Of a DNA stretch of 64,000 nucleotides, positions 1 to 64,000 are shown one piece after another. The number at the start of each line of letters is the position of its first letter. The stretch's first letter is position 1. Both the position numbers and the translations under genes were made by a program. Origin of the DNA: an uncultured Ignavibacteria bacterium. GTDB lineage: Bacteria > Zixibacteria > MSB-5A5 > WJJR01 > JAJRUJ01. The notes beneath the pieces are model-generated. The model was not told the DNA's origin and made no database searches. It saw only the letters and a program-made list of their open reading frames with translations. Location: NCBI GenBank assembly GCA_964461835.1, contig CAYWVO010000014.1, positions 6,977 to 70,976 on the forward strand, in the 5' to 3' direction.

Positions 1-1456
1 GGGAATCGATGGAGCCAAATTGGTAGACATCACGCTGTTCGGCGGTAAATGTTCCCACTTTTTTCTTGCGATGAGATTTTTGCGCCGTTGGGTCGAGAAT
101 TTCGTAGGTGATATTGTAAATGGCCGAATCCCCGGCATTGCGGGCCAGGTTGTATACCTCGTAGTAAAACGCGATCGGTTGCTCCTCTAGGTAAACATGA
201 CTGGGCAGCGGCATCACCAGTCGGTTGGATTTCACATAGGGGCTGCCGGGTTCATACACCGACCAGACAAAGGACGCCAACTGGATGTCGGAGATTTCCT
301 GCACTTCCCGGCTGGCGAACTCCGGCAACCGCAGGTACTTTATGTACGTGCCCCGTTTACCGGAATAAAGGTCTTCGATCGAAACCGAAAGCTCATACCC
401 GCCCGGTGGCAGCGTAAAGTTTTTCTGTTCGACCATCAATTGTTGTTCCCCATTGGATCGGCCGACCCGGCGCGAGAGCACGCTCAAATCTGAGGCCACC
501 TCTCGCAGGGAATCATCACGCACGACAATGACGCGCCGCAAGGAAACCTGCGCCGAGTCACGCCCACCGCGGCCGAGTTCAGCCAATGGATATCCCAGAT
601 TGACATCAACGGTGAACTCCCTGCCCTCGGTGCGAAAACGGGCCAGGTCCAAGGCATAATCCAGATGTTCCGAGCCATAATCATGGAGGTAGATCGCCGG
701 CTGTAAGTCAACCACGGTGACGCGGGTCTGCACGAAATCGCCGTAGGTCTGTTCCGGGGTGATCCCGTCACTCAACGGGACCATGGTGAATATTCCGAGG
801 CCATCCTCGTCCTGAAATTGAAAGGTAAGTCCGTACCGGTAATACTCCCACACTTCCCCGTCCGGGCCGCGGGAATTAACCATGAATTCGGAATCGCGAT
901 TCGGTATGCGCAACATTTCATCTGTTGAGGAAGCGTCCCCGGAGAAATCGCGTTGTTCTACTTCGCTGCGGGAAAGCCCTTTCAGTCGCGATCCCCGCGC
1001 ACCTAGCGCATCGCGCCGATCCCAAAAATTATCGAGTTGCATGATCCGCTGGTTCGGTTCCCCGTAGCGGATATACACCTCACCCCGATCATCCCAAGGC
1101 AGCGGCCCCAGTGGATTTGAGAAGTAATACAGGGAATAGCGTAAACGGCGGTGATGTTCGTCGCGGAACTCGTTCTCCGGCGTGGTGGGAGTGGGGTCAT
1201 GCGCCTGCCAGAACATCCGCAGCCAGCCGGACCGGGCGCTATCCGGTAAAGCGCTTAGCTCTTCATAATCCGCGGGAGTCAACAGTGCTTGCAGGCCGGC
1301 GTCCTTTTCCCGTTCGGATAACGGCGGGAGGCGATCAGCATCACGACCATCGTAGGTACCCGCACAACCGACAAGAACCGCGACACCGATTGCCACGGAG
1401 ATAAACCACAACCCGAACGAACTGGGCGGGCATTTTTCTTTGCAGCAATTGGACAT
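1..1456 (-). CDS. GWxTD-like domain lipoprotein. N-terminus and start are in the window; the C-terminus runs off the 5' edge, which is why it is missing from the ORF track.
   Basis: Manual translation of the reverse strand from ATG at 1454-1456 gives a continuous ORF to position 1: MSNCCKEKCPPSSF...LVGCAG (signal peptide plus lipobox), then WLRMFWQAHDPTPTTPENEFRDEHHRRLRYSLYYF...PWDDRGEVYIRYGEPNQ. This resembles the GWxTD-domain signature, with the motif degenerate as PWDDRG. Confidence 0.55.
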   Translation of the reverse strand, partial: MSNCCKEKCPPSSFGLWFISVAIGVAVLVGCAGTYDGRDADRLPPLSEREKDAGLQALLTPADYEELSALPDSARSGWLRMFWQAHDPTPTTPENEFRDEHHRRLRYSLYYFSNPLGPLPWDDRGEVYIRYGEPNQRIMQLDNFWDRRDALGARGSRLKGLSRSEVEQRDFSGDASSTDEMLRIPNRDSEFMVNSRGPDGEVWEYYRYGLTFQFQDEDGLGIFTMVPLSDGITPEQTYGDFVQTRVTVVDLQPAIYLHDYGSEHLDYALDLARFRTEGREFTVDVNLGYPLAELGRGGRDSAQVSLRRVIVVRDDSLREVASDLSVLSRRVGRSNGEQQLMVEQKNFTLPPGGYELSVSIEDLYSGKRGTYIKYLRLPEFASREVQEISDIQLASFVWSVYEPGSPYVKSNRLVMPLPSHVYLEEQPIAFYYEVYNLARNAGDSAIYNITYEILDPTAQKSHRKKKVGTFTAEQRDVYQFGSIDS

Positions 1457-1708
1457 ACTGGCTACCGCCCTCCCCACACTACCCTACTTTACAATACGGC
1501 ATTTCAGAGGCAATATGCCCGGCTGTTTTGCAAAAATGCGGTTGCCAAGAGGAGAATGATCTGCTTTTATCCCCGTAAGTCCATGTTGTCCATAACAAAA
1601 GATCCCGGGGCAATTCCGCTTCTATACAATACTGCGGTGTACCAGCAAAGTACCAGCGTCACGCGAAAAGCAATGGTATAACAATGGCGGATTCCGCGGG
1701 CGACCGTG

Positions 1709-2506
1709 TTACCGTAGCGGCTTGGAGGCGGTGATATTCGCCGAAACGACAAAGTCATCAATCTTTTTGTCCGGTGCCCAATCCTTGATGAATTCACGGC
1801 TTTCGTCTTTCGGTTCCACCTTCACGTCGGTGAAACCACATTCGGCCAGCAAGGCGGTCAATCGGTCAATATGTTCGGCACCCGCGACACAGCCGCACAG
1901 CAGTTGCTCATCGTTTTTGACCTCTTCGGGAATTTCCGCCGTAGCGACCACATCGGAGATCGCCAGACGCCCACCGGGCTTTAACACGCGCAACGCCTCA
2001 CGATATACCGCCGCTTTGTCGGGAGAAAGGTTAATCACACAATTGGAGAGAATGACATCTACCGTCCCGTCGGCTACCGGCAAATGTTCGATTTCCCCGA
2101 GGCGAAAATCGACGTTCCGGTAATTCCCTTTGGCGGCGTTTTCACGGGCGGTGCGCACCATTTCCGGAGTCATATCCACTCCAATCACCTGCCCCCGGTC
2201 ACCGACACGTTTCGCGGCCAGAAAACAATCGAATCCACCGCCACAACCTAAGTCGAGGACCACTTCGCCGGGTTGCAACGCGGCAATGGCCTGAGGATTG
2301 CCGCAGCCCAGTCCCATATTGGATCCTTCGGGGACGTTTTGCAGGTCTTCCTGGGTATACCCCAAGCGGTCTGTCATAATTTGAACCGGCATGCCATGTG
2401 TATCACAGGGCTCGCCGCCCCCACAACATGAAGTCCCTTTGGTTGCCACGTCAGCATAACTCTTCTGCACAATTTCGCGCACCTGGTCGGCGGTCTTCTT
2501 CGCCAT
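1709..2506 (-). CDS. arsM: Arsenite S-adenosylmethionine methyltransferase.
   Basis: N-terminal CCGGG/Cys pair. SAM-binding motif VLDLGCGGGFD. Conserved C-terminal-region Cys in SNCVINL. Start chosen at the internal MAKKT Met (2504-2506); the ORF extends to 2602. Confidence 0.85.
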   Translation of the reverse strand: MAKKTADQVREIVQKSYADVATKGTSCCGGGEPCDTHGMPVQIMTDRLGYTQEDLQNVPEGSNMGLGCGNPQAIAALQPGEVVLDLGCGGGFDCFLAAKRVGDRGQVIGVDMTPEMVRTARENAAKGNYRNVDFRLGEIEHLPVADGTVDVILSNCVINLSPDKAAVYREALRVLKPGGRLAISDVVATAEIPEEVKNDEQLLCGCVAGAEHIDRLTALLAECGFTDVKVEPKDESREFIKDWAPDKKIDDFVVSANITASKPLR

Positions 2507-2608
2507 CTCGATACAGTCCTCGCCTGTGTTCAATAAACTCAGTACCTTGAGTAGATACGTACTCATGGCACAGGCTGAAGATGGGGAATGGCAGGAAGTC
2601 ACAACAGG

Positions 2609-3007
2609 TTATGAGGGAATGAGTTTGGCCTTCTCCCATTCCTCCCCCAGCACTACTTCCGCCTCTTTCGCCGCCTGGTCCACGTACTCATGCGGCACCC
2701 AGAGGAATACGCCCACGCTGTCGGGACGGAGCGGAACCAGGCCCATATTCATGACCACGCCGAAATAGCCGGCATGCGATTGAATCACTGCCGGGATTTC
2801 TTTCGCCCGCAACGCCTGCACCGCGAGGTCCGCAAAATGCATCGAGTGGAACCGGGCAATTTTGGCCCACTCGCGCTCGATGTCAACATCGTTGGGAATA
2901 CCCTGGTGCTCCTGCTCCGGCAGCACGTCTACCAACTGTTCGCCGCAATCCGGACAGACCGCGACCTGTGGCTCGTATTCATACCGACAACTGGGGCAAA
3001 ACGGCAT
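2609..3007 (-). CDS. Hypothetical protein: N-terminal zinc ribbon (CPSC...CPDC) plus a DUF2007-like domain.
   Basis: 132-aa ORF with two CxxC pairs at the N-terminus. The remainder resembles the small putative-signal-transducing DUF2007 fold; the family call is tentative. Confidence 0.45.
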   Translation of the reverse strand: MPFCPSCRYEYEPQVAVCPDCGEQLVDVLPEQEHQGIPNDVDIEREWAKIARFHSMHFADLAVQALRAKEIPAVIQSHAGYFGVVMNMGLVPLRPDSVGVFLWVPHEYVDQAAKEAEVVLGEEWEKAKLIPS

Positions 3008-3082
3008 TTGATCCCCCTGACCTCGCCTTTCCCCAATAAACCGAAAAACAGGGACAATTCATACAGGTAATCAAAAAAACCG

Positions 3083-3113
3083 CCCCGAATAATCAGGACG
3101 GTGAAATTTACTG
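3083..3113 (-). terminator. Candidate intrinsic terminator on the minus strand.
   Basis: Minus strand reads ACCGTCC-loop-GGGCGGT followed by TTTTTTT (plus-strand A-run at 3083-3089). 7-bp stem with one G.U wobble. Confidence 0.3.
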
Positions 3114-3381
3114 GGGAGAGAGAATTTGAATAGTCAAAACACTGGTTTTTATACGGTAAAGGTTTTTTACAGCCGCCGTTACCATTTTGCCCTCGCTCTC
3201 CCTGGTTTGGGGTCACGGCAAGAAACGCAGGCGCCGGAGACGACCTTCATTGGATTGGTGTTAAGGATTCTTCAAATCCAGCTCTCCCCTAAACTTTTCC
3301 TTCCTCTTTATACGAGACGTGATAACACCCTTGTTCCAATTATCGACATTTTATCGGTTCGATCTTTAATTCCCGGACCAT

Positions 3382-3693
3382 TTAGTCTTTAAAAAGATCA
3401 TCCCATTTTTTCTTGATATTGCCCTTGCCTCTGCGGCCTCTGCGGGCCTCCGGCGGGATTGGCGTCAGCGCCAGTCGCCAGTAACTGCAAAAATTCACGG
3501 CCTCGTTTTCACCGGAGTAGTCCGCTTCATGCTCGTCGCAGTCGTTGTAGCTGCCGGGACTGAAATGGCGGCATTGCCGGCAACACCGCAACGGCGCCAG
3601 GCATTTGGGACAATCCGTCTGACGGGTGATCTTCTCATCCGCCAGGAAGCGATGCCCGCAAGACCAACAATACATGTTCTTCCCGTACGCCAT
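3382..3693 (-). CDS. Cys-rich zinc-ribbon hypothetical protein.
   Basis: 103 aa with 10 Cys, including CWSCG...CPKC and CCRQC. Basic C-terminal tail. No recognisable family. Confidence 0.5.
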   Translation of the reverse strand: MAYGKNMYCWSCGHRFLADEKITRQTDCPKCLAPLRCCRQCRHFSPGSYNDCDEHEADYSGENEAVNFCSYWRLALTPIPPEARRGRRGKGNIKKKWDDLFKD

Positions 3694-3943
3694 ATCATCA
3701 ACTCCGTTACATGTAACATGGGAAAGGCAGTATCCGTTGGCAACTGTATTCTCAGAAAATGACTGAACTCAACTACACCCCCAGATCTCGGCGAATTTGT
3801 AATCGTTGAATCTCGCGCACGTACTGCTTATATTTATGTTTTGGGTGGAACCAGTCGCCGATCGTTGTGTCGATCTGACGGATGTCAATTCTTGTCGCGA
3901 CGTCGGTAGCACGTGCTGTGTTCATCCAGGCGGGAGATTGCCT

Positions 3944-5134
3944 GTGCGAAGAATAATCCTGGATCGCGCTGACCGCTTACAACGAATACCGGAAGACTTC
4001 GGTAGTATGGATCGGCTGGCGGCGCGGGTGGATGCTAAAGCGACACCAATTATCGATCTTTCGATCATCGATTGTACGGTACCTTCGGCAGTTACCTTCC
4101 CGGACCTGCCGGCCCAGGAGGTACTCACCCCACCGGACCGCAGTGATTACCAGGGATTTGCGCAAGTAATTGCCGGCCTCTACCACGAGCGGTTGGGTAT
4201 CACCCTTGATCCGGATCGTGAAGTACTACCACTGGCCGGCTCCGCGGTCGGATTGTTTCTGTTAGGCCTCGCCTATGTCGATCCGGGAGACATGGTGTTG
4301 CTGCCGGATCCCTGCCCACCGATTTACCGCAGTGCCGCCGCCTTGTGCGGCGCCGGCATCCAGACACACCTCCTGCACGACCGCCATCACTATTTGCCCG
4401 ATACGCGAGCCATCGAAGACACACTCGTGGGTAAGACCAAATTGTGGATTCTCGGATATCCGCAGAATCCCTCGACCGCGCTCGCCGATCGGGACGCCGT
4501 TACTGAAATTGTCAATCTCGGACGTAAGCACAATATCCTGATCGCCTTTGATAACTCCTTTTCATTCTTGGTCGATCCGCACACCGGTGATCACGGACTG
4601 TTGGGACATCCACGGGCGCGGTCCACCGGCGTGGAAATCCTCTCACTCGACGACACCTTTGGCCTGGGCGCCCTTCATCTGGCGGCCGTAGTCGGCAACC
4701 GTGAGGCAATTGCCGGGATTACGAATCTGGCCGGGGGCGCCGGGTTGCTGCCCGGCCGGGCCGCGCTGAGACTGGGCACGGAAATGGTTCGACGTTCTCA
4801 GGAAATCCTGGCTGCGCGGCGGACGTCATTCACCGAAGCACGGGCCATTCTCCAGCGGGCATTTGACCGCGTGGGCTGGCAGGCACGAGGCGTTGATGGT
4901 GTACCATACTGCTGGGTGACGATCCCTCGCCGGTTTTCGTCACTGGGATTCGCGCGACGCCTTCTGCGGCGAACCGGTATCAAGATTGCCCCCGGCACCA
5001 TTTTCGGGGAGCGCGGTGAAGGATATGTGCGGATTTCAATCCTGCAAGATACGAAGGCCATGCACTCAGTCGCCGACAAACTGGAATCCTTCGGTCGGAT
5101 GCGGACGCGCCGCGGGTCATCAGCCGATCAGTAA
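3944..5134 (+). CDS. Class I/II (fold type I) aminotransferase-fold protein lacking the PLP-binding lysine (Asp in its place); probably non-catalytic or divergent.
   Basis: Aminotransferase hallmarks are present: the FDNSF region (Asp that contacts the pyridine N) and C-terminal GEGYVRIS with the conserved Arg. The SxSK motif reads SLDDTF. There is no Lys anywhere in the ~60 residues around the expected Schiff-base position. Start proposed at GTG 3944, preceded by GGGAGA at 3931-3936; the ORF is open from 3806. Confidence 0.7.
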   Translation: MRRIILDRADRLQRIPEDFGSMDRLAARVDAKATPIIDLSIIDCTVPSAVTFPDLPAQEVLTPPDRSDYQGFAQVIAGLYHERLGITLDPDREVLPLAGSAVGLFLLGLAYVDPGDMVLLPDPCPPIYRSAAALCGAGIQTHLLHDRHHYLPDTRAIEDTLVGKTKLWILGYPQNPSTALADRDAVTEIVNLGRKHNILIAFDNSFSFLVDPHTGDHGLLGHPRARSTGVEILSLDDTFGLGALHLAAVVGNREAIAGITNLAGGAGLLPGRAALRLGTEMVRRSQEILAARRTSFTEARAILQRAFDRVGWQARGVDGVPYCWVTIPRRFSSLGFARRLLRRTGIKIAPGTIFGERGEGYVRISILQDTKAMHSVADKLESFGRMRTRRGSSADQ

Positions 5135-5215
5135 TCCCTCGGAGCAGGAGCTTCCCTTGCCTTCGACCGGTATGTACCGTACCTTCTCACCAGCAACGTT
5201 CGCAGAGGTTGAGTA

Positions 5216-5584
5216 ATGGGTGTCATTCGACTGCACAACATGATGTTTTACAGCTACCATGGCGCTTCTAAGGCCGAACAGGAGACCGGGCGTCGCTACG
5301 AAGTGGATGCGGAGTTGTATCTCAATCTCACCCCCGCCGCGCATACGGACCGGCTGCAAGACACTGTTAATTACCGGCGGGTGTATGATGTTGTCGCGTC
5401 GATCATTCAGGAACAGAAATTTAATCTTTTGGAGACCATTGCCACCAAGATTATGACTGAGATTCTGGATAGCTTTCCGTTAAAACGGGTGGTCGTTCGG
5501 GTGCGGAAAAAAATCCCCCCAATTCCGGGCAATCTCGATCATATTGAGATCGAAATGGATTCCGCGCAGGACAATGAGCGATAA
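5216..5584 (+). CDS. folB: Dihydroneopterin aldolase.
   Basis: 122 aa. Motifs GxxxYHGASKAEQExGRRYEVD and DTVNYRRV are typical of FolB. RBS AGAGG upstream. Confidence 0.85.
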   Translation: MGVIRLHNMMFYSYHGASKAEQETGRRYEVDAELYLNLTPAAHTDRLQDTVNYRRVYDVVASIIQEQKFNLLETIATKIMTEILDSFPLKRVVVRVRKKIPPIPGNLDHIEIEMDSAQDNER

Positions 5585-6131
5585 CAAATCTGCCACAAAC
5601 CAGCTTAAAGAGCCGACGGTGGTCTACCTAGGACTGGGATCGAATATCGGTGACCGGCACCAAGCGTTTCGCCGGGCGCTGGAGGGCATTGCCGCACTGC
5701 CCGAGACCAAGATTCGGCGGCTATCCCCGCGGTATTACACTGATCCGGTAGCGGTTGGCGGCGGGGAATTCCTCAACGGGGTGGTGGAGATTGCCACCAC
5801 GTTGACCCCGGAGGATCTTTGGCGATCAGTTGAACAGATCGAACGCGAGATTGGACGCCAACACAAAGGGCGAAGCCAGCCGCGCGTGATCGATATCGAT
5901 ATCCTGTTGCATGGCACGGAGATTGTGGAAGAGAACCATCTGCGTATTCCGCATGCGCGAATGACCGAGCGGGCGTTTGTCTTACAGCCGTTGGCCGACC
6001 TCGCTCCCGATTTCATCGTTCCCGGAACCAATCAAACCATCAAGGCTCTGCGCGATTCCCTGGAGGGCCCTCATGGCGTCCGCCCGGCACCGGTTGCCCG
6101 TGGCGCCGCCGACCTTTCAAACATGGTATGA
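5574..6131 (+). CDS. folK: 2-amino-4-hydroxy-6-hydroxymethyldihydropteridine pyrophosphokinase (HPPK).
   Basis: VYLGLGSNIGDR...PRYYTDP...RVIDIDILL. Start at ATG 5574, overlapping the folB end; the ORF opens at 5544. Confidence 0.85.
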   Translation: MSDNKSATNQLKEPTVVYLGLGSNIGDRHQAFRRALEGIAALPETKIRRLSPRYYTDPVAVGGGEFLNGVVEIATTLTPEDLWRSVEQIEREIGRQHKGRSQPRVIDIDILLHGTEIVEENHLRIPHARMTERAFVLQPLADLAPDFIVPGTNQTIKALRDSLEGPHGVRPAPVARGAADLSNMV

Positions 6132-6775
6132 TACCTGCGATGGATACGGACATTGGACACATTGCTGTGGAAGGACTTCCCGGATCGGGGCACAACCGCC
6201 TGGTCTTGTTGATTGCCGAGCAGTTTGAATTTCATTCCGAACTTGAATCCAACTGGTTTGATATTTTTTCGCCGCAGACCTCGAGTGAGAGCGCGTTCTC
6301 TGAACACCTCCGGCGATTAGTCTGGCGCTTCGAACACCAGCGTTCTCTGATTAAAACCGATATGTTCCGGCAACGGATTGTTACGGACTATATATTCGAC
6401 ACGCATCGCTTGTGGGGGCAAGCAGTACTGGAAGATTCTGACCGGGTGCTCTACCAGCATATCGCCGAAATCATCTCCCCGCCTGCTGTGACACCCGATC
6501 TGGTGGTCTATTTGCAATGCGAAACCGCAGCCTTAGCGCGGGTTTTGCACCGGGAGAAGAAGAGCGTGGACAATCGGTCGTTAACGGAACTCGTGGACGG
6601 GTACAACCGCTTCTTTTTTGAATATGAGCAATCACCCGCCTTGATTGTCCGGGTCGATCCCAATTCACTGTGGGAATCTCCCGCCCAAGTCGATGAGCTG
6701 CTTCAGCGCATCGCCGATCACAAGGGCGGCAAACAGTACATAATGTCACGGGATACCCAACTCCTTGACGATTAA
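6128..6775 (+). CDS. Deoxynucleoside kinase (dNK/dCK/dGK) family-like protein with a degenerate Walker A.
   Basis: Fold-level match to the dNK family: IAVEGxxGSG, the ERS-like motif RQRIVTDYIFD, and a LVVYLQCETAALARVL lid. The P-loop reads GLPGSGHNR instead of GxxGxGK[ST]. ATGA overlap with the folK stop at 6128-6131. Confidence 0.6.
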   Translation: MIPAMDTDIGHIAVEGLPGSGHNRLVLLIAEQFEFHSELESNWFDIFSPQTSSESAFSEHLRRLVWRFEHQRSLIKTDMFRQRIVTDYIFDTHRLWGQAVLEDSDRVLYQHIAEIISPPAVTPDLVVYLQCETAALARVLHREKKSVDNRSLTELVDGYNRFFFEYEQSPALIVRVDPNSLWESPAQVDELLQRIADHKGGKQYIMSRDTQLLDD

Positions 6776-6825
6776 CCCCGTTGAACTATAGTGTCCACAG
6801 TTTATCGACACAGCGAGGATACTCG

Positions 6826-7650
6826 ATGAGTACGGTTCCCAAACCAGCGACGGTAAAAACAGTCACGGCGCCCGATCTGGTCCATTTCAAACGGCGGGGT
6901 CAAGTGATTACGATGCTGACTGCCTATGATTATTTCACTGCCCGCATGCTCGATGAGATCGGAATCGAGGGTATTTTAGTTGGTGATTCGGCAAACATGG
7001 TCTTTTACGGGGAACAATCGACGCTGTCCATCACCCTCGATCAAATGATATACCACACCCAGGCGGTCTCCCGCGCGGCAAAGCGGGCGCTGGTCATTGG
7101 GGATATGCCGTTCATGAGTTACCAGGCCTCCGTGGAGGACGCAGTCCGCAATGCGGGGCGCATGATCAAGGAAGGCGGTGCGGGGGCAGTGAAGCTCGAA
7201 GGCGGAGAGCATATTACTCCCACCGTTTCTCGTCTCATTGATATCGGTATTCCGGTGATGGGGCACATCGGTTTGGTCCCACAGGCAATCCGTCAGCTCG
7301 GCAAATTTCGCGTGCAGGGAACCGATGAACCGTCCGAGGCATATTTGAAACGGTCGGCTCGCGCGCTGGAAGATGCCGGCTGTTTTTCGATCGTCCTGGA
7401 GATGTTACCCACCGACCTGGCTGGCGAGATCAGTAAGATGTTGACCATTCCGACAATCGGCATCGGCGCCGGGGCCCGTTGCGACGGACAAATACTGGTC
7501 ATCAATGATTTACTGGGGTTGTTTGAGGATTTCAAGCCGAAGTTTGTGCGTCGATACGCCCATCTGGCCCGCGAGGCGCGGGCAGCCTGCAAGCGGTGGA
7601 TACAGGACGTGAAAGAGCGCCAATACCCCTCCCCGGACGAAAGCTACTAG
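6826..7650 (+). CDS. panB: 3-methyl-2-oxobutanoate hydroxymethyltransferase.
   Basis: TMLTAYDY...LVGDS...GDMPFMSY...VKLEGG motifs. ATG 6826 with GAGGA RBS; the ORF opens at TTG 6781. Confidence 0.9.
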   Translation: MSTVPKPATVKTVTAPDLVHFKRRGQVITMLTAYDYFTARMLDEIGIEGILVGDSANMVFYGEQSTLSITLDQMIYHTQAVSRAAKRALVIGDMPFMSYQASVEDAVRNAGRMIKEGGAGAVKLEGGEHITPTVSRLIDIGIPVMGHIGLVPQAIRQLGKFRVQGTDEPSEAYLKRSARALEDAGCFSIVLEMLPTDLAGEISKMLTIPTIGIGAGARCDGQILVINDLLGLFEDFKPKFVRRYAHLAREARAACKRWIQDVKERQYPSPDESY

Positions 7651-7746
7651 CCCGATCTCCTGCCCCACCACCAAACACTAGTCCCTGCCGAGGCGTATCT
7701 TGACGACAGAATTAACGTGATTGGATGAATCAGCTTCGGGGGACCG

Positions 7747-8253
7747 ATGACCACGCAAGACATCACCACCCTCCGCCAGTGTGTCGAACTGGCGGTCGAA
7801 ACAGAACAACTCGGTGCGCAGCGGTACGACCAAATGGCGGAAAAGCTCTCCGATAAGCCGGATACCGCGGCTATTCTGAAGCAACTGGCAGCAGATGAAC
7901 GCGATCACGAACGGCAGTTCCGTGGCCTGTTGACCTCGATGCCGGAGGTCGACAAACCACTCGGAACTGACCGGAATAGTGAGTATTTGCGTTCACTGGC
8001 CGGCAGGGAGTTTTTTGACCGCGAGGTTGCCCCGCTATCCCAACCCGCTGAGATCACCTCGCCGGGCGACGCGCTGAGCAAGGCCCTGGCCCTGGAAAAA
8101 GCAACGGTTTTGTTTTATGATGCGATGAAAGACGTCCTCGGGCAAAACCGTGAACTGGAGACGATTATTGCGGCGGAAAAGCAGCATGTGACAACACTCA
8201 TGAAAGTGATCATGTCCGACGCGGAATTTCGTGGACTCTCCGACACCTGGTAA
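7747..8253 (+). CDS. Ferritin-like/rubrerythrin-superfamily domain protein.
   Basis: 168 aa with a paired helical E/Q...E..H-type pattern (AADERDHERQF; AAEKQHV) typical of small ferritin-like proteins. Confidence 0.5.
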   Translation: MTTQDITTLRQCVELAVETEQLGAQRYDQMAEKLSDKPDTAAILKQLAADERDHERQFRGLLTSMPEVDKPLGTDRNSEYLRSLAGREFFDREVAPLSQPAEITSPGDALSKALALEKATVLFYDAMKDVLGQNRELETIIAAEKQHVTTLMKVIMSDAEFRGLSDTW

Positions 8254-8292
8254 CCCTCGGGAGTGCCGGGAGGCACAAGAAAAGGATAAGCG

Positions 8293-8622
8293 ATGAGCGA
8301 CCTGGCGAAAATGGAATGTGTTCCCTGCAAAGGTGGCGTGCCGCCACTTAAAGGAGATGACCTTAAGCAGATTCACGAACGCCTGGGACAAAACTGGGCG
8401 GTCGAGCAGGAACACCACCTGGAAAAAGAATTCACCTTCGATGATTTCCAGCAGGCGCTTGATTTCACCAATAAGGTCGGGCAGCTGGCCGAGCAGCAGG
8501 GACATCATCCCGATATCTATCTCACCTGGGGCAAAGTGGACATCAAAATTTGGACCCACAAAATCGATGGTTTGACTGAGAGCGATTTTGTCCTGGCGGC
8601 CAAAATCGACGAACTGGAGTAA
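8293..8622 (+). CDS. phhB: Pterin-4a-carbinolamine dehydratase (PCD/DCoH).
   Basis: 109 aa. Conserved E..HHPD motif (QQGHHPDIYLTWGKV) and overall PCD length. Confidence 0.8.
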   Translation: MSDLAKMECVPCKGGVPPLKGDDLKQIHERLGQNWAVEQEHHLEKEFTFDDFQQALDFTNKVGQLAEQQGHHPDIYLTWGKVDIKIWTHKIDGLTESDFVLAAKIDELE

Positions 8623-8717
8623 TGATTCCCGGATTTCATCCGACTTCTCCATGACGGTCAATCGGCGCTGGTGAACCGACCGATATAGTAAGAAAGGCAG
8701 TTTAACAGGAGTTACTC

Positions 8718-9152
8718 ATGGCCGTAGTCAAAGATATTCTGGAGAACAAAGGAAACAAGGTTCTCTCCGCGGAAAAGACCGAGACGGTGTTGAATGCTGC
8801 CAAGCGGATGAACGAAAATCGAATCGGCTCATTGGTGATAACCGACGGTGAGAATGTCGTTGGGATCTTCACCGAACGGGATATCCTTACCCGCGTCGTC
8901 GGCGCCCGGCTCGAACCGGAGACCACCCAGGTCGGGGATGTCATGACCACGCCGGTTGCGGTCTGCCGTCGCGACACCACACTCGATGAGGCCCGCAGCG
9001 TCATGACCAAAAAACGCTTGCGGCATCTGCCGGTGGTCGAGGAAGGGCGATTGCTCGGCATTATTACAAGCGGGGATGTCCTGGCGTGGCATCTGGATGA
9101 ACACATGGAAACGGTTCAATACCTTAACGAGTATATCTACAGCCGTTATTGA
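8718..9152 (+). CDS. CBS-domain pair protein.
   Basis: 144 aa; two CBS repeats (GSLVITDGENVVGIFTERDIL; LPVVEEGRLLGIITSGDVL). Confidence 0.8.
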   Translation: MAVVKDILENKGNKVLSAEKTETVLNAAKRMNENRIGSLVITDGENVVGIFTERDILTRVVGARLEPETTQVGDVMTTPVAVCRRDTTLDEARSVMTKKRLRHLPVVEEGRLLGIITSGDVLAWHLDEHMETVQYLNEYIYSRY

Positions 9153-9173
9153 ACAAGAAATCCCTTGTGGAAT

Positions 9174-9210
9174 AAAAAAGCAGGTCGCTGTGGTCGCGCC
9201 CTGCTTTTTT
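9174..9210. terminator. Bidirectional intrinsic terminator between the convergent CBS gene and dsbD.
   Basis: AAAAAAGCAGG-15 nt-CCTGCTTTTTT. Confidence 0.6.
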
Positions 9211-9231
9211 ATTCACAAATCTTCATTTCAT

Positions 9232-11187
9232 TCAATTACGCACCGCTCGCATCTCGGCGATCATCTTATCGGGGCCAACCACTCCAATCAAGATTTTCTC
9301 GACCTCACCTTCTGAATTGAGCAGGAGTGTTGTCGGCAAGGAGTATTGCTTCAATCCGAAGCGTTCCATGAACGCTCGGGTTTCTGGTGAATTGGATTTT
9401 TCCAGTTGGATCTTCAACGGCACAAAATACTCCGCTTCGGCAATAACCGCTGGTCTGCTAAAAGTTCTCTTCTCCAGCACCTTGCAATTCGTACACCAAG
9501 TCGCCCAGGTATCAATTAATACTGGCTTATCTTCTTCACTGGCAAGCGCGAGACCTTCCTCCAAATCCGTATTCCAGGGGATACCGACATCTTGCGCGGT
9601 CATTGTCCCACTACCACCCATTGGCAGCCACTGGGCCGCAGGCGGCAAGATAAGTCCGCGCATGATTATCGTACCCAGAAGCAAATAGAGACCAATCAAC
9701 AGCGCCAGCACACCTACGAATTTTTTTACGCGGCCAAAAAAGCTGGTCTCGGGAGTCAGCCGATCCAAGCCACCGCCAAAAACACCCAGCGCCGTGAGCA
9801 GCAGTCCGGCAAGAACTGCTATGATGGTGGGTGACACGATCGTCCGTATAAAATAGAGCGCCATCAAAAGCAGGACGAAACCGAAGAACTTGTTCACCGA
9901 TTCCATCCACAGGCCCGCATTGGGCAGTTTATTGATCGCTGTCGAAAAGGTACCGATGATCACGAACAACGTCCCCAGCCCCAAAGCGAAAATAAACAGC
10001 ACCAAAAATCCCAGCACCGGTGAACCACTGGTAGCGATATAAAGCAAAATACCGGCGACGAAGGGGCCCACGCAGGGGGAGATCACCAGCGCGGCGACAA
10101 TGCCCAGCACAATCGCGCCGCCGACACCGCCGCCGGACTGCGCTCCACCCAGTTTGTTGCGAATCGCAGCGGGGACCTGCAGCTCATACAGGCCGAACAT
10201 GGACAGGGCAAAGATGACGAAAACCACGGCGATGCCAATGACGACCGGCGGACTGGCCAGCCAAGCACCGAATACTCCGCCGACCAGCGAGACAACAAGC
10301 CCCATCAGTCCGTACACCAGGGCCATCGATCCAACATAAAACAAGGAAAGCGCAAAACCCTTGCCCACGGTGCGATCCTGCCCCGCAAATACGCTGACCG
10401 TGATAGGAATCATCGGATACGTGCAGGGCGAAAAAGAAAGCAGCAGGCCGGTGATAAAGGCCAATCCCAGGGCAATGAAATACCCCCAGAATCCATGCCG
10501 GTCAATCAAACGCTGGAGGTCAGAGGTCGGCGGCGATGTTTCTGTTGCTGATCCGTCGACATCACCGGTTGCCCTTGTCGGTTTCTCGGTTTCCGTTGAG
10601 AACATATGTTGCGCCGTCGCCTCGCCATTGGGGCCCACCGCGACCGCTAATTGCACTGTGTCGGTCTGCGGTGCCCGGCACTCTCGGTCATTGCACGGTT
10701 GGTAGGTGAAATGCAGCCGAACCGTGTACTCTCCATCCGCAGCAGTCTCGGCAATTCGGACGGAAAACGGGATCACGGTTTGCCCCTCGTAGACCGACAT
10801 GATCTCGCCCATCAGGGAAACATCGTGTCCCACAGGGTATTGACGGCCGAAGGGAATCAGGGTCTCGGTGGTGTCAAAGGTCAACTCTGCTGCGATGAGC
10901 CAGTCTTCCTTCGGCTGGGCGGAATTAATGTGCCATCCATCGGCCACGGTAACAACCAATGCGGCGGGATGTGTCTCACCGGGAGACGCTGCTGTCCGGG
11001 AGAAAATGGCGTTGGTTGTAACCAATTCCGCAGCCGGCTCATCGATGACGCCGGGGGGAGGCGCCCCAAGGATCACACCGGAACCTGCCAGGTAACAGAA
11101 CAAACCGATGATAACGGTAATGATTTGGTAACGAACGCTGTTTTCTACATCTCTGCTCTTTCCCACGATTTCCTCCGGCCCGGGCAT
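9232..11187 (-). CDS. dsbD: Thiol:disulfide interchange protein DsbD.
   Basis: 651 aa. N-terminal DsbD-alpha-like periplasmic domain; central CcdA-type TM core with two conserved Cys (SFSPCTYP; ISPCVGP); C-terminal thioredoxin domain WCTNCK. Confidence 0.85.
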   Translation of the reverse strand: MPGPEEIVGKSRDVENSVRYQIITVIIGLFCYLAGSGVILGAPPPGVIDEPAAELVTTNAIFSRTAASPGETHPAALVVTVADGWHINSAQPKEDWLIAAELTFDTTETLIPFGRQYPVGHDVSLMGEIMSVYEGQTVIPFSVRIAETAADGEYTVRLHFTYQPCNDRECRAPQTDTVQLAVAVGPNGEATAQHMFSTETEKPTRATGDVDGSATETSPPTSDLQRLIDRHGFWGYFIALGLAFITGLLLSFSPCTYPMIPITVSVFAGQDRTVGKGFALSLFYVGSMALVYGLMGLVVSLVGGVFGAWLASPPVVIGIAVVFVIFALSMFGLYELQVPAAIRNKLGGAQSGGGVGGAIVLGIVAALVISPCVGPFVAGILLYIATSGSPVLGFLVLFIFALGLGTLFVIIGTFSTAINKLPNAGLWMESVNKFFGFVLLLMALYFIRTIVSPTIIAVLAGLLLTALGVFGGGLDRLTPETSFFGRVKKFVGVLALLIGLYLLLGTIIMRGLILPPAAQWLPMGGSGTMTAQDVGIPWNTDLEEGLALASEEDKPVLIDTWATWCTNCKVLEKRTFSRPAVIAEAEYFVPLKIQLEKSNSPETRAFMERFGLKQYSLPTTLLLNSEGEVEKILIGVVGPDKMIAEMRAVRN

Positions 11188-11273
11188 TCGCCAACCACTT
11201 ATTGGTAGTTGTTTTATACGATTCAGTATTGCGACCGGTTGGTCGACTCCTCAAGATCGGGGCAACGGGCCGG

Positions 11274-12200
11274 TTAGGACTGGTGCGGTGTGAGAGTTTC
11301 CCTGAGACGTTTGTCGACAATTTCTTTGATCATCGCCCGATCGATCTTGCCGACGAGGGCTTCTACCAGGCGACCGGTTAAGGTGGCGACAACCTCATCA
11401 GTAATTTGTTCAATTACTGCTGCGAGCTGCCGGCGCTCACCGGAATCCGTGGTAACGGAGAGCAGTTTTTCGTTGACCACGCCCGAGGTTATTTCGTGCG
11501 GTTTATCGATGATAACGCCGTATTTCCCGGTGCCGAATTCCTCTGAATCGAGATCAAGAGAGGATTCTTCCCCAAGCGAGGCTTCCGGCTCGTCCTGCAT
11601 CCCTTGCGGCATAACATCGAGCCCCCGCAACTCGTCGTCCGGTGGATCGGTCGCACCCACGGAAACCTCATCGACTTTCCACTCTTCCTCATATTTTTTT
11701 CGCGGACGGGATGACTGACTGTCAGCTTCCTGCTCAAAGATACTCAGGGCGTCATTGATGATATCCTCTTCAGGCTCCCAGGACAGGCTTTCGGGCTCGT
11801 TGGTGCGGGCGGCGTACTCCCGCCGCAGCTGTGCGGCTACCTGCTGTTGCTGGTGAAGGATCCCAACCAGCATCTCGGCATTTGGCTGTGGCGGGACCAA
11901 CTCAGAATGCGCGGTTTGGCAGACGCGCTGATAAATTTCCTGGGGAATATCCCGGCCAACCCAGACGATCGGCACACATCGCAATTCGGCATCCTGGCTG
12001 ATCAAATTCAGCCACTCGCCGGCTGACATCGCGGGCTTTTGCAGATCAAACAAAACGACGTCCACCGGCCGGGTCCGGAGTAACCGGGCCAGGGTTGGGC
12101 AATCCAGCGCGGAGAGGGTCGTAAACTGCTCTCGGGGCAGCAGTGATCGATACCGCGCCTGCCGATCCATTGTCCGTGTTGCAACGGCAACGCTAATCAC
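11274..12200 (-). CDS. Hypothetical protein with a degenerate CheY-like receiver domain and an acidic C-terminal half.
   Basis: VDVVLFDLQKP...CVPIVWVG resembles a receiver fold but lacks the N-terminal acidic pair. Long Glu/Asp-rich segment. No output domain recognised. Confidence 0.5.
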   Translation of the reverse strand: MISVAVATRTMDRQARYRSLLPREQFTTLSALDCPTLARLLRTRPVDVVLFDLQKPAMSAGEWLNLISQDAELRCVPIVWVGRDIPQEIYQRVCQTAHSELVPPQPNAEMLVGILHQQQQVAAQLRREYAARTNEPESLSWEPEEDIINDALSIFEQEADSQSSRPRKKYEEEWKVDEVSVGATDPPDDELRGLDVMPQGMQDEPEASLGEESSLDLDSEEFGTGKYGVIIDKPHEITSGVVNEKLLSVTTDSGERRQLAAVIEQITDEVVATLTGRLVEALVGKIDRAMIKEIVDKRLRETLTPHQS

Positions 12201-12249
12201 ACTAGTAGTATCGGCAGGAGAATGAGATAAGTGGAGGAAGAGACGGTGG

Positions 12250-13080
12250 CTATTCGGTCTCGGAGAGTTTGGCGGAGGCTTTGTTCAAGGTCTCTTTTTC
12301 TTTTTCGGTAAGTCCTTCGTAACCAACCTCATTGATGCGATCCAGGACTCGGTCAACTTCGGCCATAAAATCAGCGTTGCGCTCCAATTTACGACGGGCC
12401 CGTTTTTTTTTCCGGCGGAGCCGGCGGTTTCGTAACCAGCCGAAAGGCGACGGGAATTTGAGTTTTCCCTCGTTGCGCAGCATATATAGAAAACCGATCA
12501 GCACCCCGCCCAAGTGTGTGATATGGGCGACATTACCCGCACCAGGCCGCCCGGCCACCGCCAGGAGATCAACGATGATCAAAAAGCCGACAAAGTATTT
12601 CGCCGGAACCGGAAACAGAAAATAGATATAGATCGGATTATTCGGCCAGGTTCGTGCGTAAGCGAACAACACGGCCAGAACGGCCCCCGAGGCGCCGATC
12701 ACCGGGATATTCATATTGAGCGGGATCAGCACCGTGATGACTCCGGCCCCGATACCGGTCACCAGGTAGTATTTCATAAATGCGCGCGTCCCCCAGGACA
12801 GCTCCAGGTTGCGGCCGAACATCCACAGGGCGAACAGGTTAAAAAGGATGTGGAAAAAGCCGCCGTGCAGCCACATATAAGTGCCAAGCTGCCAGATAAA
12901 ACCACGAGTCCAGACATCCGAGGCGCGCAAGCCGAAGGCATTGATCAAACCCGGGCCCGAGATCATCTGCAACAGGAAGACCAACGCATTGACAATGAGG
13001 ATGACCTTAATGCCCGGTGGCAGAAGCCCGCCGCCGAAACCCGGCTGCATGTAACTTGTGGATCGAAATCGATATCGCAT
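12250..13080 (-). CDS. Rhomboid-family intramembrane serine protease.
   Basis: GASGAV catalytic Ser motif and AHITHLGG catalytic His in the last TM; 6 TM. ~60-aa basic/coiled cytoplasmic C-terminal extension. Start may instead be the internal Met at 13050. Confidence 0.8.
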   Translation of the reverse strand: MRYRFRSTSYMQPGFGGGLLPPGIKVILIVNALVFLLQMISGPGLINAFGLRASDVWTRGFIWQLGTYMWLHGGFFHILFNLFALWMFGRNLELSWGTRAFMKYYLVTGIGAGVITVLIPLNMNIPVIGASGAVLAVLFAYARTWPNNPIYIYFLFPVPAKYFVGFLIIVDLLAVAGRPGAGNVAHITHLGGVLIGFLYMLRNEGKLKFPSPFGWLRNRRLRRKKKRARRKLERNADFMAEVDRVLDRINEVGYEGLTEKEKETLNKASAKLSETE

Positions 13081-13308
13081 TTACGGCCAGCCTGTCGCCA
13101 CAAACAGCTTTCTCAGCCATATAAGGTACGCACAAAACGGCGTATTCGTTCCCCTAAGATTAGTATCGACCGTTCAACCGTGGGAGAAAGGTCGAAAAAC
13201 AAATCATCGGTACCCTGCGATCAGTACGATGGTGAACACCAGATAGATACCCGGGGCATCGAGACACTGACGGAAGGATGTTCGTACGCAACCAGGAGGC
13301 CGGCGACG

Positions 13309-13635
13309 CTATACCAGGATCGTGTCTACTTTTTCGACGATCTGCTGTTTGGGTACGGCGCCGATAAGCTGGTCGACCTTCTCACCATCTTTGAAAAACA
13401 GCAGACTCGGAATGGACATAATCTTATAGTTGGAGGCTGTCTGATTATTCTTGTCGACATCCATGCGGGCAACTTTCAATTTCCCATCGTATTCCTTGGC
13501 CAGCTCTTCCACAATTGGGTGGATCATCCGGCAGGGGCCACACCACACGGCCCAAAAATCGACGAGAACCGGTATATCAGACTTCAGAACTTCCGCTTCA
13601 AAATTCCCATCAGTGACTTCGATTGCCTCGGCCAT
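13309..13635 (-). CDS. trxA: Thioredoxin.
   Basis: 108 aa; WCGPC active site; strong RBS AAGGGAGG upstream. Confidence 0.92.
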   Translation of the reverse strand: MAEAIEVTDGNFEAEVLKSDIPVLVDFWAVWCGPCRMIHPIVEELAKEYDGKLKVARMDVDKNNQTASNYKIMSIPSLLFFKDGEKVDQLIGAVPKQQIVEKVDTILV

Positions 13636-13786
13636 AGCCGCCTCCCTTATTCTCTACAGTCATTCTCTAATACGTCCGAGAGGTTCATCTGTCAACCAAT
13701 TCCAACGATACCCCTGGTCTCTTCACCGAGTCCCAAAATATACGCAAGGCTCCGCCGAGACGATAAAGACTTTTTGACAGGGATCT

Positions 13787-15088
13787 TTACGACGCAGGTA
13801 CCGGAGTGAATCCAAGCGGTGCGGGATCAATTGCTGTTGGCGGCAAGACTCGTCCCACCAAAAAATGTGATCCGAACACTAGAATTAAGTCCTCGGGATC
13901 AGCGGCCGCACGAGCCTCACGGTACATGCGCTGCGGGTCTCGACTGGCGGCAAAGCGCAAACTCTGCTGCCGAGCAAATGATCGTACCTCGCCCAGACCC
14001 CAGGCACGACGATTGGGAAACCGCGTAAAATACCAGGAATCCACCAGCGGCGACAAGGTGCGAATCATAGTCGGCCAGCGCTTGTCCTTGGCGATGGCGC
14101 ACACCGCCAACACCCGACGTCCATTCACAACCCGTGACAGCGAATCCGCCAAGCCACGGGCGGCGGCCGCGTTATGCGCGACATCGAAAATAGTCAGCGG
14201 TTTCTCAGGCAACACCTGGAATCGTCCCGGCCACACCGTTACCCGCAAACCGTCCCGAATCGCTTTTTTTGTAAGCGAAACGCCACACGCGGGCAAATAA
14301 GACAGCGCAGCCAGAATGCCCGTCAAATTATCACGGTAAATGTCTCCCGGATAGCGCCAGGATATTCGCGATGGTAAGGTGCCGTTGGCTGATATGTCAT
14401 ACGCACCCGGCGCGAGACGGTCGCGCAAATCAAGGCACTGGGTAGCATCCACGAAAGGAGCAGAGCGTTGACAGGCAATCTTGGCGATGGCCTGGCGGGC
14501 CGATTCGGTCATCGGGCCACATACCACCGGAACACCCGGCTTAATGATGCCGGCCTTTTCGCCGGCGATCCGGACGCGCGTTCGACCGAGAGTCTTGGTA
14601 TGGTCGAGATCAATTGAGGTAATGACCGAAAGGATCGGCGTGACAATATTAGTCGCGTCTAAACGTCCACCCAGACCAACTTCCAAGACCGCAAGATCAC
14701 ATCCGGAGCGGGCAAACCAGTCAAATGCCATGGCGGTGGTAGTTTCGAAAAAAGTAATCCGGCGTTCGCGGATGAACGAACGGTGCTTTTTGATAAATGA
14801 ACTCACAAACCGGCGGGGAATCCGTTGCCCGTCCACGCGAATCCGCTCGCGATAATCCATTAAATGCGGTGAGGTAAATAAACCTGTTTTGTAACCCGCG
14901 GTACTCAATACGGCGGCCAGGCTGGAACACACCGTGCCTTTCCCATTCGTACCCGCCACGTGAATGATTTCAAGCTGATTCTGTGGGTTGCCGAGGCGGT
15001 CGGCAAAGGCCGTAATATTGTGCAATCCCAGTTTAACACCAAAACTCTCCAAGCCGAAGAGTATGTCGATTGCCTCGGAGTATCGCAT
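13787..15088 (-). CDS. folC: Bifunctional folylpolyglutamate synthase/dihydrofolate synthase.
   Basis: HVAGTNGKGT P-loop; Mur-ligase family architecture; 433 aa. Confidence 0.88.
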   Translation of the reverse strand: MRYSEAIDILFGLESFGVKLGLHNITAFADRLGNPQNQLEIIHVAGTNGKGTVCSSLAAVLSTAGYKTGLFTSPHLMDYRERIRVDGQRIPRRFVSSFIKKHRSFIRERRITFFETTTAMAFDWFARSGCDLAVLEVGLGGRLDATNIVTPILSVITSIDLDHTKTLGRTRVRIAGEKAGIIKPGVPVVCGPMTESARQAIAKIACQRSAPFVDATQCLDLRDRLAPGAYDISANGTLPSRISWRYPGDIYRDNLTGILAALSYLPACGVSLTKKAIRDGLRVTVWPGRFQVLPEKPLTIFDVAHNAAAARGLADSLSRVVNGRRVLAVCAIAKDKRWPTMIRTLSPLVDSWYFTRFPNRRAWGLGEVRSFARQQSLRFAASRDPQRMYREARAAADPEDLILVFGSHFLVGRVLPPTAIDPAPLGFTPVPAS

Positions 15089-15121
15089 CGGAGCCTCTGC
15101 TACCAGGGATGGCGGGAAAAA

Positions 15122-16015
15122 CTATTCGCTGGAGTCCTCTCGTAGTTCTTTCAGCGAGTCTTGGACGCCCGAGGCCGGGCCGCACAGGTACTTCAGCAGT
15201 TGTGCGATTGTTTCGCGAAGGTTTGATCGGGGGATAATGCAGTCCAGAAAACCATGGTTCTGGAAGAACTCTGATGATTGAAAACCTTCCGGCAGCTTCT
15301 GGCCGATTGTCTGCTGAATAACCCGTGGTCCCGCGAAACCCAACTGGGCTTTCGGCTCGGCAATGATGACGTCGCCCAGGCTCGCATACGAGGCCATCAC
15401 GCCGGCCGTGGTTGGATTGGTCAACACGGAAATGAACGGGATTCGCTCCTCCCGCAGTTGGCCGAGTAACGTGCCGGTCTTGGCCATCTGCATCAGGGAG
15501 AAAATCCCCTCCTGCATGCGGGCGCCGCCGGAACAACTGACGATCACCAGTGGAATCCGTCGCTCCAGTGCGCGCTCAATCGACCGGGCGACCTTCTCGC
15601 CGACGACTGATCCCATACTCCCGCCAATGAAGGCAAAATCCATGACGCTGAAGCTGACCGGCCGCCCGTCGATACGGCCTATGCCACAGACGACGGCATC
15701 TCGCATCCCGGATTTCTTCTGTGATTGAGCGATGCGCTCAGGATACGCTATACGATCACTGAATGTCAGGGGATCGGTGCTGCTCAGATCAGCGTCGAAC
15801 TCTTCCAGCCGGGCGTCATCGAGGAGCATTTCGATGTACTGGTGATGGCGAATCCGGAAATGGTATCCGCACGACGGGCAGACCCATAATTCACGCTCCA
15901 GTTCCTTGCCGAAGAGAATCTCCCCACAGTCTTTGCACTTCGTCCAGATCCCATCGGGGATTTCTTTTCTCTCCTGGCGCGAGATGCCCGATTTTGGTTT
16001 ACGGAACCATTCCAT
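15122..16015 (-). CDS. accD: Acetyl-CoA carboxylase carboxyltransferase beta subunit.
   Basis: N-terminal Zn ribbon CKDCGE...CPSCGYH followed by the carboxyltransferase domain; 297 aa. Confidence 0.9.
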   Translation of the reverse strand: MEWFRKPKSGISRQERKEIPDGIWTKCKDCGEILFGKELERELWVCPSCGYHFRIRHHQYIEMLLDDARLEEFDADLSSTDPLTFSDRIAYPERIAQSQKKSGMRDAVVCGIGRIDGRPVSFSVMDFAFIGGSMGSVVGEKVARSIERALERRIPLVIVSCSGGARMQEGIFSLMQMAKTGTLLGQLREERIPFISVLTNPTTAGVMASYASLGDVIIAEPKAQLGFAGPRVIQQTIGQKLPEGFQSSEFFQNHGFLDCIIPRSNLRETIAQLLKYLCGPASGVQDSLKELREDSSE

Positions 16016-16107
16016 AGATATTCTCTCACCTTTCGCCGTCGTACAGCGTGTCCAACATAGTCAGTTTTATGCGTTACAGCCAGCCAAAAGATGACATACG
16101 GGATGGA

Positions 16108-16575
16108 TTAGCCAGAGGCGAATTCCTTGAACATAATGACCGCATCTTCCACGGGTGAATCGTAGTACTGCGGTTGCACACCGATTTTTCGGTATCCGTG
16201 TGAAAGATAGAAGTCGATGGCAGATTGATTGGATGGCCGCACCTCCAAAATCGCACACAATTTGTGCTGTTGTCGGGCAAGGGATTCGGCATGATCCAGC
16301 AGTTGATGCCCGATCCCTTTTTTTCGGTAATCACGCGCGACAGCAATATTGTGGATATGTAACTCGTCACTCAACGCACCGGCACACAAGTATCCAACCA
16401 CCGTATCCCCAACCAGCGCAGCGAGATTGATGGTCCAGTCTTCCCGCAGCCAGTCCGCGAACACCGAGCGCGGCCAGGCATCGGTGAACGTCGCCGACTC
16501 AATACGATCAACCGCAGCGAGATCAGCAGCCGTTAAATCGCGGATTGTGCAATGCGTCAATTCGGCTTGTTCCAT
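16108..16575 (-). CDS. rimI: Ribosomal-protein-alanine N-acetyltransferase (GNAT).
   Basis: GNAT motifs (RKKGIGHQLL). Start at the internal Met 16575, overlapping the tsaB 3' end as is typical; the ORF is open to 16623. Confidence 0.75.
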   Translation of the reverse strand: MEQAELTHCTIRDLTAADLAAVDRIESATFTDAWPRSVFADWLREDWTINLAALVGDTVVGYLCAGALSDELHIHNIAVARDYRKKGIGHQLLDHAESLARQQHKLCAILEVRPSNQSAIDFYLSHGYRKIGVQPQYYDSPVEDAVIMFKEFASG

Positions 16576-17225
16576 TTGCGAAAACCCGGGGTTGGTCCGT
16601 AGTCCAACTGCCATTGACGCCAATTGATACTACCACCGGCGGCGATTTTCTTTGCGGCCAGTTCAACCAATGCTTTCCCCGCCTGTTCTCCACTTCCCGG
16701 GACAATTACGGTATTCTGCCTGAACTTATGGAGGACCTCCTGCGTTTTCCGATCATCGGAGACCGCAATAGTTTTCGGCACGTTTTCCAGTCGGGCGATC
16801 TCTTCGACCGACAAGACTGTTACGGGATGGAATTTATCCTGTCTGGCCGCGACTTCGCTCCAGTAGAACAAATCACCGCGACAGTGAATCAGGCAGCCCA
16901 GCGATTCAGACGACGACCCGTGGATTGCCCGCCATAATTCCAGCGTGGAGACCGGTGCAGTCGGTGTATCTGCGGCCGCCGCGAGACCCATGATGGTCGA
17001 AGCGCCGACTCGCAATCCGGTAAATGATCCCGGCCCGGAGACAACGGCAAAGCCGGTGATCTCCTCAAGTGAACTTCCTTGCTCTGCGAGAAAATCGATT
17101 ATAGCCTGTGGCAGCAGTTCGGCGTGTCGGCGGTGTGCATCGATAGTCTTTGCCACGGATACGTCATTGCGCAGTAATCCAAGATGTAAATTATCGCCGG
17201 CAGTATCCAACCCAAGGATAGTCAT
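16557..17225 (-). CDS. tsaB: tRNA t6A37 biosynthesis protein TsaB (YeaZ).
   Basis: MTILGLDTAGDNLHLGLL N-terminus; 222 aa. Confidence 0.85.
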   Translation of the reverse strand: MTILGLDTAGDNLHLGLLRNDVSVAKTIDAHRRHAELLPQAIIDFLAEQGSSLEEITGFAVVSGPGSFTGLRVGASTIMGLAAAADTPTAPVSTLELWRAIHGSSSESLGCLIHCRGDLFYWSEVAARQDKFHPVTVLSVEEIARLENVPKTIAVSDDRKTQEVLHKFRQNTVIVPGSGEQAGKALVELAAKKIAAGGSINWRQWQLDYGPTPGFRKWNKPN

Positions 17226-17677
17226 GCTGAATTTCCCGTTTTCGTCGGTTCCGCCGGTCGCTTCACGACAATTCGCCGTTGGGTTTCATTGAGCCGTTCA
17301 AAAACAATCAACCAGGTCAACGGTAACTGAGCATCCGGGAGATTTTCCACCCATTCAATGACCACGATTGCCTGGTCACGGGCAATATCTTCAAGCCCTA
17401 AATCCGCGAGCTCCTGCTCATGCCGCACCCGGTAGAGATCGACATGACACAGGGTGGATTCGCCCCGATAGATGTTCACGAGTGTAAAGGATGGCGAAAC
17501 AACCGAATCGGGTATGGCGAGTCCTACGGCCAGTCCCTGCACCCACGTCGTTTTGCCTGCGCCTAACGGCCCGGAGAGACCAATCCAGTCGCCCGGACGT
17601 ACCCGGACGGCAAACGTGCGGGCATGGCGCTGCATCTCGTCGGGCGAGGAGAATGTTGCCTGTTCGACTGCGATCAT
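17222..17677 (-). CDS. tsaE: tRNA t6A37 biosynthesis ATPase TsaE (YjeE).
   Basis: GPLGAGKTT Walker A; 151 aa; ATGA overlap with tsaB. Confidence 0.85.
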   Translation of the reverse strand: MIAVEQATFSSPDEMQRHARTFAVRVRPGDWIGLSGPLGAGKTTWVQGLAVGLAIPDSVVSPSFTLVNIYRGESTLCHVDLYRVRHEQELADLGLEDIARDQAIVVIEWVENLPDAQLPLTWLIVFERLNETQRRIVVKRPAEPTKTGNSA

Positions 17678-19236
17678 TTCGGGGTCAGGGTGGCCACCGG
17701 CAGGATCACCTCCGGCAGGCTGATGCCACCATGCTGGAATGTTCCCGCGAATCGCCTCTGATATTCATTGAATTGCGTCGGGTACACAAAGAAGAAATCG
17801 TCCTTGGCGATTAGGTAGGTGGTATTCATTGTAAAGGACGGCAACTTGTAGGCGCCGGGGTCGCGAATTGCCATCGACTCTTTCGGTTCGCCGTTGAGAT
17901 TGTCGCCATATTTGTAGCGCAGGTTGGTCGACGTATCCTTCTTTGCGCGGGCGATGGTGCCACGCTGCCCGAGAATACTGCCATGATCGGACGTGACCAC
18001 CACGACACAATCCTGCCGTGAGAGGAATTGCAGCACTTTGAACCAGGAGGAATTGGTAAACCAGGTTTTCATCAAATCCCGAAAGGCGCCCTGATCCGGC
18101 GCCAGTTCCCGCAGCAATTCGGATTCCGAACGACCGTGCACCAGGTTGTCGATGAAATTGTAAACCACGGAAAGCAACTGGGTGCTGGCGTAGGTGCCGA
18201 TCTGTTTGGCGAGCCGGTCGCCCTCGTCCTGGTCGAGTACTTTCACATATTTTGCCTCTGGTTTTAACCGAATTCCCAGACGAGCTAGCTGATCATCCAA
18301 TAGTTGCCGTTCGAGGCGATTGCGAGAAAACTCGTCCTTCGAGCCAATCTGCCATAGTTCGGGATGCAGCCTTTGCACGTCGGCGGGGAACAGTCCGGAA
18401 AAAATGGCATTGCGCGAAAACGGGGTAGCCGACGGCAGAATTGAGTAATAGTGATCTCGTTTGATGTTAAAAAGTTGCGCGACTTCCGGTTCGATATGCA
18501 GCCATTGATCCAGACTCATGCAGTCAATCACAAACAGGTACAGCTGCTTCCCCGCTTTTAGATGCGGAGCCACCCAGCGCTGCACCACATCGGTGGACAG
18601 GGGCGGCCGATCATCGCCGTCGTTGACCCAATCATAGTAATTGTTTTCCACGAACTTCGCGAACTCCGCCGACCACTGCCGTTGATGCTCGCGACGGATT
18701 TCATCCAGCCCTAGTTCGCGAAATCTATCGATATCCAAATCCCACGAAGAAAGTTTCAGGTGTGCATCGATCCAGTCCGCCCAGCCCATCGGACCGTACA
18801 GGCGGGCTTGCAGCGAGGCCAAATCCTGCGCGTATTGCCGCGAGAGATGTTCCGTGCGAATTTTGCCGGATTCCAAGTGCCGTTTGACAACCGAGAGGAT
18901 TTGTGATGGATTCACCGGTTTGGTGAGATAATCATCAATCTTTTTGCCGATCGCCTGTTCCATCAAATCTTCTTCTTCGGACTTGGTCACCATCACCACC
19001 GGCAAATTCGGTGACAGATGTTTGATTTCCTCCAGCGTGGAAAGCCCGTCCCGACCGGTCATCATTTCGTCCAGCAGGATAAGATCGTAGCGGTTCACGC
19101 CGATAAGTTCGAGTGCCTCATCGCCACTGGTCGCTCCATCAACCTGGTATCCGCGCTCCCGGAGGAAGACCAGATGTGATTCAAGGTGGTCTATCTCGTC
19201 GTCAACCCATAAGATTGACTTTGCTTGAGGCACCAT
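17674..19236 (-). CDS. porX: PorX-like response regulator: CheY receiver plus PglZ (alkaline-phosphatase-like) domain.
   Basis: N-terminal receiver (ILWVDDE...DLILLDEMM...TKP). Remaining ~390 aa match the PglZ-domain architecture and the ~520-aa size of T9SS regulator PorX. 4-bp overlap with tsaE. Confidence 0.75.
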   Translation of the reverse strand: MVPQAKSILWVDDEIDHLESHLVFLRERGYQVDGATSGDEALELIGVNRYDLILLDEMMTGRDGLSTLEEIKHLSPNLPVVMVTKSEEEDLMEQAIGKKIDDYLTKPVNPSQILSVVKRHLESGKIRTEHLSRQYAQDLASLQARLYGPMGWADWIDAHLKLSSWDLDIDRFRELGLDEIRREHQRQWSAEFAKFVENNYYDWVNDGDDRPPLSTDVVQRWVAPHLKAGKQLYLFVIDCMSLDQWLHIEPEVAQLFNIKRDHYYSILPSATPFSRNAIFSGLFPADVQRLHPELWQIGSKDEFSRNRLERQLLDDQLARLGIRLKPEAKYVKVLDQDEGDRLAKQIGTYASTQLLSVVYNFIDNLVHGRSESELLRELAPDQGAFRDLMKTWFTNSSWFKVLQFLSRQDCVVVVTSDHGSILGQRGTIARAKKDTSTNLRYKYGDNLNGEPKESMAIRDPGAYKLPSFTMNTTYLIAKDDFFFVYPTQFNEYQRRFAGTFQHGGISLPEVILPVATLTPK

Positions 19237-19280
19237 GGTTTTCCACCCCCAATGTGTGATCAGTGTGCATCTGCACCGGG

Positions 19281-20570
19281 TTACTGCGACGTCGGCAGTT
19301 CAATAACGAATTCCGTTCGTTCCCCCGGAATACTCTCTGCAATGTAGATACGTCCGTTATGGTATTCTGCAACAATGCGACGTGACAACGTTAATCCGAG
19401 ACCCCAGCCGCGCTTCTTGGACGTCTGACCCGGACTGAACACTTTCTTAGAGATATTGGCGGGTATCCCGCGTCCGTTATCCACCACGCGGATAATTGCC
19501 AGGCCATTTTCTTCGTCATGTTCAAGGCTGACATCGATTTGTCCCGTGCGCGAGTCGACCGCTTCCAGAGAGTTTTTAATGAGGTTTTCCAAGACCCAAC
19601 TGATCAATTCGGCATTGGCCACCGCCGTCACCGGGGTATCCGCCCGAACAGTTAATTTTGCGCCCTTACCCCGGAACGGCAGTCGCGCCCTAAAATATTC
19701 AGCAGTAGAGAGAATGATCTCACGGAGGTCCACTGCTTCGCGATGCGGTTCCGACCCAATCAAGCCAAACCGGTTGGCCACTTGTTCTAACCGCTTGGTA
19801 TCAGTAAACATACGATTTAGAATCTGGTCGATTGAGGCACCGTTATTCGCCTCCATCGAAATTTTTCCACTGCGGTTGCGTTCACGCATAATTTCCAGCC
19901 ACCCCAGCAGCGACGACAAAGGCGTTCCTAATTGATGGGCGGTTTCCTTGGCCATTCCGACCCAGATATATCGCTGTTCGGCTTGCTTAAGATTGCGAAA
20001 ACCGAAATACGCGATCGCCAGGAAGAGGACAACCAGGCCAACCTCCACAAACGGTAACAGTTGCAGGTTGCGAATCAGGCGGTAATTCCCGTAATGGATA
20101 TAGTGCAGTACCTCACCCGCGTAGGTAATTGGAACCGGAGGGTAATGGTCATCCATCGATCTGACAATCCGCCGGACTTTCTCGACCGTTTCCGGATCCC
20201 GCTGGATGTCGGAATCCGGCACTCCTTCCAGTTCACGCCAGTGGAGCGGATTGTTCTGCGGATCGGTCACCACCAGGGGAAACGACCGCTTCTGGATGAT
20301 CTCCTCGAACAGAAAGCCCGTGATGGCTTCCGATTGCGATTCCACCGCCCGCCGCCACTGGTCGGCGTAGTTCATGGCCATCCGCTGTTCGGCGCGCTTA
20401 AGCTGGGTAACGACTGTCTGGGTATACCACGCCAGCACGGCCGCAATAACCGCGACACCAAAGATCAAGAATCCCTTGAAAATCAGCGGTAGGCCGGTGT
20501 ACCCCGTGGGATCGTGGAAAATCATCCAACCGCGATGGCGATGGCTCTTTTGTGACATATCTCTTTGCAC
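19281..20570 (-). CDS. porY: Sensor histidine kinase, PorY-like.
   Basis: Two N-terminal TM helices; H-box ETAHQLGTPLSSLLGWLEIM; G boxes DNGRGIP and GWGLGL. It sits immediately upstream of porX. Confidence 0.75.
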   Translation of the reverse strand: MQRDMSQKSHRHRGWMIFHDPTGYTGLPLIFKGFLIFGVAVIAAVLAWYTQTVVTQLKRAEQRMAMNYADQWRRAVESQSEAITGFLFEEIIQKRSFPLVVTDPQNNPLHWRELEGVPDSDIQRDPETVEKVRRIVRSMDDHYPPVPITYAGEVLHYIHYGNYRLIRNLQLLPFVEVGLVVLFLAIAYFGFRNLKQAEQRYIWVGMAKETAHQLGTPLSSLLGWLEIMRERNRSGKISMEANNGASIDQILNRMFTDTKRLEQVANRFGLIGSEPHREAVDLREIILSTAEYFRARLPFRGKGAKLTVRADTPVTAVANAELISWVLENLIKNSLEAVDSRTGQIDVSLEHDEENGLAIIRVVDNGRGIPANISKKVFSPGQTSKKRGWGLGLTLSRRIVAEYHNGRIYIAESIPGERTEFVIELPTSQ

Positions 20571-20593
20571 ATCGGCGTCACGGGGAGCGCCGT

Positions 20594-21862
20594 TTAGCCG
20601 ATTTCTTCTTCACCACCGACGTAGGGGCGGAGTTTCTCCGGGATGCGTACCGTACCCCGTTCGGTTTGATGGTTTTCGATTAAGGCGATCATGGTGCGCG
20701 GCAAGGCAAGACCGGAACCGTTGAGCGTGTGCGGAAACTGCGGTTTTCCCTTGGGGGCCGGTCGAAACCGCAAATTCATCCGGCGGGCCTGGAAATCAAG
20801 GAAATTCGAGCAGGAAGATACCTCGAGGTAATTTTCCATCCCAGCTGCCCAGACCTCCAGGTCGTAACATTTCGCGGCGGCAAAGGAGAGATCACCGGTG
20901 GCCAATACTCGCACCCGGTACGGCAACTCCAGGGACTGCAAAATATCTTCAGCGTCGGCGGTGAGTGATTCTAATTCGTCATACGACTGTTCCGGCGGCA
21001 CGATTTTGACCAGTTCTACTTTGTCGAATTGATGTACCCGAATCATGCCCCGGGTATCTTTGCCGTGTGCACCCGCCTCCCGGCGAAAACATGGGGTGTA
21101 GGCCACATAGTTGATCGGCAGGTGTTCGGCTTTCAATAATTCACGCGCATGCAGGTTGGTGACCGGAACTTCGGCGGTGGGGATCAGATACAAGTCATCA
21201 CCGGTGAGGTGATACATATCCTCCGCCAGTTTCGGGAGTTGTCCGGTGCCGGTCATGGTTTCCGAGGTCACCAGATACGGCACCCGCAGTTCGGTATACC
21301 CGTGGGCGACATGTCGATCGATCATAAAATTGATCAGCGCGCGTTGGAGCCGGGCGCCCCGCCCGGTTAGGGCAAAAAACCCGGTGCCGGAAACTTTCGC
21401 GCCGCGGGCGAGGTCCAAGATCCCCAGTTTTTCTCCCAACTCCCAGTGCGGCGCGGGCTTGAAGGAAGACTCGGGCATTTTGCCGTAGCTACGGATGTCT
21501 ACATTACAGGATTCATCTCCCACGGGCACCGAGCTATCCGGAATGTTGGGCACCCAGAGCAGTCTTTCGTGGAGCTCCTGTTCAATTCCCCGGCGCTGTT
21601 CATCAATGTCGCTGATTTTTTGAGAGACTGATTTCATCGCGGCAATCTGCTCAGACGCATTTTCCCCAGCTTTTTTCTTTTTGGCAATTTCGGCCGAGGC
21701 GGTATTCAGCTGTTGTTTCAGTTGGTCGCCCTCGGCGATATTCGCGCGGCGCTGCTGATCGAGCTGCAGAATGCCGTCAAGATCAATAGCTGTATTTTTC
21801 CGTTCGGCGGCGGTTTGCACCAAGTCAGGATTTTGACGAATGAATTTTATATCCAGCATCAA
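20594..21862 (-). CDS. serS: Seryl-tRNA synthetase.
   Basis: 422 aa; N-terminal coiled-coil plus class II core; MLDIKFIRQNPDLV start region. Confidence 0.92.
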   Translation of the reverse strand: MMLDIKFIRQNPDLVQTAAERKNTAIDLDGILQLDQQRRANIAEGDQLKQQLNTASAEIAKKKKAGENASEQIAAMKSVSQKISDIDEQRRGIEQELHERLLWVPNIPDSSVPVGDESCNVDIRSYGKMPESSFKPAPHWELGEKLGILDLARGAKVSGTGFFALTGRGARLQRALINFMIDRHVAHGYTELRVPYLVTSETMTGTGQLPKLAEDMYHLTGDDLYLIPTAEVPVTNLHARELLKAEHLPINYVAYTPCFRREAGAHGKDTRGMIRVHQFDKVELVKIVPPEQSYDELESLTADAEDILQSLELPYRVRVLATGDLSFAAAKCYDLEVWAAGMENYLEVSSCSNFLDFQARRMNLRFRPAPKGKPQFPHTLNGSGLALPRTMIALIENHQTERGTVRIPEKLRPYVGGEEEIG

Positions 21863-21918
21863 TGCCTCGATAATCTGCTCATCTTATACGGATTTTTCCG
21901 TGGATGATTATTCCCGGT

Positions 21919-24255
21919 TCACTTTTGCCGGGAGTCCTGCTCACTCGGTTCGTACATCGGCGGATCGGCCATACTGTAGGTCGGCACGAGTTCGGCCAGG
22001 GCGCGACGCGTAGTGGCGCGGTCCCCGGTCCGTGCGACATCCAGCAAATGTCCCACTTGCTCGCCAAAATCCGACTCCAGCGGTTGATTATCCGGAGCGA
22101 TCATGATCTTGGGGTGCTCGGATGGTTTTCCGCGGGCGCCATTTTCAAACAGGGATTCACTCAGTTTCTCTCCGGCGCGCAGCCCGGTGATTTTGATTTC
22201 GATATCGACACCGGGGGTTAGACCGGAGAGGGCAACCAGATCGGTAGCCAAATCGTAAATGCGCACCGGTTCACCCATATCGAGGACCATGATATCGCCA
22301 GTGTGCCCGATCGCGGCCGCCTGCACGACCAGCAGTGAGGCTTCAGTGCAAGTCATGAAATACCGGGTGACTTCGGGATGTGTAACCGTGACCGGTCCGC
22401 CGGCGGCGATCTGCCGTTTAAACAGCGGTACCACGGAACCCTCGCTCCCCAAAACGTTGCCAAATCGGACCGCTACTACTTTGGTCGAGGAGGCTACGGC
22501 ATAAAACTGCCCCAACATTTCCGCCACCCGCTTCGTGGCCCCCATCACACTGCGTGGGAAAACCGCCTTATCAGTGGAAATCAGCACGAACGCTTGTACA
22601 CCAACGCGCTTGGCCCAGTCCAATAGCAACAACGAACCGCCAATATTGTTCAACACGGCCGCATCGGGGTGTGTTTCCATCAGCGGGACTTGTTTGAAGG
22701 CCGCGGCATGGAATATGATATCCGGCGGGGTTCGCGCGAAGAGTCGTTCGAATCGCGCGCCATCGGTGACATCCGCCACCATAATGCGAAACGGTAAGGT
22801 CGGATATTCTCGCCGCAGTTCATCGGCCAGATCATGCAGGCCGTTTTCCGAGCGATCTACCAAGTCCACCCGGGACGGTGAGAAACGGATCATTTGGCGG
22901 GCCAGTTCCGAGCCAATTGATCCGGCCGCGCCGGTGATCATCACTGCCCGATGTTGCATAAATTCAGATATTTTCGGCGTATCCAGGACCACCGCATCGC
23001 GACGCAGCAAGTCCTCCACCCGCACATCACGCAATTGGTTGACGCTCACGCGGCCATCGATCAACTCTTTCAAGACCGGAACCGTCTTGAATTCCACGCC
23101 GGTCTCCCGGCATTTAGTCACAATCCGTCGCATCTGGGAACCGGTGGCCGAGGGGATTGCAAGCAGAACCTGGTCAACACGATACTGCCGAACGACCGCC
23201 GGCAATTCATCAGTATTGCCCAGCACCGGGACACCATGCAAACTTGTACCCCGCTTAGCGGGATCGTCATCAATGATCCCGACGGGCTGCTGACTGACCG
23301 CCGTGTCCTTCTTTAATTCGCGGACAATCATTTCCCCCGCATCCCCGGCGCCCACCACGAGTACACGCCTGCCCGGATGTAACAGGCGCGGGCTGAATTC
23401 CCGCAATAGTCGGATCACGAACCGGGAGCCACCCAAAAAGACGATCAGCAGGAACCACTCAATGATAAACACCGAGCGCGGATAGCCCGGTACATGGGCA
23501 AAAAAGACCGGCAACACCAGCACCGCCGAGCCGACCGAAACCGCTTTCACGATAGAAACCAGGTCGTTAATTGAGGCATAGCGCCACATACCGCTGTAGA
23601 GTCGGAAATACAGCAGTGCCGCCGTGCGGATGATAATCACCAGCGGTAATGTATTGATAAATAACGCCATCTGCTCCGCCGGGATGTTACCGTCGAATCG
23701 CAACCAGAAAGCCAGAAAATACGCCGTGATAATCAAGGCCAGGTCGGTGATCAAAATCAGGAGTCGCCGGCGATAGGTGCCCTCCCAAGCACCGGTTTCC
23801 GGACCCGGCACGGGATCGAGGCGACGATACACCCACCAGCGCGGAACGCCCAAGAGCAACACGAGCGCCGCCCAGTATCCCAACAGGACACCGCGGGTGG
23901 TGGTGACCGGCTCGACCGGATCGAACGTCAATACCGCAATCGCCAATGTCCCGAACGTCACGGCATTAAAGACCCGGGTGAACTGTCGGAAAGGTGTGGT
24001 CACGGTGCGATGACGATAGACGCCGAACAGCGCCAGCAGGATCACCCAGCCCACGGTCAGGTAAAGTGCCGGGACACCATAATCCGCCAATTGAATTTCC
24101 ACGCTGGGCGGACTGAACCACGGTGAGCGGTAGCGAATCCAATAGACCCCGGCGAGAGCAACCTGAAATACAGCCACATCCCAGAGAACCCACCACCACA
24201 TCTGATTCGCGGATAGTCTTCTCACGTTGCGCTTGTCCATCTCGTTCCCTGCCAC
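21919..24255 (-). CDS. Membrane-anchored NDP-sugar 4,6-dehydratase/epimerase of the PglF/WbpM/CapD family.
   Basis: Multi-TM N-terminal half; Rossmann VMITGAAGSIGSEL; extended SDR catalytic region. 778 aa, so longer than typical; the true start may be internal. Confidence 0.8.
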   Translation of the reverse strand: MAGNEMDKRNVRRLSANQMWWWVLWDVAVFQVALAGVYWIRYRSPWFSPPSVEIQLADYGVPALYLTVGWVILLALFGVYRHRTVTTPFRQFTRVFNAVTFGTLAIAVLTFDPVEPVTTTRGVLLGYWAALVLLLGVPRWWVYRRLDPVPGPETGAWEGTYRRRLLILITDLALIITAYFLAFWLRFDGNIPAEQMALFINTLPLVIIIRTAALLYFRLYSGMWRYASINDLVSIVKAVSVGSAVLVLPVFFAHVPGYPRSVFIIEWFLLIVFLGGSRFVIRLLREFSPRLLHPGRRVLVVGAGDAGEMIVRELKKDTAVSQQPVGIIDDDPAKRGTSLHGVPVLGNTDELPAVVRQYRVDQVLLAIPSATGSQMRRIVTKCRETGVEFKTVPVLKELIDGRVSVNQLRDVRVEDLLRRDAVVLDTPKISEFMQHRAVMITGAAGSIGSELARQMIRFSPSRVDLVDRSENGLHDLADELRREYPTLPFRIMVADVTDGARFERLFARTPPDIIFHAAAFKQVPLMETHPDAAVLNNIGGSLLLLDWAKRVGVQAFVLISTDKAVFPRSVMGATKRVAEMLGQFYAVASSTKVVAVRFGNVLGSEGSVVPLFKRQIAAGGPVTVTHPEVTRYFMTCTEASLLVVQAAAIGHTGDIMVLDMGEPVRIYDLATDLVALSGLTPGVDIEIKITGLRAGEKLSESLFENGARGKPSEHPKIMIAPDNQPLESDFGEQVGHLLDVARTGDRATTRRALAELVPTYSMADPPMYEPSEQDSRQK

Positions 24256-24383
24256 GACCTTTTGCGGTCAATCCTGCATTATACGTCTATTTGCCATGTT
24301 GACACAAGTGTAGTAACAGCCCAAGGAGAATACTACCTGTGATTTGCCTGGCAGCCGGCCGGGGTCTTACTCTGGCCATTGGG

Positions 24384-25802
24384 TCATGATCGGGCAGTCG
24401 TAGTCGTCGCCCCTTCGGGCAGTGTTTCCAGCACATCCGATCGTTCGGTCATTGCGCGGGCCACCTCTGCCGTGATCAGCCCGCGTTTGGCCAATTGTCG
24501 CAAAGACACATCAAACCCGTGCATACCTGCCGCGCTCCCTGTTTGAATCAAGGTCGGCAGTTGACTTAATCGCATATCCCGAATGACAGCGCGGACCGCC
24601 GGTGTGCCGATCAGAACTTCGGTCGCGACTGCCAACCCGGCGTTATCAGCCCGCGGCAGCAGCCGCTGGCAGACGATCCCGCGCAGGCCGCCGGCAAGCT
24701 GCACCGCTGCTTCCTGACGCTGGTCCGGGGGATATAAACCCAAGATGCGGTGGATGGTTTGCGTGGTATTTGAGGTATGCAGGCTGGTGAGAACGAGGTG
24801 TCCGGTCTCGGCGGCATTGAGCGCCACGGAAAGCGTTTGCCGATCACGGATTTCGCCGATGAATATCACATCCGGGTCCTGCCGCAGCAGGTTCTTTAAA
24901 CCTAAGCTGAAAGACCGGGTATCCCGGCCAACTTCCCGTTGCTTGACCACGGAGCGCTTGCCGGGATGAATAAATTCAATCGGATCTTCCAGGGTAATAA
25001 TGACTTTGCGAAACTCGGCATTAATCAAGTCAATCATGGCCGCCAGCGTCGTACTCTTGCCTACCCCGGTCGGTCCGGCAACGATCACTAATCCATCCGG
25101 CAACCGTGCCAAATCATTGACCACCGGCGGTAATCCCAAACGTTCCAGCGATTTCACCTCCAAATCAATCGCCCGATACGTTGCTTCCACTACTCCCTGC
25201 TGGAAATGCACATTCACCCGCCAGCGACCGATATCCGGAATCGTCAAGGCGAAATTGGCCTCCCGCATCAATTCGAACTGTCGTACCTGCTCGGCATCCA
25301 TAACCGAGTAAACGAGCCGTTTAATCTGATCGGCAGAGAGTACCTTGGTTCCCTGGGGAAACAACTCTTTCTGGATCCGAAACAGCGGCGGTCGCCCAAC
25401 GGAGAGGTGCAAATCGGACGCCTCCTTATCCAGCATGCTGGATAAGAGATTGATAATATCAATTGACGAGATATGCTGACGTAATTTCGCCCGGGTATTC
25501 TCATCCAGTACATCGAATTGGACACCGACAAAATACCCCTCCTCACCACGTTCGGTGATGTGTACCACCCGTGCTTCAAACTCCAGTACCATCTGCGGAT
25601 GTGGAATCGGCAAGGTGAAGTTTAATTCGCTGCCGATGGGCAATCGTTCTGCGGTGAAGAACCGCATGCCGCTGAATGAGATATCCTTGGTGTACCCACG
25701 AATATCCCTGGTCTGGCTTTTTAGACGGTAGGTCAGGGCATAGTCGGTTTGGATACGGCGTTCCGTACGTCGTTCCTCACCACAAAAATCTGGGGATACC
25801 AT
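24384..25802 (-). CDS. pilT: Twitching-motility ATPase PilT with an N-terminal PilZ (c-di-GMP-binding) domain.
   Basis: PilZ motifs RRTERR and DISFSGMRF in the first ~110 aa. PilT/PilU core follows, with Walker A GPTGVGKST. ATG 25802 preceded by GGAGGA; the ORF is open to TTG 25835. Confidence 0.85.
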   Translation of the reverse strand: MVSPDFCGEERRTERRIQTDYALTYRLKSQTRDIRGYTKDISFSGMRFFTAERLPIGSELNFTLPIPHPQMVLEFEARVVHITERGEEGYFVGVQFDVLDENTRAKLRQHISSIDIINLLSSMLDKEASDLHLSVGRPPLFRIQKELFPQGTKVLSADQIKRLVYSVMDAEQVRQFELMREANFALTIPDIGRWRVNVHFQQGVVEATYRAIDLEVKSLERLGLPPVVNDLARLPDGLVIVAGPTGVGKSTTLAAMIDLINAEFRKVIITLEDPIEFIHPGKRSVVKQREVGRDTRSFSLGLKNLLRQDPDVIFIGEIRDRQTLSVALNAAETGHLVLTSLHTSNTTQTIHRILGLYPPDQRQEAAVQLAGGLRGIVCQRLLPRADNAGLAVATEVLIGTPAVRAVIRDMRLSQLPTLIQTGSAAGMHGFDVSLRQLAKRGLITAEVARAMTERSDVLETLPEGATTTTARS

Positions 25803-25905
25803 GCAATCCTCCGGTTGCTTCGCGAAAACGGACAAACCTCAGGACCGGATCGGTCCTGCTCTCAGTATCGGCTGTCGACACGAAATGATTCAATCACCAA
25901 CGAAG

Positions 25906-26334
25906 CTAATTGGTGGATTGCAGCAGGTAAATACCCGCGAGCGCCAGCACAATGCCCAGCGAACGTTTGAGGGTGACCGGTTCCCGGAACACGATAAACC
26001 CAAGCAGTGCCATAAGCGCAAAACACCCGAGCCAGACGACCGGCCCGACAAGAGTCATATCCGGTTGCCGCCGAAAAGCGGTAAAATAGAGCACGGTGCC
26101 AATCGCGATACACACGCCACCGAGAAGGCTATAGATCAACCCGGGAACGGTGGTTTGCACCACAGCGCCGCCGCGATACAAAAGCAGAATCAACAACAAC
26201 CCGACAAACGCACTCCCCTCCAGCACCGCACCACCCAAGGCATCCCCGATGCGCCCGGCAGCCAGGCGGACAAAGACATTGTACAGGCCGAAAAAGACCG
26301 CGGTTAACAGTGCCGGTCCGAACCAGGTTTTCAT
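25906..26334 (-). CDS. Small EamA/DMT-family membrane protein (4 TM).
   Basis: Hydrophobic 4-helix protein. ATG 26334 with AAGGGGG RBS; the ORF is open to 26409. Confidence 0.6.
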   Translation of the reverse strand: MKTWFGPALLTAVFFGLYNVFVRLAAGRIGDALGGAVLEGSAFVGLLLILLLYRGGAVVQTTVPGLIYSLLGGVCIAIGTVLYFTAFRRQPDMTLVGPVVWLGCFALMALLGFIVFREPVTLKRSLGIVLALAGIYLLQSTN

Positions 26335-26356
26335 CGGGGCCCCCTTTCTGAGTATT

Positions 26357-27376
26357 TCACGACGACTGTTGTGTGAACAAGTCATACGTTGTTCCGGCGC
26401 CGGCGGCACACCCCGTTCGGATATCTACCGGCTTCTTACCGACCAGATGAAAGGCATTCAGGCCGCGCCTGCGGAGTTCCTGGGCGAACTCCGGGAATCC
26501 GTGGTGGGTGATCACCGTCTGTGCCCCGGTTGCCTCGACAAAGGCCAGCAATTGGGTATAGTCCGCATGATCTGATAATGGTACCATTGCCTCCGCGCGC
26601 GAGCGGTGATTGCGGTTGTGACCATCAAGTGCCCAGCCGCTGAGGAAGATGCGGTACGGGTTACTAATTTGCTGCCACTCACGATAGCCCCGTCCCGGGG
26701 GTATCACCACGACTTTGTCACGCAGATTATCGCCATTAAATCGTTCGATGCCGCTGAGTGAGATACCAAACTGCTCGTAAATCCGGCACATGGCATACAC
26801 GTTTCGCTGACAGGCGAAGGCGAATCCTTCCCCGTCGAGCAAGGCAATCGCCTCCTGCGCCTTCCCCAAAGCATAGGCCAACAATACGGGGGTAAAACCA
26901 CGGACCAATACGCGCTTGATCAACGTCACCAGATTAGCCACCACGATTTCGGTGGGTGGGAATTGATACGCCGGTTGCCCGTACGTTGTCTCCAGAATTA
27001 ACACATCGCACGCCGGTGTCGCTGCGGGCGGTGAACTTTTTCCACCTGCGGGCTTCAAGTCGCCGCTGAAAAGAATTCGTGACCCACCGACCCGCATCAG
27101 GATTTGCGCTCCCCCGAGCACATGGCCGGAAGGATGAAGTTCCAGATCGGTACCTGCGAACGTCGTACTGACTCCATAGGGCAGTTCCGTGAATTCTCCA
27201 CCACGAAATCGCCGGCGTGCCAGAGCCGCAGTTGGTGCGGTACACAGCGTTTTCTGGTGATGGGCACAATGGTCGGCATGCGCGTGGGAGGCAAAGGCAC
27301 AGGCCACCGGCCGGGAGGCGTCCAGAACAAATGGCACGCCTTCGAGATGAATCCCGTTGTGATTTTTAATTAACAT
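26357..27376 (-). CDS. MBL-fold metallo-hydrolase of the beta-CASP type (ligase-associated DNA-damage-response exonuclease-like).
   Basis: HAHADH metal motif; later SDHAD and THHG motifs typical of beta-CASP nucleases. Start uncertain, in the range 27376-27445. Confidence 0.65.
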   Translation of the reverse strand: MLIKNHNGIHLEGVPFVLDASRPVACAFASHAHADHCAHHQKTLCTAPTAALARRRFRGGEFTELPYGVSTTFAGTDLELHPSGHVLGGAQILMRVGGSRILFSGDLKPAGGKSSPPAATPACDVLILETTYGQPAYQFPPTEIVVANLVTLIKRVLVRGFTPVLLAYALGKAQEAIALLDGEGFAFACQRNVYAMCRIYEQFGISLSGIERFNGDNLRDKVVVIPPGRGYREWQQISNPYRIFLSGWALDGHNRNHRSRAEAMVPLSDHADYTQLLAFVEATGAQTVITHHGFPEFAQELRRRGLNAFHLVGKKPVDIRTGCAAGAGTTYDLFTQQSS

Positions 27377-27576
27377 CAGAATCGTCGCCGTAGAATGTAC
27401 CCAACAGCCCATACGCTGCCGATGAAAAATCCACAATATCGGCAACTCAGCTCCGGCAATCCCGGCCGCTCCGAACGGCCGCCGCGGCGCCGGGTTTTTC
27501 CGGCCAAAGACAACAAACGAATCAGCGTTGTCAGCTTCATGCCGACATCAAGGATGCAACCAATAAGTACAGCTGA

Positions 27577-28095
27577 TTAACTCTTATAACCAATGGTGCG
27601 CAGGAATTTTTTGCGATCCTCGATATCCTCCACTTTCTCCACGCCCACCGGGGTCAGGCCGTCCACGACCCCCAGCACCGCGCGGCCCAGTTCGGTTTCA
27701 GTGACAATGACCTCAACCGGATTCGCTGTCGCACAGAAAATCCGGCACACCTCCGGGCAATCTTTCACGGCATTGAGGATATTGATCGGAAACCCTTCTT
27801 TCAGCACGATGAGAAAGGCGTGTCCCGCAGCAATGCGTTCAATGTTCTTAATCGCCACCTCAGCTGCTTCGGAATCATTGCCCGCGTGCCGGACGAGCCG
27901 ATGTTGGGATGCTTCGGAAAAGGCCAAGCCGAATTTTATCGCGGTCGATCCGGACACCAGGATTTCGTACAAATCCTCGACGGTCTTGATGAAATGCGCG
28001 TGCCCAAAAATGATATTCCAACCGTCAGGAAACTCCAACCGAACGTTTTGTAAGTCCATGGGGTACTCCACGTATTGTGCCCCGATTCGAACCAT
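27577..28095 (-). CDS. Small conserved protein, possibly of the adenosine-specific-kinase family (PF04008-like).
   Basis: 172 aa. Recalled similarity to small archaeal/bacterial proteins of that family; low certainty. Confidence 0.35.
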   Translation of the reverse strand: MVRIGAQYVEYPMDLQNVRLEFPDGWNIIFGHAHFIKTVEDLYEILVSGSTAIKFGLAFSEASQHRLVRHAGNDSEAAEVAIKNIERIAAGHAFLIVLKEGFPINILNAVKDCPEVCRIFCATANPVEVIVTETELGRAVLGVVDGLTPVGVEKVEDIEDRKKFLRTIGYKS

Positions 28096-28113
28096 GCCGA
28101 ATGTGGGCAGGTC

Positions 28114-30120
28114 TTACTGCAGGGCCAATTCACCGGAAATTCGTTCGACTCGAACGATACGATCCAATGGTCGCAGCCGCTTAACGACATCCATTCCCTC
28201 AACGACTCTGCCGAATGACGACCACCGAAAATCGGAGAACGGTTGGCGAATGAGAGAAATACCAAATTCGCTGCGTGCGTCATGCCCGAGGTTGATGCGC
28301 CAGTAGAGAATTCCTCGTTCGAGTCGACGCATGGTCTGTTCATTGCGCACCGTTTCCAGGCCCGTGCCCCATCCGTCACCGCGCCGGTCACCGATAAAAA
28401 TCGTTCGCCCGTCATCATGCGGGTTAACCGGGGAATCATCGTAGAATCCCGCTTCGACATAGTCCAAAAAATGGCGCACCGAGCGCGGCGCTGCATCATC
28501 AAACAATTCCACGACAAACGTTCCTTTCGCAGTCACGACCCTGACACGCGGTCGCGGGGTGTCGGCATGATAGAGGTCGGCATAAGTCACGGCCGTGATG
28601 TCTGTTTCAAACGTCCCCACTTCATCCCAGCGATTTTCGCGGAATTTTTCCCAGACGGCTGCGGCGTAGTAGCGAACGTGACGGTCAGGATCGTTAATCC
28701 CGGCGTTGAAGATTTGTCGCTGGACCGGCCCCACCTGCACCGAGGGTGACAAATTGGCGGTCAGGGCCAAAATGGCCATGCGCATGTCCGACCGTTCATC
28801 CTGTTGGTGATGCTTGTACAACGTCAGCAATGAATCAAACGTCAATCGCCCGTTGGCAAACGGCAACACGTTGTAGGCCAGGTACCGCACGAAGGGATCG
28901 GGGTCGTTCAACGCGTCCTGAATCGGCCCCTGAATAGCACCACGAAACGCCAAGGCAGAGCGGACGGCTGCTCCCCGAACCGCCGGCACAGAATCTTGCA
29001 GGAGATCTTTGACTACCGCAGTTGCTTCTTCCGTCAGGCCCCATTTGGGTTGAGCGAAAAACTCTAACTGTTTGGGAACCGCGGCACGTACCGGCCAGGC
29101 CGGGTCCTTCGCCAATTGTTTTAGATACGGGAGCGACTCATTCTGCAGCGCCCGCATGAACCCGTCCGCTAAGCGCACACGCACGCCGATATCCGGGTGG
29201 TCCAGCAGTTTTTCAAACTCCGGCGCTGCCGATCGCTGCCAATGGTAGCCAACGGCAAAGACTAATTGGGTGAGGATACCGGGATCTTCCATCGAGCGGA
29301 GATAGGAATACACGTCCTCCAGCCGGGTCGTGTCTCGCAGGGCGCCGATCCCCATGACCGCCCCGTAGCGAACATACCGGTTCGGGTGATCCAGCAGTTG
29401 CACTAACAACGGTTGGTAGTCGAAATCGCCGGCGTTTCCCAGCGCCATGGCGGCTGCGGCGACGACATCCTGTTTGGGATCATCCAGCAATTCCGCAATA
29501 TCGTCGGCCAACAACGGTGATTTGAGTCGGGTCAGGGCCTGACATGCATATTCCCGAACCATCGGCTCAGGATCGTCCAGTAAGGCGGCAACTTTCTCTG
29601 TGGCATTTCGGTTCACCACTCCTGCCTGGTACAGCGTTGCCTGGGCGCGGACACGTGGATCGTCATGCTGCAAAAACGTCACGACGCTGTCACCATACTT
29701 CTTGGCGTAGAGCCGCCGCAGTGTCCATAGCAGATATTGGAGGGTGGTCGAATTGGTCTCTGTGAGCGTGTGACGGTAAACCGAGTCGGTTGCTGATTTC
29801 TTGCGCAGCGTTCCCAGCGCGAACGCCGCCCGTGCCCGTACGATGGTATCCGGATCAGCGAGTGTATTCACCAAGGCGCTGACTGCAAGCGTATCACCAA
29901 TTCGCGCCGCGGCGAGCGCAGCGCGCCGGCGGACCGTGGGGTTGTCGTCGGTTAAAAAGGTCAACAACTCGCCGTCGTGGAGCGTGGCCTGGTCCTCCCA
30001 GATTGCAATCTGGATCAATTTGCTCTCATCTACTCCTCCGCCGGAACAGCCACCTATCAGCAATATGCCGAAAATCCCTGACAGGAGAATCACTCGCCGA
30101 TATCGCTGGAATTTGGTCAC
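28114..30120 (-). CDS. HEAT/PBS-lyase-repeat lipoprotein with a C-terminal cyclophilin-type peptidyl-prolyl isomerase domain.
   Basis: Lipobox LLIGGCSGGG; multiple DPDxxVRxxA HEAT-like repeats. C-terminal ~170 aa match the cyclophilin fold (VVELFDDAAPRSVRHFLDYVEAGFYD...FGRVVEGMDVV). Confidence 0.7.
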   Translation of the reverse strand: MTKFQRYRRVILLSGIFGILLIGGCSGGGVDESKLIQIAIWEDQATLHDGELLTFLTDDNPTVRRRAALAAARIGDTLAVSALVNTLADPDTIVRARAAFALGTLRKKSATDSVYRHTLTETNSTTLQYLLWTLRRLYAKKYGDSVVTFLQHDDPRVRAQATLYQAGVVNRNATEKVAALLDDPEPMVREYACQALTRLKSPLLADDIAELLDDPKQDVVAAAAMALGNAGDFDYQPLLVQLLDHPNRYVRYGAVMGIGALRDTTRLEDVYSYLRSMEDPGILTQLVFAVGYHWQRSAAPEFEKLLDHPDIGVRVRLADGFMRALQNESLPYLKQLAKDPAWPVRAAVPKQLEFFAQPKWGLTEEATAVVKDLLQDSVPAVRGAAVRSALAFRGAIQGPIQDALNDPDPFVRYLAYNVLPFANGRLTFDSLLTLYKHHQQDERSDMRMAILALTANLSPSVQVGPVQRQIFNAGINDPDRHVRYYAAAVWEKFRENRWDEVGTFETDITAVTYADLYHADTPRPRVRVVTAKGTFVVELFDDAAPRSVRHFLDYVEAGFYDDSPVNPHDDGRTIFIGDRRGDGWGTGLETVRNEQTMRRLERGILYWRINLGHDARSEFGISLIRQPFSDFRWSSFGRVVEGMDVVKRLRPLDRIVRVERISGELALQ

Positions 30121-30222
30121 GTATCTACCTCCCTGTATCTCTGGTCATTGGCACCAATTATACACATTCATAACCCCGATGGGAATATGCCGTTGAAGAA
30201 AAGTCACGCCGCAAACACCGAG

Positions 30223-30873
30223 TCACTGGCGCCGCGATGGGCAGAGCTCGGCGATGGGGCAGGCGCCGCATTTCGGAGTCCGGGCCCGGCAGATTTGCTG
30301 CCCGTGAAAAATGAAACGATGCGAAAAATCAATCCACTCATCTTTAGGTAGCACCTTTATCAGATCTGCCTCAATTTTCACCGGATCGTCCTTGTTGGTC
30401 AGTTTTAGCCGTTTGGCCAGACGACGCACATGGGTGTCGACCACCACCCCCGAGGCAATACCGAAGGCGGCACCCAATACTACATTGGCCGTTTTCCGCC
30501 CGATACCCGGCAAGGCGACCAATTCGTCCATTGTCTGTGGCACCCGGCCACCATGCGTTTCCAGCAATGCCCGGCAGCAACCCTGAATACTCTTCGCCTT
30601 GTTGCGGAAAAAACCGGTCGGACGGATGTCTGCCTCCAATTCCGCCTGATCTACTGCGACATAATCAGCTGCGGATTCGTACTTTTTGAACAGCGTCTCG
30701 GTCACGGCGTTGACTCGTTCATCCGTACACTGTGCCGAGAGGATCGTGGCAACCAGCAACTGGAGCGGCGACCGATGAGCTAACGCGGTTTTGGCTTCCG
30801 GGCAGGTTCGTGCCAGGATTGCATTAATTCGAGCAAGGCGTTTCTTGCGCGCAGCGAGTGATTCTTGGGGCAT
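30223..30873 (-). CDS. nth: Endonuclease III.
   Basis: HhH-GPD motif LPGIGRKTANVVL and C-terminal 4Fe-4S cluster CxxxxxxCxxCxxxxxC. Confidence 0.9.
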   Translation of the reverse strand: MPQESLAARKKRLARINAILARTCPEAKTALAHRSPLQLLVATILSAQCTDERVNAVTETLFKKYESAADYVAVDQAELEADIRPTGFFRNKAKSIQGCCRALLETHGGRVPQTMDELVALPGIGRKTANVVLGAAFGIASGVVVDTHVRRLAKRLKLTNKDDPVKIEADLIKVLPKDEWIDFSHRFIFHGQQICRARTPKCGACPIAELCPSRRQ

Positions 30874-30930
30874 GGATTTACTCCGGCGTCAACCAGATGG
30901 CAGGATTGTCAGACATCGCGCAGAAAGCAA

Positions 30931-32253
30931 TCAATCAAAACTCGTGTGGGTGACTTTGCCGCCGCACAGTGTCAACTTGACTCGCCCCAACAACTTCCAG
31001 CCAATAAACGGCGAATTGCACGAGCGAGAATGGAATTCATCACGTTTGACTTCCCATGATTCCTGCGGGTCAAAAACCGTGATATCCGCCGGCCCGCCTT
31101 CGCGTAACTCGCCGCCGGGAATGTTGACGACACGTGCCGGTGCGCAAGTCATCAATTTGATGATTTGCGGCCAGTCGAAGTTATTCTCTCTGACCAAAAC
31201 TTTACCCGCGAGGCCCAGAGCGGTCTCCAGGCCAATCATGCCCGGGGGAGCGATATTGAACTCGGTATCCTTTTCCTGTACCGCATGCGGTGCGTGATCA
31301 GTGGCAATACAATCAATAATGCCGTCCGCTAACCCGGCAATAATCGCTCGCCGGTCCCGCTCGGTGCGTAACGGTGGGTTGACACGGAGGTTTGTATCAA
31401 ATGATTCGGCGATGGCGGCATCGATCAGCGAGAAATGATGTGGTGTCGCCTCCGCGGTCACCGTTACCCCATCGCGTTTTGCGCGCTTGATCAGTTTCAC
31501 CGATCCGGCACTTGAGATGTGGGCCAGATGCAATCGCGCACCCGTGAACGCCGCCAGTTGGATATCGCGGGAGACTACAATCTCTTCCGCCGCAGCCGGC
31601 CGACCACTCATGCCCAATCGTGTCGAAACTGCTCCCTCATGCATTAACCCGTCCCCACACAACGTCTCGTCCTCGCAGTGCGAAATGACCGGGATATCAA
31701 ACATGCGCACATATTCCATTGCCCGGCGTTGTACTTCTGCCGAGGCCACGGAGCGGCCGTCCTCGGAAATGGCAATCGCACCGACGGAGACCATATCCCC
31801 GATTTCGGTGAGATGCTGCCCTCTTTGCCCCTGAGTAACTGCACCGATCGGACAGACCCGACAGGCCGCGCCCCGCGCCTGATCGATAACAAATTGGACC
31901 GTTTCCTGATCGTCAATTGGGGGATCGGTGTTGGGCATACAGCAGACGGAAGTAAATCCTCCGGCAGCGGCGGCACGGGCGCCGGACTGAATCGTCTCCT
32001 CGTCTTCGCGACCGGGTTCACGCAGATGGACATGCAAATCAACAAATCCGGGTGAGACAATCAAACCACGAACATCCACGACTCCCGGCGCTTCCAAGGC
32101 GTCCCCTTTGAGCAGTTCTTTTTTGTGGATTTCAATGCGCTCGATGTTCCCACCTTTAAGATAGACATCCCCCGGGCAATCCAGGTCACTGGCGGGGTCA
32201 ATAATGCGGCCGCCTGCCAGCACTTTCACTGATCGGGGAATTCGTCGTTTCAT
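30931..32253 (-). CDS. pyrC: Dihydroorotase.
   Basis: VDLHVHLREPG metal motif; amidohydrolase fold. ATG 32253; the ORF is open to 32289. Confidence 0.88.
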   Translation of the reverse strand: MKRRIPRSVKVLAGGRIIDPASDLDCPGDVYLKGGNIERIEIHKKELLKGDALEAPGVVDVRGLIVSPGFVDLHVHLREPGREDEETIQSGARAAAAGGFTSVCCMPNTDPPIDDQETVQFVIDQARGAACRVCPIGAVTQGQRGQHLTEIGDMVSVGAIAISEDGRSVASAEVQRRAMEYVRMFDIPVISHCEDETLCGDGLMHEGAVSTRLGMSGRPAAAEEIVVSRDIQLAAFTGARLHLAHISSAGSVKLIKRAKRDGVTVTAEATPHHFSLIDAAIAESFDTNLRVNPPLRTERDRRAIIAGLADGIIDCIATDHAPHAVQEKDTEFNIAPPGMIGLETALGLAGKVLVRENNFDWPQIIKLMTCAPARVVNIPGGELREGGPADITVFDPQESWEVKRDEFHSRSCNSPFIGWKLLGRVKLTLCGGKVTHTSFD

Positions 32254-32258
32254 AGTTG

Positions 32259-33287
32259 TTATCCTCGCGTTGCCGTCTCGCCACCACACAGCAGGTACAA
32301 CACCGCCATGCGCACCGCCAGACCGTTGGTCACCTGGGAGAGAATAACCGAATTTGCCCCGTCCGCCACATCGGGTGTTATTTCGACACCCCGGTTCATC
32401 GGGCCGGGATGCATAACAATCACGTTTCGCCGTGCTCGCTTCAAGCGTTCGGCATTTAAACCGAACAGTAGCGTGTATTCCCGGAGCGAGGGCAGTAACG
32501 CCCCGGACTGCCGTTCCCGTTGAATGCGCAGCACATTGACTGCATCAACACCCTCTAAGGCCTGGTCCAAGTTGAAATACACCTCAACCCCCAAGAGCTG
32601 CAAATCGACGGGAATCAAGGTGGGCGGTCCGCACACCCGCACATTGGCGCCCAGCGTGACCAAGCCGAAAATATTGGATCGCGCCACCCGGCTGTGGGCG
32701 ATATCGCCGACGATCAAGACGGTACGACCGCGTAAATCGCCCAGTCGCTCCCACAGCGTGAAAATGTCCAGCAACCCTTGCGTGGGGTGTTCATGCGCAC
32801 CGTCTCCCGCATTAATCACGATCGAATTGCAGCTCCGGACAAGGTAGTGTGCAGCGCCCGGCGAGCGGTGACGAATCACGACCACATCAGTTTTCATTGC
32901 TTCGATATTATTGATCGTATCTTTCAGCGACTCACCTTTTTGCACCGACGAGGCAGACGTCGTAAAACTGACCACGTCCGCCGAAAGACGTTTTTCCGCC
33001 AGTTCGAACGAAATCCGGGTCCGCGTCGAGGGTTCGTAGAAGAGATTGACCACGGTCATACCGCGTAACGGCGGTACTTTCTTGACCGGCCGTTCAAGGA
33101 TTTCTTTAAAGGTTACCGCGGTCTCCAGGATCAATTGAATGTCATCGGCGGGGATGCCCTCCAACCCCAAGAGGTGTGGGTTGGTCAACCGAGCGCTTCG
33201 TCGCGTCCGGGAGGGTTCCTGGCGCGCAGAAGACCGCTTCACTCTCCGTCGAGAACGTTTATCTGTTTTCGATGACGCCCTTTCCAT
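32259..33287 (-). CDS. pyrB: Aspartate carbamoyltransferase catalytic subunit.
   Basis: STRTR, HPTQ and HPGP motifs. Unusual ~35-aa highly basic N-terminal extension; the start may instead be TTG 33178. Confidence 0.85.
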   Translation of the reverse strand: MERASSKTDKRSRRRVKRSSARQEPSRTRRSARLTNPHLLGLEGIPADDIQLILETAVTFKEILERPVKKVPPLRGMTVVNLFYEPSTRTRISFELAEKRLSADVVSFTTSASSVQKGESLKDTINNIEAMKTDVVVIRHRSPGAAHYLVRSCNSIVINAGDGAHEHPTQGLLDIFTLWERLGDLRGRTVLIVGDIAHSRVARSNIFGLVTLGANVRVCGPPTLIPVDLQLLGVEVYFNLDQALEGVDAVNVLRIQRERQSGALLPSLREYTLLFGLNAERLKRARRNVIVMHPGPMNRGVEITPDVADGANSVILSQVTNGLAVRMAVLYLLCGGETATRG

Positions 33288-33317
33288 GGCCAGGCCGATT
33301 TCTGCAATCCGGTGGGT

Positions 33318-33917
33318 TTAAAAATCCATATCGATTATGGTGCCGTCTTTTTTCTTTTTGGTTTTCTTCCGCCCGGTGGGCCGGACAATGACTACCAGAT
33401 CGGTGGTATCGATTTCCTGCAATCGGACATCGACCTGTTCGTTGGTTGCCGTGGGGATGTTCTTGCCGACAAAATCCGCACGGATCGGCAATTCCCGGTG
33501 GCCGCGATCAATTAGGACGGCCAGCTGAATCGCCCTGGGGCGGCCCAGGTCCGTCAACGCATCTAACGCCGACCGAATCGTTCGCCCGGTGTACAACACA
33601 TCATCAACCAGCACAACCACTTTACCGGTAATATCAAAAAGGATATCCGTCCGTTGAACAACGGGCTGATCGAACGCTGTCTTAAAATCATCGCGATAAA
33701 AGGAGATATCGAGGTATCCCACTGGCGGCCGCACTTTTTCGACCTGCTCAATTGCGTCCGCGATGCGGTCGGCAATCGGCCCCCCTCGCGTCTTAATGCC
33801 GATGATCACCAGGTTTTTGGCGCCGCGGTTGCGCTCGACGATTTCATGGCCGATGCGAATGATCGTGCGACGAATTGTCGCGGAGTCCATTATTTTTTGA
33901 CGCGCTGCCCCCATCAC
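33318..33917 (-). CDS. pyrR: Bifunctional pyr operon regulator/uracil phosphoribosyltransferase.
   Basis: PRTase motif [13 protein letters not shown]. 199 aa, PyrR-sized. RBS AGGTGG upstream. Confidence 0.85.
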
Positions 33918-34238
33918 CTAACCACCTAATATCTTACCTTTGTTGGCAGTATACGTGTGCGTTCTCTGTAGGTCATGGTCTTGCGGTACCTCAGTTACCT
34001 TTCCCGACCTCACCGGATCGGCTTAAAAGGCCGTGGCCAGTGTAGTAACCAAGTGCCGGTCAGGTCAACACTTTTCCCCTGCCGCGCCGAACCCGCCGCA
34101 TTGTGCTTGACTTTACCCGATGATTTTGCTTCGTGTTCAACCAGTTGTGAGCGGGGGCCGAGGATGATTTCTGCCAAAAATATTTTGCCGCCCCGCGTGT
34201 AAAGAACACAGACAATGACACATAGCTGAGGAGGAGGT

Positions 34239-35042
34239 ATGTCGCGCAAAGCAAAACTCTGGATTTTGGTCCCGCTGCTGCTCTTGATCATCGGTTGTGG
34301 AACCAATATCCCGTCCGGCCACCACGGGGTGAAGTACAAACGCTTTAGTGACGGCACGGAGATGGGTAAAATTTACCCGGAAGGATTTAACTGGCATTTC
34401 CCGTGGAACTCCATGTTCGTGTACAAGACCCAAATTTCCGAGCAAAAAGAGGATATCACGGTGCTGTCGGCGGACGGGGCCACGATTCAATTGGAGTTGT
34501 CGGTCTGGTACCGCCCCATTCCCATGCATCTCGATAGTCTACAAGTGAATATCGGACCGGACTACTATGACCGCATTATCGCACCGGCACTCCGTGGTGA
34601 GGGACGGCGCATCGCCGGCCAGTACAAGCCGGAAGAAATTTACTCGAGCAAACGCGAGCAAATTGCCAAGGGACTGCTGGAGGCGATGCAGTCATTGATG
34701 AGTGACAAGTTCATTAATATCGAAAACGTGATCTTCCGCAATGTCATTCTCCCGCTGAAGATCACCAACGCGATTGATGAAAAACTTTCGGCGCAGCAGG
34801 AAGCGCAGCGGATGGAGTTTATCCTGCAGCGAGAGGAGCAGGAAGCCGAGCGGAAACGCATTGAAGCACAGGGGATTGCCGATTTCCAAGAAATCGTCTC
34901 CTCCGGGCTGAGTCCCATGCTGCTGCAATGGAAAGGAATTGAATCTACCGAGAAGCTCGCCGAATCGCAAAACGCCAAAATCGTCATTATCGGCAACTCC
35001 AAGGATGGCTTGCCGCTTATTCTCGGCGGATACGACAAGTAG
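34239..35042 (+). CDS. SPFH/band-7 (prohibitin-like) lipoprotein.
   Basis: Lipobox IIGCG; SPFH core followed by a coiled-coil EQEAQRMEF...EAERKRIEAQ. Confidence 0.75.
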   Translation: MSRKAKLWILVPLLLLIIGCGTNIPSGHHGVKYKRFSDGTEMGKIYPEGFNWHFPWNSMFVYKTQISEQKEDITVLSADGATIQLELSVWYRPIPMHLDSLQVNIGPDYYDRIIAPALRGEGRRIAGQYKPEEIYSSKREQIAKGLLEAMQSLMSDKFINIENVIFRNVILPLKITNAIDEKLSAQQEAQRMEFILQREEQEAERKRIEAQGIADFQEIVSSGLSPMLLQWKGIESTEKLAESQNAKIVIIGNSKDGLPLILGGYDK

Positions 35043-35055
35043 TGTTCTCTAAAAT

Positions 35056-35088
35056 GGGGCCGTCCGGATTTTGACATCCGGCGGCCCC
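35056..35088 (+). terminator. Stable hairpin downstream of the SPFH gene (13-bp stem, no clear U-tract).
   Basis: GGGGCCGTCCGGAT-TTTGAC-ATCCGGCGGCCCC. Confidence 0.35.
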
Positions 35089-35176
35089 AAAGGTCCAGCG
35101 CATCGGCTTACCAATCGATTTCCCCTAACATCCTGACAACAACAATCCCGCGTCTTTGAGTATCACTGGAGGAAGC

Positions 35177-35205
35177 TTGACAAGTTTGGGGCGCCTAACT
35201 TTATT
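35177..35205 (+). promoter_or_regulatory. Candidate sigma70-like promoter for feoAB.
   Basis: TTGACA, then a 17-nt spacer, then TTTATT, ~70 bp upstream of feoA. Confidence 0.3.
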
Positions 35206-35272
35206 GTGCGTTTCCAAAACCGACGGCCGTTGGTACCTGCCGTCCCTGACCGGGTAGTAAGCGGGGTAATCC

Positions 35273-35587
35273 ATGAGACTTTTCTCATTACGATCGGGCG
35301 CAGACGGTTGGGGTGGACGCGGCAGACGACGCCGACATCGGCAGTGCCGCAGGGGCGGCCCGACCCTTGCAGAAATCGGCAACGGGGGATGTTTCAAAGT
35401 CACTCGCCTGGCCGCGACCGGGGAAATCCGGCAGCGACTCATTGATATGGGGTTCATTCGGGGCGCTACCGGCCGTGTCTTGCGGGCAGCATTGCTCGGT
35501 GATCCGATCGAGCTGCAAATGCCGGGCTACAAGGTGTCACTACGCCGGTCAGAGGCGCGCAATATTTTTGTTGAGGAAATTGCATGA
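35273..35587 (+). CDS. feoA: Ferrous iron transport protein A.
   Basis: FeoA SH3-like core FKVTRLAATGEIRQRLIDMGFIRG...IELQMPG. Arg-rich N-terminal ~35 aa suggest the true start lies downstream, on a non-ATG codon not identified here. Confidence 0.7.
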   Translation: MRLFSLRSGADGWGGRGRRRRHRQCRRGGPTLAEIGNGGCFKVTRLAATGEIRQRLIDMGFIRGATGRVLRAALLGDPIELQMPGYKVSLRRSEARNIFVEEIA

Positions 35588-37872
35588 CCCGGTTCGCCGA
35601 TCCTCAGGCCGACCCGCGGAAATCATCCACTGCGGCGAGCGAAAAAACCGTCATTCGCGTGGCCCTTGCTGGAAACCCTAACTCGGGCAAAACGAGTCTC
35701 TTCAACGCGCTCACCGGCGCACGCCAACACATCGGAAACTATCCGGGGGTCACGGTCGAAAAGAAGCAGGGCGTGGTTGAATACGGGAACTATCGCATTG
35801 AATTTGTCGATCTGCCCGGCACCTATTCATTAACAGCGTATTCCCTGGAAGAAGTCGTCGCACGCGATTATCTGCTCAAACAAACGCCGGACCTGGTAGT
35901 CGATGTCATCGACACCACCAATCTGGAACGAAACCTCTATCTCCTTCTGCAATTTCAGGAACTTCAGGTGCCCGTCATCGGCGCGCTGAATATGATCGAT
36001 GAGGCAGAACGGCGCGGGATTGAGATTGACGATCAGCAGTTGGACAAGATTCTGGGCATTCCCTTTGTCCGCACGGTGGGACGTACCGGCCGGGGCAAGT
36101 TCGATTTGCTGCGCAAGATCGTCCAGGTCGCGGAGGGCGAAATTGATACCAGCGCCCGCCACTTAAATTACGGCGCCGAACTGGAAAAGCAGCATCACGT
36201 AATCAGCGAAGTACTTGAAACTGATCCCGGCTTCACCAGCAAGTATCCAGCGCATTGGGTGGCAATCAAACTGCTGGAAGAGGATGATGACGCGTATCTG
36301 AAGGTCAGGACGGAACATCGGTATTCCGATGACGTCCTGGCGGTTGCCGAGAAATCACGGGAGTGGGTGGCCAACCATTTTGGCGAGGACAGTCCCACGG
36401 TAGTCGGCGAACAACGCTATGCCTATATCCGGGGTGCCGTTCGAGAAACGGTGGTGGTTGATCGGACCCGTAAACGCATCGATTTTACCGAAAAAATCGA
36501 CGCCGTCATCCTAAACCGCTACCTCGGTGTGTTAATTTTCTTTGGCATCATGTATGCAATGTATGTCGGGGTGTTCACCATTGGCAATCCCGCGGGCGAG
36601 GCGCTGGAGTCGGTTTTTGCCTGGCTGGGTGCTCAGGCCCGCTTGATTCTGCCCGAAGGGATGGTTGCCGATCTCATCGTCGACGGCATCATCGGCGGGG
36701 TCGGCGGTGTTTTGACCTTTTTCCCTATCGTCATCCTGCTGTTCTTGGGACTCTCCTTTCTCGAAGACATCGGCTACATGGCCCGAGCGGCCTTTGTGAT
36801 GGATAAGTTCTTCCACCTCTTCGGGATGCATGGCCGGAGTTTTATCCCATTCATGCTATCTACCGGGTGTGCAGTCCCCGGCGTGATGAGTGCGCGCACG
36901 TTAGTAAACCCCCGGGATCGCATCATCACGGTGCTGGTAGCTCCAATGCTTGTATGTGGCGCCAAGACACCGGTGCTGGCCATGTTTGCCGCGGCGTTTT
37001 TCCCGGAACACGCCGGCGAAGTTTTCTGGGGCATCTGGTTCCTCGGCTGGTTGTTGGCCTTTGTTGCTGGATGGGTTTTTCGAAAGACGCTTTTTCGCGG
37101 AGAATCTTCGCCGTTCGTGATGGAGCTACCGCCCTACCGATTTCCGACCGTGCGCGGTATCCTGACCCATATGTGGGACCGGGGCTGGATGTATGTCCGC
37201 AAAGCGGGAACAATTATTCTCTCCATCTCGATCATCATGTGGTTTCTGCTCTATTTCCCCAAGCCCGCAGAGTACTCCAAGGATTATAATGCTCTCCGGC
37301 AAACGGTCGAAACCACATACCAGCAAAACATCAAAACCTCTGAGCCCGTTCAAGACGCGATAGACGACAACGCAGCAATGGAACTACAGATACAAGCCCA
37401 GCTCGAATATGAATCAGCGCGAGACCGGCAACTGGCTACACTCGATACCCAGCAGGCAGCGGAAGAAATTGACGCCAGTGTCGCGGGACGGGTCGGCCAC
37501 GCACTGGAGCCGATTTTCCGACCCGCGGGATTCGATTGGAAACTCAATATCGGCCTGTTCGCGGGATTCGTCGCCAAAGAGGTGCTGGTATCTACCATGG
37601 CCATCGTGTACGGCATCAGTGACGGCTCCAATACCGAGACTGAGAGCCTAAAATCTCAACTCATTGCCGATCCTCACTATTCTCCTGCCACCGCACTGGC
37701 GCTGATGGTTTTTGCACTCATCTATGCTCCGTGCCTGGCAGTTCAAGCAGTAATCCGTAAAGAACTGGGCAGTTGGAAGTGGTCCGCTCTTTCGCTGGGC
37801 TACACCGTGGTCTTAGCCTGGATCCTGGCCGTTATTGTCCACCAGGGAGCCACACTGGCCGGTCTTGGTTGA
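35584..37872 (+). CDS. feoB: Ferrous iron transporter B.
   Basis: G-protein domain GNPNSGKTSLFNALTG plus a polytopic membrane domain; 762 aa; ATGA overlap with feoA. Confidence 0.92.
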   Translation: MTRFADPQADPRKSSTAASEKTVIRVALAGNPNSGKTSLFNALTGARQHIGNYPGVTVEKKQGVVEYGNYRIEFVDLPGTYSLTAYSLEEVVARDYLLKQTPDLVVDVIDTTNLERNLYLLLQFQELQVPVIGALNMIDEAERRGIEIDDQQLDKILGIPFVRTVGRTGRGKFDLLRKIVQVAEGEIDTSARHLNYGAELEKQHHVISEVLETDPGFTSKYPAHWVAIKLLEEDDDAYLKVRTEHRYSDDVLAVAEKSREWVANHFGEDSPTVVGEQRYAYIRGAVRETVVVDRTRKRIDFTEKIDAVILNRYLGVLIFFGIMYAMYVGVFTIGNPAGEALESVFAWLGAQARLILPEGMVADLIVDGIIGGVGGVLTFFPIVILLFLGLSFLEDIGYMARAAFVMDKFFHLFGMHGRSFIPFMLSTGCAVPGVMSARTLVNPRDRIITVLVAPMLVCGAKTPVLAMFAAAFFPEHAGEVFWGIWFLGWLLAFVAGWVFRKTLFRGESSPFVMELPPYRFPTVRGILTHMWDRGWMYVRKAGTIILSISIIMWFLLYFPKPAEYSKDYNALRQTVETTYQQNIKTSEPVQDAIDDNAAMELQIQAQLEYESARDRQLATLDTQQAAEEIDASVAGRVGHALEPIFRPAGFDWKLNIGLFAGFVAKEVLVSTMAIVYGISDGSNTETESLKSQLIADPHYSPATALALMVFALIYAPCLAVQAVIRKELGSWKWSALSLGYTVVLAWILAVIVHQGATLAGLG

Positions 37873-37946
37873 TTCTGTCCTTATCTGACTTTCAGTCTAC
37901 AAAAGGAACTCTCCACCTTGCCGATATTCAAAAGCGAGGGAATGGT

Positions 37947-39689
37947 ATGTCACCATTTGCTCAAAACGTATCATTGGTGAGGCGAACAATGACCACAACC
38001 AGTGTTGTTCGACTTGGTGATTTATTGGTCAGCCATGGCCGAATTACCGAACACGAACTCTCCCAGGCGCTCAAGCAGCAAAAGGCAACCGGCCGGCGCT
38101 TGGGGGAAATTCTGATTGAGAATGGCACGATTACCGAACATGATCTGGTCGATGTTCTCTCCGAGCGTCTCGGAATTCCCAAGATCGGCATCGAAGGACT
38201 GGTCGCTGATCCGGCAGTTGTTAATATAGTTCCGTTGCGAATTGCCAAGAAATACCGGGTAGTCGCGCTCTTTAAAATCAATGAGAGACTCACTGTCGCG
38301 ATGGCCGACCCGCTGGATATGGTCGCCATCGACGAAATTCGCTATCAGACCGGCCTAACTGTCAATCGCGTGATCGCGGCGCCCTCGGATATCGACGAAG
38401 CCATTGCCACGTTTTACACTGTTGCCGACAATGTCGAGCGGGTCATTCAGGATGTCGCCGCGTCGACGGCCCCAACAATTGAGCGTGGGGACGGCGACGA
38501 TTCGCCCGCCGTTCGGTTGGTGGACGTATTGCTGACCGAGGCAATTCGGCAGCAGGCATCAGATATTCACATCGAACCGGTCGAGGATGCACTCCGGATT
38601 AGATTCCGCATTGACGGGGTACTCCACGAGGAAGCAGAGCCCCCGGCCAATTTGCATGCCGCCATCGCCTCACGCATCAAGGTGTTGGCATCCATGGACG
38701 TCTCGGAAAAACGGATCCCTCAGGACGGCCGTTTCTCCATGGCGCCGGACCAGGACTCGGTAGATCTTCGCGTATCGACCATTCCGACCATCCACGGTGA
38801 GAAAGTTGTCATTCGGGTACTGGGACGCCGCGGACAGAGTCTCGATCTGGATGATCTGGGCTTGGCTGAAAAGCAGCTCGCGATCTTCCGTGAGGAAATC
38901 CAATCCTCTGAGGGCATGATTCTGATCTGTGGGCCGACCTCCAGCGGAAAAACCACTACCTTGTATTCCATCCTCAAACATATAACAACGCCGGAAAAAA
39001 ACATCGTGACCGTGGAAGATCCGGTTGAATACGCGTTAAAAAACATTAACCAGGTGCAGGTCAACGAGAAAGCCGGGCTCACGTTCCCGGTGTGTCTGCG
39101 GGCGTTTTTGCGGCAGAATCCAGATGTGATCATGGTGGGGGAGGTACGTGACAGTCCTACCGCACAGATCGCGATTCGGGCGGCAATGACCGGCCACCTG
39201 GTGCTCTCAACGTTGCATACAATCGACGCCGCCGCCGCGCCTCATCGGCTGATTGACATGGGCGCGGAACGCTATCTGGTCGCCACGGCACTGCGGACAG
39301 TTATTGCTCAGCGTTTAGTGCGTCGGCTGTGCTCCAAATGCGCCGAATCGGTTGTTCCTTCGCAGACGTTACGCGAACAACTGGGTTTCTCGCTCGAGGA
39401 GGAGAGCGGTGAGTGGCGACAGGCTGTGGGGTGTCAGTCTTGTCGCGGTACCGGCTATGACGGACAGGTCGGGATATACGAACTGTACACCGTTGATGAT
39501 GCCGTGCGGACAATGATTGCCGAGGGAATTGGAGCCACACAACTGCGCGACCATCTGCGGGGTCTCCCCCAGTTTTCCGATCTACGAGAGCAATCCCGGG
39601 CATTAGTCACTCAGGGCATCACCACCGCCGAAGAAATCATTCGCGTGGTCCCCCGCCGGGCAGACGTGTGGGAGCATATCGCTGATTAA
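37947..39689 (+). CDS. pilB: Type IV pilus/T2SS assembly ATPase (PilB/GspE family) with an N-terminal MshEN-type domain.
   Basis: Tandem MshEN-like motifs RLGDLLVSHGRITEHEL and LGEILIENGTITEHDL. Walker A GPTSSGKTT. C-terminal tetracysteine CSKC...CQSC. ATG 37947 with GAGGG RBS. Confidence 0.85.
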   Translation: MSPFAQNVSLVRRTMTTTSVVRLGDLLVSHGRITEHELSQALKQQKATGRRLGEILIENGTITEHDLVDVLSERLGIPKIGIEGLVADPAVVNIVPLRIAKKYRVVALFKINERLTVAMADPLDMVAIDEIRYQTGLTVNRVIAAPSDIDEAIATFYTVADNVERVIQDVAASTAPTIERGDGDDSPAVRLVDVLLTEAIRQQASDIHIEPVEDALRIRFRIDGVLHEEAEPPANLHAAIASRIKVLASMDVSEKRIPQDGRFSMAPDQDSVDLRVSTIPTIHGEKVVIRVLGRRGQSLDLDDLGLAEKQLAIFREEIQSSEGMILICGPTSSGKTTTLYSILKHITTPEKNIVTVEDPVEYALKNINQVQVNEKAGLTFPVCLRAFLRQNPDVIMVGEVRDSPTAQIAIRAAMTGHLVLSTLHTIDAAAAPHRLIDMGAERYLVATALRTVIAQRLVRRLCSKCAESVVPSQTLREQLGFSLEEESGEWRQAVGCQSCRGTGYDGQVGIYELYTVDDAVRTMIAEGIGATQLRDHLRGLPQFSDLREQSRALVTQGITTAEEIIRVVPRRADVWEHIAD

Positions 39690-39720
39690 TAGTAACTCTT
39701 TCACTCCCTGAGGATTCCTG

Positions 39721-40932
39721 ATGCCAACCTTCAAATTTGAAGCCGCGGACAGCCAGGGAGTTCGCTCACGAGGGCACCTTTCCGCGGCGACTCATGATGC
39801 GGCCGGGGCAATCCTCCAGCGACAGGGAATGATTCCACTTACTCTCAAGCCGGTGAGTGAGGGGATCAAATGGTGGCCATTGAATGCCAGAGGCCCCCGG
39901 TGGTCACTGGAAAACAAAATTCTGTTTACGCGGAAGTTTGGCTCTCTCTTGCGCGCCGGAATCCCCTTGCTGACGCTGCTGGATATGATTGCGCGCCAGA
40001 TGCGTGCACCACAGATCTCAGTGGCCCTCCACACAGTCCGCGATCGCATTGCGGGTGGCGAACCGCTGGCCGAAGCCCTGGCTGCCTACCCTACCCTGTT
40101 CGACCCGGTCTATCTCGGTGCGGTGAAAGCGGGAGAAGCTACCGGCAGGCTCGATACCGTCCTGGAGCATACTGCTGCTTATCTGGAACGGGAACTGGAA
40201 ACGCGTCGCCGCATCAAAGAAGCGATTCGGTATCCGATCATGGTCATTATCGCGCTGATTGCGGCTGCAATTATCGTGCTGCGCTTCGTCGTCCCCAAAT
40301 TTGCCGGTTTTTACAATAATTATGGGGGCGAATTGCCAGTACCGACTCAGATGCTCATGTTTGCGGCGGATTTAGTCGGTCGCCTGTGGTGGTTGTCCAT
40401 ACCGGTCGCTGCACTCGTAGGCCTTGTAGTCTGGTGGTTACATGGGACGGAACCTGGTCGGGTCTGGCGGGATCGTCAACTATTGCGACTACCCTTAATT
40501 GGTGTCTTGTTCATCAAAGTGGCGGTCAGCCGTTTTGCCCGGCTTTTTGGGGTCCTCTTTTCAGCGGGTCTCCCGACAACGGAGGCGCTTAACACAACCA
40601 CCGCCGGTGTTGGCAATCGCACGATTGCCGCCGAGGTCGCCGCTCTGGGCCGACACATTACCGGTGGGGGATTAATTACCGGCTCCCCCCCGGGGTCGGT
40701 GATGCCTGACCTCGTCTACCAAATGATTTCAATCGGGTTTGAGTCCGGTGACGTCGATGGCATGTTGAGCGAGGTCGCCCGGCACTATGAGCAGGAAATT
40801 GATTACGATGTACGGAACTTGACCGACCGTCTGCAACCAATACTCTTAGTCTTTCTCGCTACCGGTGTCCTAGGGCTGGCGCTCTCGGTCCTGTTGCCGC
40901 TCTGGAATCTGATGAGCATCTTCCGTGGTTAG
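39721..40932 (+). CDS. pilC: Type IV pilus/T2SS platform protein (PilC/GspF).
   Basis: 403 aa; duplicated GspF domains; 3 TM. Confidence 0.85.
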   Translation: MPTFKFEAADSQGVRSRGHLSAATHDAAGAILQRQGMIPLTLKPVSEGIKWWPLNARGPRWSLENKILFTRKFGSLLRAGIPLLTLLDMIARQMRAPQISVALHTVRDRIAGGEPLAEALAAYPTLFDPVYLGAVKAGEATGRLDTVLEHTAAYLERELETRRRIKEAIRYPIMVIIALIAAAIIVLRFVVPKFAGFYNNYGGELPVPTQMLMFAADLVGRLWWLSIPVAALVGLVVWWLHGTEPGRVWRDRQLLRLPLIGVLFIKVAVSRFARLFGVLFSAGLPTTEALNTTTAGVGNRTIAAEVAALGRHITGGGLITGSPPGSVMPDLVYQMISIGFESGDVDGMLSEVARHYEQEIDYDVRNLTDRLQPILLVFLATGVLGLALSVLLPLWNLMSIFRG

Positions 40933-41057
40933 CTCCGTTAGCGCTTACCGTTCAGCGGTGCCACCCGATAAGATTTTTTTCGACCTGACCGATAATAGAA
41001 ATGACCTTAGCCGGTCGAGTGGTGGAGGATAGTAAACTTTTAACAGGAGTGATCCGC

Positions 41058-41495
41058 ATGCGTCAAGTTCGTGGGTTAATGCGCAACCCTGCCGGTTTTA
41101 CGCTGATCGAGCTGGTGATCATCATCGTGGTTCTGGGAATTTTGGCCGCGGTGGCGATCCCGAAATACTTCGACATGGTGAGCGATGCCAAAGAATCGGC
41201 CTGTCGTGGCGCATTGGGGGGCCTGCGCTCAGCGGTATCAATCTGGTATGCCAAAGAAGCCTTGGAGACGGGAACGGCAAGTTGGCCGCCGATTGACTCG
41301 CTGCAGACTGTCGGGATTGTCATGGAACAAAGCATTCCGCCCAATCCGTACCAGTCCGATGACAGCGCGCCGGATTCGATTGTCACCGGCGTGACCAAAG
41401 GTACGACAGTCGGTAGCCGGGGCGGCTGGGCCTACAACCCGTCGACCGGTGAGATCTGGCCGAACACCTCGGTTGCCGGTGAGAACAACTGGTAA
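41058..41495 (+). CDS. Type IV pilin (major pilin candidate).
   Basis: Prepilin N-methylation motif GFTLIELVIIIVVLGILAA. 146 aa. ATG 41058 with AGGAG RBS. Confidence 0.8.
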   Translation: MRQVRGLMRNPAGFTLIELVIIIVVLGILAAVAIPKYFDMVSDAKESACRGALGGLRSAVSIWYAKEALETGTASWPPIDSLQTVGIVMEQSIPPNPYQSDDSAPDSIVTGVTKGTTVGSRGGWAYNPSTGEIWPNTSVAGENNW

Positions 41496-41613
41496 TTGCA
41501 GGTCGACCGAGACGGACGGATTTTCTTTGGAACGTACCGGGTTCAGTAGCGACAATGAGCCCGTCTTTCGTCCCACCATCTTCCCCAGGTGGATCGGCTG
41601 GAGAGGTGTCGGC

Positions 41614-42057
41614 ATGTTCGGGATGAGCCATCGCCATCTTTGCTCGCGCCATGGCTTCACGCTGATTGAGCTGGTCATGGTCATCCTGGTACTGGGAATT
41701 CTTTCCGCGGTTGCCATTCCCGTGATTGGATCATTGTTCGGATCATCAGAAGTAACGGTCACGCGGGAGGAGATGCGGCGGTTGGCAGTCGCAATCAGCG
41801 GCTCGGATCCAACTCGAGACCGCGGGTACGAGGGTGATGTTGGCTACCTGCCGGGATCGCTGGCGGATCTGGTAAGTAAACCGGATTCGGTCGCGGCCTG
41901 GAACGCCTATCAACATGTCGGTTGGAATGGACCCTATATCGATGGGGCCGATAGTGAATACCTAACTGACGCCTGGGGCACGGCTTATATCTATAATCCC
42001 TCGGCGCGGACTATCGCCAGCGTCGGTTCGGGAGATACGATTACCATTACGTTTTAG
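41614..42057 (+). CDS. Pilin/pseudopilin-like protein.
   Basis: HGFTLIELVMVILVLGILSAVAIP class III signal. GGAGAGG RBS. Confidence 0.75.
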   Translation: MFGMSHRHLCSRHGFTLIELVMVILVLGILSAVAIPVIGSLFGSSEVTVTREEMRRLAVAISGSDPTRDRGYEGDVGYLPGSLADLVSKPDSVAAWNAYQHVGWNGPYIDGADSEYLTDAWGTAYIYNPSARTIASVGSGDTITITF

Positions 42058-42065
42058 GCGGGAGC

Positions 42066-43235
42066 GTGAAGGCATTGCGGTACAGACCCACGGACGTCGG
42101 CGACGGATTCACCCTGATCGAAATCCTGATGGTGGTTGTAATCCTGGGAATCCTCGCAACGGTGGCCCTACGCTCTGTGCAGTCCACAATTGAGAGTTCA
42201 CGCGTGTCGGAAACGCAAAAGGAAATGGAACACCTTTCGCACGCTATCGCCGGGAATCCAAATCTCTACAACAACGGCATGCGTTCCGATTTCGGATATG
42301 TCGGCGACGTCGGTGCGGTACCTGCCATTCTCGACGATTTGTTGAGCAATCCCGGCGGCTATGCCACGTGGGACGGTCCGTACGTTTCCGGCCGGTTCAC
42401 CGAGGATGCCGCCGGCTTCAAGACAGACGCCTGGGGTAACGCATATTCTTTCACCAACGGTATCACCATCTCGTCAACTGGTGGTGGCTCAACCCCCCTC
42501 ACCACCTCTGTCGCCTCGGCCGCCAGCGATCTCACAGCAAATCCGGTCGCTGGTTCGCTTACCGATGCCGCAGGCAATCCACCGGGCGATTCGGCGGTCG
42601 CTATTGATGTGATCATCGATTACCCCGACGGGGTCGGGAGTATGACTTCCTCAACCGTCAATCCTAATTCCGGTGGGGGATTCACATTCTCCGGTATCCC
42701 AATCGGCAATCATCTGGTGCGGGCGATCTATCGGGCAACCGATGATACGGTAACTGCTTACACCTCCGTGCTGCCGCGGACCGGCAGTACGTTGACGTTG
42801 CGTCTACCGGGAGACCCGTTTGCTGGAGGGGGCGGAGGCGGGGGCGGCGGCACACCAGGTTCTATTGAATACGTGGAGGGATCAGCCGCTACCACTGGGA
42901 TATTCAATGACGACGTGGAGTTTGATATCATCAACCCCGGCGATGAGGAAGTGACGATCACCTGGCTGATCGCAGAATTCAGCCCCACTGCCTACTTCCA
43001 GCGTATCCGGTGGGGCGGCGCAAATGTTTTCAATGAATCTAATCCCAAGGCGGCCAGCGGCGATACCTGTGTATTCACCTCACCGCAAGCGCTTGGCGCC
43101 GGGTCCTCAGTGGAGATTGATTTGGAGGATTTTCGCGACAGTCCGGTCGGCGGTTGGGGGGTCGATATGTCGAACACCGATTTCACGATCACCTTTTCCG
43201 ATGGATCGGCCATCACTTTCAATAGCGGAACATAA
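42066..43235 (+). CDS. Large pilin-like protein (minor pilin or tip-associated).
   Basis: DGFTLIEILMVVVILGILATVAL N-terminus; Gly-rich linker GGGGGGGG; ~250-aa C-terminal domain. GTG start. Confidence 0.7.
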   Translation: MKALRYRPTDVGDGFTLIEILMVVVILGILATVALRSVQSTIESSRVSETQKEMEHLSHAIAGNPNLYNNGMRSDFGYVGDVGAVPAILDDLLSNPGGYATWDGPYVSGRFTEDAAGFKTDAWGNAYSFTNGITISSTGGGSTPLTTSVASAASDLTANPVAGSLTDAAGNPPGDSAVAIDVIIDYPDGVGSMTSSTVNPNSGGGFTFSGIPIGNHLVRAIYRATDDTVTAYTSVLPRTGSTLTLRLPGDPFAGGGGGGGGGTPGSIEYVEGSAATTGIFNDDVEFDIINPGDEEVTITWLIAEFSPTAYFQRIRWGGANVFNESNPKAASGDTCVFTSPQALGAGSSVEIDLEDFRDSPVGGWGVDMSNTDFTITFSDGSAITFNSGT

Positions 43236-43271
43236 GAAAGCATAATGGAATTTCATTCAGAGTAACGTACC

Positions 43272-44966
43272 ATGGCGGCCGAATCGAATGAACTTTTGCG
43301 GGTTGAACGGACCGAGTCCGCGAAGCCACCGGTAATCGACTCGACGGCTGATGTGGGTCCGGACAATTTCGTCCTCGACCAGGAACCGGAGCAGACTGAG
43401 CCGACACAGCGGATTCGCTGGCAGGATAATCACCGCAAGCGCTTGGCAAGTATCGGCATTGAGTTCGATGGACAGCGCTTGACCGTGGTCGGGTTGTACG
43501 GACGAGGCAGGAAAAAGCGATTCGGCCGGCTGGCCAGGTGTGAATGGCCAAAGACTCCCTCACGAGATGCCCTGATTTCCCAACTGCGCGGATTCATGCT
43601 CAATCAGCATACGCCCATTCATCTGGTTTTAAGTACCCCGCGGGGTATCGTCCGACGGTATCTCATCCCCCAACTGCCACGAGCGAAGCGGCGACAGGCG
43701 GCAATCTGGGAGGGCAAACAACTGGTGCCGTTCCCGCTCGATTATGAGCACGCACTCTTTGGCTTTCATTTTCAGAATGTCGCGAGAAAACAGTGCCAAG
43801 TAACTTTGGTGGCACTGCCTCGGAGTGACGCGGGGGGCATCATTGAGGCTCTCCTCCGGATTGGTATTCCCATTAACAGCATTGTTCTCTCCGGCACGCA
43901 AAATCCTCCCCGATACGAACGGGGAGGCTTAAGCCACCCAGAGGGTATCGATGCCGTCGTCCTTTGTTCACCCAGCCGGGCAGCCTTTGTCGCTTTTGCC
44001 GGGGACAATATCACGTTTCACTATGACCTCGGCGCCCTGCCGGTGCAGACCGGGAGCATTGCCGGGACGCAACCACAACCGAGTGATAATGCCTTTTCCT
44101 GGATCTTTGAATTACGGCCAATGATTTCCGATGCGCTTGATTTTTTCACCAGCAGCCATCCCAACGTGACGTTGACCCATTTGCATGTCGTGGGGATGGA
44201 CGAATCACTGGCTCCACATCTTACCGAGTTAGCGGAACGATTTACCGAAGGAATCGAAGTCGTAAATCCACTCCTGGATTTTTCCGCATCGCTCCCCGAT
44301 GATTTTCAAGAATGGATTCGAAAGAACATCGGCGCATTTACGCCGGCGTCACTCGCCGCCGCCGGGCGTCCGGCGATTGATCTGTCGCCATCACACCTCC
44401 GGTGCGATCGGTGGAATCTACGGTTGATTAAGTATGCTCGCACGGCGTTTATCGTCTCACTGGCCGTGATCGCAGCGGTTACCGGTCTGCTGGTGCAACA
44501 TCTTCTGGCCAGGCAGCAGGCGGTTGACTTGGCTCGACGTGAACTCCACCAATTGCAAAACTCACCACCGGTTCAAAACGTGACCGGCGCGATGACCAGC
44601 CTGATTGAGTATCAGGCATTTGCGTCATCTCTTGATGAACGGCCAGAACGATGGATGCCCTGGCTAAAAACCATGTTTGCCACTATGCCACTTAATTGCC
44701 GTCTGGATCTTCTGACTGTCGAGCCGACTCCCGTGCCAGATGCCGAGGCAGCCCTGAGAATTCGCCTGGCCGGATCATTAAGTCCCGAGAGCACACCGCA
44801 CGCGGTCAACTATCATTCCTGGTTGACCGATCTTGAGCGATTGGCCGGCCCAGGGAATGTTGAGTTGGCGGACGAACGTCGCATCAACTGGAAAGGGCGA
44901 ACCCGTTCAGCGTTTACCATTATTCTGACTCCACCACGCAGTCGGGTACTGGGGGAGAACCGATGA
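43272..44966 (+). CDS. pilM: PilM-like actin-fold ATPase fused to a PilN-like TM/coiled-coil segment.
   Basis: Position in the cluster plus a single TM (FIVSLAVIAAVTGLL) followed by a periplasmic segment at the C-terminus. 564 aa, longer than PilM alone. Confidence 0.6.
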   Translation: MAAESNELLRVERTESAKPPVIDSTADVGPDNFVLDQEPEQTEPTQRIRWQDNHRKRLASIGIEFDGQRLTVVGLYGRGRKKRFGRLARCEWPKTPSRDALISQLRGFMLNQHTPIHLVLSTPRGIVRRYLIPQLPRAKRRQAAIWEGKQLVPFPLDYEHALFGFHFQNVARKQCQVTLVALPRSDAGGIIEALLRIGIPINSIVLSGTQNPPRYERGGLSHPEGIDAVVLCSPSRAAFVAFAGDNITFHYDLGALPVQTGSIAGTQPQPSDNAFSWIFELRPMISDALDFFTSSHPNVTLTHLHVVGMDESLAPHLTELAERFTEGIEVVNPLLDFSASLPDDFQEWIRKNIGAFTPASLAAAGRPAIDLSPSHLRCDRWNLRLIKYARTAFIVSLAVIAAVTGLLVQHLLARQQAVDLARRELHQLQNSPPVQNVTGAMTSLIEYQAFASSLDERPERWMPWLKTMFATMPLNCRLDLLTVEPTPVPDAEAALRIRLAGSLSPESTPHAVNYHSWLTDLERLAGPGNVELADERRINWKGRTRSAFTIILTPPRSRVLGENR

Positions 44967-45541
44967 GACGACCATCCGCCTGGCTCATCTGGACCGGTGC
45001 CGCGCTGGCCGTGTGGATCATCTGGGGATTGCTAATAGCAATGACTGTGCAACGCTCGCTTTCGGACCTTGCGCAGGAACGTGATACACTCAAGAGCGAA
45101 ACCGCCAAAGCCACGGCATTGCTCGCCAACGCGCCCCTGGTTGCCCGACGTCTGGATTCTCTCGGCACATCCCTGCAGAAGACGACGCAACGATTCTACT
45201 CTCTCGAAGAACTGCGGCAATTGGAAGCAGCGGTACAACGGCCAGCGAATGATCATGACATAGCCGAGACTTCGGTTGAGTTGGAATTAAACTCAGTTCT
45301 TGATTTGCAGCAATCCCCTCCGGGCGACATTCCCCGGATCGACACGGTGGGTATCAACGTTTCCGCCCATGGCGACTTTCAGGCAATCGGCCGGTGGCTG
45401 GATGATATCGAGCAACGTGTCGATTTCACACAATGGAGGGGCGCCCGCTGGGAAAATGGAAACAAGGTGAACATGGTGACTTTTGCCGGCATTGCGGCCT
45501 TCCGGATTGCAGTCAATCGCTGGGATGCGGCGGAAAGATGA
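44963..45541 (+). CDS. pilO: PilO-like/GspM-like inner-membrane pilus assembly protein.
   Basis: Single N-terminal TM, coiled-coil, periplasmic domain. ATGA overlap with the upstream gene. Confidence 0.6.
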   Translation: MRRPSAWLIWTGAALAVWIIWGLLIAMTVQRSLSDLAQERDTLKSETAKATALLANAPLVARRLDSLGTSLQKTTQRFYSLEELRQLEAAVQRPANDHDIAETSVELELNSVLDLQQSPPGDIPRIDTVGINVSAHGDFQAIGRWLDDIEQRVDFTQWRGARWENGNKVNMVTFAGIAAFRIAVNRWDAAER

Positions 45542-45554
45542 CCGGATAAGAACG

Positions 45555-46049
45555 ATGAACGAACCCACCCGAAAAAAAGTGCTTTTTGTCGTGTTGATCG
45601 CCGCCGTGATGTTTGCGCTGGTCATGCAGCCCTGGAAGAGCGATCCTCCCCAACGCAGCGAACCTGAAGCCGATGGGTCTTTAACCCCATCAGCACCCGC
45701 GGCCGTGGCAACTATGGTCCAACCGCCGCAACGGGTATCCACCGGAGATCATCCGCACATCGAATTTTCGCACACCTGGCCGGAAAATCCATTCAATGAC
45801 CCATTTGCCGACGAGAGCCTTGCGGCGGTATCAACTGTCCCTTCGCTCGGCGAAGACCTGCAATTACAAGGAATTTTGTCCACCAACGGGCAGCGGGTAT
45901 GTGTGATCAACGGTCAAACCTATGAAACCGCCATGACGGTTCAGGGATGGCGCATTGTGGAGATACAAAACTCCGCTGTCCTGCTGCAACGCAAAGGCAA
46001 CACCCGGAAGATGGTGCTCCCTGAACCAGAGACGGGGCAGGAAAGTTGA
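45555..46049 (+). CDS. pilP: PilP-like lipoprotein/pilot.
   Basis: N-terminal TM/signal. C-terminal beta domain LQGILSTNGQRVCVINGQTYETAMTVQGWRIVEI, typical of PilP/GspC homology regions. Confidence 0.6.
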   Translation: MNEPTRKKVLFVVLIAAVMFALVMQPWKSDPPQRSEPEADGSLTPSAPAAVATMVQPPQRVSTGDHPHIEFSHTWPENPFNDPFADESLAAVSTVPSLGEDLQLQGILSTNGQRVCVINGQTYETAMTVQGWRIVEIQNSAVLLQRKGNTRKMVLPEPETGQES

Positions 46050-46050
46050 G

Positions 46051-47355
46051 ATGAAACTACGACACCGGATATCGACACTCTTTCTCGGCTTGGCGATTTT
46101 GCTCGGGATTTTATTGGCGTCATTCGCCAAAGCAAAACCGCCGCCCCAGGAGGTAACCATCCACTTCGCTCAGACTGAGATAGCAACGATCATCGTCTCC
46201 CTCGCTGCCACGGTCGGTTTTGACGTGGTCATCGGCACGGGTGTTGATGGCATCATTGATATCAATTTGACGGACGTTGACTGGCAAACTGCGCTCGACG
46301 CGCTGGCCTCAGCCAATGGTCTTGCCTACCGCTGGGAAGCAAACGTGCTTGTCGTGGTCTCGGCAGACAATCGGAACCGGGGAGATATTGAGCACCATGT
46401 TGTCGAGTTGGAACACGCCGATCCGCTCGCAATCCAACAAGCACTAACTAAGGTCCTCTCCTCGCGCGGAAGCGTGGAACTGCTCGGTGGACAGCCAAGC
46501 GCCGCGATCGAGGGTCAAAAACCAGCGGCACGACTGATTATCAGCGAAGTGCGACATCATCTGCCGGCAGTCCTGGCGGTGATCGACGATCTCGATGTCA
46601 GGCGTCCGCAGTTTGAGATTACCGTTAAGTTCATCGAAACAGACTTAGACGAGCAGGAGGGCTTGGGAATAAACTGGCCCACTCGCTTGACTGCCAACCT
46701 TGCCGATTACGAAAATCTCGATGGGACCACGAGCGATCAGAATCAACCAACACCTGCAGCAGAATACAATATTCCCGATGGGAAAATCTGGAAATTGGGG
46801 ACACTGTCGATTAATCAACTGACCGGGTTCATTGAATTTCTTGAACAGGACGGCAATTCGCGTTTGTTGTCCGATCCTCGGGTCACCGTGCTGGAGAACG
46901 AGACCGCCAATATGCGGGTCACCACTACTTTCCCGATTCAAACCGTGACACGGTTTACGGAAGGCGCCATCATCCAGGACATTGTGGATTTTCAGGACCT
47001 GGAAGTCGGGATTACTCTGTCAGTAACTCCCCGGCTCAATGATTCGACCACGATCACCCTGGATGTAGAGCCGGTAATCGAGGAAATCACCGGGTTCACC
47101 GGCCCAACCGACAACCAGCGTCCAATTCGTGCCCGGCGAACCGTAAAAACCACGGTGCGGGTCGAGAACGAGGAGACCATCGTTCTGGGTGGATTGGTGC
47201 GTGAGACACAGTTTCAAACACATTCTGGGATCTGGTTGCTCAAGGATATCCCACTCCTGGGTTCCGTATTTTCCCACACCAAGACCGAGAAAAAGAAGAC
47301 CGATCTGCTTATTTTCATCACCCCACGCATTGTCGCAGAATTCGCAGGCAGTTGA
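46051..47355 (+). CDS. pilQ: Secretin (PilQ/GspD family).
   Basis: Signal peptide, N-domains, and C-terminal secretin core ending LLIFITPRIV. AGGAAAG RBS. Confidence 0.85.
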   Translation: MKLRHRISTLFLGLAILLGILLASFAKAKPPPQEVTIHFAQTEIATIIVSLAATVGFDVVIGTGVDGIIDINLTDVDWQTALDALASANGLAYRWEANVLVVVSADNRNRGDIEHHVVELEHADPLAIQQALTKVLSSRGSVELLGGQPSAAIEGQKPAARLIISEVRHHLPAVLAVIDDLDVRRPQFEITVKFIETDLDEQEGLGINWPTRLTANLADYENLDGTTSDQNQPTPAAEYNIPDGKIWKLGTLSINQLTGFIEFLEQDGNSRLLSDPRVTVLENETANMRVTTTFPIQTVTRFTEGAIIQDIVDFQDLEVGITLSVTPRLNDSTTITLDVEPVIEEITGFTGPTDNQRPIRARRTVKTTVRVENEETIVLGGLVRETQFQTHSGIWLLKDIPLLGSVFSHTKTEKKKTDLLIFITPRIVAEFAGS

Positions 47356-47438
47356 CATTCACATGGCTGCAGAATGACAAACCAACCACCCCACCTGCCG
47401 TATCATCTCAAGCAATTGAACGACTTAGAGGAGGCAGC

Positions 47439-47765
47439 ATGCTGGTAATTTCGGAGAAGGCCGGCGAGGAAATCGCCAAAGTGCTTGATCAGGAACAGTA
47501 TAAGGATAAACACCTTGTGCTGTACTTCCAGGGTGCCGGTTGAAGCGGCCCCCAGTTGGGGATGACTCTGTATGAGTCAACGGAGGGCCTGGAAAAATAT
47601 GAATCCGCCGGAATTGAGGCCTACATGGACCCGCGAGTTTATGCGGAACTGGGAAAACTCGGAGACATCAACGTGGATTTCGTCACGAATCAATTCGGCC
47701 AAAGCGGCTTTAAAATTGCTGTAGGTAACGGCGATTGCGCGGACAGCGGCTGTCGCGGCTGCTAA
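47439..47765 (+). CDS. HesB/IscA-like Fe-S assembly protein with in-frame TGA (47542-47544): probable selenoprotein.
   Basis: Two adjacent same-frame ORFs (47352-47543 and 47556-47765) are joined by a single TGA. The read-through product ...KHLVLYFQGAG-U-SGPQLGMTLYE...GDCADSGCRGC places the UGA at the invariant first Cys of the IscA GCSG motif. The C-terminal CxxxC-x-C is retained. GGAGG RBS before ATG 47439. Hairpins lie immediately 3' of the UGA. Confidence 0.75.
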
Positions 47766-47789
47766 CCGTCCAATTTGAAGCGAATTCTA

Positions 47790-47812
47790 AGCCCCTCCGG
47801 TGAGGGGCTTTT
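47790..47812 (+). terminator. Intrinsic terminator.
   Basis: GCCCCTC-CGGT-GAGGGGC followed by TTTTT. Confidence 0.7.
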
Positions 47813-47827
47813 TCATAGGAGATCTTC

Positions 47828-48376
47828 ATGAGCCCATCATTATCCGCCGACCAGGCCGTGTTGGTGATTGTCGATATCCAGGGAAAACTGGCCACGCTGA
47901 TGCATGAAAAGGAGCTGTTTTACGATAACGTCGGAAAGATGATCAAGGCCTCCCAGGTCCTGAACATCCCTATCCTCTGGAACGAGCAACTACCAGACAA
48001 ACTGGGTGAGACCATTCCAGAAATTAAATCTCTACTGACCGACAACCAACCGCTGGCCAAGAACACCTTCAGTTGCTGCGGCAATCAAGACTTTCTCGGA
48101 AAACTGCGGGAACTCAAGCGCACCCAGGTATTGTTAACCGGCATGGAAACCCATGTTTGTGTCTATCAAACCGCCCGCGATCTTCTGAACATGGGCTTTG
48201 AGGTACACCTGATCGCGGACGCTGTGTCTTCGCGTACCCAGCGAAACAGCCAGTTGGGTATTGCCAAAATGAAAGCGTGCGGGGCGGAGGTCACTTCCGT
48301 CGAAATGGCCCTCTTCGAGATGCTGCAGGTGGCTGAGGGAGAGGCTTTTAAACGCATTATCAAGATTGTAAAATAA
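47828..48376 (+). CDS. Isochorismatase-family cysteine hydrolase.
   Basis: VLVIVDIQ...VLLTGMETHVCVYQTARDLL, with the catalytic Cys in context. Confidence 0.85.
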   Translation: MSPSLSADQAVLVIVDIQGKLATLMHEKELFYDNVGKMIKASQVLNIPILWNEQLPDKLGETIPEIKSLLTDNQPLAKNTFSCCGNQDFLGKLRELKRTQVLLTGMETHVCVYQTARDLLNMGFEVHLIADAVSSRTQRNSQLGIAKMKACGAEVTSVEMALFEMLQVAEGEAFKRIIKIVK

Positions 48377-48380
48377 AAAA

Positions 48381-48403
48381 ACGCCCAGCGCGATGCCGGG
48401 CGT
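48381..48403 (-). terminator. Intrinsic terminator for the minus-strand VOC gene.
   Basis: ACGCCC-11 nt-GGGCGT, with a T-run on the minus strand (plus-strand A-run 48371-48380). Confidence 0.5.
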
Positions 48404-48427
48404 GACTATTGCAGTCTGATCCTTCCG

Positions 48428-48796
48428 CTATTTGGCGGATTTATCCTCCTGGAAAATTCCTATAATGATCCCCTCGGTGTCCTTAACATAGGCAACGTAG
48501 CCGACTCCGGGAATGGTCATCTTTGGCAGGATAATGGTTCCGCCAGCGTCAGTGGCTTTTTTCGTGTACTCGTCAACGGACGGCACGTTGATACTATTAG
48601 TCATCAGGGGAGCCTCGCCCCGCATTTTCATGATACCACCATTGATCCCTTTTTCGGAGTTATCCCCGGTCTTGACGATCCAATAATCACCGGGACCGTC
48701 CCACTTGGAGATTTCCCAGCCAAATACGTCCTGGTAGAATTTACCTGCGCGATCAACATCCTCGACCTGAATTTCAAAATAAGCGACCCGTGGCAT
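48428..48796 (-). CDS. VOC (glyoxalase/bleomycin-resistance/dioxygenase) family protein.
   Basis: VAYFEIQVEDVDRAGKFYQDVFGWE. ATG 48796 with GGAGGGAGG RBS. Confidence 0.8.
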   Translation of the reverse strand: MPRVAYFEIQVEDVDRAGKFYQDVFGWEISKWDGPGDYWIVKTGDNSEKGINGGIMKMRGEAPLMTNSINVPSVDEYTKKATDAGGTIILPKMTIPGVGYVAYVKDTEGIIIGIFQEDKSAK

Positions 48797-48942
48797 GGTC
48801 TCCCCTCCCTCCAAAAATTATGGTCACTCCACTTATCCTGCTAATACGCCAAAGTGGGTGATCCATAAGTCTCTTTTTCCGGCTATAATACAAAACGGCC
48901 CGCGTGAGGCGGGCCGAGGAATGCGGTCAATCGGTCAGGCGA

Positions 48943-50301
<1,359 letters not shown>

Positions 50302-50332
50302 TGGTGACCTCCTCCTCTATGTTGGTGCAGTC

Positions 50333-51178
50333 TTATTCGTTAAACACAAATGTCGGCTCACGGTAAAACCGGATTGATTTTTCCCGAATGCGTCCCCGGA
50401 TCATACTCCGCAAACGTTTGTTCTTCTGTTCGAGGTTCTCGTTCATGCGCAGGAAGTCCAGCGATATATTAAGCCCTAATGCACGTTTTGGTAAAAATAC
50501 CCGAGTAACACCGGTGGGCAACGATAATCCCTGTTCCACCATCTGCACCAATTCATCCTTGGTAAAACGCCGGAATTCAATTAACGCCTGAAAGTCGGGA
50601 TAATTGCTCTTCAAATGTCCGATGTTGGTATAACTGACGCGGTCAAAATACGGCGATTTTAAATAGAGGCCGGTAATGTCGCGCAATACTCCAATCCGAC
50701 CGTCAAGCCCGTCGGCCTGGGTGACCTGCAACGCGTGATTATCAGCGAAGGTCACACGGCACACTGAATCATTCGACAATTCTGCCCCTGGCTCGGTTTC
50801 GGCGATTGTGACATTGTTCATCTTTTCCAGGGTCGATTCAATTTTGCTGCGGTCCATCTGTTCAATCGCATGATGCCAGGTGTGTAATTGCAGCAAGGGG
50901 TCGTCCAGGCCAATCACTTGCACCACCACGTGTTTGAAACCCCACTCATTGAGAGCGGCAATGCGGTTGGCGCCGTCCAGCAGGATGTACTGTTCGAACC
51001 GACGACTTCGTGCCACGATCGGTGGATTTTTCAGTCGGCCACCGACCCGCAGGTCCTCTACGATACCGGCGTAGCGGCTGCGATCAGTTTCCTCATGATA
51101 CACTAAGTCATCTAAGGCAATGACCTGTAATTCCGGTAATGCCCCGATTTCCAGATGGTTATTTAACCCGTTATCCAT
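50333..51178 (-). CDS. ParB/sulfiredoxin-fold (DGxxR-motif) domain protein of unknown function.
   Basis: The N-terminal ~110 aa (ALDDLVYHEETD...NPPIVAR...YILLDGANRIAAL) resemble ParB N-terminal/DUF262-like NTP-binding domains. C-terminal 170 aa are unassigned. Confidence 0.5.
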   Translation of the reverse strand: MDNGLNNHLEIGALPELQVIALDDLVYHEETDRSRYAGIVEDLRVGGRLKNPPIVARSRRFEQYILLDGANRIAALNEWGFKHVVVQVIGLDDPLLQLHTWHHAIEQMDRSKIESTLEKMNNVTIAETEPGAELSNDSVCRVTFADNHALQVTQADGLDGRIGVLRDITGLYLKSPYFDRVSYTNIGHLKSNYPDFQALIEFRRFTKDELVQMVEQGLSLPTGVTRVFLPKRALGLNISLDFLRMNENLEQKNKRLRSMIRGRIREKSIRFYREPTFVFNE

Positions 51179-51245
51179 TGCCTCACTCGTGTCGGGAAAA
51201 GGTGAACAATTACTGCCTTATCTTCTTCATCGGCGTATTCCGTAC

Positions 51246-51290
51246 AAAAAAAAGCGGGAATGCGTCTGGCATCCCCGCTGGGTTTTCTCC
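51246..51290. terminator. Bidirectional terminator.
   Basis: AAAAAAAA-GCGGGAATGC-GTCTG-GCATCCCCGC-TGGGTTTTCTCC. 10-bp stem with one mismatch, flanked by an A-run and a T-rich run. Confidence 0.55.
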
Positions 51291-51468
51291 AAAAATCCAA
51301 TCAGGTCCGCCTAGCCGGGATGAAGGATACACCACCACGACTGGCTTACACACAGATGATTTTCCCGGATCGTCGTCATGGTGTTGGGAATATAGGCTAA
51401 TCTTGGATAAAGCCAAGTACTTTTGCCCTGTTTAGCGCGGAAACGAGTTATCGGCTGACAGCCTGTAC

Positions 51469-52566
51469 TTACCCGCGCAGGCGACGCCGCCGGTTTTTGA
51501 GGAAGTCCCAGAAAATGTAGCCACCCAGTTGATCCGGCGGAGTGAAATAGGCGCGACCCCGGTTTAATTCGGTCAATTTGCGGACGAACGCCTGCAAGTA
51601 TGGATCGGAGGTTACCATAAACGTGGTAATGGTGATCTTCTTTTTGCGGCAGATGACCGCCTCATCCAGCGTCCGATTCACAATCATCGGATCCAGCCCT
51701 ACCGGATTTTTGTATAGGCGGCCGTTCCGGCGGCGAATCACCGAGGGCTTGCCGTCCGTGATCATAAAAATCTGTTTGTTCAAGTGCTTGCGGTGCAACA
51801 GGATTTCCCGCGCGGTGCGCAGCCCGGCCTGGGTGTTGGTGTGATAAGGACCCACTCCGACATAGGCCAATTCTTCGACTGGTATCTCGGTTGCATCATC
51901 GCCGAAGACCACCACGTTGAGCGAGTCGCCGCGGAATCGCGTGAGAATCATCTCGGCAAACGCCATCGCCACCTGCTTGGCCGGGGTGATCCGGTCTTCC
52001 CCGTAAAGCACCATGGAGTGGGAAATATCCAACAGCAACACTGTGGCACTGGAGGTGGCGGCCTCGGTCTGTCGAACCGACAAGTCGGGCTCGGTTAAGG
52101 ACCAGCGATCGATACCGGCCCGCCGGAACGCGTTGACGAACGATTCGTTGAAATCAATATCCGACGCCGAATCTCCGAACATGAACGGACGGTTTTCCGG
52201 CAATTGCTCGGCGCTCCCGGCTCCCTCCTGCCCGATGGGATGCTGTCCCCGGGCATCGGATTTCAGCGTGGAGAAGATCAAATCCAGCGAATCTTGCCGT
52301 ATTTTCTTTTCGCCTTTGGGAGTTAGGTTAAATTTCCGGCCAGATTTCTGGATGAGACGATCCTCCTGCAATTTCTTGATAAAATCATCCAGATCGATAT
52401 CGGGCGGAATCAACCCGCGGTTTTGCATGTAGCGCAGCCAGTGTAACGCCTCGTTAACGTCCCCATTGACCTGTAACAGCAAATGGTTAAATAGCTTGAG
52501 GAGATCCTGCGCCGCCAGTAGCCGACGGATTAGATCCTCATCCCATTCGGAATATTCAAACCGCAT
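51469..52566 (-). CDS. VWA-domain protein (BchD/ChlD C-terminal-like partner of a ChlI-like ATPase).
   Basis: MIDAS motif DISHSM, plus downstream T and D residues. 365 aa. Confidence 0.75.
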   Translation of the reverse strand: MRFEYSEWDEDLIRRLLAAQDLLKLFNHLLLQVNGDVNEALHWLRYMQNRGLIPPDIDLDDFIKKLQEDRLIQKSGRKFNLTPKGEKKIRQDSLDLIFSTLKSDARGQHPIGQEGAGSAEQLPENRPFMFGDSASDIDFNESFVNAFRRAGIDRWSLTEPDLSVRQTEAATSSATVLLLDISHSMVLYGEDRITPAKQVAMAFAEMILTRFRGDSLNVVVFGDDATEIPVEELAYVGVGPYHTNTQAGLRTAREILLHRKHLNKQIFMITDGKPSVIRRRNGRLYKNPVGLDPMIVNRTLDEAVICRKKKITITTFMVTSDPYLQAFVRKLTELNRGRAYFTPPDQLGGYIFWDFLKNRRRRLRG

Positions 52567-52587
52567 GCTCGTTTCTTCCCATCACCA

Positions 52588-54072
52588 CTAATCGTCCCGA
52601 TCGTGCTGGACATTATGCAGCATCGTGGCCAACATATCGGAATAGCGGTACATCGAATCGACGGATGATTTGGCCAGTAGATTTTGCTGATGTAAGCCCT
52701 CCAGGACAAATTCCATTGCCAGAGCGGTTTCCGCCGAACCGTTGGTCTTCAGGAATTGCTCTGCCACTGCTTTGAGTGTTGGCACCGTGTTCAGTGCGTT
52801 CTCGTATTCGGCGAGGGGCATTTCGTCGGAGATTTCCAGTTTCATATCGCTCGAAAAATGGGCCAGAATCTTCCCGAAAACCGGATCGGCCTTGGTCGGA
52901 AGGTCACCGTCTTTTTCGACCCGCGGCATAAGCCGGGAGAACACGGTCTCAACCGCCCGACCAATGACATTCAACGAAATCATCCGCGGACCCTCGCGTT
53001 CACCTTCATAGACCAGCTCGACTTTGCCGGAGACCGCCGGAATTGCCGCCGCCAAATCCGCCATCCGGGGCATCAGGGAGGTATCCCCGGTGCGTAAGTT
53101 GCGGCGCTCCACGTTGGAAATTACATTTTCCAGCACGGAAATCGGTACTCGGGCGGATACACCCGACGATTGGTCAACGAATTCTGAATCACGTGCAGCA
53201 AACGCGATTTCTTCGATAACTTCGCGGAAGAAGTCCGGAAATTCAGGGGTGTTTTCTTCTCGGTGTACCCACGCCTCCTGGTCGGTGATGCGCTGCGAAT
53301 CGTCCACCGTGGTCGGGTAGTGGGTGATAATTTGCGAATCGATCCGATCCTTCAGCGGAGTGATGATGTTCCCCCGATTGGTGTAGTCCTCCGGGTTGGC
53401 GGTAAAGACCAACAGCATATCCAGCGGAATTCGCACCGGGAAACCGCGGATTTGCAGATCGTTTTCTTCCAGAATATTGAGCAGACCAACCTGGATACGG
53501 GGTTGGAGGTCCGGCAACTCATTGATGGCAAAAATACCCCGATTAGTTCGGGGAATAATGCCGTAATGGATTGTCTCTTCGTCGGAGAAATCCCGCTTTT
53601 CCCGGGCGGCTTTAATCGGGTCCAGATCACCGATTAAATCAGCAATCGTCACATCAGGCGTGGCCAGCTTTTCCTGGTAGCGCAACTCCCGCGGGATCCA
53701 GTCAATCGGCGTCTCATCACCCATCTCGGCGACGATCCGGCGTGAATAGGCACAAATTGGCTGTAGTGGATGGCAATTGAGCGGTGATCCCTTGATCACC
53801 GGGACCTCCGGATCCAAAAACCGGATTAATGAACGGACCAGGCGTGTCTTGGCCTGGCCCCGCAATCCCAACAGGATAAAATTATGTCGCGAGAGAATCG
53901 CGTTTTCCAATGCCGGCTCGACGGTCTTTTTGTAGCCGACGATACCCGGAAACAGTTCTTCATCATTGCGAATGGCCGCGATGAGGTTGCGACGCAATTC
54001 GTCTTTCACGGTTTCGTATGCGAATCCGCGTCGTTTGAATTCGCCCAGAGTCTGCGGTCGCTTCTTCCCCAT
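52588..54072 (-). CDS. ChlI/BchI-like (Mg-chelatase subunit I-type) AAA+ ATPase with a variant Walker A.
   Basis: FPGIVGY...ILLGLRGQAKTRLVRSLIRFLDP aligns to ChlI FPxxVGQ...GDRGTGKST...LLP. Walker B/sensor region AINELPDL...PLDMLLVFTANPEDY. Walker A is GxxGxAKT rather than GxxGxGKS/T. Confidence 0.7.
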   Translation of the reverse strand: MGKKRPQTLGEFKRRGFAYETVKDELRRNLIAAIRNDEELFPGIVGYKKTVEPALENAILSRHNFILLGLRGQAKTRLVRSLIRFLDPEVPVIKGSPLNCHPLQPICAYSRRIVAEMGDETPIDWIPRELRYQEKLATPDVTIADLIGDLDPIKAAREKRDFSDEETIHYGIIPRTNRGIFAINELPDLQPRIQVGLLNILEENDLQIRGFPVRIPLDMLLVFTANPEDYTNRGNIITPLKDRIDSQIITHYPTTVDDSQRITDQEAWVHREENTPEFPDFFREVIEEIAFAARDSEFVDQSSGVSARVPISVLENVISNVERRNLRTGDTSLMPRMADLAAAIPAVSGKVELVYEGEREGPRMISLNVIGRAVETVFSRLMPRVEKDGDLPTKADPVFGKILAHFSSDMKLEISDEMPLAEYENALNTVPTLKAVAEQFLKTNGSAETALAMEFVLEGLHQQNLLAKSSVDSMYRYSDMLATMLHNVQHDRDD

Positions 54073-54386
54073 AGCCCTGTCCCTTCTGCTAAATCTTTCG
54101 CCCCTATTAAACGCAAGGGCCGATGGGCCGTTTGTAACGCGACTGACAACACCAAAAAAACCGGGAATTCCCCAATTTCCTGAACGTCAATGACCGAAAT
54201 CTTTCGTACCAGTTATATCGCCGGGGATGCCAAGAGGGGATTTCAGTGCTTCACTCTTCGTCAAGCCCTACACAACCACTTCGTCACCCCTTTACCTGCC
54301 GGTCACGCGGACAGTACCCGCCAAAAATGTCCTGGAGAGCAAATATGTGGTCACGCGTTGCGATTGGAGTTGCCATGGTTGATTCA

Positions 54387-55022
54387 ATGAGCAGATATAA
54401 CAACTTGCGGTGGGTTATTCTCATAATTTCATGTCTTGCATTCACTTGGATATCATTACCGGCGGCAAAAGCTCAGGAACTTCGTGAGTTTCAAGTCGAT
54501 ACGGAGCGGTCACGACAGGTACTTTTTGTCTCGGACGCCCCGCTGGAAGATTTCGAGGGTGTTACCAAGTATATTGACGGCTACGTTATGTGGAATCCTG
54601 ATCAATCACTGCAAACCGGCGACTCTCTCCAGGGTTCATTCTATTTCGAAGTCGACCTAGCCAGTCTGGACACTGGCATTGGTTTGCGCAACCGGGATAT
54701 GCGGGAGGACTACCTGGAGACGGACGAATACCCCTTCGCGAAATATTCCGGTAAGCTGAGTAAGGTCACCGGAGTAACGGACTCCACAACTACACTAGAT
54801 ACATCCGGGGAACTCACCATTCATGGGGTTGTGCAAGAACGCACGATACCGGTAGTAATTACACCGGTGGAGAACGCGTACCGGGTTTCGGCCGAGTTTT
54901 CGGTAACCCTCCCCGACCATAAGATCAAAATCCCGAAATTCATGTTTTTGCAAATCGACGAAACGGTCGAATTGGAACTTAATTTTGCGGTGAAGCCGGT
55001 TAAGAATTCGGCGGGAGAATGA
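54387..55022 (+). CDS. YceI-like periplasmic polyisoprenoid-binding protein.
   Basis: Signal peptide plus YceI-type motifs (GSFYFEVDLASLDTGIGLRNRDMRE...ETDEYPFAKYSG). The ORF is open from 54246, but the upstream part is non-protein-like. Confidence 0.7.
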   Translation: MSRYNNLRWVILIISCLAFTWISLPAAKAQELREFQVDTERSRQVLFVSDAPLEDFEGVTKYIDGYVMWNPDQSLQTGDSLQGSFYFEVDLASLDTGIGLRNRDMREDYLETDEYPFAKYSGKLSKVTGVTDSTTTLDTSGELTIHGVVQERTIPVVITPVENAYRVSAEFSVTLPDHKIKIPKFMFLQIDETVELELNFAVKPVKNSAGE

Positions 55023-55876
55023 ATATGCGAACGGCTACGATATTTTTGGCGATAGCTTTACTATTCACATCGATTACCTTTGCACAGGATCCATCCCCCA
55101 CCTGGCAACGAAGCAGGACGCCGGTCCAGCCGGAGATTCGCGTTCTTCATTCGCGCTGCGCGATCAATTTGCCGACCACCGAAACACTCGATCAGGGCTT
55201 ATTCCATTTCGAGGTCGGTCATCGATTCTTTCCGACAATTGAGAACGGCGAAGACCACCTTTTTGGATTGGATGGTCCGGCGAATATCCGTCTGGGCTTT
55301 GGCTATGCCCCTACCGATCGCCTGCTCATTATACTCGGCCGCTCCAACGAACGCGATAATCTGGATCTTCAGGGCAAATATAAACTTTATACTGATAAGG
55401 TCAGAAATTGCCCTTGGTCGGTAGCGGTCCAGGCCGGCGCGGCCTGGAATACCGCACATCGGCTGGACCGTTCAGTAGATGCAAACCAGAATTTTCAATA
55501 CTATGCTCAGGCTGTCGGGAATATACTATTCGAGGATCTGGTTGGCGTCGGTGTGGTGCCCTCGTTTCTCTACAACAGCAATATCGATCTAGCGGATCGG
55601 GAGGAGCTGTTCGCTGCCGGCCTTTATCTTCAGGTGTATGTCACGAAGACTGCGAGCATCATTGGTGAGTGGACACCTGATATTAGTGGGACCGCTCTCT
55701 CAAAAGACCCCATCGCCTTCGGAGTCGAACTCGAAACCGGGGGACATTTTTTCAAAGTCTTTGCGACTAATTCACTGAGTATCAACCCCTCGCTCTATCT
55801 GGCAGGAACCCATTTTGAAACGAAACCGGACGAATGGCGTCTCGGCTTCTTAATCACTAGAATTCTGCAATTCTGA
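55019..55876 (+). CDS. Predicted outer-membrane beta-barrel protein of unknown function.
   Basis: Signal peptide (ends AQD); amphipathic beta-strand pattern; C-terminal aromatic residue (LQF). Overlaps the yceI-like stop. Confidence 0.55.
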   Translation: MNMRTATIFLAIALLFTSITFAQDPSPTWQRSRTPVQPEIRVLHSRCAINLPTTETLDQGLFHFEVGHRFFPTIENGEDHLFGLDGPANIRLGFGYAPTDRLLIILGRSNERDNLDLQGKYKLYTDKVRNCPWSVAVQAGAAWNTAHRLDRSVDANQNFQYYAQAVGNILFEDLVGVGVVPSFLYNSNIDLADREELFAAGLYLQVYVTKTASIIGEWTPDISGTALSKDPIAFGVELETGGHFFKVFATNSLSINPSLYLAGTHFETKPDEWRLGFLITRILQF

Positions 55877-56487
55877 TCTCATCCGTCTGTCATGTGCACA
55901 TCGTAATCGTGGGATTTATGCAAGCCCTTGCATGCCCGGTGGGAGTATGTACATTTTTTTGCACCAGCGCATGCCTCGGTTGATCGTATTCTGTAACGGG
56001 AGATATCCTTCTATCTTGTTTATTCAAAAGGGCTTAGTCAATAATTAGGTTGCCGGCAGCTTTGCGGGGGCTATTTCGTACAATTGGCATATATAATGCG
56101 TCAATTTCCCAACGATGGAAAAACCGTGTTCAGAAGTGTCTGTATCATGGAGCAACAAGGACATAATCATTTGACTTTGGGAGATTTTGAGCTAACTTAA
56201 TGCGCGTAGGAGGCTTGGAGTCATAAGGACGACTGTTTCATTATCAATGTCCGGCACTCACCTTATGACCTGTCAATGAAGCCCAACTGTTACTCGTTGA
56301 AACCGCATTTCGGTTGAACTAGAAGGGTGATTTAAAGCCGATCTGAGAACTCTGGCCGCATGTCCTGATGAGCACATTTACCTATCTGATATGAAAAACT
56401 ACTTTAAGAGAACATGGCAAACTGATTGTGAGCGAAGAATTCTTACTTCCTCGCCGCTCCGATTGTGAAACGTATGGAGGTGTAGGT

Positions 56488-59400
56488 ATGCGCCAAAGAC
56501 TGTTTGCTTACCTGCTGATTTTACCGCTATTAGTATGTGCTACAACAGCCCACGCGGTGTGGGACATCAGTATCGAATCCAAGAGTGTCGATCCGAGCGC
56601 TACGGATGTGAATGTGGTGCTCACCGCCAGTTGGGACGTGCACTTGGCGGGCCTCACGGTGCCGCTGGTCGCTCGCTCGACGCAGGGCGGCGCGTTCTGG
56701 ACCGGCGCCCTGCCGTACGACACCGGTGGTGTCCCTGGATCCCATCCCTACGCAGTCGGCGTCACCTGGGATTGGGTGCAACCCTGGGCGTTCCTTGTCG
56801 AAGAATTTCGTTCGGGGGTGCCGACGGGTGACTGTCCGACTGACGGGGATACGGGATATGATGGCGTCGCGCCGGATCACTTCGTCATCAACGCCGCCGG
56901 GGTTAGTGCTCATCCGGCGGAACCAACCGGACGGGATTTTCTGACCTTTACCTTTGATGTTGGTGCGGCGGAGGGGACGTTTGAGTTCGATACCGCCTGC
57001 TTCACCGACCAACTGCCTACGATTTTCATGATCGATGGTGACTTTCCGCCTACTGATCATGGACCGGACGGAACGGACGAAACTACCTTCACCAAGGGCA
57101 TAATCACGGTTGGCACCGTTAGCGAGAATGAAGCGCCGACCATCGTCACCTGTCCGGCCGGCCAGACGGTCGATATTGCCCAGGCGGTCAATCTGACGAT
57201 TGAGGCAACCGACGATGGCAATCCTGATCCGCCGGGTGCGCTCACGATTATCCCGACGGGTGTACCGGCCTTTTTGACGTTTACCGACAACGGTGACGGG
57301 ACGGCGACGCTGGTGGGAACGCCGGGTTGTGCGGATGCGGATCAGGCATATCCGATGTCGTTTGTGGCCAACGATGGCGAGTTGGATTCCGAGCCGTGTG
57401 CGTTTACGCTGACGGTTGAAGATACTGAACCACCGCTGATTACTTGTCCGGCGGATATTACCGTTGAATGTGATGCGTCGACTGATCCAGCCAACACCGG
57501 GTCGGCAACGGCGGACGACAACTGCGATGAGACGGTTGACATCACGTATTCCGATGAGACGGCCGCTGGTGACTGCCCGCAGGCTACGGTGATTACGCGT
57601 ACGTGGACGGCGACGGATGATGCGGGGAACACAGCGACGTGCGATCAGACCATTACGGTCGATGACACGACCCCACCGGTGATTACCTGCCCACCGGATA
57701 TTGCGGTTGAGTGTGGTGATCCCACCGATCCGGCAGCATTGGGTGAAGCCACGGCAACCGATAATTGTGGTGCGGTGACGATTGATTTCAACGATGTCAT
57801 AACCCCCGGCTCATGCGACGGGGAATACACTATCACCCGCACGTGGACCGCCACTGATGAATGCGGCAATTCCTCCAGCCACGGTCAACTCATTGACGTC
57901 TTCGACGTTACCGCGCCGGTATTGACTGGTTGTCCGCCGGATGCAACGGTGGAATGCGACGAAATTCCTGCTCCGGCGGATGTCACCGCTGAGGATGCCT
58001 GTGAAGGACCGGGAATTGACGTCGTGTTTAATGAGGTTATTGACGGCTCCACGATAACCCGGACCTGGACGGCGATTGACGATTGCGGCAACACCGCGGA
58101 GTGTACTCAAATTCTGACCATTGCCGATACCGAAGCGCCGGTGATCACGGCACCGGACGACATAACGGTTGAGTGCCCGAGCGATGTTCCGCCCCCAGCG
58201 GAGTTGACTGCAACGGATAATTGCGATCAAGACGTCACAATTGTCTTTGCGGAATCGTCCGATGGCCAAACGTGCCCGGAAACAATCACCCGGACCTGGA
58301 CCGCTACTGACGACAGTGGCAATGAAACCGTGGTGACGCAGACAATCACGGTTGACGATACGACCCCACCGACACTGGCGGGGGTCCCGGAAGACGCGCA
58401 ATATGAATGCCTCGGGGATGTTCCCGTGCCAGCAGACGTTACCGCCGAGGATAATTGCCCCAATGTTACGCTGAACTTTGAAGAACAATCAATGAGAGAA
58501 TGCCCGGTCACAATCACGCGGAGTTGGACGGCAACCGACGCTTGTGGTAATCAGGTTTCACAGACTCAGACTATCACCGTTGAGGATGTCACCGAACCAA
58601 CCATTACGTGTCCCGCCGATATTACAACCGGTCCCAACGATATCCACCCGGATATTACCGGCTACGCCACCGCAACGGACAACTGTGATGACGAGATAGA
58701 GATAACCTGGGCCGACAGCCGGCCCAACCAAGAAACCATCGAACGGACCTGGACCGCCACCGACGATTGCGGTAATAGCAGCTCCTGTTTTCAGATTATC
58801 ACTATTGAAGAGGGTGGGATCTGCGAAGATGATTCGGTCTGGGTGGATCATGCCTCCGGCCTGGTTGGCGAAACCGTGCCGGTGTGTGTCCATTTCAAAA
58901 ACTGCACGGAACTTGGCGCACTCACCGTCCCCTTAATCTGGGATCCCGATGTGGTAACCCTGGATTCGATCGGGTACGATGGCTCCCGCATTGCGAGCTA
59001 TGCCTTGAAGGCCGATGAGACCGGAATCGATAACGCCAACAATACCGTGGTGCTCTTTGCGCTGCGGGTTTCCGAACCCCCGATCCCGATCGGCCAAGGA
59101 TTAATGGCTACCCTGTTCTTTACGCTCGATGAATGTTCGGCCGTACCGGTTACGATTGATTCAACACATGTCGAACCGTCGGGTTCATTACTGTTCGTCG
59201 ATCCGAACGGCAACCCAATCGATCCGGGGTTCGCCGCTGGTTCGATCACAGTTGAATCAGGTGATCCGAGTGTTATTCCTGATCCGACATCATTGACTTT
59301 TGACGCAACCGTGCCGGGCGTTCCGCCGCCGTGCCAGATCCTGTCGGTGGGCACCCAGTACTGTGGCGAGGCCTGCTTCACCGTTTCCTGGGATGCAAGC

Positions 59401-62100
59401 TGGTTGTCGGTCACTCCTACGGATGGCAGTCTGCCGGGCCAAGTTGAAGTCTGTGTCGATCCGGCGGGACTGACGACGGGCACGTATACGGATTCGATCT
59501 GCCTCACTTTCGACGAGGCGTGTGGCAATCCTAGCAAAGCTACCGTACCACCGCCATGCACCTGGGTACCGGTAACATTGAATGTTACGGAAAACCTGGG
59601 TATCTTCCGATTGAGTGACGGTGTGATTATTCTGGACGTAACCACCAATGATTGTGAACCGGGCGTTGTAGCCAGCGAGATACTCAGCATCACCAATGCC
59701 GGCGAGGGCCTGATCAACTGGACCGCCGAATGGAAGGTAGAATGGCTGACCGTTTCCCCGCCTGCCGGCACGACACCGTCCGATGTGGAAATTATCGTCG
59801 ACGGCACCGGTTACGAACCGGGCACCTACGCCGACACCATCAAGCTGTACGGTAATGCCGTCAACTCGCCCCAGTACGTCATCGCTCACATGAGTGTCTT
59901 CCCCTGTGCGGAAGGCGACACGGTGTGGGTCGGACAGGTGGCCGGTAATGCCGGTAGCGAAGTCGTGGTGCCGGTCGAATTCAAGAACTCAGTCGAATTA
60001 ACCGGGATCTCCGTCCCGTTGAAATATTCCTCCGATGATGTAGTTGCCATTTCCGGTGACTTTACCGGCTCGCGGGTTGAGTATCTTGACGAAGATCATC
60101 GCCTTGTGAATATCGATACCGATAATCGGACAATTTGTATAGCTGCGTTTCCATTTACAGAAGAGCTGATTCCGGTCGGTGAAGGATTGTTGGTCAACTT
60201 GCATTTCACCATTATGCAGGATGCCTGTCCCGATCCGTCACCGGTCACGATCAATTCGATGGCGATTGAACCGGGATGTGACTTTCTTTTCACCGATGTT
60301 CTCGCGAACGGTATCGTGCCGGAATTCTTTGCCGGAGAAATCGATATCACCTGCCTGACCGGTATAACCGGTTGTATCGAAGACGAAGGCGGTTTAGCGG
60401 TTGATGGTTGTGTGCAGGTGTGGGATACCTATCCGACTGGTACAATTCTCAATGAAATCTGCGCGGGTGAAAGTGGATGCTTCTTTGTTGAAGTACCCGT
60501 AGGTATCTATGACGTCCGTATCCTCCGTGAAGGATATTGTACCGAGGTCTTTGAGGGAATCGAAAGCCCGTCGGATATGGGTACCGTGGTACTCGAAGCC
60601 GTTGAGGAACCGTACATTACGCCGTACGTTGCCGATTACTGGAGCAACGACGCCCTGTATATTGACCAGCCGCTGGTCGAAGGCGATGTGATCATTGCCA
60701 AGGACCCGGACGATGTCACCTGCGGCGTGGCGTATGTCGACAGCGACGGCAACTTCCTGATCCACGTGACCGGTGATGACGAAGATGCCACACCGACGAT
60801 TGACGAAGGAGCACGGGAAGGCGATGAAATTACGCTGTATCTCAACTGCGAGTGCCCGGTTGTCACCGAAAATCTCTGGGCCAATCATGGATCATTCCAG
60901 GAGAGCCCAGTCTTCTGCGAAGAAATTACGCAAATCGTTGAACTCTGCGACGATTGGACCTTTATTTCATACAATGTGGAAGTGGAGGATCAGGCAGTAG
61001 GCAATGTTCTGGCGGATATCGACGGTTTCTATGAGCGTGTGATCAGCTCGACCTGTGAGGCCGGCGCGGTAACCTGGGATGCCGCCCGTCCGGAACACCT
61101 CAACGACTTAAATTCGATGGACAACGAACACGGTTACTGGGTATACGCACCGGGTGTCATTGAAGTCTCCATTACGGGTACGCCGTTAGCCGCAGACCTG
61201 CCGCTGGAGCTTTGCGCCGGCTGGAATGCGTTATCCTACCTGCCGCCCGAGGAGGACGATATTGATCATGCCTGGGCGACCGCAATGAACGAATTGGTCT
61301 ATGCGATCGGATTTGATTGCGTGGTCGGTGCACTGACCTACGACCCGGTTCGTCCACCGGAACTCAATGACTTGACTTGCCTGAAGCCGGGACATGGATA
61401 TTGGGCTAAATTGGATAACCCAGTCACGCTCACCTATCCGACCTCAGGCTATGAGTGTGCCGAAGATCCGATTTTGCCGAAGGCAGTTAATATCACCTCC
61501 GCCGTGACGCCGACCCCGTGGGTGTGTGACTTCTGGTCTCATGGTGGCCCGGACGGACCGAGCGAGGGCAGTGTCCTGACGGTCCGTGACGAGGATGGCG
61601 TACTCTGCGGTCAGGCCGTGGTCATGAGCGGCGGGATGTTCTTAGTCCACGTATATGGCGACAATCCATACACCGACCGCGACGAGGGTGCCACTGCTGG
61701 ATCAGAGCTTTCGTTCACGACCGAGAACATGCGGTTCACGGTTAACGGCCCCACCGAGTGGACCGAACGTGAATCGTTTGAGGTGACGTTGAACCGTTCC
61801 GGTGAGATTGCGGCAGTTCCGACATCATACGAATTGCTGCAAAACTACCCGAATCCGTTCAATCCGAACACCACGATCCAGTTCCGGTTGCCGGAAGCGT
61901 CAGAGATCTCCCTGGAGGTTTTCGACATCCTTGGTCGCAAGGTTCGGGTACTGGCCACCGGGCAGTACGCTGCCGGTGAGCATGAAATCGAATGGGATGG
62001 CCGAATGGAAAGTGGTCGGATGGCAGAAAGCGGTGTTTACTTCTATCGCCTGACCGCTAATACATTCACCGACGTACGCAAAATGACCTTGATTAAATAA
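56488..62100 (+). CDS. Giant (~1,870 aa) T9SS-secreted surface protein: ~10 HYR repeats, two cohesin-like modules, a CarboxypepD_reg-like domain, two copies of a novel DPDGVxCG module, and a C-terminal T9SS sorting domain.
   Basis: Signal peptide. Repeats of the form ITCPxDxxVECD...TATDNCD...ITRTWTATDDxGN (HYR-like). Two cohesin-like segments (VPVCVHFKNCTELGALTVPLIWDPDVV; VVVPVEFKNSVELTGISVPLKYSSDDV). C-terminus NYPNPFNPNTTIQF...GVYFYRL...KMTLIK is a classic type A Por_Secre_tail. ATG 56488 with GGAGG RBS; the ORF is open from 56428. Confidence 0.85.
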   Translation: MRQRLFAYLLILPLLVCATTAHAVWDISIESKSVDPSATDVNVVLTASWDVHLAGLTVPLVARSTQGGAFWTGALPYDTGGVPGSHPYAVGVTWDWVQPWAFLVEEFRSGVPTGDCPTDGDTGYDGVAPDHFVINAAGVSAHPAEPTGRDFLTFTFDVGAAEGTFEFDTACFTDQLPTIFMIDGDFPPTDHGPDGTDETTFTKGIITVGTVSENEAPTIVTCPAGQTVDIAQAVNLTIEATDDGNPDPPGALTIIPTGVPAFLTFTDNGDGTATLVGTPGCADADQAYPMSFVANDGELDSEPCAFTLTVEDTEPPLITCPADITVECDASTDPANTGSATADDNCDETVDITYSDETAAGDCPQATVITRTWTATDDAGNTATCDQTITVDDTTPPVITCPPDIAVECGDPTDPAALGEATATDNCGAVTIDFNDVITPGSCDGEYTITRTWTATDECGNSSSHGQLIDVFDVTAPVLTGCPPDATVECDEIPAPADVTAEDACEGPGIDVVFNEVIDGSTITRTWTAIDDCGNTAECTQILTIADTEAPVITAPDDITVECPSDVPPPAELTATDNCDQDVTIVFAESSDGQTCPETITRTWTATDDSGNETVVTQTITVDDTTPPTLAGVPEDAQYECLGDVPVPADVTAEDNCPNVTLNFEEQSMRECPVTITRSWTATDACGNQVSQTQTITVEDVTEPTITCPADITTGPNDIHPDITGYATATDNCDDEIEITWADSRPNQETIERTWTATDDCGNSSSCFQIITIEEGGICEDDSVWVDHASGLVGETVPVCVHFKNCTELGALTVPLIWDPDVVTLDSIGYDGSRIASYALKADETGIDNANNTVVLFALRVSEPPIPIGQGLMATLFFTLDECSAVPVTIDSTHVEPSGSLLFVDPNGNPIDPGFAAGSITVESGDPSVIPDPTSLTFDATVPGVPPPCQILSVGTQYCGEACFTVSWDASWLSVTPTDGSLPGQVEVCVDPAGLTTGTYTDSICLTFDEACGNPSKATVPPPCTWVPVTLNVTENLGIFRLSDGVIILDVTTNDCEPGVVASEILSITNAGEGLINWTAEWKVEWLTVSPPAGTTPSDVEIIVDGTGYEPGTYADTIKLYGNAVNSPQYVIAHMSVFPCAEGDTVWVGQVAGNAGSEVVVPVEFKNSVELTGISVPLKYSSDDVVAISGDFTGSRVEYLDEDHRLVNIDTDNRTICIAAFPFTEELIPVGEGLLVNLHFTIMQDACPDPSPVTINSMAIEPGCDFLFTDVLANGIVPEFFAGEIDITCLTGITGCIEDEGGLAVDGCVQVWDTYPTGTILNEICAGESGCFFVEVPVGIYDVRILREGYCTEVFEGIESPSDMGTVVLEAVEEPYITPYVADYWSNDALYIDQPLVEGDVIIAKDPDDVTCGVAYVDSDGNFLIHVTGDDEDATPTIDEGAREGDEITLYLNCECPVVTENLWANHGSFQESPVFCEEITQIVELCDDWTFISYNVEVEDQAVGNVLADIDGFYERVISSTCEAGAVTWDAARPEHLNDLNSMDNEHGYWVYAPGVIEVSITGTPLAADLPLELCAGWNALSYLPPEEDDIDHAWATAMNELVYAIGFDCVVGALTYDPVRPPELNDLTCLKPGHGYWAKLDNPVTLTYPTSGYECAEDPILPKAVNITSAVTPTPWVCDFWSHGGPDGPSEGSVLTVRDEDGVLCGQAVVMSGGMFLVHVYGDNPYTDRDEGATAGSELSFTTENMRFTVNGPTEWTERESFEVTLNRSGEIAAVPTSYELLQNYPNPFNPNTTIQFRLPEASEISLEVFDILGRKVRVLATGQYAAGEHEIEWDGRMESGRMAESGVYFYRLTANTFTDVRKMTLIK

Positions 62101-62166
62101 CGTGTATCGAATACAACCCGGCAGGCAGTGTCCAAGCACTGTCTGCCTTGATTGGGGGTACCATTC

Positions 62167-63495
62167 ATGACCGACTTACGAATGCTCATCGCGAGATTCG
62201 CTGTGGTCGGGGTGTGCATTATCGCATTGGTAGGGGTGGCCAATGCACAGCAAATCACGGGCACGGTGATCAAAACCGATCTTTCGCCCATCAAGGACGC
62301 GCACGTCGAAATCTGGACTTCCTACCCGGATGGGATCAAGCTGGATGCGGTCTTTTCCAGCGTCAACGGTGAATTCACTTTCAGTGGATTAGCTTCCGGA
62401 ACCTATGATATCCGCGTCTGGAAAGGCCAGCCGACCGACATGTATTTCCCGGGATATGCCTTTGATGTTGCCTATCCCAGTTCAGATGTTCTGATCATTC
62501 TCACACCGGCGCCGGAAGTGGATCCGACCATCTTTATCTGTGATTATTCGGATGCAGAGGGATTATCCGAATTTGCGGGATACCCACTTCGTCGTGGTGA
62601 TATCATCACGGTGAAGGATCCCGACGGAGTCACCTGTGGCGCAGAAACCAGGATTCAAAGCGATGAGACCGATGGATACTACCAAATCGATATCTACGGC
62701 GATGATCCAGGAACCGAAGACGATGAGGGGCCAATAAATGGCCAGGAATTGACGTTCTTTATCAACAACAAGCCGGCCGATATTGTCGGCACCACGCCGA
62801 TTTTTAAAGACAAGGATTTCTTCAAATTCCCCATCGAAAGTGCGACCAATAACCTGGAGGGGGTCCAGGTTACCGGACCGGCCGACAGACTCGTTTCACC
62901 CGGTGAAATCGTAGATATAACCTTCACGGTGACCAACAAGGGCAACCACGATGATGCATTTGATCTCATGGTGTTGTCTCTTGATGGTAGCTGGTTCGCG
63001 TCGATTCCGGGGGGCGCAGCGACGAGTGTGTTGGGTGCGGGTGCTTCTGAAGATGTGACCGTGCAAGTAGAAGTTCCGATTACGGCGTTTGACGGCGAAG
63101 AAAACAATATCTTCCTGTTCGGGACGTCGCAGGCCAATAACACTATCATTGGTGTCGGGCAGGGAGAACTCATGGCTCAGAGTACGGGAATCTTCGAAGA
63201 AGGAGGTACCGTTCCTGATCAGTACTTTTTGGCCCAGAACCACCCAAATCCGTTTAACCCATCGACCCAGATTTCTTTTGGTTTGCAAACCGGCGGTCAC
63301 ACCACGGTGGTCGTGTACAATCTGCTCGGTCAGCAGGTCCGTAGTCTTGTCGATGAGTATCTGGTTGCGGGTGCACACGTCGTGACCTGGGATGGTACCA
63401 ATATGGATGGCGATATTGTTCCGAGCGGTATTTATTTCTATCGTATCATCTCCGGCAATTTCAGCAAGACCCGCAAGATGGTGCTGATGAAGTAA
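62167..63495 (+). CDS. T9SS-secreted protein: CarboxypepD_reg-like plus a DPDGVTCG module plus a CARDB-like domain plus a C-terminal T9SS sorting domain.
   Basis: Signal peptide. ITGTV...GEFTFSGLASGTYDIRVW (carboxypeptidase regulatory-like). VQVTGPADRLVSPGEIVDITFTVTNKG (CARDB-like). C-terminus HPNPFNPSTQISF...GIYFYRI...KMVLMK. Confidence 0.85.
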   Translation: MTDLRMLIARFAVVGVCIIALVGVANAQQITGTVIKTDLSPIKDAHVEIWTSYPDGIKLDAVFSSVNGEFTFSGLASGTYDIRVWKGQPTDMYFPGYAFDVAYPSSDVLIILTPAPEVDPTIFICDYSDAEGLSEFAGYPLRRGDIITVKDPDGVTCGAETRIQSDETDGYYQIDIYGDDPGTEDDEGPINGQELTFFINNKPADIVGTTPIFKDKDFFKFPIESATNNLEGVQVTGPADRLVSPGEIVDITFTVTNKGNHDDAFDLMVLSLDGSWFASIPGGAATSVLGAGASEDVTVQVEVPITAFDGEENNIFLFGTSQANNTIIGVGQGELMAQSTGIFEEGGTVPDQYFLAQNHPNPFNPSTQISFGLQTGGHTTVVVYNLLGQQVRSLVDEYLVAGAHVVTWDGTNMDGDIVPSGIYFYRIISGNFSKTRKMVLMK

Positions 63496-63577
63496 TTGTT
63501 CTGTCACCCCAGCGCAGGCTGGGGTCCACGGTGGGTGCACAGCACCCACCCTACCACTTGACCAACGAACATTACAA

Positions 63578-63601
63578 CCCCGGCTCCGGCCGGGGTTTTT
63601 T
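63578..63601 (+). terminator. Intrinsic terminator.
   Basis: CCCCGGC-TCCG-GCCGGGG followed by TTTTTT. Confidence 0.75.
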
Positions 63602-63778
63602 CTGTGGGCGGCAGACGTCCCCGTCTGCCCCAGGGCTGTCGGGTGGCCCACATTTATGGTGGGATTTTGTAGGTCGAAACCCCTTAGTCCCCGCCGACGG
63701 CGGGGACGTGGTTTCGACACCAACATTAATCGTGGAATAAAACACCCTGACAAGGTATATTAATAGTGCAAGCATCAC

Positions 63779-63961
63779 TTGTTCAATCGAACTGGCGAGG
63801 GCAACATGAGCAGCGTTCCCCGCATTTTCAGCAAATGGGCAGTGCTTACTGTCACACTGATAATGGTTGCGATCTGGTCGACCGGCTGTAGTGATACCAA
63901 ACCCAGCGAGCCGGGTGCCCCATCCGCTTGCGGTGGGATTAGATTCTGGGTGTGGGGATAG
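63779..63961 (+). CDS. Possible small lipoprotein.
   Basis: Hydrophobic signal plus lipobox WSTGC. Only 60 aa, close to the window edge; weak. Confidence 0.3.
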   Translation: MFNRTGEGNMSSVPRIFSKWAVLTVTLIMVAIWSTGCSDTKPSEPGAPSACGGIRFWVWG

Positions 63962-64000
63962 GCAATTGACTGATTACAAGATAAATTCGGGTGTTTTACC

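What the first reader, a model, noticed from the sequence alone, without database searches (positions are those of the whole stretch)
47352..47765. In-frame UGA at the invariant first Cys of a HesB/IscA-like protein: probable selenoprotein split by ORF calling.
The ORF track shows two same-frame ORFs, 47352-47543 and 47556-47765, separated by one TGA at 47542-47544. Reading through gives LVLYFQGAG-U-SGPQLGM..., which aligns residue-for-residue with the IscA consensus xxGGCSGxxY; the U sits on the first conserved cluster-ligating Cys. The C-terminal Cys pair (CADSGCRGC) is intact. A strong GGAGG RBS precedes ATG 47439. Two hairpins begin 7 nt after the UGA: CCCC-AGUU-GGGG (47551-47562) and UGACUC-UGUAU-GAGUCA (47564-47580). 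Both have GU-containing loops, as expected for a bacterial SECIS. A HesB-like selenoprotein family has been reported from metagenomes. If real, this genome must carry selA/selB/selD/tRNA-Sec elsewhere, and automated annotation will have truncated this gene.
Basis: partly seen in the sequence, partly recalled or inferred. Interest (0 to 1): 0.85.

Follow-up and report, generated by a model that had tools for sequence, protein, structure and literature searches.

The report
Split HesB/IscA-like selenoprotein gene in Zixibacteria
The two small reading frames are one 108-residue HesB/IscA-like gene whose 35th codon, UGA, almost certainly encodes selenocysteine; it belongs to a known kind of selenoprotein, in a Zixibacteria branch that annotation pipelines routinely cut in two.

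Summary
ATG 47439, in-frame TGA 47541-47543 and TAA 47763-47765 define one 108-codon gene.

Seventeen distinct orthologous DNA sequences, almost all from Zixibacteria assemblies, carry TGA at the same codon 35, with both halves conserved. Close Cys forms carry TGC there.

All 17 Sec forms have two small hairpins just after the UGA. H2 (47563-47579) meets the published bacterial SECIS criteria on all four counts. It also shows suppressed synonymous variation and compensatory changes. H1 (47549-47561) covaries at the third positions of two Gly codons. The two close Cys forms lack H2.

Profile and fold comparisons place the protein in the IscA/SufA/HesB fold, with Sec on the first cluster-ligating Cys. 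It has the UxGP motif of known HesB-like selenoproteins. It scores below the curated cut-offs of both NCBIfam models for them, so it is a divergent, unannotated clade.

TGA is an ordinary stop elsewhere in the window.

Not shown: selA, selB, selD and tRNA-Sec. None lies in the 64 kb window or the fetched flanks, and the rest of the genome could not be reached. The biochemical role is inferred only.

This is a new member of a known kind, of moderate interest.

The parts
47430..47434 (+). Shine-Dalgarno-like GGAGG, 4 nt upstream of the start codon
   Evidence: Read directly from the sequence. Homologues start at the equivalent Met, always 34 codons before the TGA.
47439..47765 (+). Single coding sequence of 108 codons plus TAA stop: HesB/IscA-like selenoprotein
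   Evidence: Translation. Best NCBIfam match is NF038090 IscA_HesB_Se, E 4.6e-12, over residues 1-96. The family profile matches PDB 2apn at E 2.9e-11 and 1nwb at 1.2e-8, full length. An AlphaFold model of the 62%-identical Cys orthologue (pLDDT 88) matches IscA/SufA with TM about 0.7.
47541..47543 (+). In-frame UGA, codon 35, read as selenocysteine
   Evidence: TGA sits at the same codon in 17 distinct homologous sequences; close Cys forms have TGC there. The position aligns with the first ligand Cys of IscA-family proteins. TGA ends 18 of 44 long ORFs in the window, so the genetic code is standard.
47549..47561 (+). Hairpin H1: 4-bp stem 47549-52 / 47558-61, loop CAGUU. Conserved accessory hairpin that does not fit the SECIS model on its own
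   Evidence: RNAalifold predicts it independently. 92% of cells are paired. Pair 9-21 shows CG5/UA4/GC3/GU1 at the third positions of two Gly codons, and pair 12-18 shows CG12/AU1/GC1. Permutation p = 0.00012 for pair 9-21, ignoring phylogeny.
47563..47579 (+). Hairpin H2, the SECIS core: 6-bp stem UGACUC/GAGUCA, 5-nt loop UGUAU, 25 nt between UGA and loop
   Evidence: 99% of cells are paired in 16 Sec forms. Pair 25-37 shows AU11/GU4/GC1, with the compensatory GC in L029. Stem energy alone is -7.9 kcal/mol. Synonymous variation is suppressed at codons 43-48. H2 is absent from Cys forms L002a and L009a, at -0.8 and +8.2 kcal/mol. It meets the bSECIS criteria quoted in PMC13188914.
47736..47762 (+). 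C-terminal Cys cluster C100-x4-C105-x2-C108, on a tail predicted to be flexible
   Evidence: It aligns to the C-terminal CGCG of HI1723 and Aq_1857. The tail varies among homologues (CxxCxC, CC, CxxxxCxxC) but always holds at least two Cys. pLDDT is below 50 for residues 98-105 in the orthologue model.
47790..47814 (+). Terminator-like hairpin AGCCCCUC-CGGU-GAGGGGCU followed by UUUUC
   Evidence: Read by eye. The consensus scanner did not report it. Similar GC hairpins with T runs follow the gene in L001 and L002. Inference only.

Best explanation
Window 47439-47765 is one gene for a 108-residue protein of the A-type carrier (IscA/SufA/HesB) fold. Residue 35, the first of the three cluster-ligating cysteines of that fold, is selenocysteine encoded by UGA 47541-47543.

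Proposed recoding mechanism: a SECIS element lies inside the coding sequence. [quoted passage not shown] A second conserved hairpin, H1 (47549-47561), sits between the UGA and H2.

Proposed protein function: it probably binds or transfers iron or an Fe-S cluster, or performs a related redox step. It would use Sec35 together with the Cys-rich flexible C-terminal tail (C100, C105, C108).

Shown here:
- The single reading frame.
- Conservation of the TGA codon and the Cys/Sec alternation among homologues.
- The conserved, covarying RNA structure.
- The fold and the position of Sec within it.

Inferred:
- That SelB and tRNA-Sec exist in this genome.
- What H1 does.
- The biochemical role of the protein.
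For: One frame, ATG to TAA, with a single TGA.

TGA at codon 35 occurs in 17 distinct homologous DNA sequences that are 41-69% identical at protein level, with both halves conserved. Seven genome-collection hits are all Zixibacteria or unclassified MAGs.

Among 111 protein clusters, 56 are C-terminal fragments starting just after the TGA and 9 have W at the site (TGA read as Trp by callers using genetic code 4, where TGA means Trp). Eleven close relatives have Cys. All 12 fragment clusters whose DNA was fetched had the TGA and a 34-codon N-terminal ORF.

The two-hairpin structure is predicted independently by RNAalifold. It is 96.3% paired, against 26-48% when the partners are slid. Three pairs show double changes, and 0 of 500 shuffles reach the observed covariation score.

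Synonymous codon choice is nearly frozen at codons 43-48: ACT 11/11, CTG 15/16, GAG 16/16, TCA 13/15, ACG 10/10. It is free elsewhere in the gene.

The two close Cys forms have lost H2. H2 meets the bSECIS loop, stem, G-position, spacing and energy criteria.

TGA is a normal stop for 18 of 44 long ORFs.

Profile hits to IscA-family structures put U on the ligand Cys. The fold search returns IscA, SufA, HI1723, Aq_1857 and DsrR as the top nine hits. The UxGP motif matches the known HesB-like selenoprotein family (PMC13188914).
Against: - No selA, selB, selD or tRNA-Sec was found in the window or in about 300 kb of fetched flanks. The rest of the genome could not be searched.
- No second selenoprotein gene was seen in the window.
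- H2 is short (6 bp) and only just passes the -7.5 kcal/mol criterion.
- One orthologue, L008, has loop UAUAU with no G.
- The protein scores below the curated cut-offs of TIGR01911, NF038090 and TIGR00049, and gives no Pfam hit.
- The structure model is of a Cys orthologue, not of the window protein itself.
- No experiment bears on selenium incorporation or on function.
Confidence: 0.88

Rival explanations
1. The TGA is a genuine stop. The locus holds two separate small genes (34 aa and 67 aa), or a pseudogene of an IscA-like gene.
For: Every public gene caller annotated it that way. No Sec machinery was seen in the window.
Against: A nonsense mutation would not stay at the same codon in 17 diverged orthologues with both halves under protein-level conservation. 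The downstream ATG 47562 has no spacer-separated ribosome-binding site. The IscA fold needs both halves: one HMM stretch spans residues 2-106. A covarying hairpin is tied to TGA and absent with TGC.
Confidence: 0.03
2. The organism reads TGA as a standard amino acid (Trp or Gly, genetic code 4 or 25). The site would then be W or G rather than Sec.
For: Some ENA/Logan gene calls translated these genes with W at the site.
Against: TGA terminates 18 of 44 long ORFs in the window. The same code-4 calls also run through the genes' real TGA stops (P0003 ends ...CSCWSG). Homologues have Cys, not Trp or Gly, at this column. The site is the metal-ligand Cys of the fold.
Confidence: 0.02
3. The UGA is read through without selenium, for example by Cys or Trp near-cognate decoding. 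The hairpins would then be only a by-product of conserved amino acids (G-P-x-L-G-M-T-L-Y-E-S).
For: H1 is built partly from Gly and Pro codons that are self-complementary by nature. H2 encodes a conserved peptide. The Sec machinery is unverified.
Against: Covariation sits at four-fold degenerate third positions: pair 9-21 has four pair types (p = 0.00012). Synonymous sites in codons 43-48 are frozen while those elsewhere vary freely. When Cys replaces Sec, both the hairpin and the MTLYES peptide drift. The Sec/Cys alternation combined with a stem-loop that fits the bSECIS model is the established signature of bacterial selenoprotein genes (PMC9312934).
Confidence: 0.05
4. Sequencing or assembly error turned TGC into TGA in this contig.
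For: It would be a single-base difference from the Cys codon.
Against: The same TGA is present in independent assemblies from NCBI, JGI, ENA and Logan, including a second assembly of the same organism, L003.
Confidence: 0.01

Closest known systems
HesB-like selenoprotein family (NCBIfam TIGR01911 HesB_rel_seleno; listed with motif UxGP in PMC13188914; 11 members counted in PMC1794560)
   Same: A small (about 100 aa) HesB/IscA-fold protein. Sec replaces the first conserved Cys. The U-x-G-P motif is present as U-S-G-P. Cys-containing homologues exist, the SECIS lies inside the coding sequence, and the hosts are anaerobes.
   Different: The score is 31.1 bits against a cut-off of 66.35, so it is not a member by the curated model. 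The lineage is Zixibacteria rather than Deltaproteobacteria or Firmicutes. The tail is a very C-terminal Cys cluster of variable form.
NCBIfam NF038090 IscA_HesB_Se (IscA/HesB family protein, mostly deltaproteobacterial)
   Same: This is the best-scoring family (E 4.6e-12, residues 1-96 on profile 1-91/101). The GxGC/U-SGPxLGxxLDE core is shared. Distant hits P0071, P0078, P0096 and P0098 pass its cut-off.
   Different: The window protein and its close Cys relatives score 39-60 bits against a cut-off of 85. They form a separate clade.
A-type Fe-S carriers IscA, SufA and ErpA (PDB 1r94, 1s98, 1x0g, 2d2a, 2apn, 1nwb)
   Same: Same fold: TM 0.6-0.7 for the orthologue model. Full-length profile alignment, with a ligand position at residue 35 and C-terminal Cys residues.
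   Different: Sec replaces Cys at ligand 1. The motif is SGP rather than SGF/SGY. The C-terminal motif is C-x4-C-x2-C at the extreme end rather than C-G-C-G. The gene is not in an isc or suf operon and its neighbours vary. It falls below the TIGR00049 and Pfam PF01521 thresholds.
Bacterial SECIS consensus (bSECISearch model, as summarised in PMC13188914)
   Same: H2 has a 5-nt apical loop, a 6-bp stem, G followed by U or G at loop position 2, 25 nt between UGA and loop, and energy at or below -7.5 kcal/mol.
   Different: A second conserved, covarying hairpin (H1) lies between the UGA and the SECIS core. A continuous lower stem is not conserved, at 62% paired.

Membership tests
Bacterial selenoprotein gene (UGA recoded to Sec) | In-frame UGA with conserved coding sequence on both sides | tested here: met
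   Seventeen distinct orthologous sequences share TGA at codon 35 with both halves conserved.
Bacterial selenoprotein gene (UGA recoded to Sec) | Homologues with Cys aligned to the UGA | tested here: met
   L002a, L009a/L014a and P0006-P0021 have TGC/Cys at that column.
Bacterial selenoprotein gene (UGA recoded to Sec) | SECIS stem-loop downstream: loop 3-9 nt, stem 4-16 bp, G in the first two loop positions, 16-37 nt from UGA, MFE <= -7.5 kcal/mol | tested here: met
   H2 has loop UGUAU, a 6-bp stem, 25-nt spacing and -7.9 kcal/mol alone; the 54-nt region folds at -20.5. Criteria are from PMC13188914. Sixteen of 17 orthologues have the loop G.
Bacterial selenoprotein gene (UGA recoded to Sec) | Genome encodes selA, selB, selD and tRNA-Sec | not testable with these tools
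   None is in the 64-kb window or the fetched flanks. Other contigs of the genome could not be retrieved. The AIRS-family gene in L030 is PurM, not SelD.
Bacterial selenoprotein gene (UGA recoded to Sec) | Selenium actually incorporated into the protein | not testable with these tools
   This needs 75Se labelling or mass spectrometry.
HesB/IscA A-type carrier fold (Pfam PF01521, TIGR00049) | Score above the curated family threshold | tested here: not met
   No Pfam hit. TIGR00049 scores 32.6 bits against a cut-off of 58.8.
HesB/IscA A-type carrier fold (Pfam PF01521, TIGR00049) | Significant full-length profile similarity to solved members, and the same fold | tested here: met
   The family profile matches 2apn at E 2.9e-11 and 1nwb at 1.2e-8. 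The model of Cys orthologue P0002 (pLDDT 88.2) has IscA, SufA, HI1723, Aq_1857 and DsrR as its top nine PDB hits, with TM up to 0.71.
HesB/IscA A-type carrier fold (Pfam PF01521, TIGR00049) | Three conserved ligand Cys (one in the GCSG motif, two in the C-terminal C-G-C) | tested here: inconclusive
   Position 1 is Sec. The C-terminal Cys residues are present but spaced C-x4-C-x2-C, and the spacing varies among homologues.
HesB-like selenoprotein, TIGR01911 | Score at or above the 66.35-bit cut-off | tested here: not met
   31.1 bits.
HesB-like selenoprotein, TIGR01911 | UxGP motif with Sec at the HesB conserved Cys | tested here: met
   U35-S-G-P. The motif is as listed in PMC13188914.
NF038090 IscA_HesB_Se | Score at or above the 85-bit cut-off | tested here: not met
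   46.1 bits for the window protein and 39-60 bits for its close Cys relatives. Deltaproteobacterial hits score 103-135 bits.

The most novel reading that the evidence does not exclude
This clade of HesB-like selenoproteins may use a bipartite SECIS. In that reading the conserved, covarying hairpin H1, only 5 nt after the UGA, would be functionally required alongside the canonical H2. That would be a distinct class of bacterial SECIS. Separately, the tandem Cys-form/Sec-form gene pairs seen in some genomes (L002, L009/L014) could be a selenium-responsive isoform switch for an Fe-S carrier. Together these would be the first documented Sec-decoding trait and selenoprotein family for the candidate phylum Zixibacteria.
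Probability: 0.3. Interest if true: 0.55.

Novelty: new member of a known kind. Interest (0 to 1): 0.38.

Why it matters
- **Annotation.** The gene is mis-annotated in every public Zixibacteria assembly examined. It appears as a 34-aa ORF plus a 59-83-aa 'hypothetical protein' or 'IscA' fragment. The two curated NCBIfam models meant to catch HesB-like selenoproteins miss it, so a dedicated model would repair dozens of records.
- **Physiology.** It implies that Zixibacteria decode UGA as selenocysteine. I found no statement of this in the searchable literature.
- **RNA structure.** It supplies a clean natural data set for how a SECIS is embedded in a coding sequence: 17 Sec forms, close Cys forms, and tandem Cys/Sec paralogues.
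- **Biochemistry.** It offers a way to ask what selenium does at the ligand position of an A-type Fe-S carrier.

None of this changes the picture of how selenoproteins work.

Tried and rejected
1. **Sec machinery.** ARAGORN found no tRNA in the window or in ten loci. tblastn with E. coli SelA, SelB and SelD against the window plus all loci gave only a weak GTPase-domain hit, which is FeoB, and a hit to an AIRS-family protein in L030, which is PurM.
2. **Rfam.** No family matched at gathering thresholds over the window. Only noise appeared at E up to 10 around the site.
3. **Other selenoprotein genes.** A scan for TGA-bridged ORF pairs in the window gave only Arg-rich non-coding-looking frames. 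A coding-potential-weighted scan over all loci recovered only the HesB-like genes.
4. **Metagenome scan.** It chose a peptide pattern that included my Cys placeholder, so it returned only Cys forms.
5. **Structure prediction.** The model is therefore of Cys orthologue P0002.
6. **Long lower stem.** In the window's minimum-energy fold, GGCCCCC pairs with GGAGGGCC under H2. This stem is only 62% paired across orthologues and was rejected as the conserved structure.
7. **Promoter and terminator scan.** It found nothing. The terminator-like hairpin at 47790-47809 is by eye only.
8. **Literature.** Searches for Zixibacteria plus selenocysteine or selenoprotein gave nothing on a Sec trait in the phylum.
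Full report
**1. The observation**

The sequence shows ATG at 47439-47441, preceded by GGAGG at 47430-47434. An in-frame TGA lies at 47541-47543 and the stop TAA at 47763-47765. The mechanical ORF list splits this into 47352-47543 and 47556-47765.

Otherwise the description is exact. Read-through gives a 108-residue protein: MLVISEKAGEEIAKVLDQEQYKDKHLVLYFQGAG-U-SGPQLGMTLYESTEGLEKYESAGIEAYMDPRVYAELGKLGDINVDFVTNQFGQSGFKIAVGNGDCADSGCRGC.

**2. Relatives and the state of codon 35**

A first protein search found only five relatives.
- Three are 67-aa C-terminal fragments.
- One is a full-length Cys form, P0002.
- One is a full-length form with W at the site, P0003. Its DNA has TGA there and again at its real stop, so a gene caller using genetic code 4 (TGA read as Trp) made it.

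In the fetched contigs, each fragment is preceded by a 34-codon ORF in the same frame that ends in TGA.

A scan of one genome per species returned seven loci. Six are labelled Candidatus Zixiibacteriota and one 'bacterium'. Six carry TGA at codon 35 and one carries TGC.

A profile search gave 111 protein clusters:
- 56 C-terminal fragments that begin just after the site;
- 9 forms with W at the site;
- 11 close Cys forms;
- 35 more distant Cys forms, several of them named IscA/HesB family protein from Deltaproteobacteria.

More contigs fetched for diverse fragments always showed the 34-codon ORF plus TGA. In total, 17 distinct Sec-form DNA sequences were read.

In L002 and in L009/L014, the close Cys form lies immediately upstream of a Sec-form paralogue, and the stop and start overlap (TGTAAATG). 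In the only three loci where a close Cys form could be seen in genomic context (L002; L009 and L014, which share the same sequence), a Sec form sits beside it.

**3. Excluding a different genetic code or an error**

TGA ends 18 of the 44 long ORFs (150 codons or more) in the window. A second assembly of the same organism, L003, has the same TGA. The aligned residue in relatives is Cys, not Trp or Gly.

**4. The RNA element**

Folding 60 nt from the UGA gives -20.5 kcal/mol in the window, z = -2.1. The hairpin UGACUC-UGUAU-GAGUCA appears in every Sec form folded, but not in the Cys form.

On a gap-free alignment of 16 Sec forms, RNAalifold predicts two hairpins:
- H1, columns 9-12 with 18-21, which is window 47549-52 with 47558-61;
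- H2, columns 23-28 with 34-39, which is window 47563-68 with 47574-79.

Counting pairs on that structure gives these results:
- 96.3% of cells are paired, against 26-48% when partners are slid by 1-3 columns.
- Three pairs change on both sides.
- No shuffle out of 500 reaches the observed covariation score.

The most telling pair is 9-21, the third positions of two Gly codons. It reads CG in 5 sequences, UA in 4, GC in 3 and GU in 1. The permutation p is 0.00012 on 17 sequences, ignoring phylogeny. Pair 12-18 reads CG 12, AU 1, GC 1. Pair 25-37 in H2 reads AU 11, GU 4, GC 1; the GC is in L029, where Ser47 became Pro and Thr43 became Ala.

Synonymous codon choice is almost frozen across codons 43-48. 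Thr43 is ACT in 11 of 11 (and Ala43 is GCT in all five other sequences, so the third base is always T). CTG is used in 15 of 16, GAG in 16 of 16, TCA in 13 of 15, and ACG in 10 of 10. Elsewhere, comparable codons use nearly all their synonyms.

The two close Cys forms cannot form H2, at -0.8 and +8.2 kcal/mol. Their peptide at that place has drifted from MTLYES to MTLYDT and ITLNDN.

The longer lower stem in the window's own minimum-energy fold is only 62% paired across orthologues.

**5. Comparison with the SECIS model**

The published bacterial model asks for four things (PMC13188914):
- a 3-9 nt apical loop on a 4-16 bp stem;
- a G in the first two loop positions, usually followed by G or U;
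- 16-37 nt between the UGA and the loop;
- an energy of -7.5 kcal/mol or lower.

H2 has a 5-nt loop UGUAU, 6 bp, 25 nt of spacing and -7.9 kcal/mol on its own. Sixteen of 17 orthologues keep the loop G; L008 has UAUAU.

H1 fails the model. Its loop is CAGUU and lies only 9 nt from the UGA. H2 is therefore the SECIS core, and H1 is a conserved extra hairpin of unknown role. Rfam has no matching family.

**6. The protein**

NCBIfam gives significant full-length matches that all fall below the curated cut-offs:

| Model | Score (bits) | Cut-off (bits) |
|---|---|---|
| NF038090 IscA_HesB_Se | 46.1 | 85 |
| TIGR00049 | 32.6 | 58.8 |
| TIGR01911 HesB_rel_seleno | 31.1 | 66.35 |

Pfam gives nothing. 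Close Cys relatives behave the same way, scoring 39-60 bits on NF038090, while the distant deltaproteobacterial hits pass it at 103-135 bits. This is a separate clade.

A profile of 12 family members matches two IscA-family structures end to end: HI1723 (2apn) at E 2.9e-11 and Aq_1857 (1nwb) at 1.2e-8. The Sec column falls on the Cys of their GGCSG motif, and the C-terminal Cys residues fall on their CGCG.

An AlphaFold model of Cys orthologue P0002 (62% identical, pLDDT 88.2) has IscA, SufA, HI1723, Aq_1857 and DsrR as its nine best PDB matches, with TM up to 0.71. Its C-terminal Cys tail is disordered.

The motif U-S-G-P is the UxGP motif listed for the known HesB-like selenoprotein family (PMC13188914). 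That family has been recognised in Deltaproteobacteria, Clostridia and other groups since the mid-2000s (PMC1794560).

**7. Context**

In the window the gene stands alone.
- Upstream is a type IV pilus / type II secretion-like cluster that ends in a secretin at 45955-47355.
- Downstream are an isochorismatase-family hydrolase and a glyoxalase-fold protein.

Neighbours differ among orthologous loci. They include an LRR-Roc protein, topoisomerase I, a glycogen-synthesis cluster, a serpin and glutamate dehydrogenase. No isc or suf operon is nearby.

A GC-rich hairpin followed by a T run comes after the gene here and in L001 and L002, although the simple scanner did not call it. T9SS sorting domains in nearby proteins fit an FCB-group organism such as Zixibacteria.

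**8. What is not shown**

- No selA, selB, selD or tRNA-Sec lies in the window or in the fetched flanks. The tools gave no way to read the other contigs of this genome.
- No second selenoprotein gene was found in the window.
- The literature available here says nothing about a Sec trait in Zixibacteria.
- The function of HesB-like selenoproteins is not established for any member. The Fe or Fe-S handling role proposed here is inferred from the fold and the ligand positions.

**9. Verdict**

This is a genuine selenoprotein gene of the HesB-like kind, in a Zixibacteria-wide clade that current family models and gene callers miss. It is a new member of a known kind.

Three features go slightly beyond the routine: the conserved second hairpin between the UGA and the SECIS core, the tandem Cys/Sec paralogues in some genomes, and the implied Sec decoding in Zixibacteria.

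Noticed in passing
L002 10001-10623; L009 10001-10720; L014 3001-3720: A Cys-form HesB-like gene lies directly upstream of a Sec-form paralogue, with the stop and start overlapping (TGTAAATG). It could be a Cys/Sec isoform pair for selenium-limited versus selenium-replete conditions.
   Followed up: partly
window 48943-51178 (- strand): A TrpB-like PLP enzyme (NF009057, 717 bits) sits next to an SbnI/SerK-like kinase that forms O-phosphoserine. This may be an O-phosphoserine-dependent TrpB2-type pair.
   Followed up: no
window 35584-37872 (+): FeoB ferrous iron transporter (TIGR00437, 594 bits), about 10 kb upstream of the HesB-like gene. The linkage is not conserved in the orthologous loci.
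   Followed up: partly
window 37773-47355 (+): Type IV pilus / type II secretion-like cluster (PilB/GspE, PilC/GspF, several unannotated ORFs, secretin). A similar cluster lies upstream of the orthologue in L001, separated from it there by an LRR-Roc gene.
   Followed up: partly
window 56428-63495 (+): A 1890-aa protein with HYR_4C, cohesin, BACON and T9SS C-terminal sorting domains, followed by a second protein with a Por_Secre_tail domain. This is consistent with an FCB-group organism.
   Followed up: no
window 1-1700: A stretch of about 1.7 kb with no ORF over 100 codons of plausible composition, no Rfam hit and no tandem repeat, at 52-59% GC. It may be a decayed gene or non-coding DNA.
   Followed up: partly
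L004, L005 and protein clusters P0003, P0010-P0013, P0017, P0019, P0022, P0023: Some ENA/Logan gene calls used a code in which TGA means Trp. These selenoprotein genes therefore appear full length, with W at the Sec site and a false C-terminal extension past the real TGA stop.
   Followed up: yes
L008 10103-10156: This orthologue's SECIS loop is UAUAU (Leu codon CUA instead of CUG). It is the only one of 17 without the conserved loop G.
   Followed up: no
window codon 48 (47580-47582) and orthologues: Thr48 just after H2 is ACG in 10 of 10 sequences that have Thr there, and Ser36 is AGC in 11 of 12. This points to RNA-level constraints beyond the two hairpins.
   Followed up: no
L030 (GCA_035562415.1, DATMWY010000209.1): NCBI labels the record Candidatus Deferrimicrobium sp. 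Its gene order around the HesB-like gene matches the Zixibacteria locus L022, so the label or the binning may be wrong.
   Followed up: no
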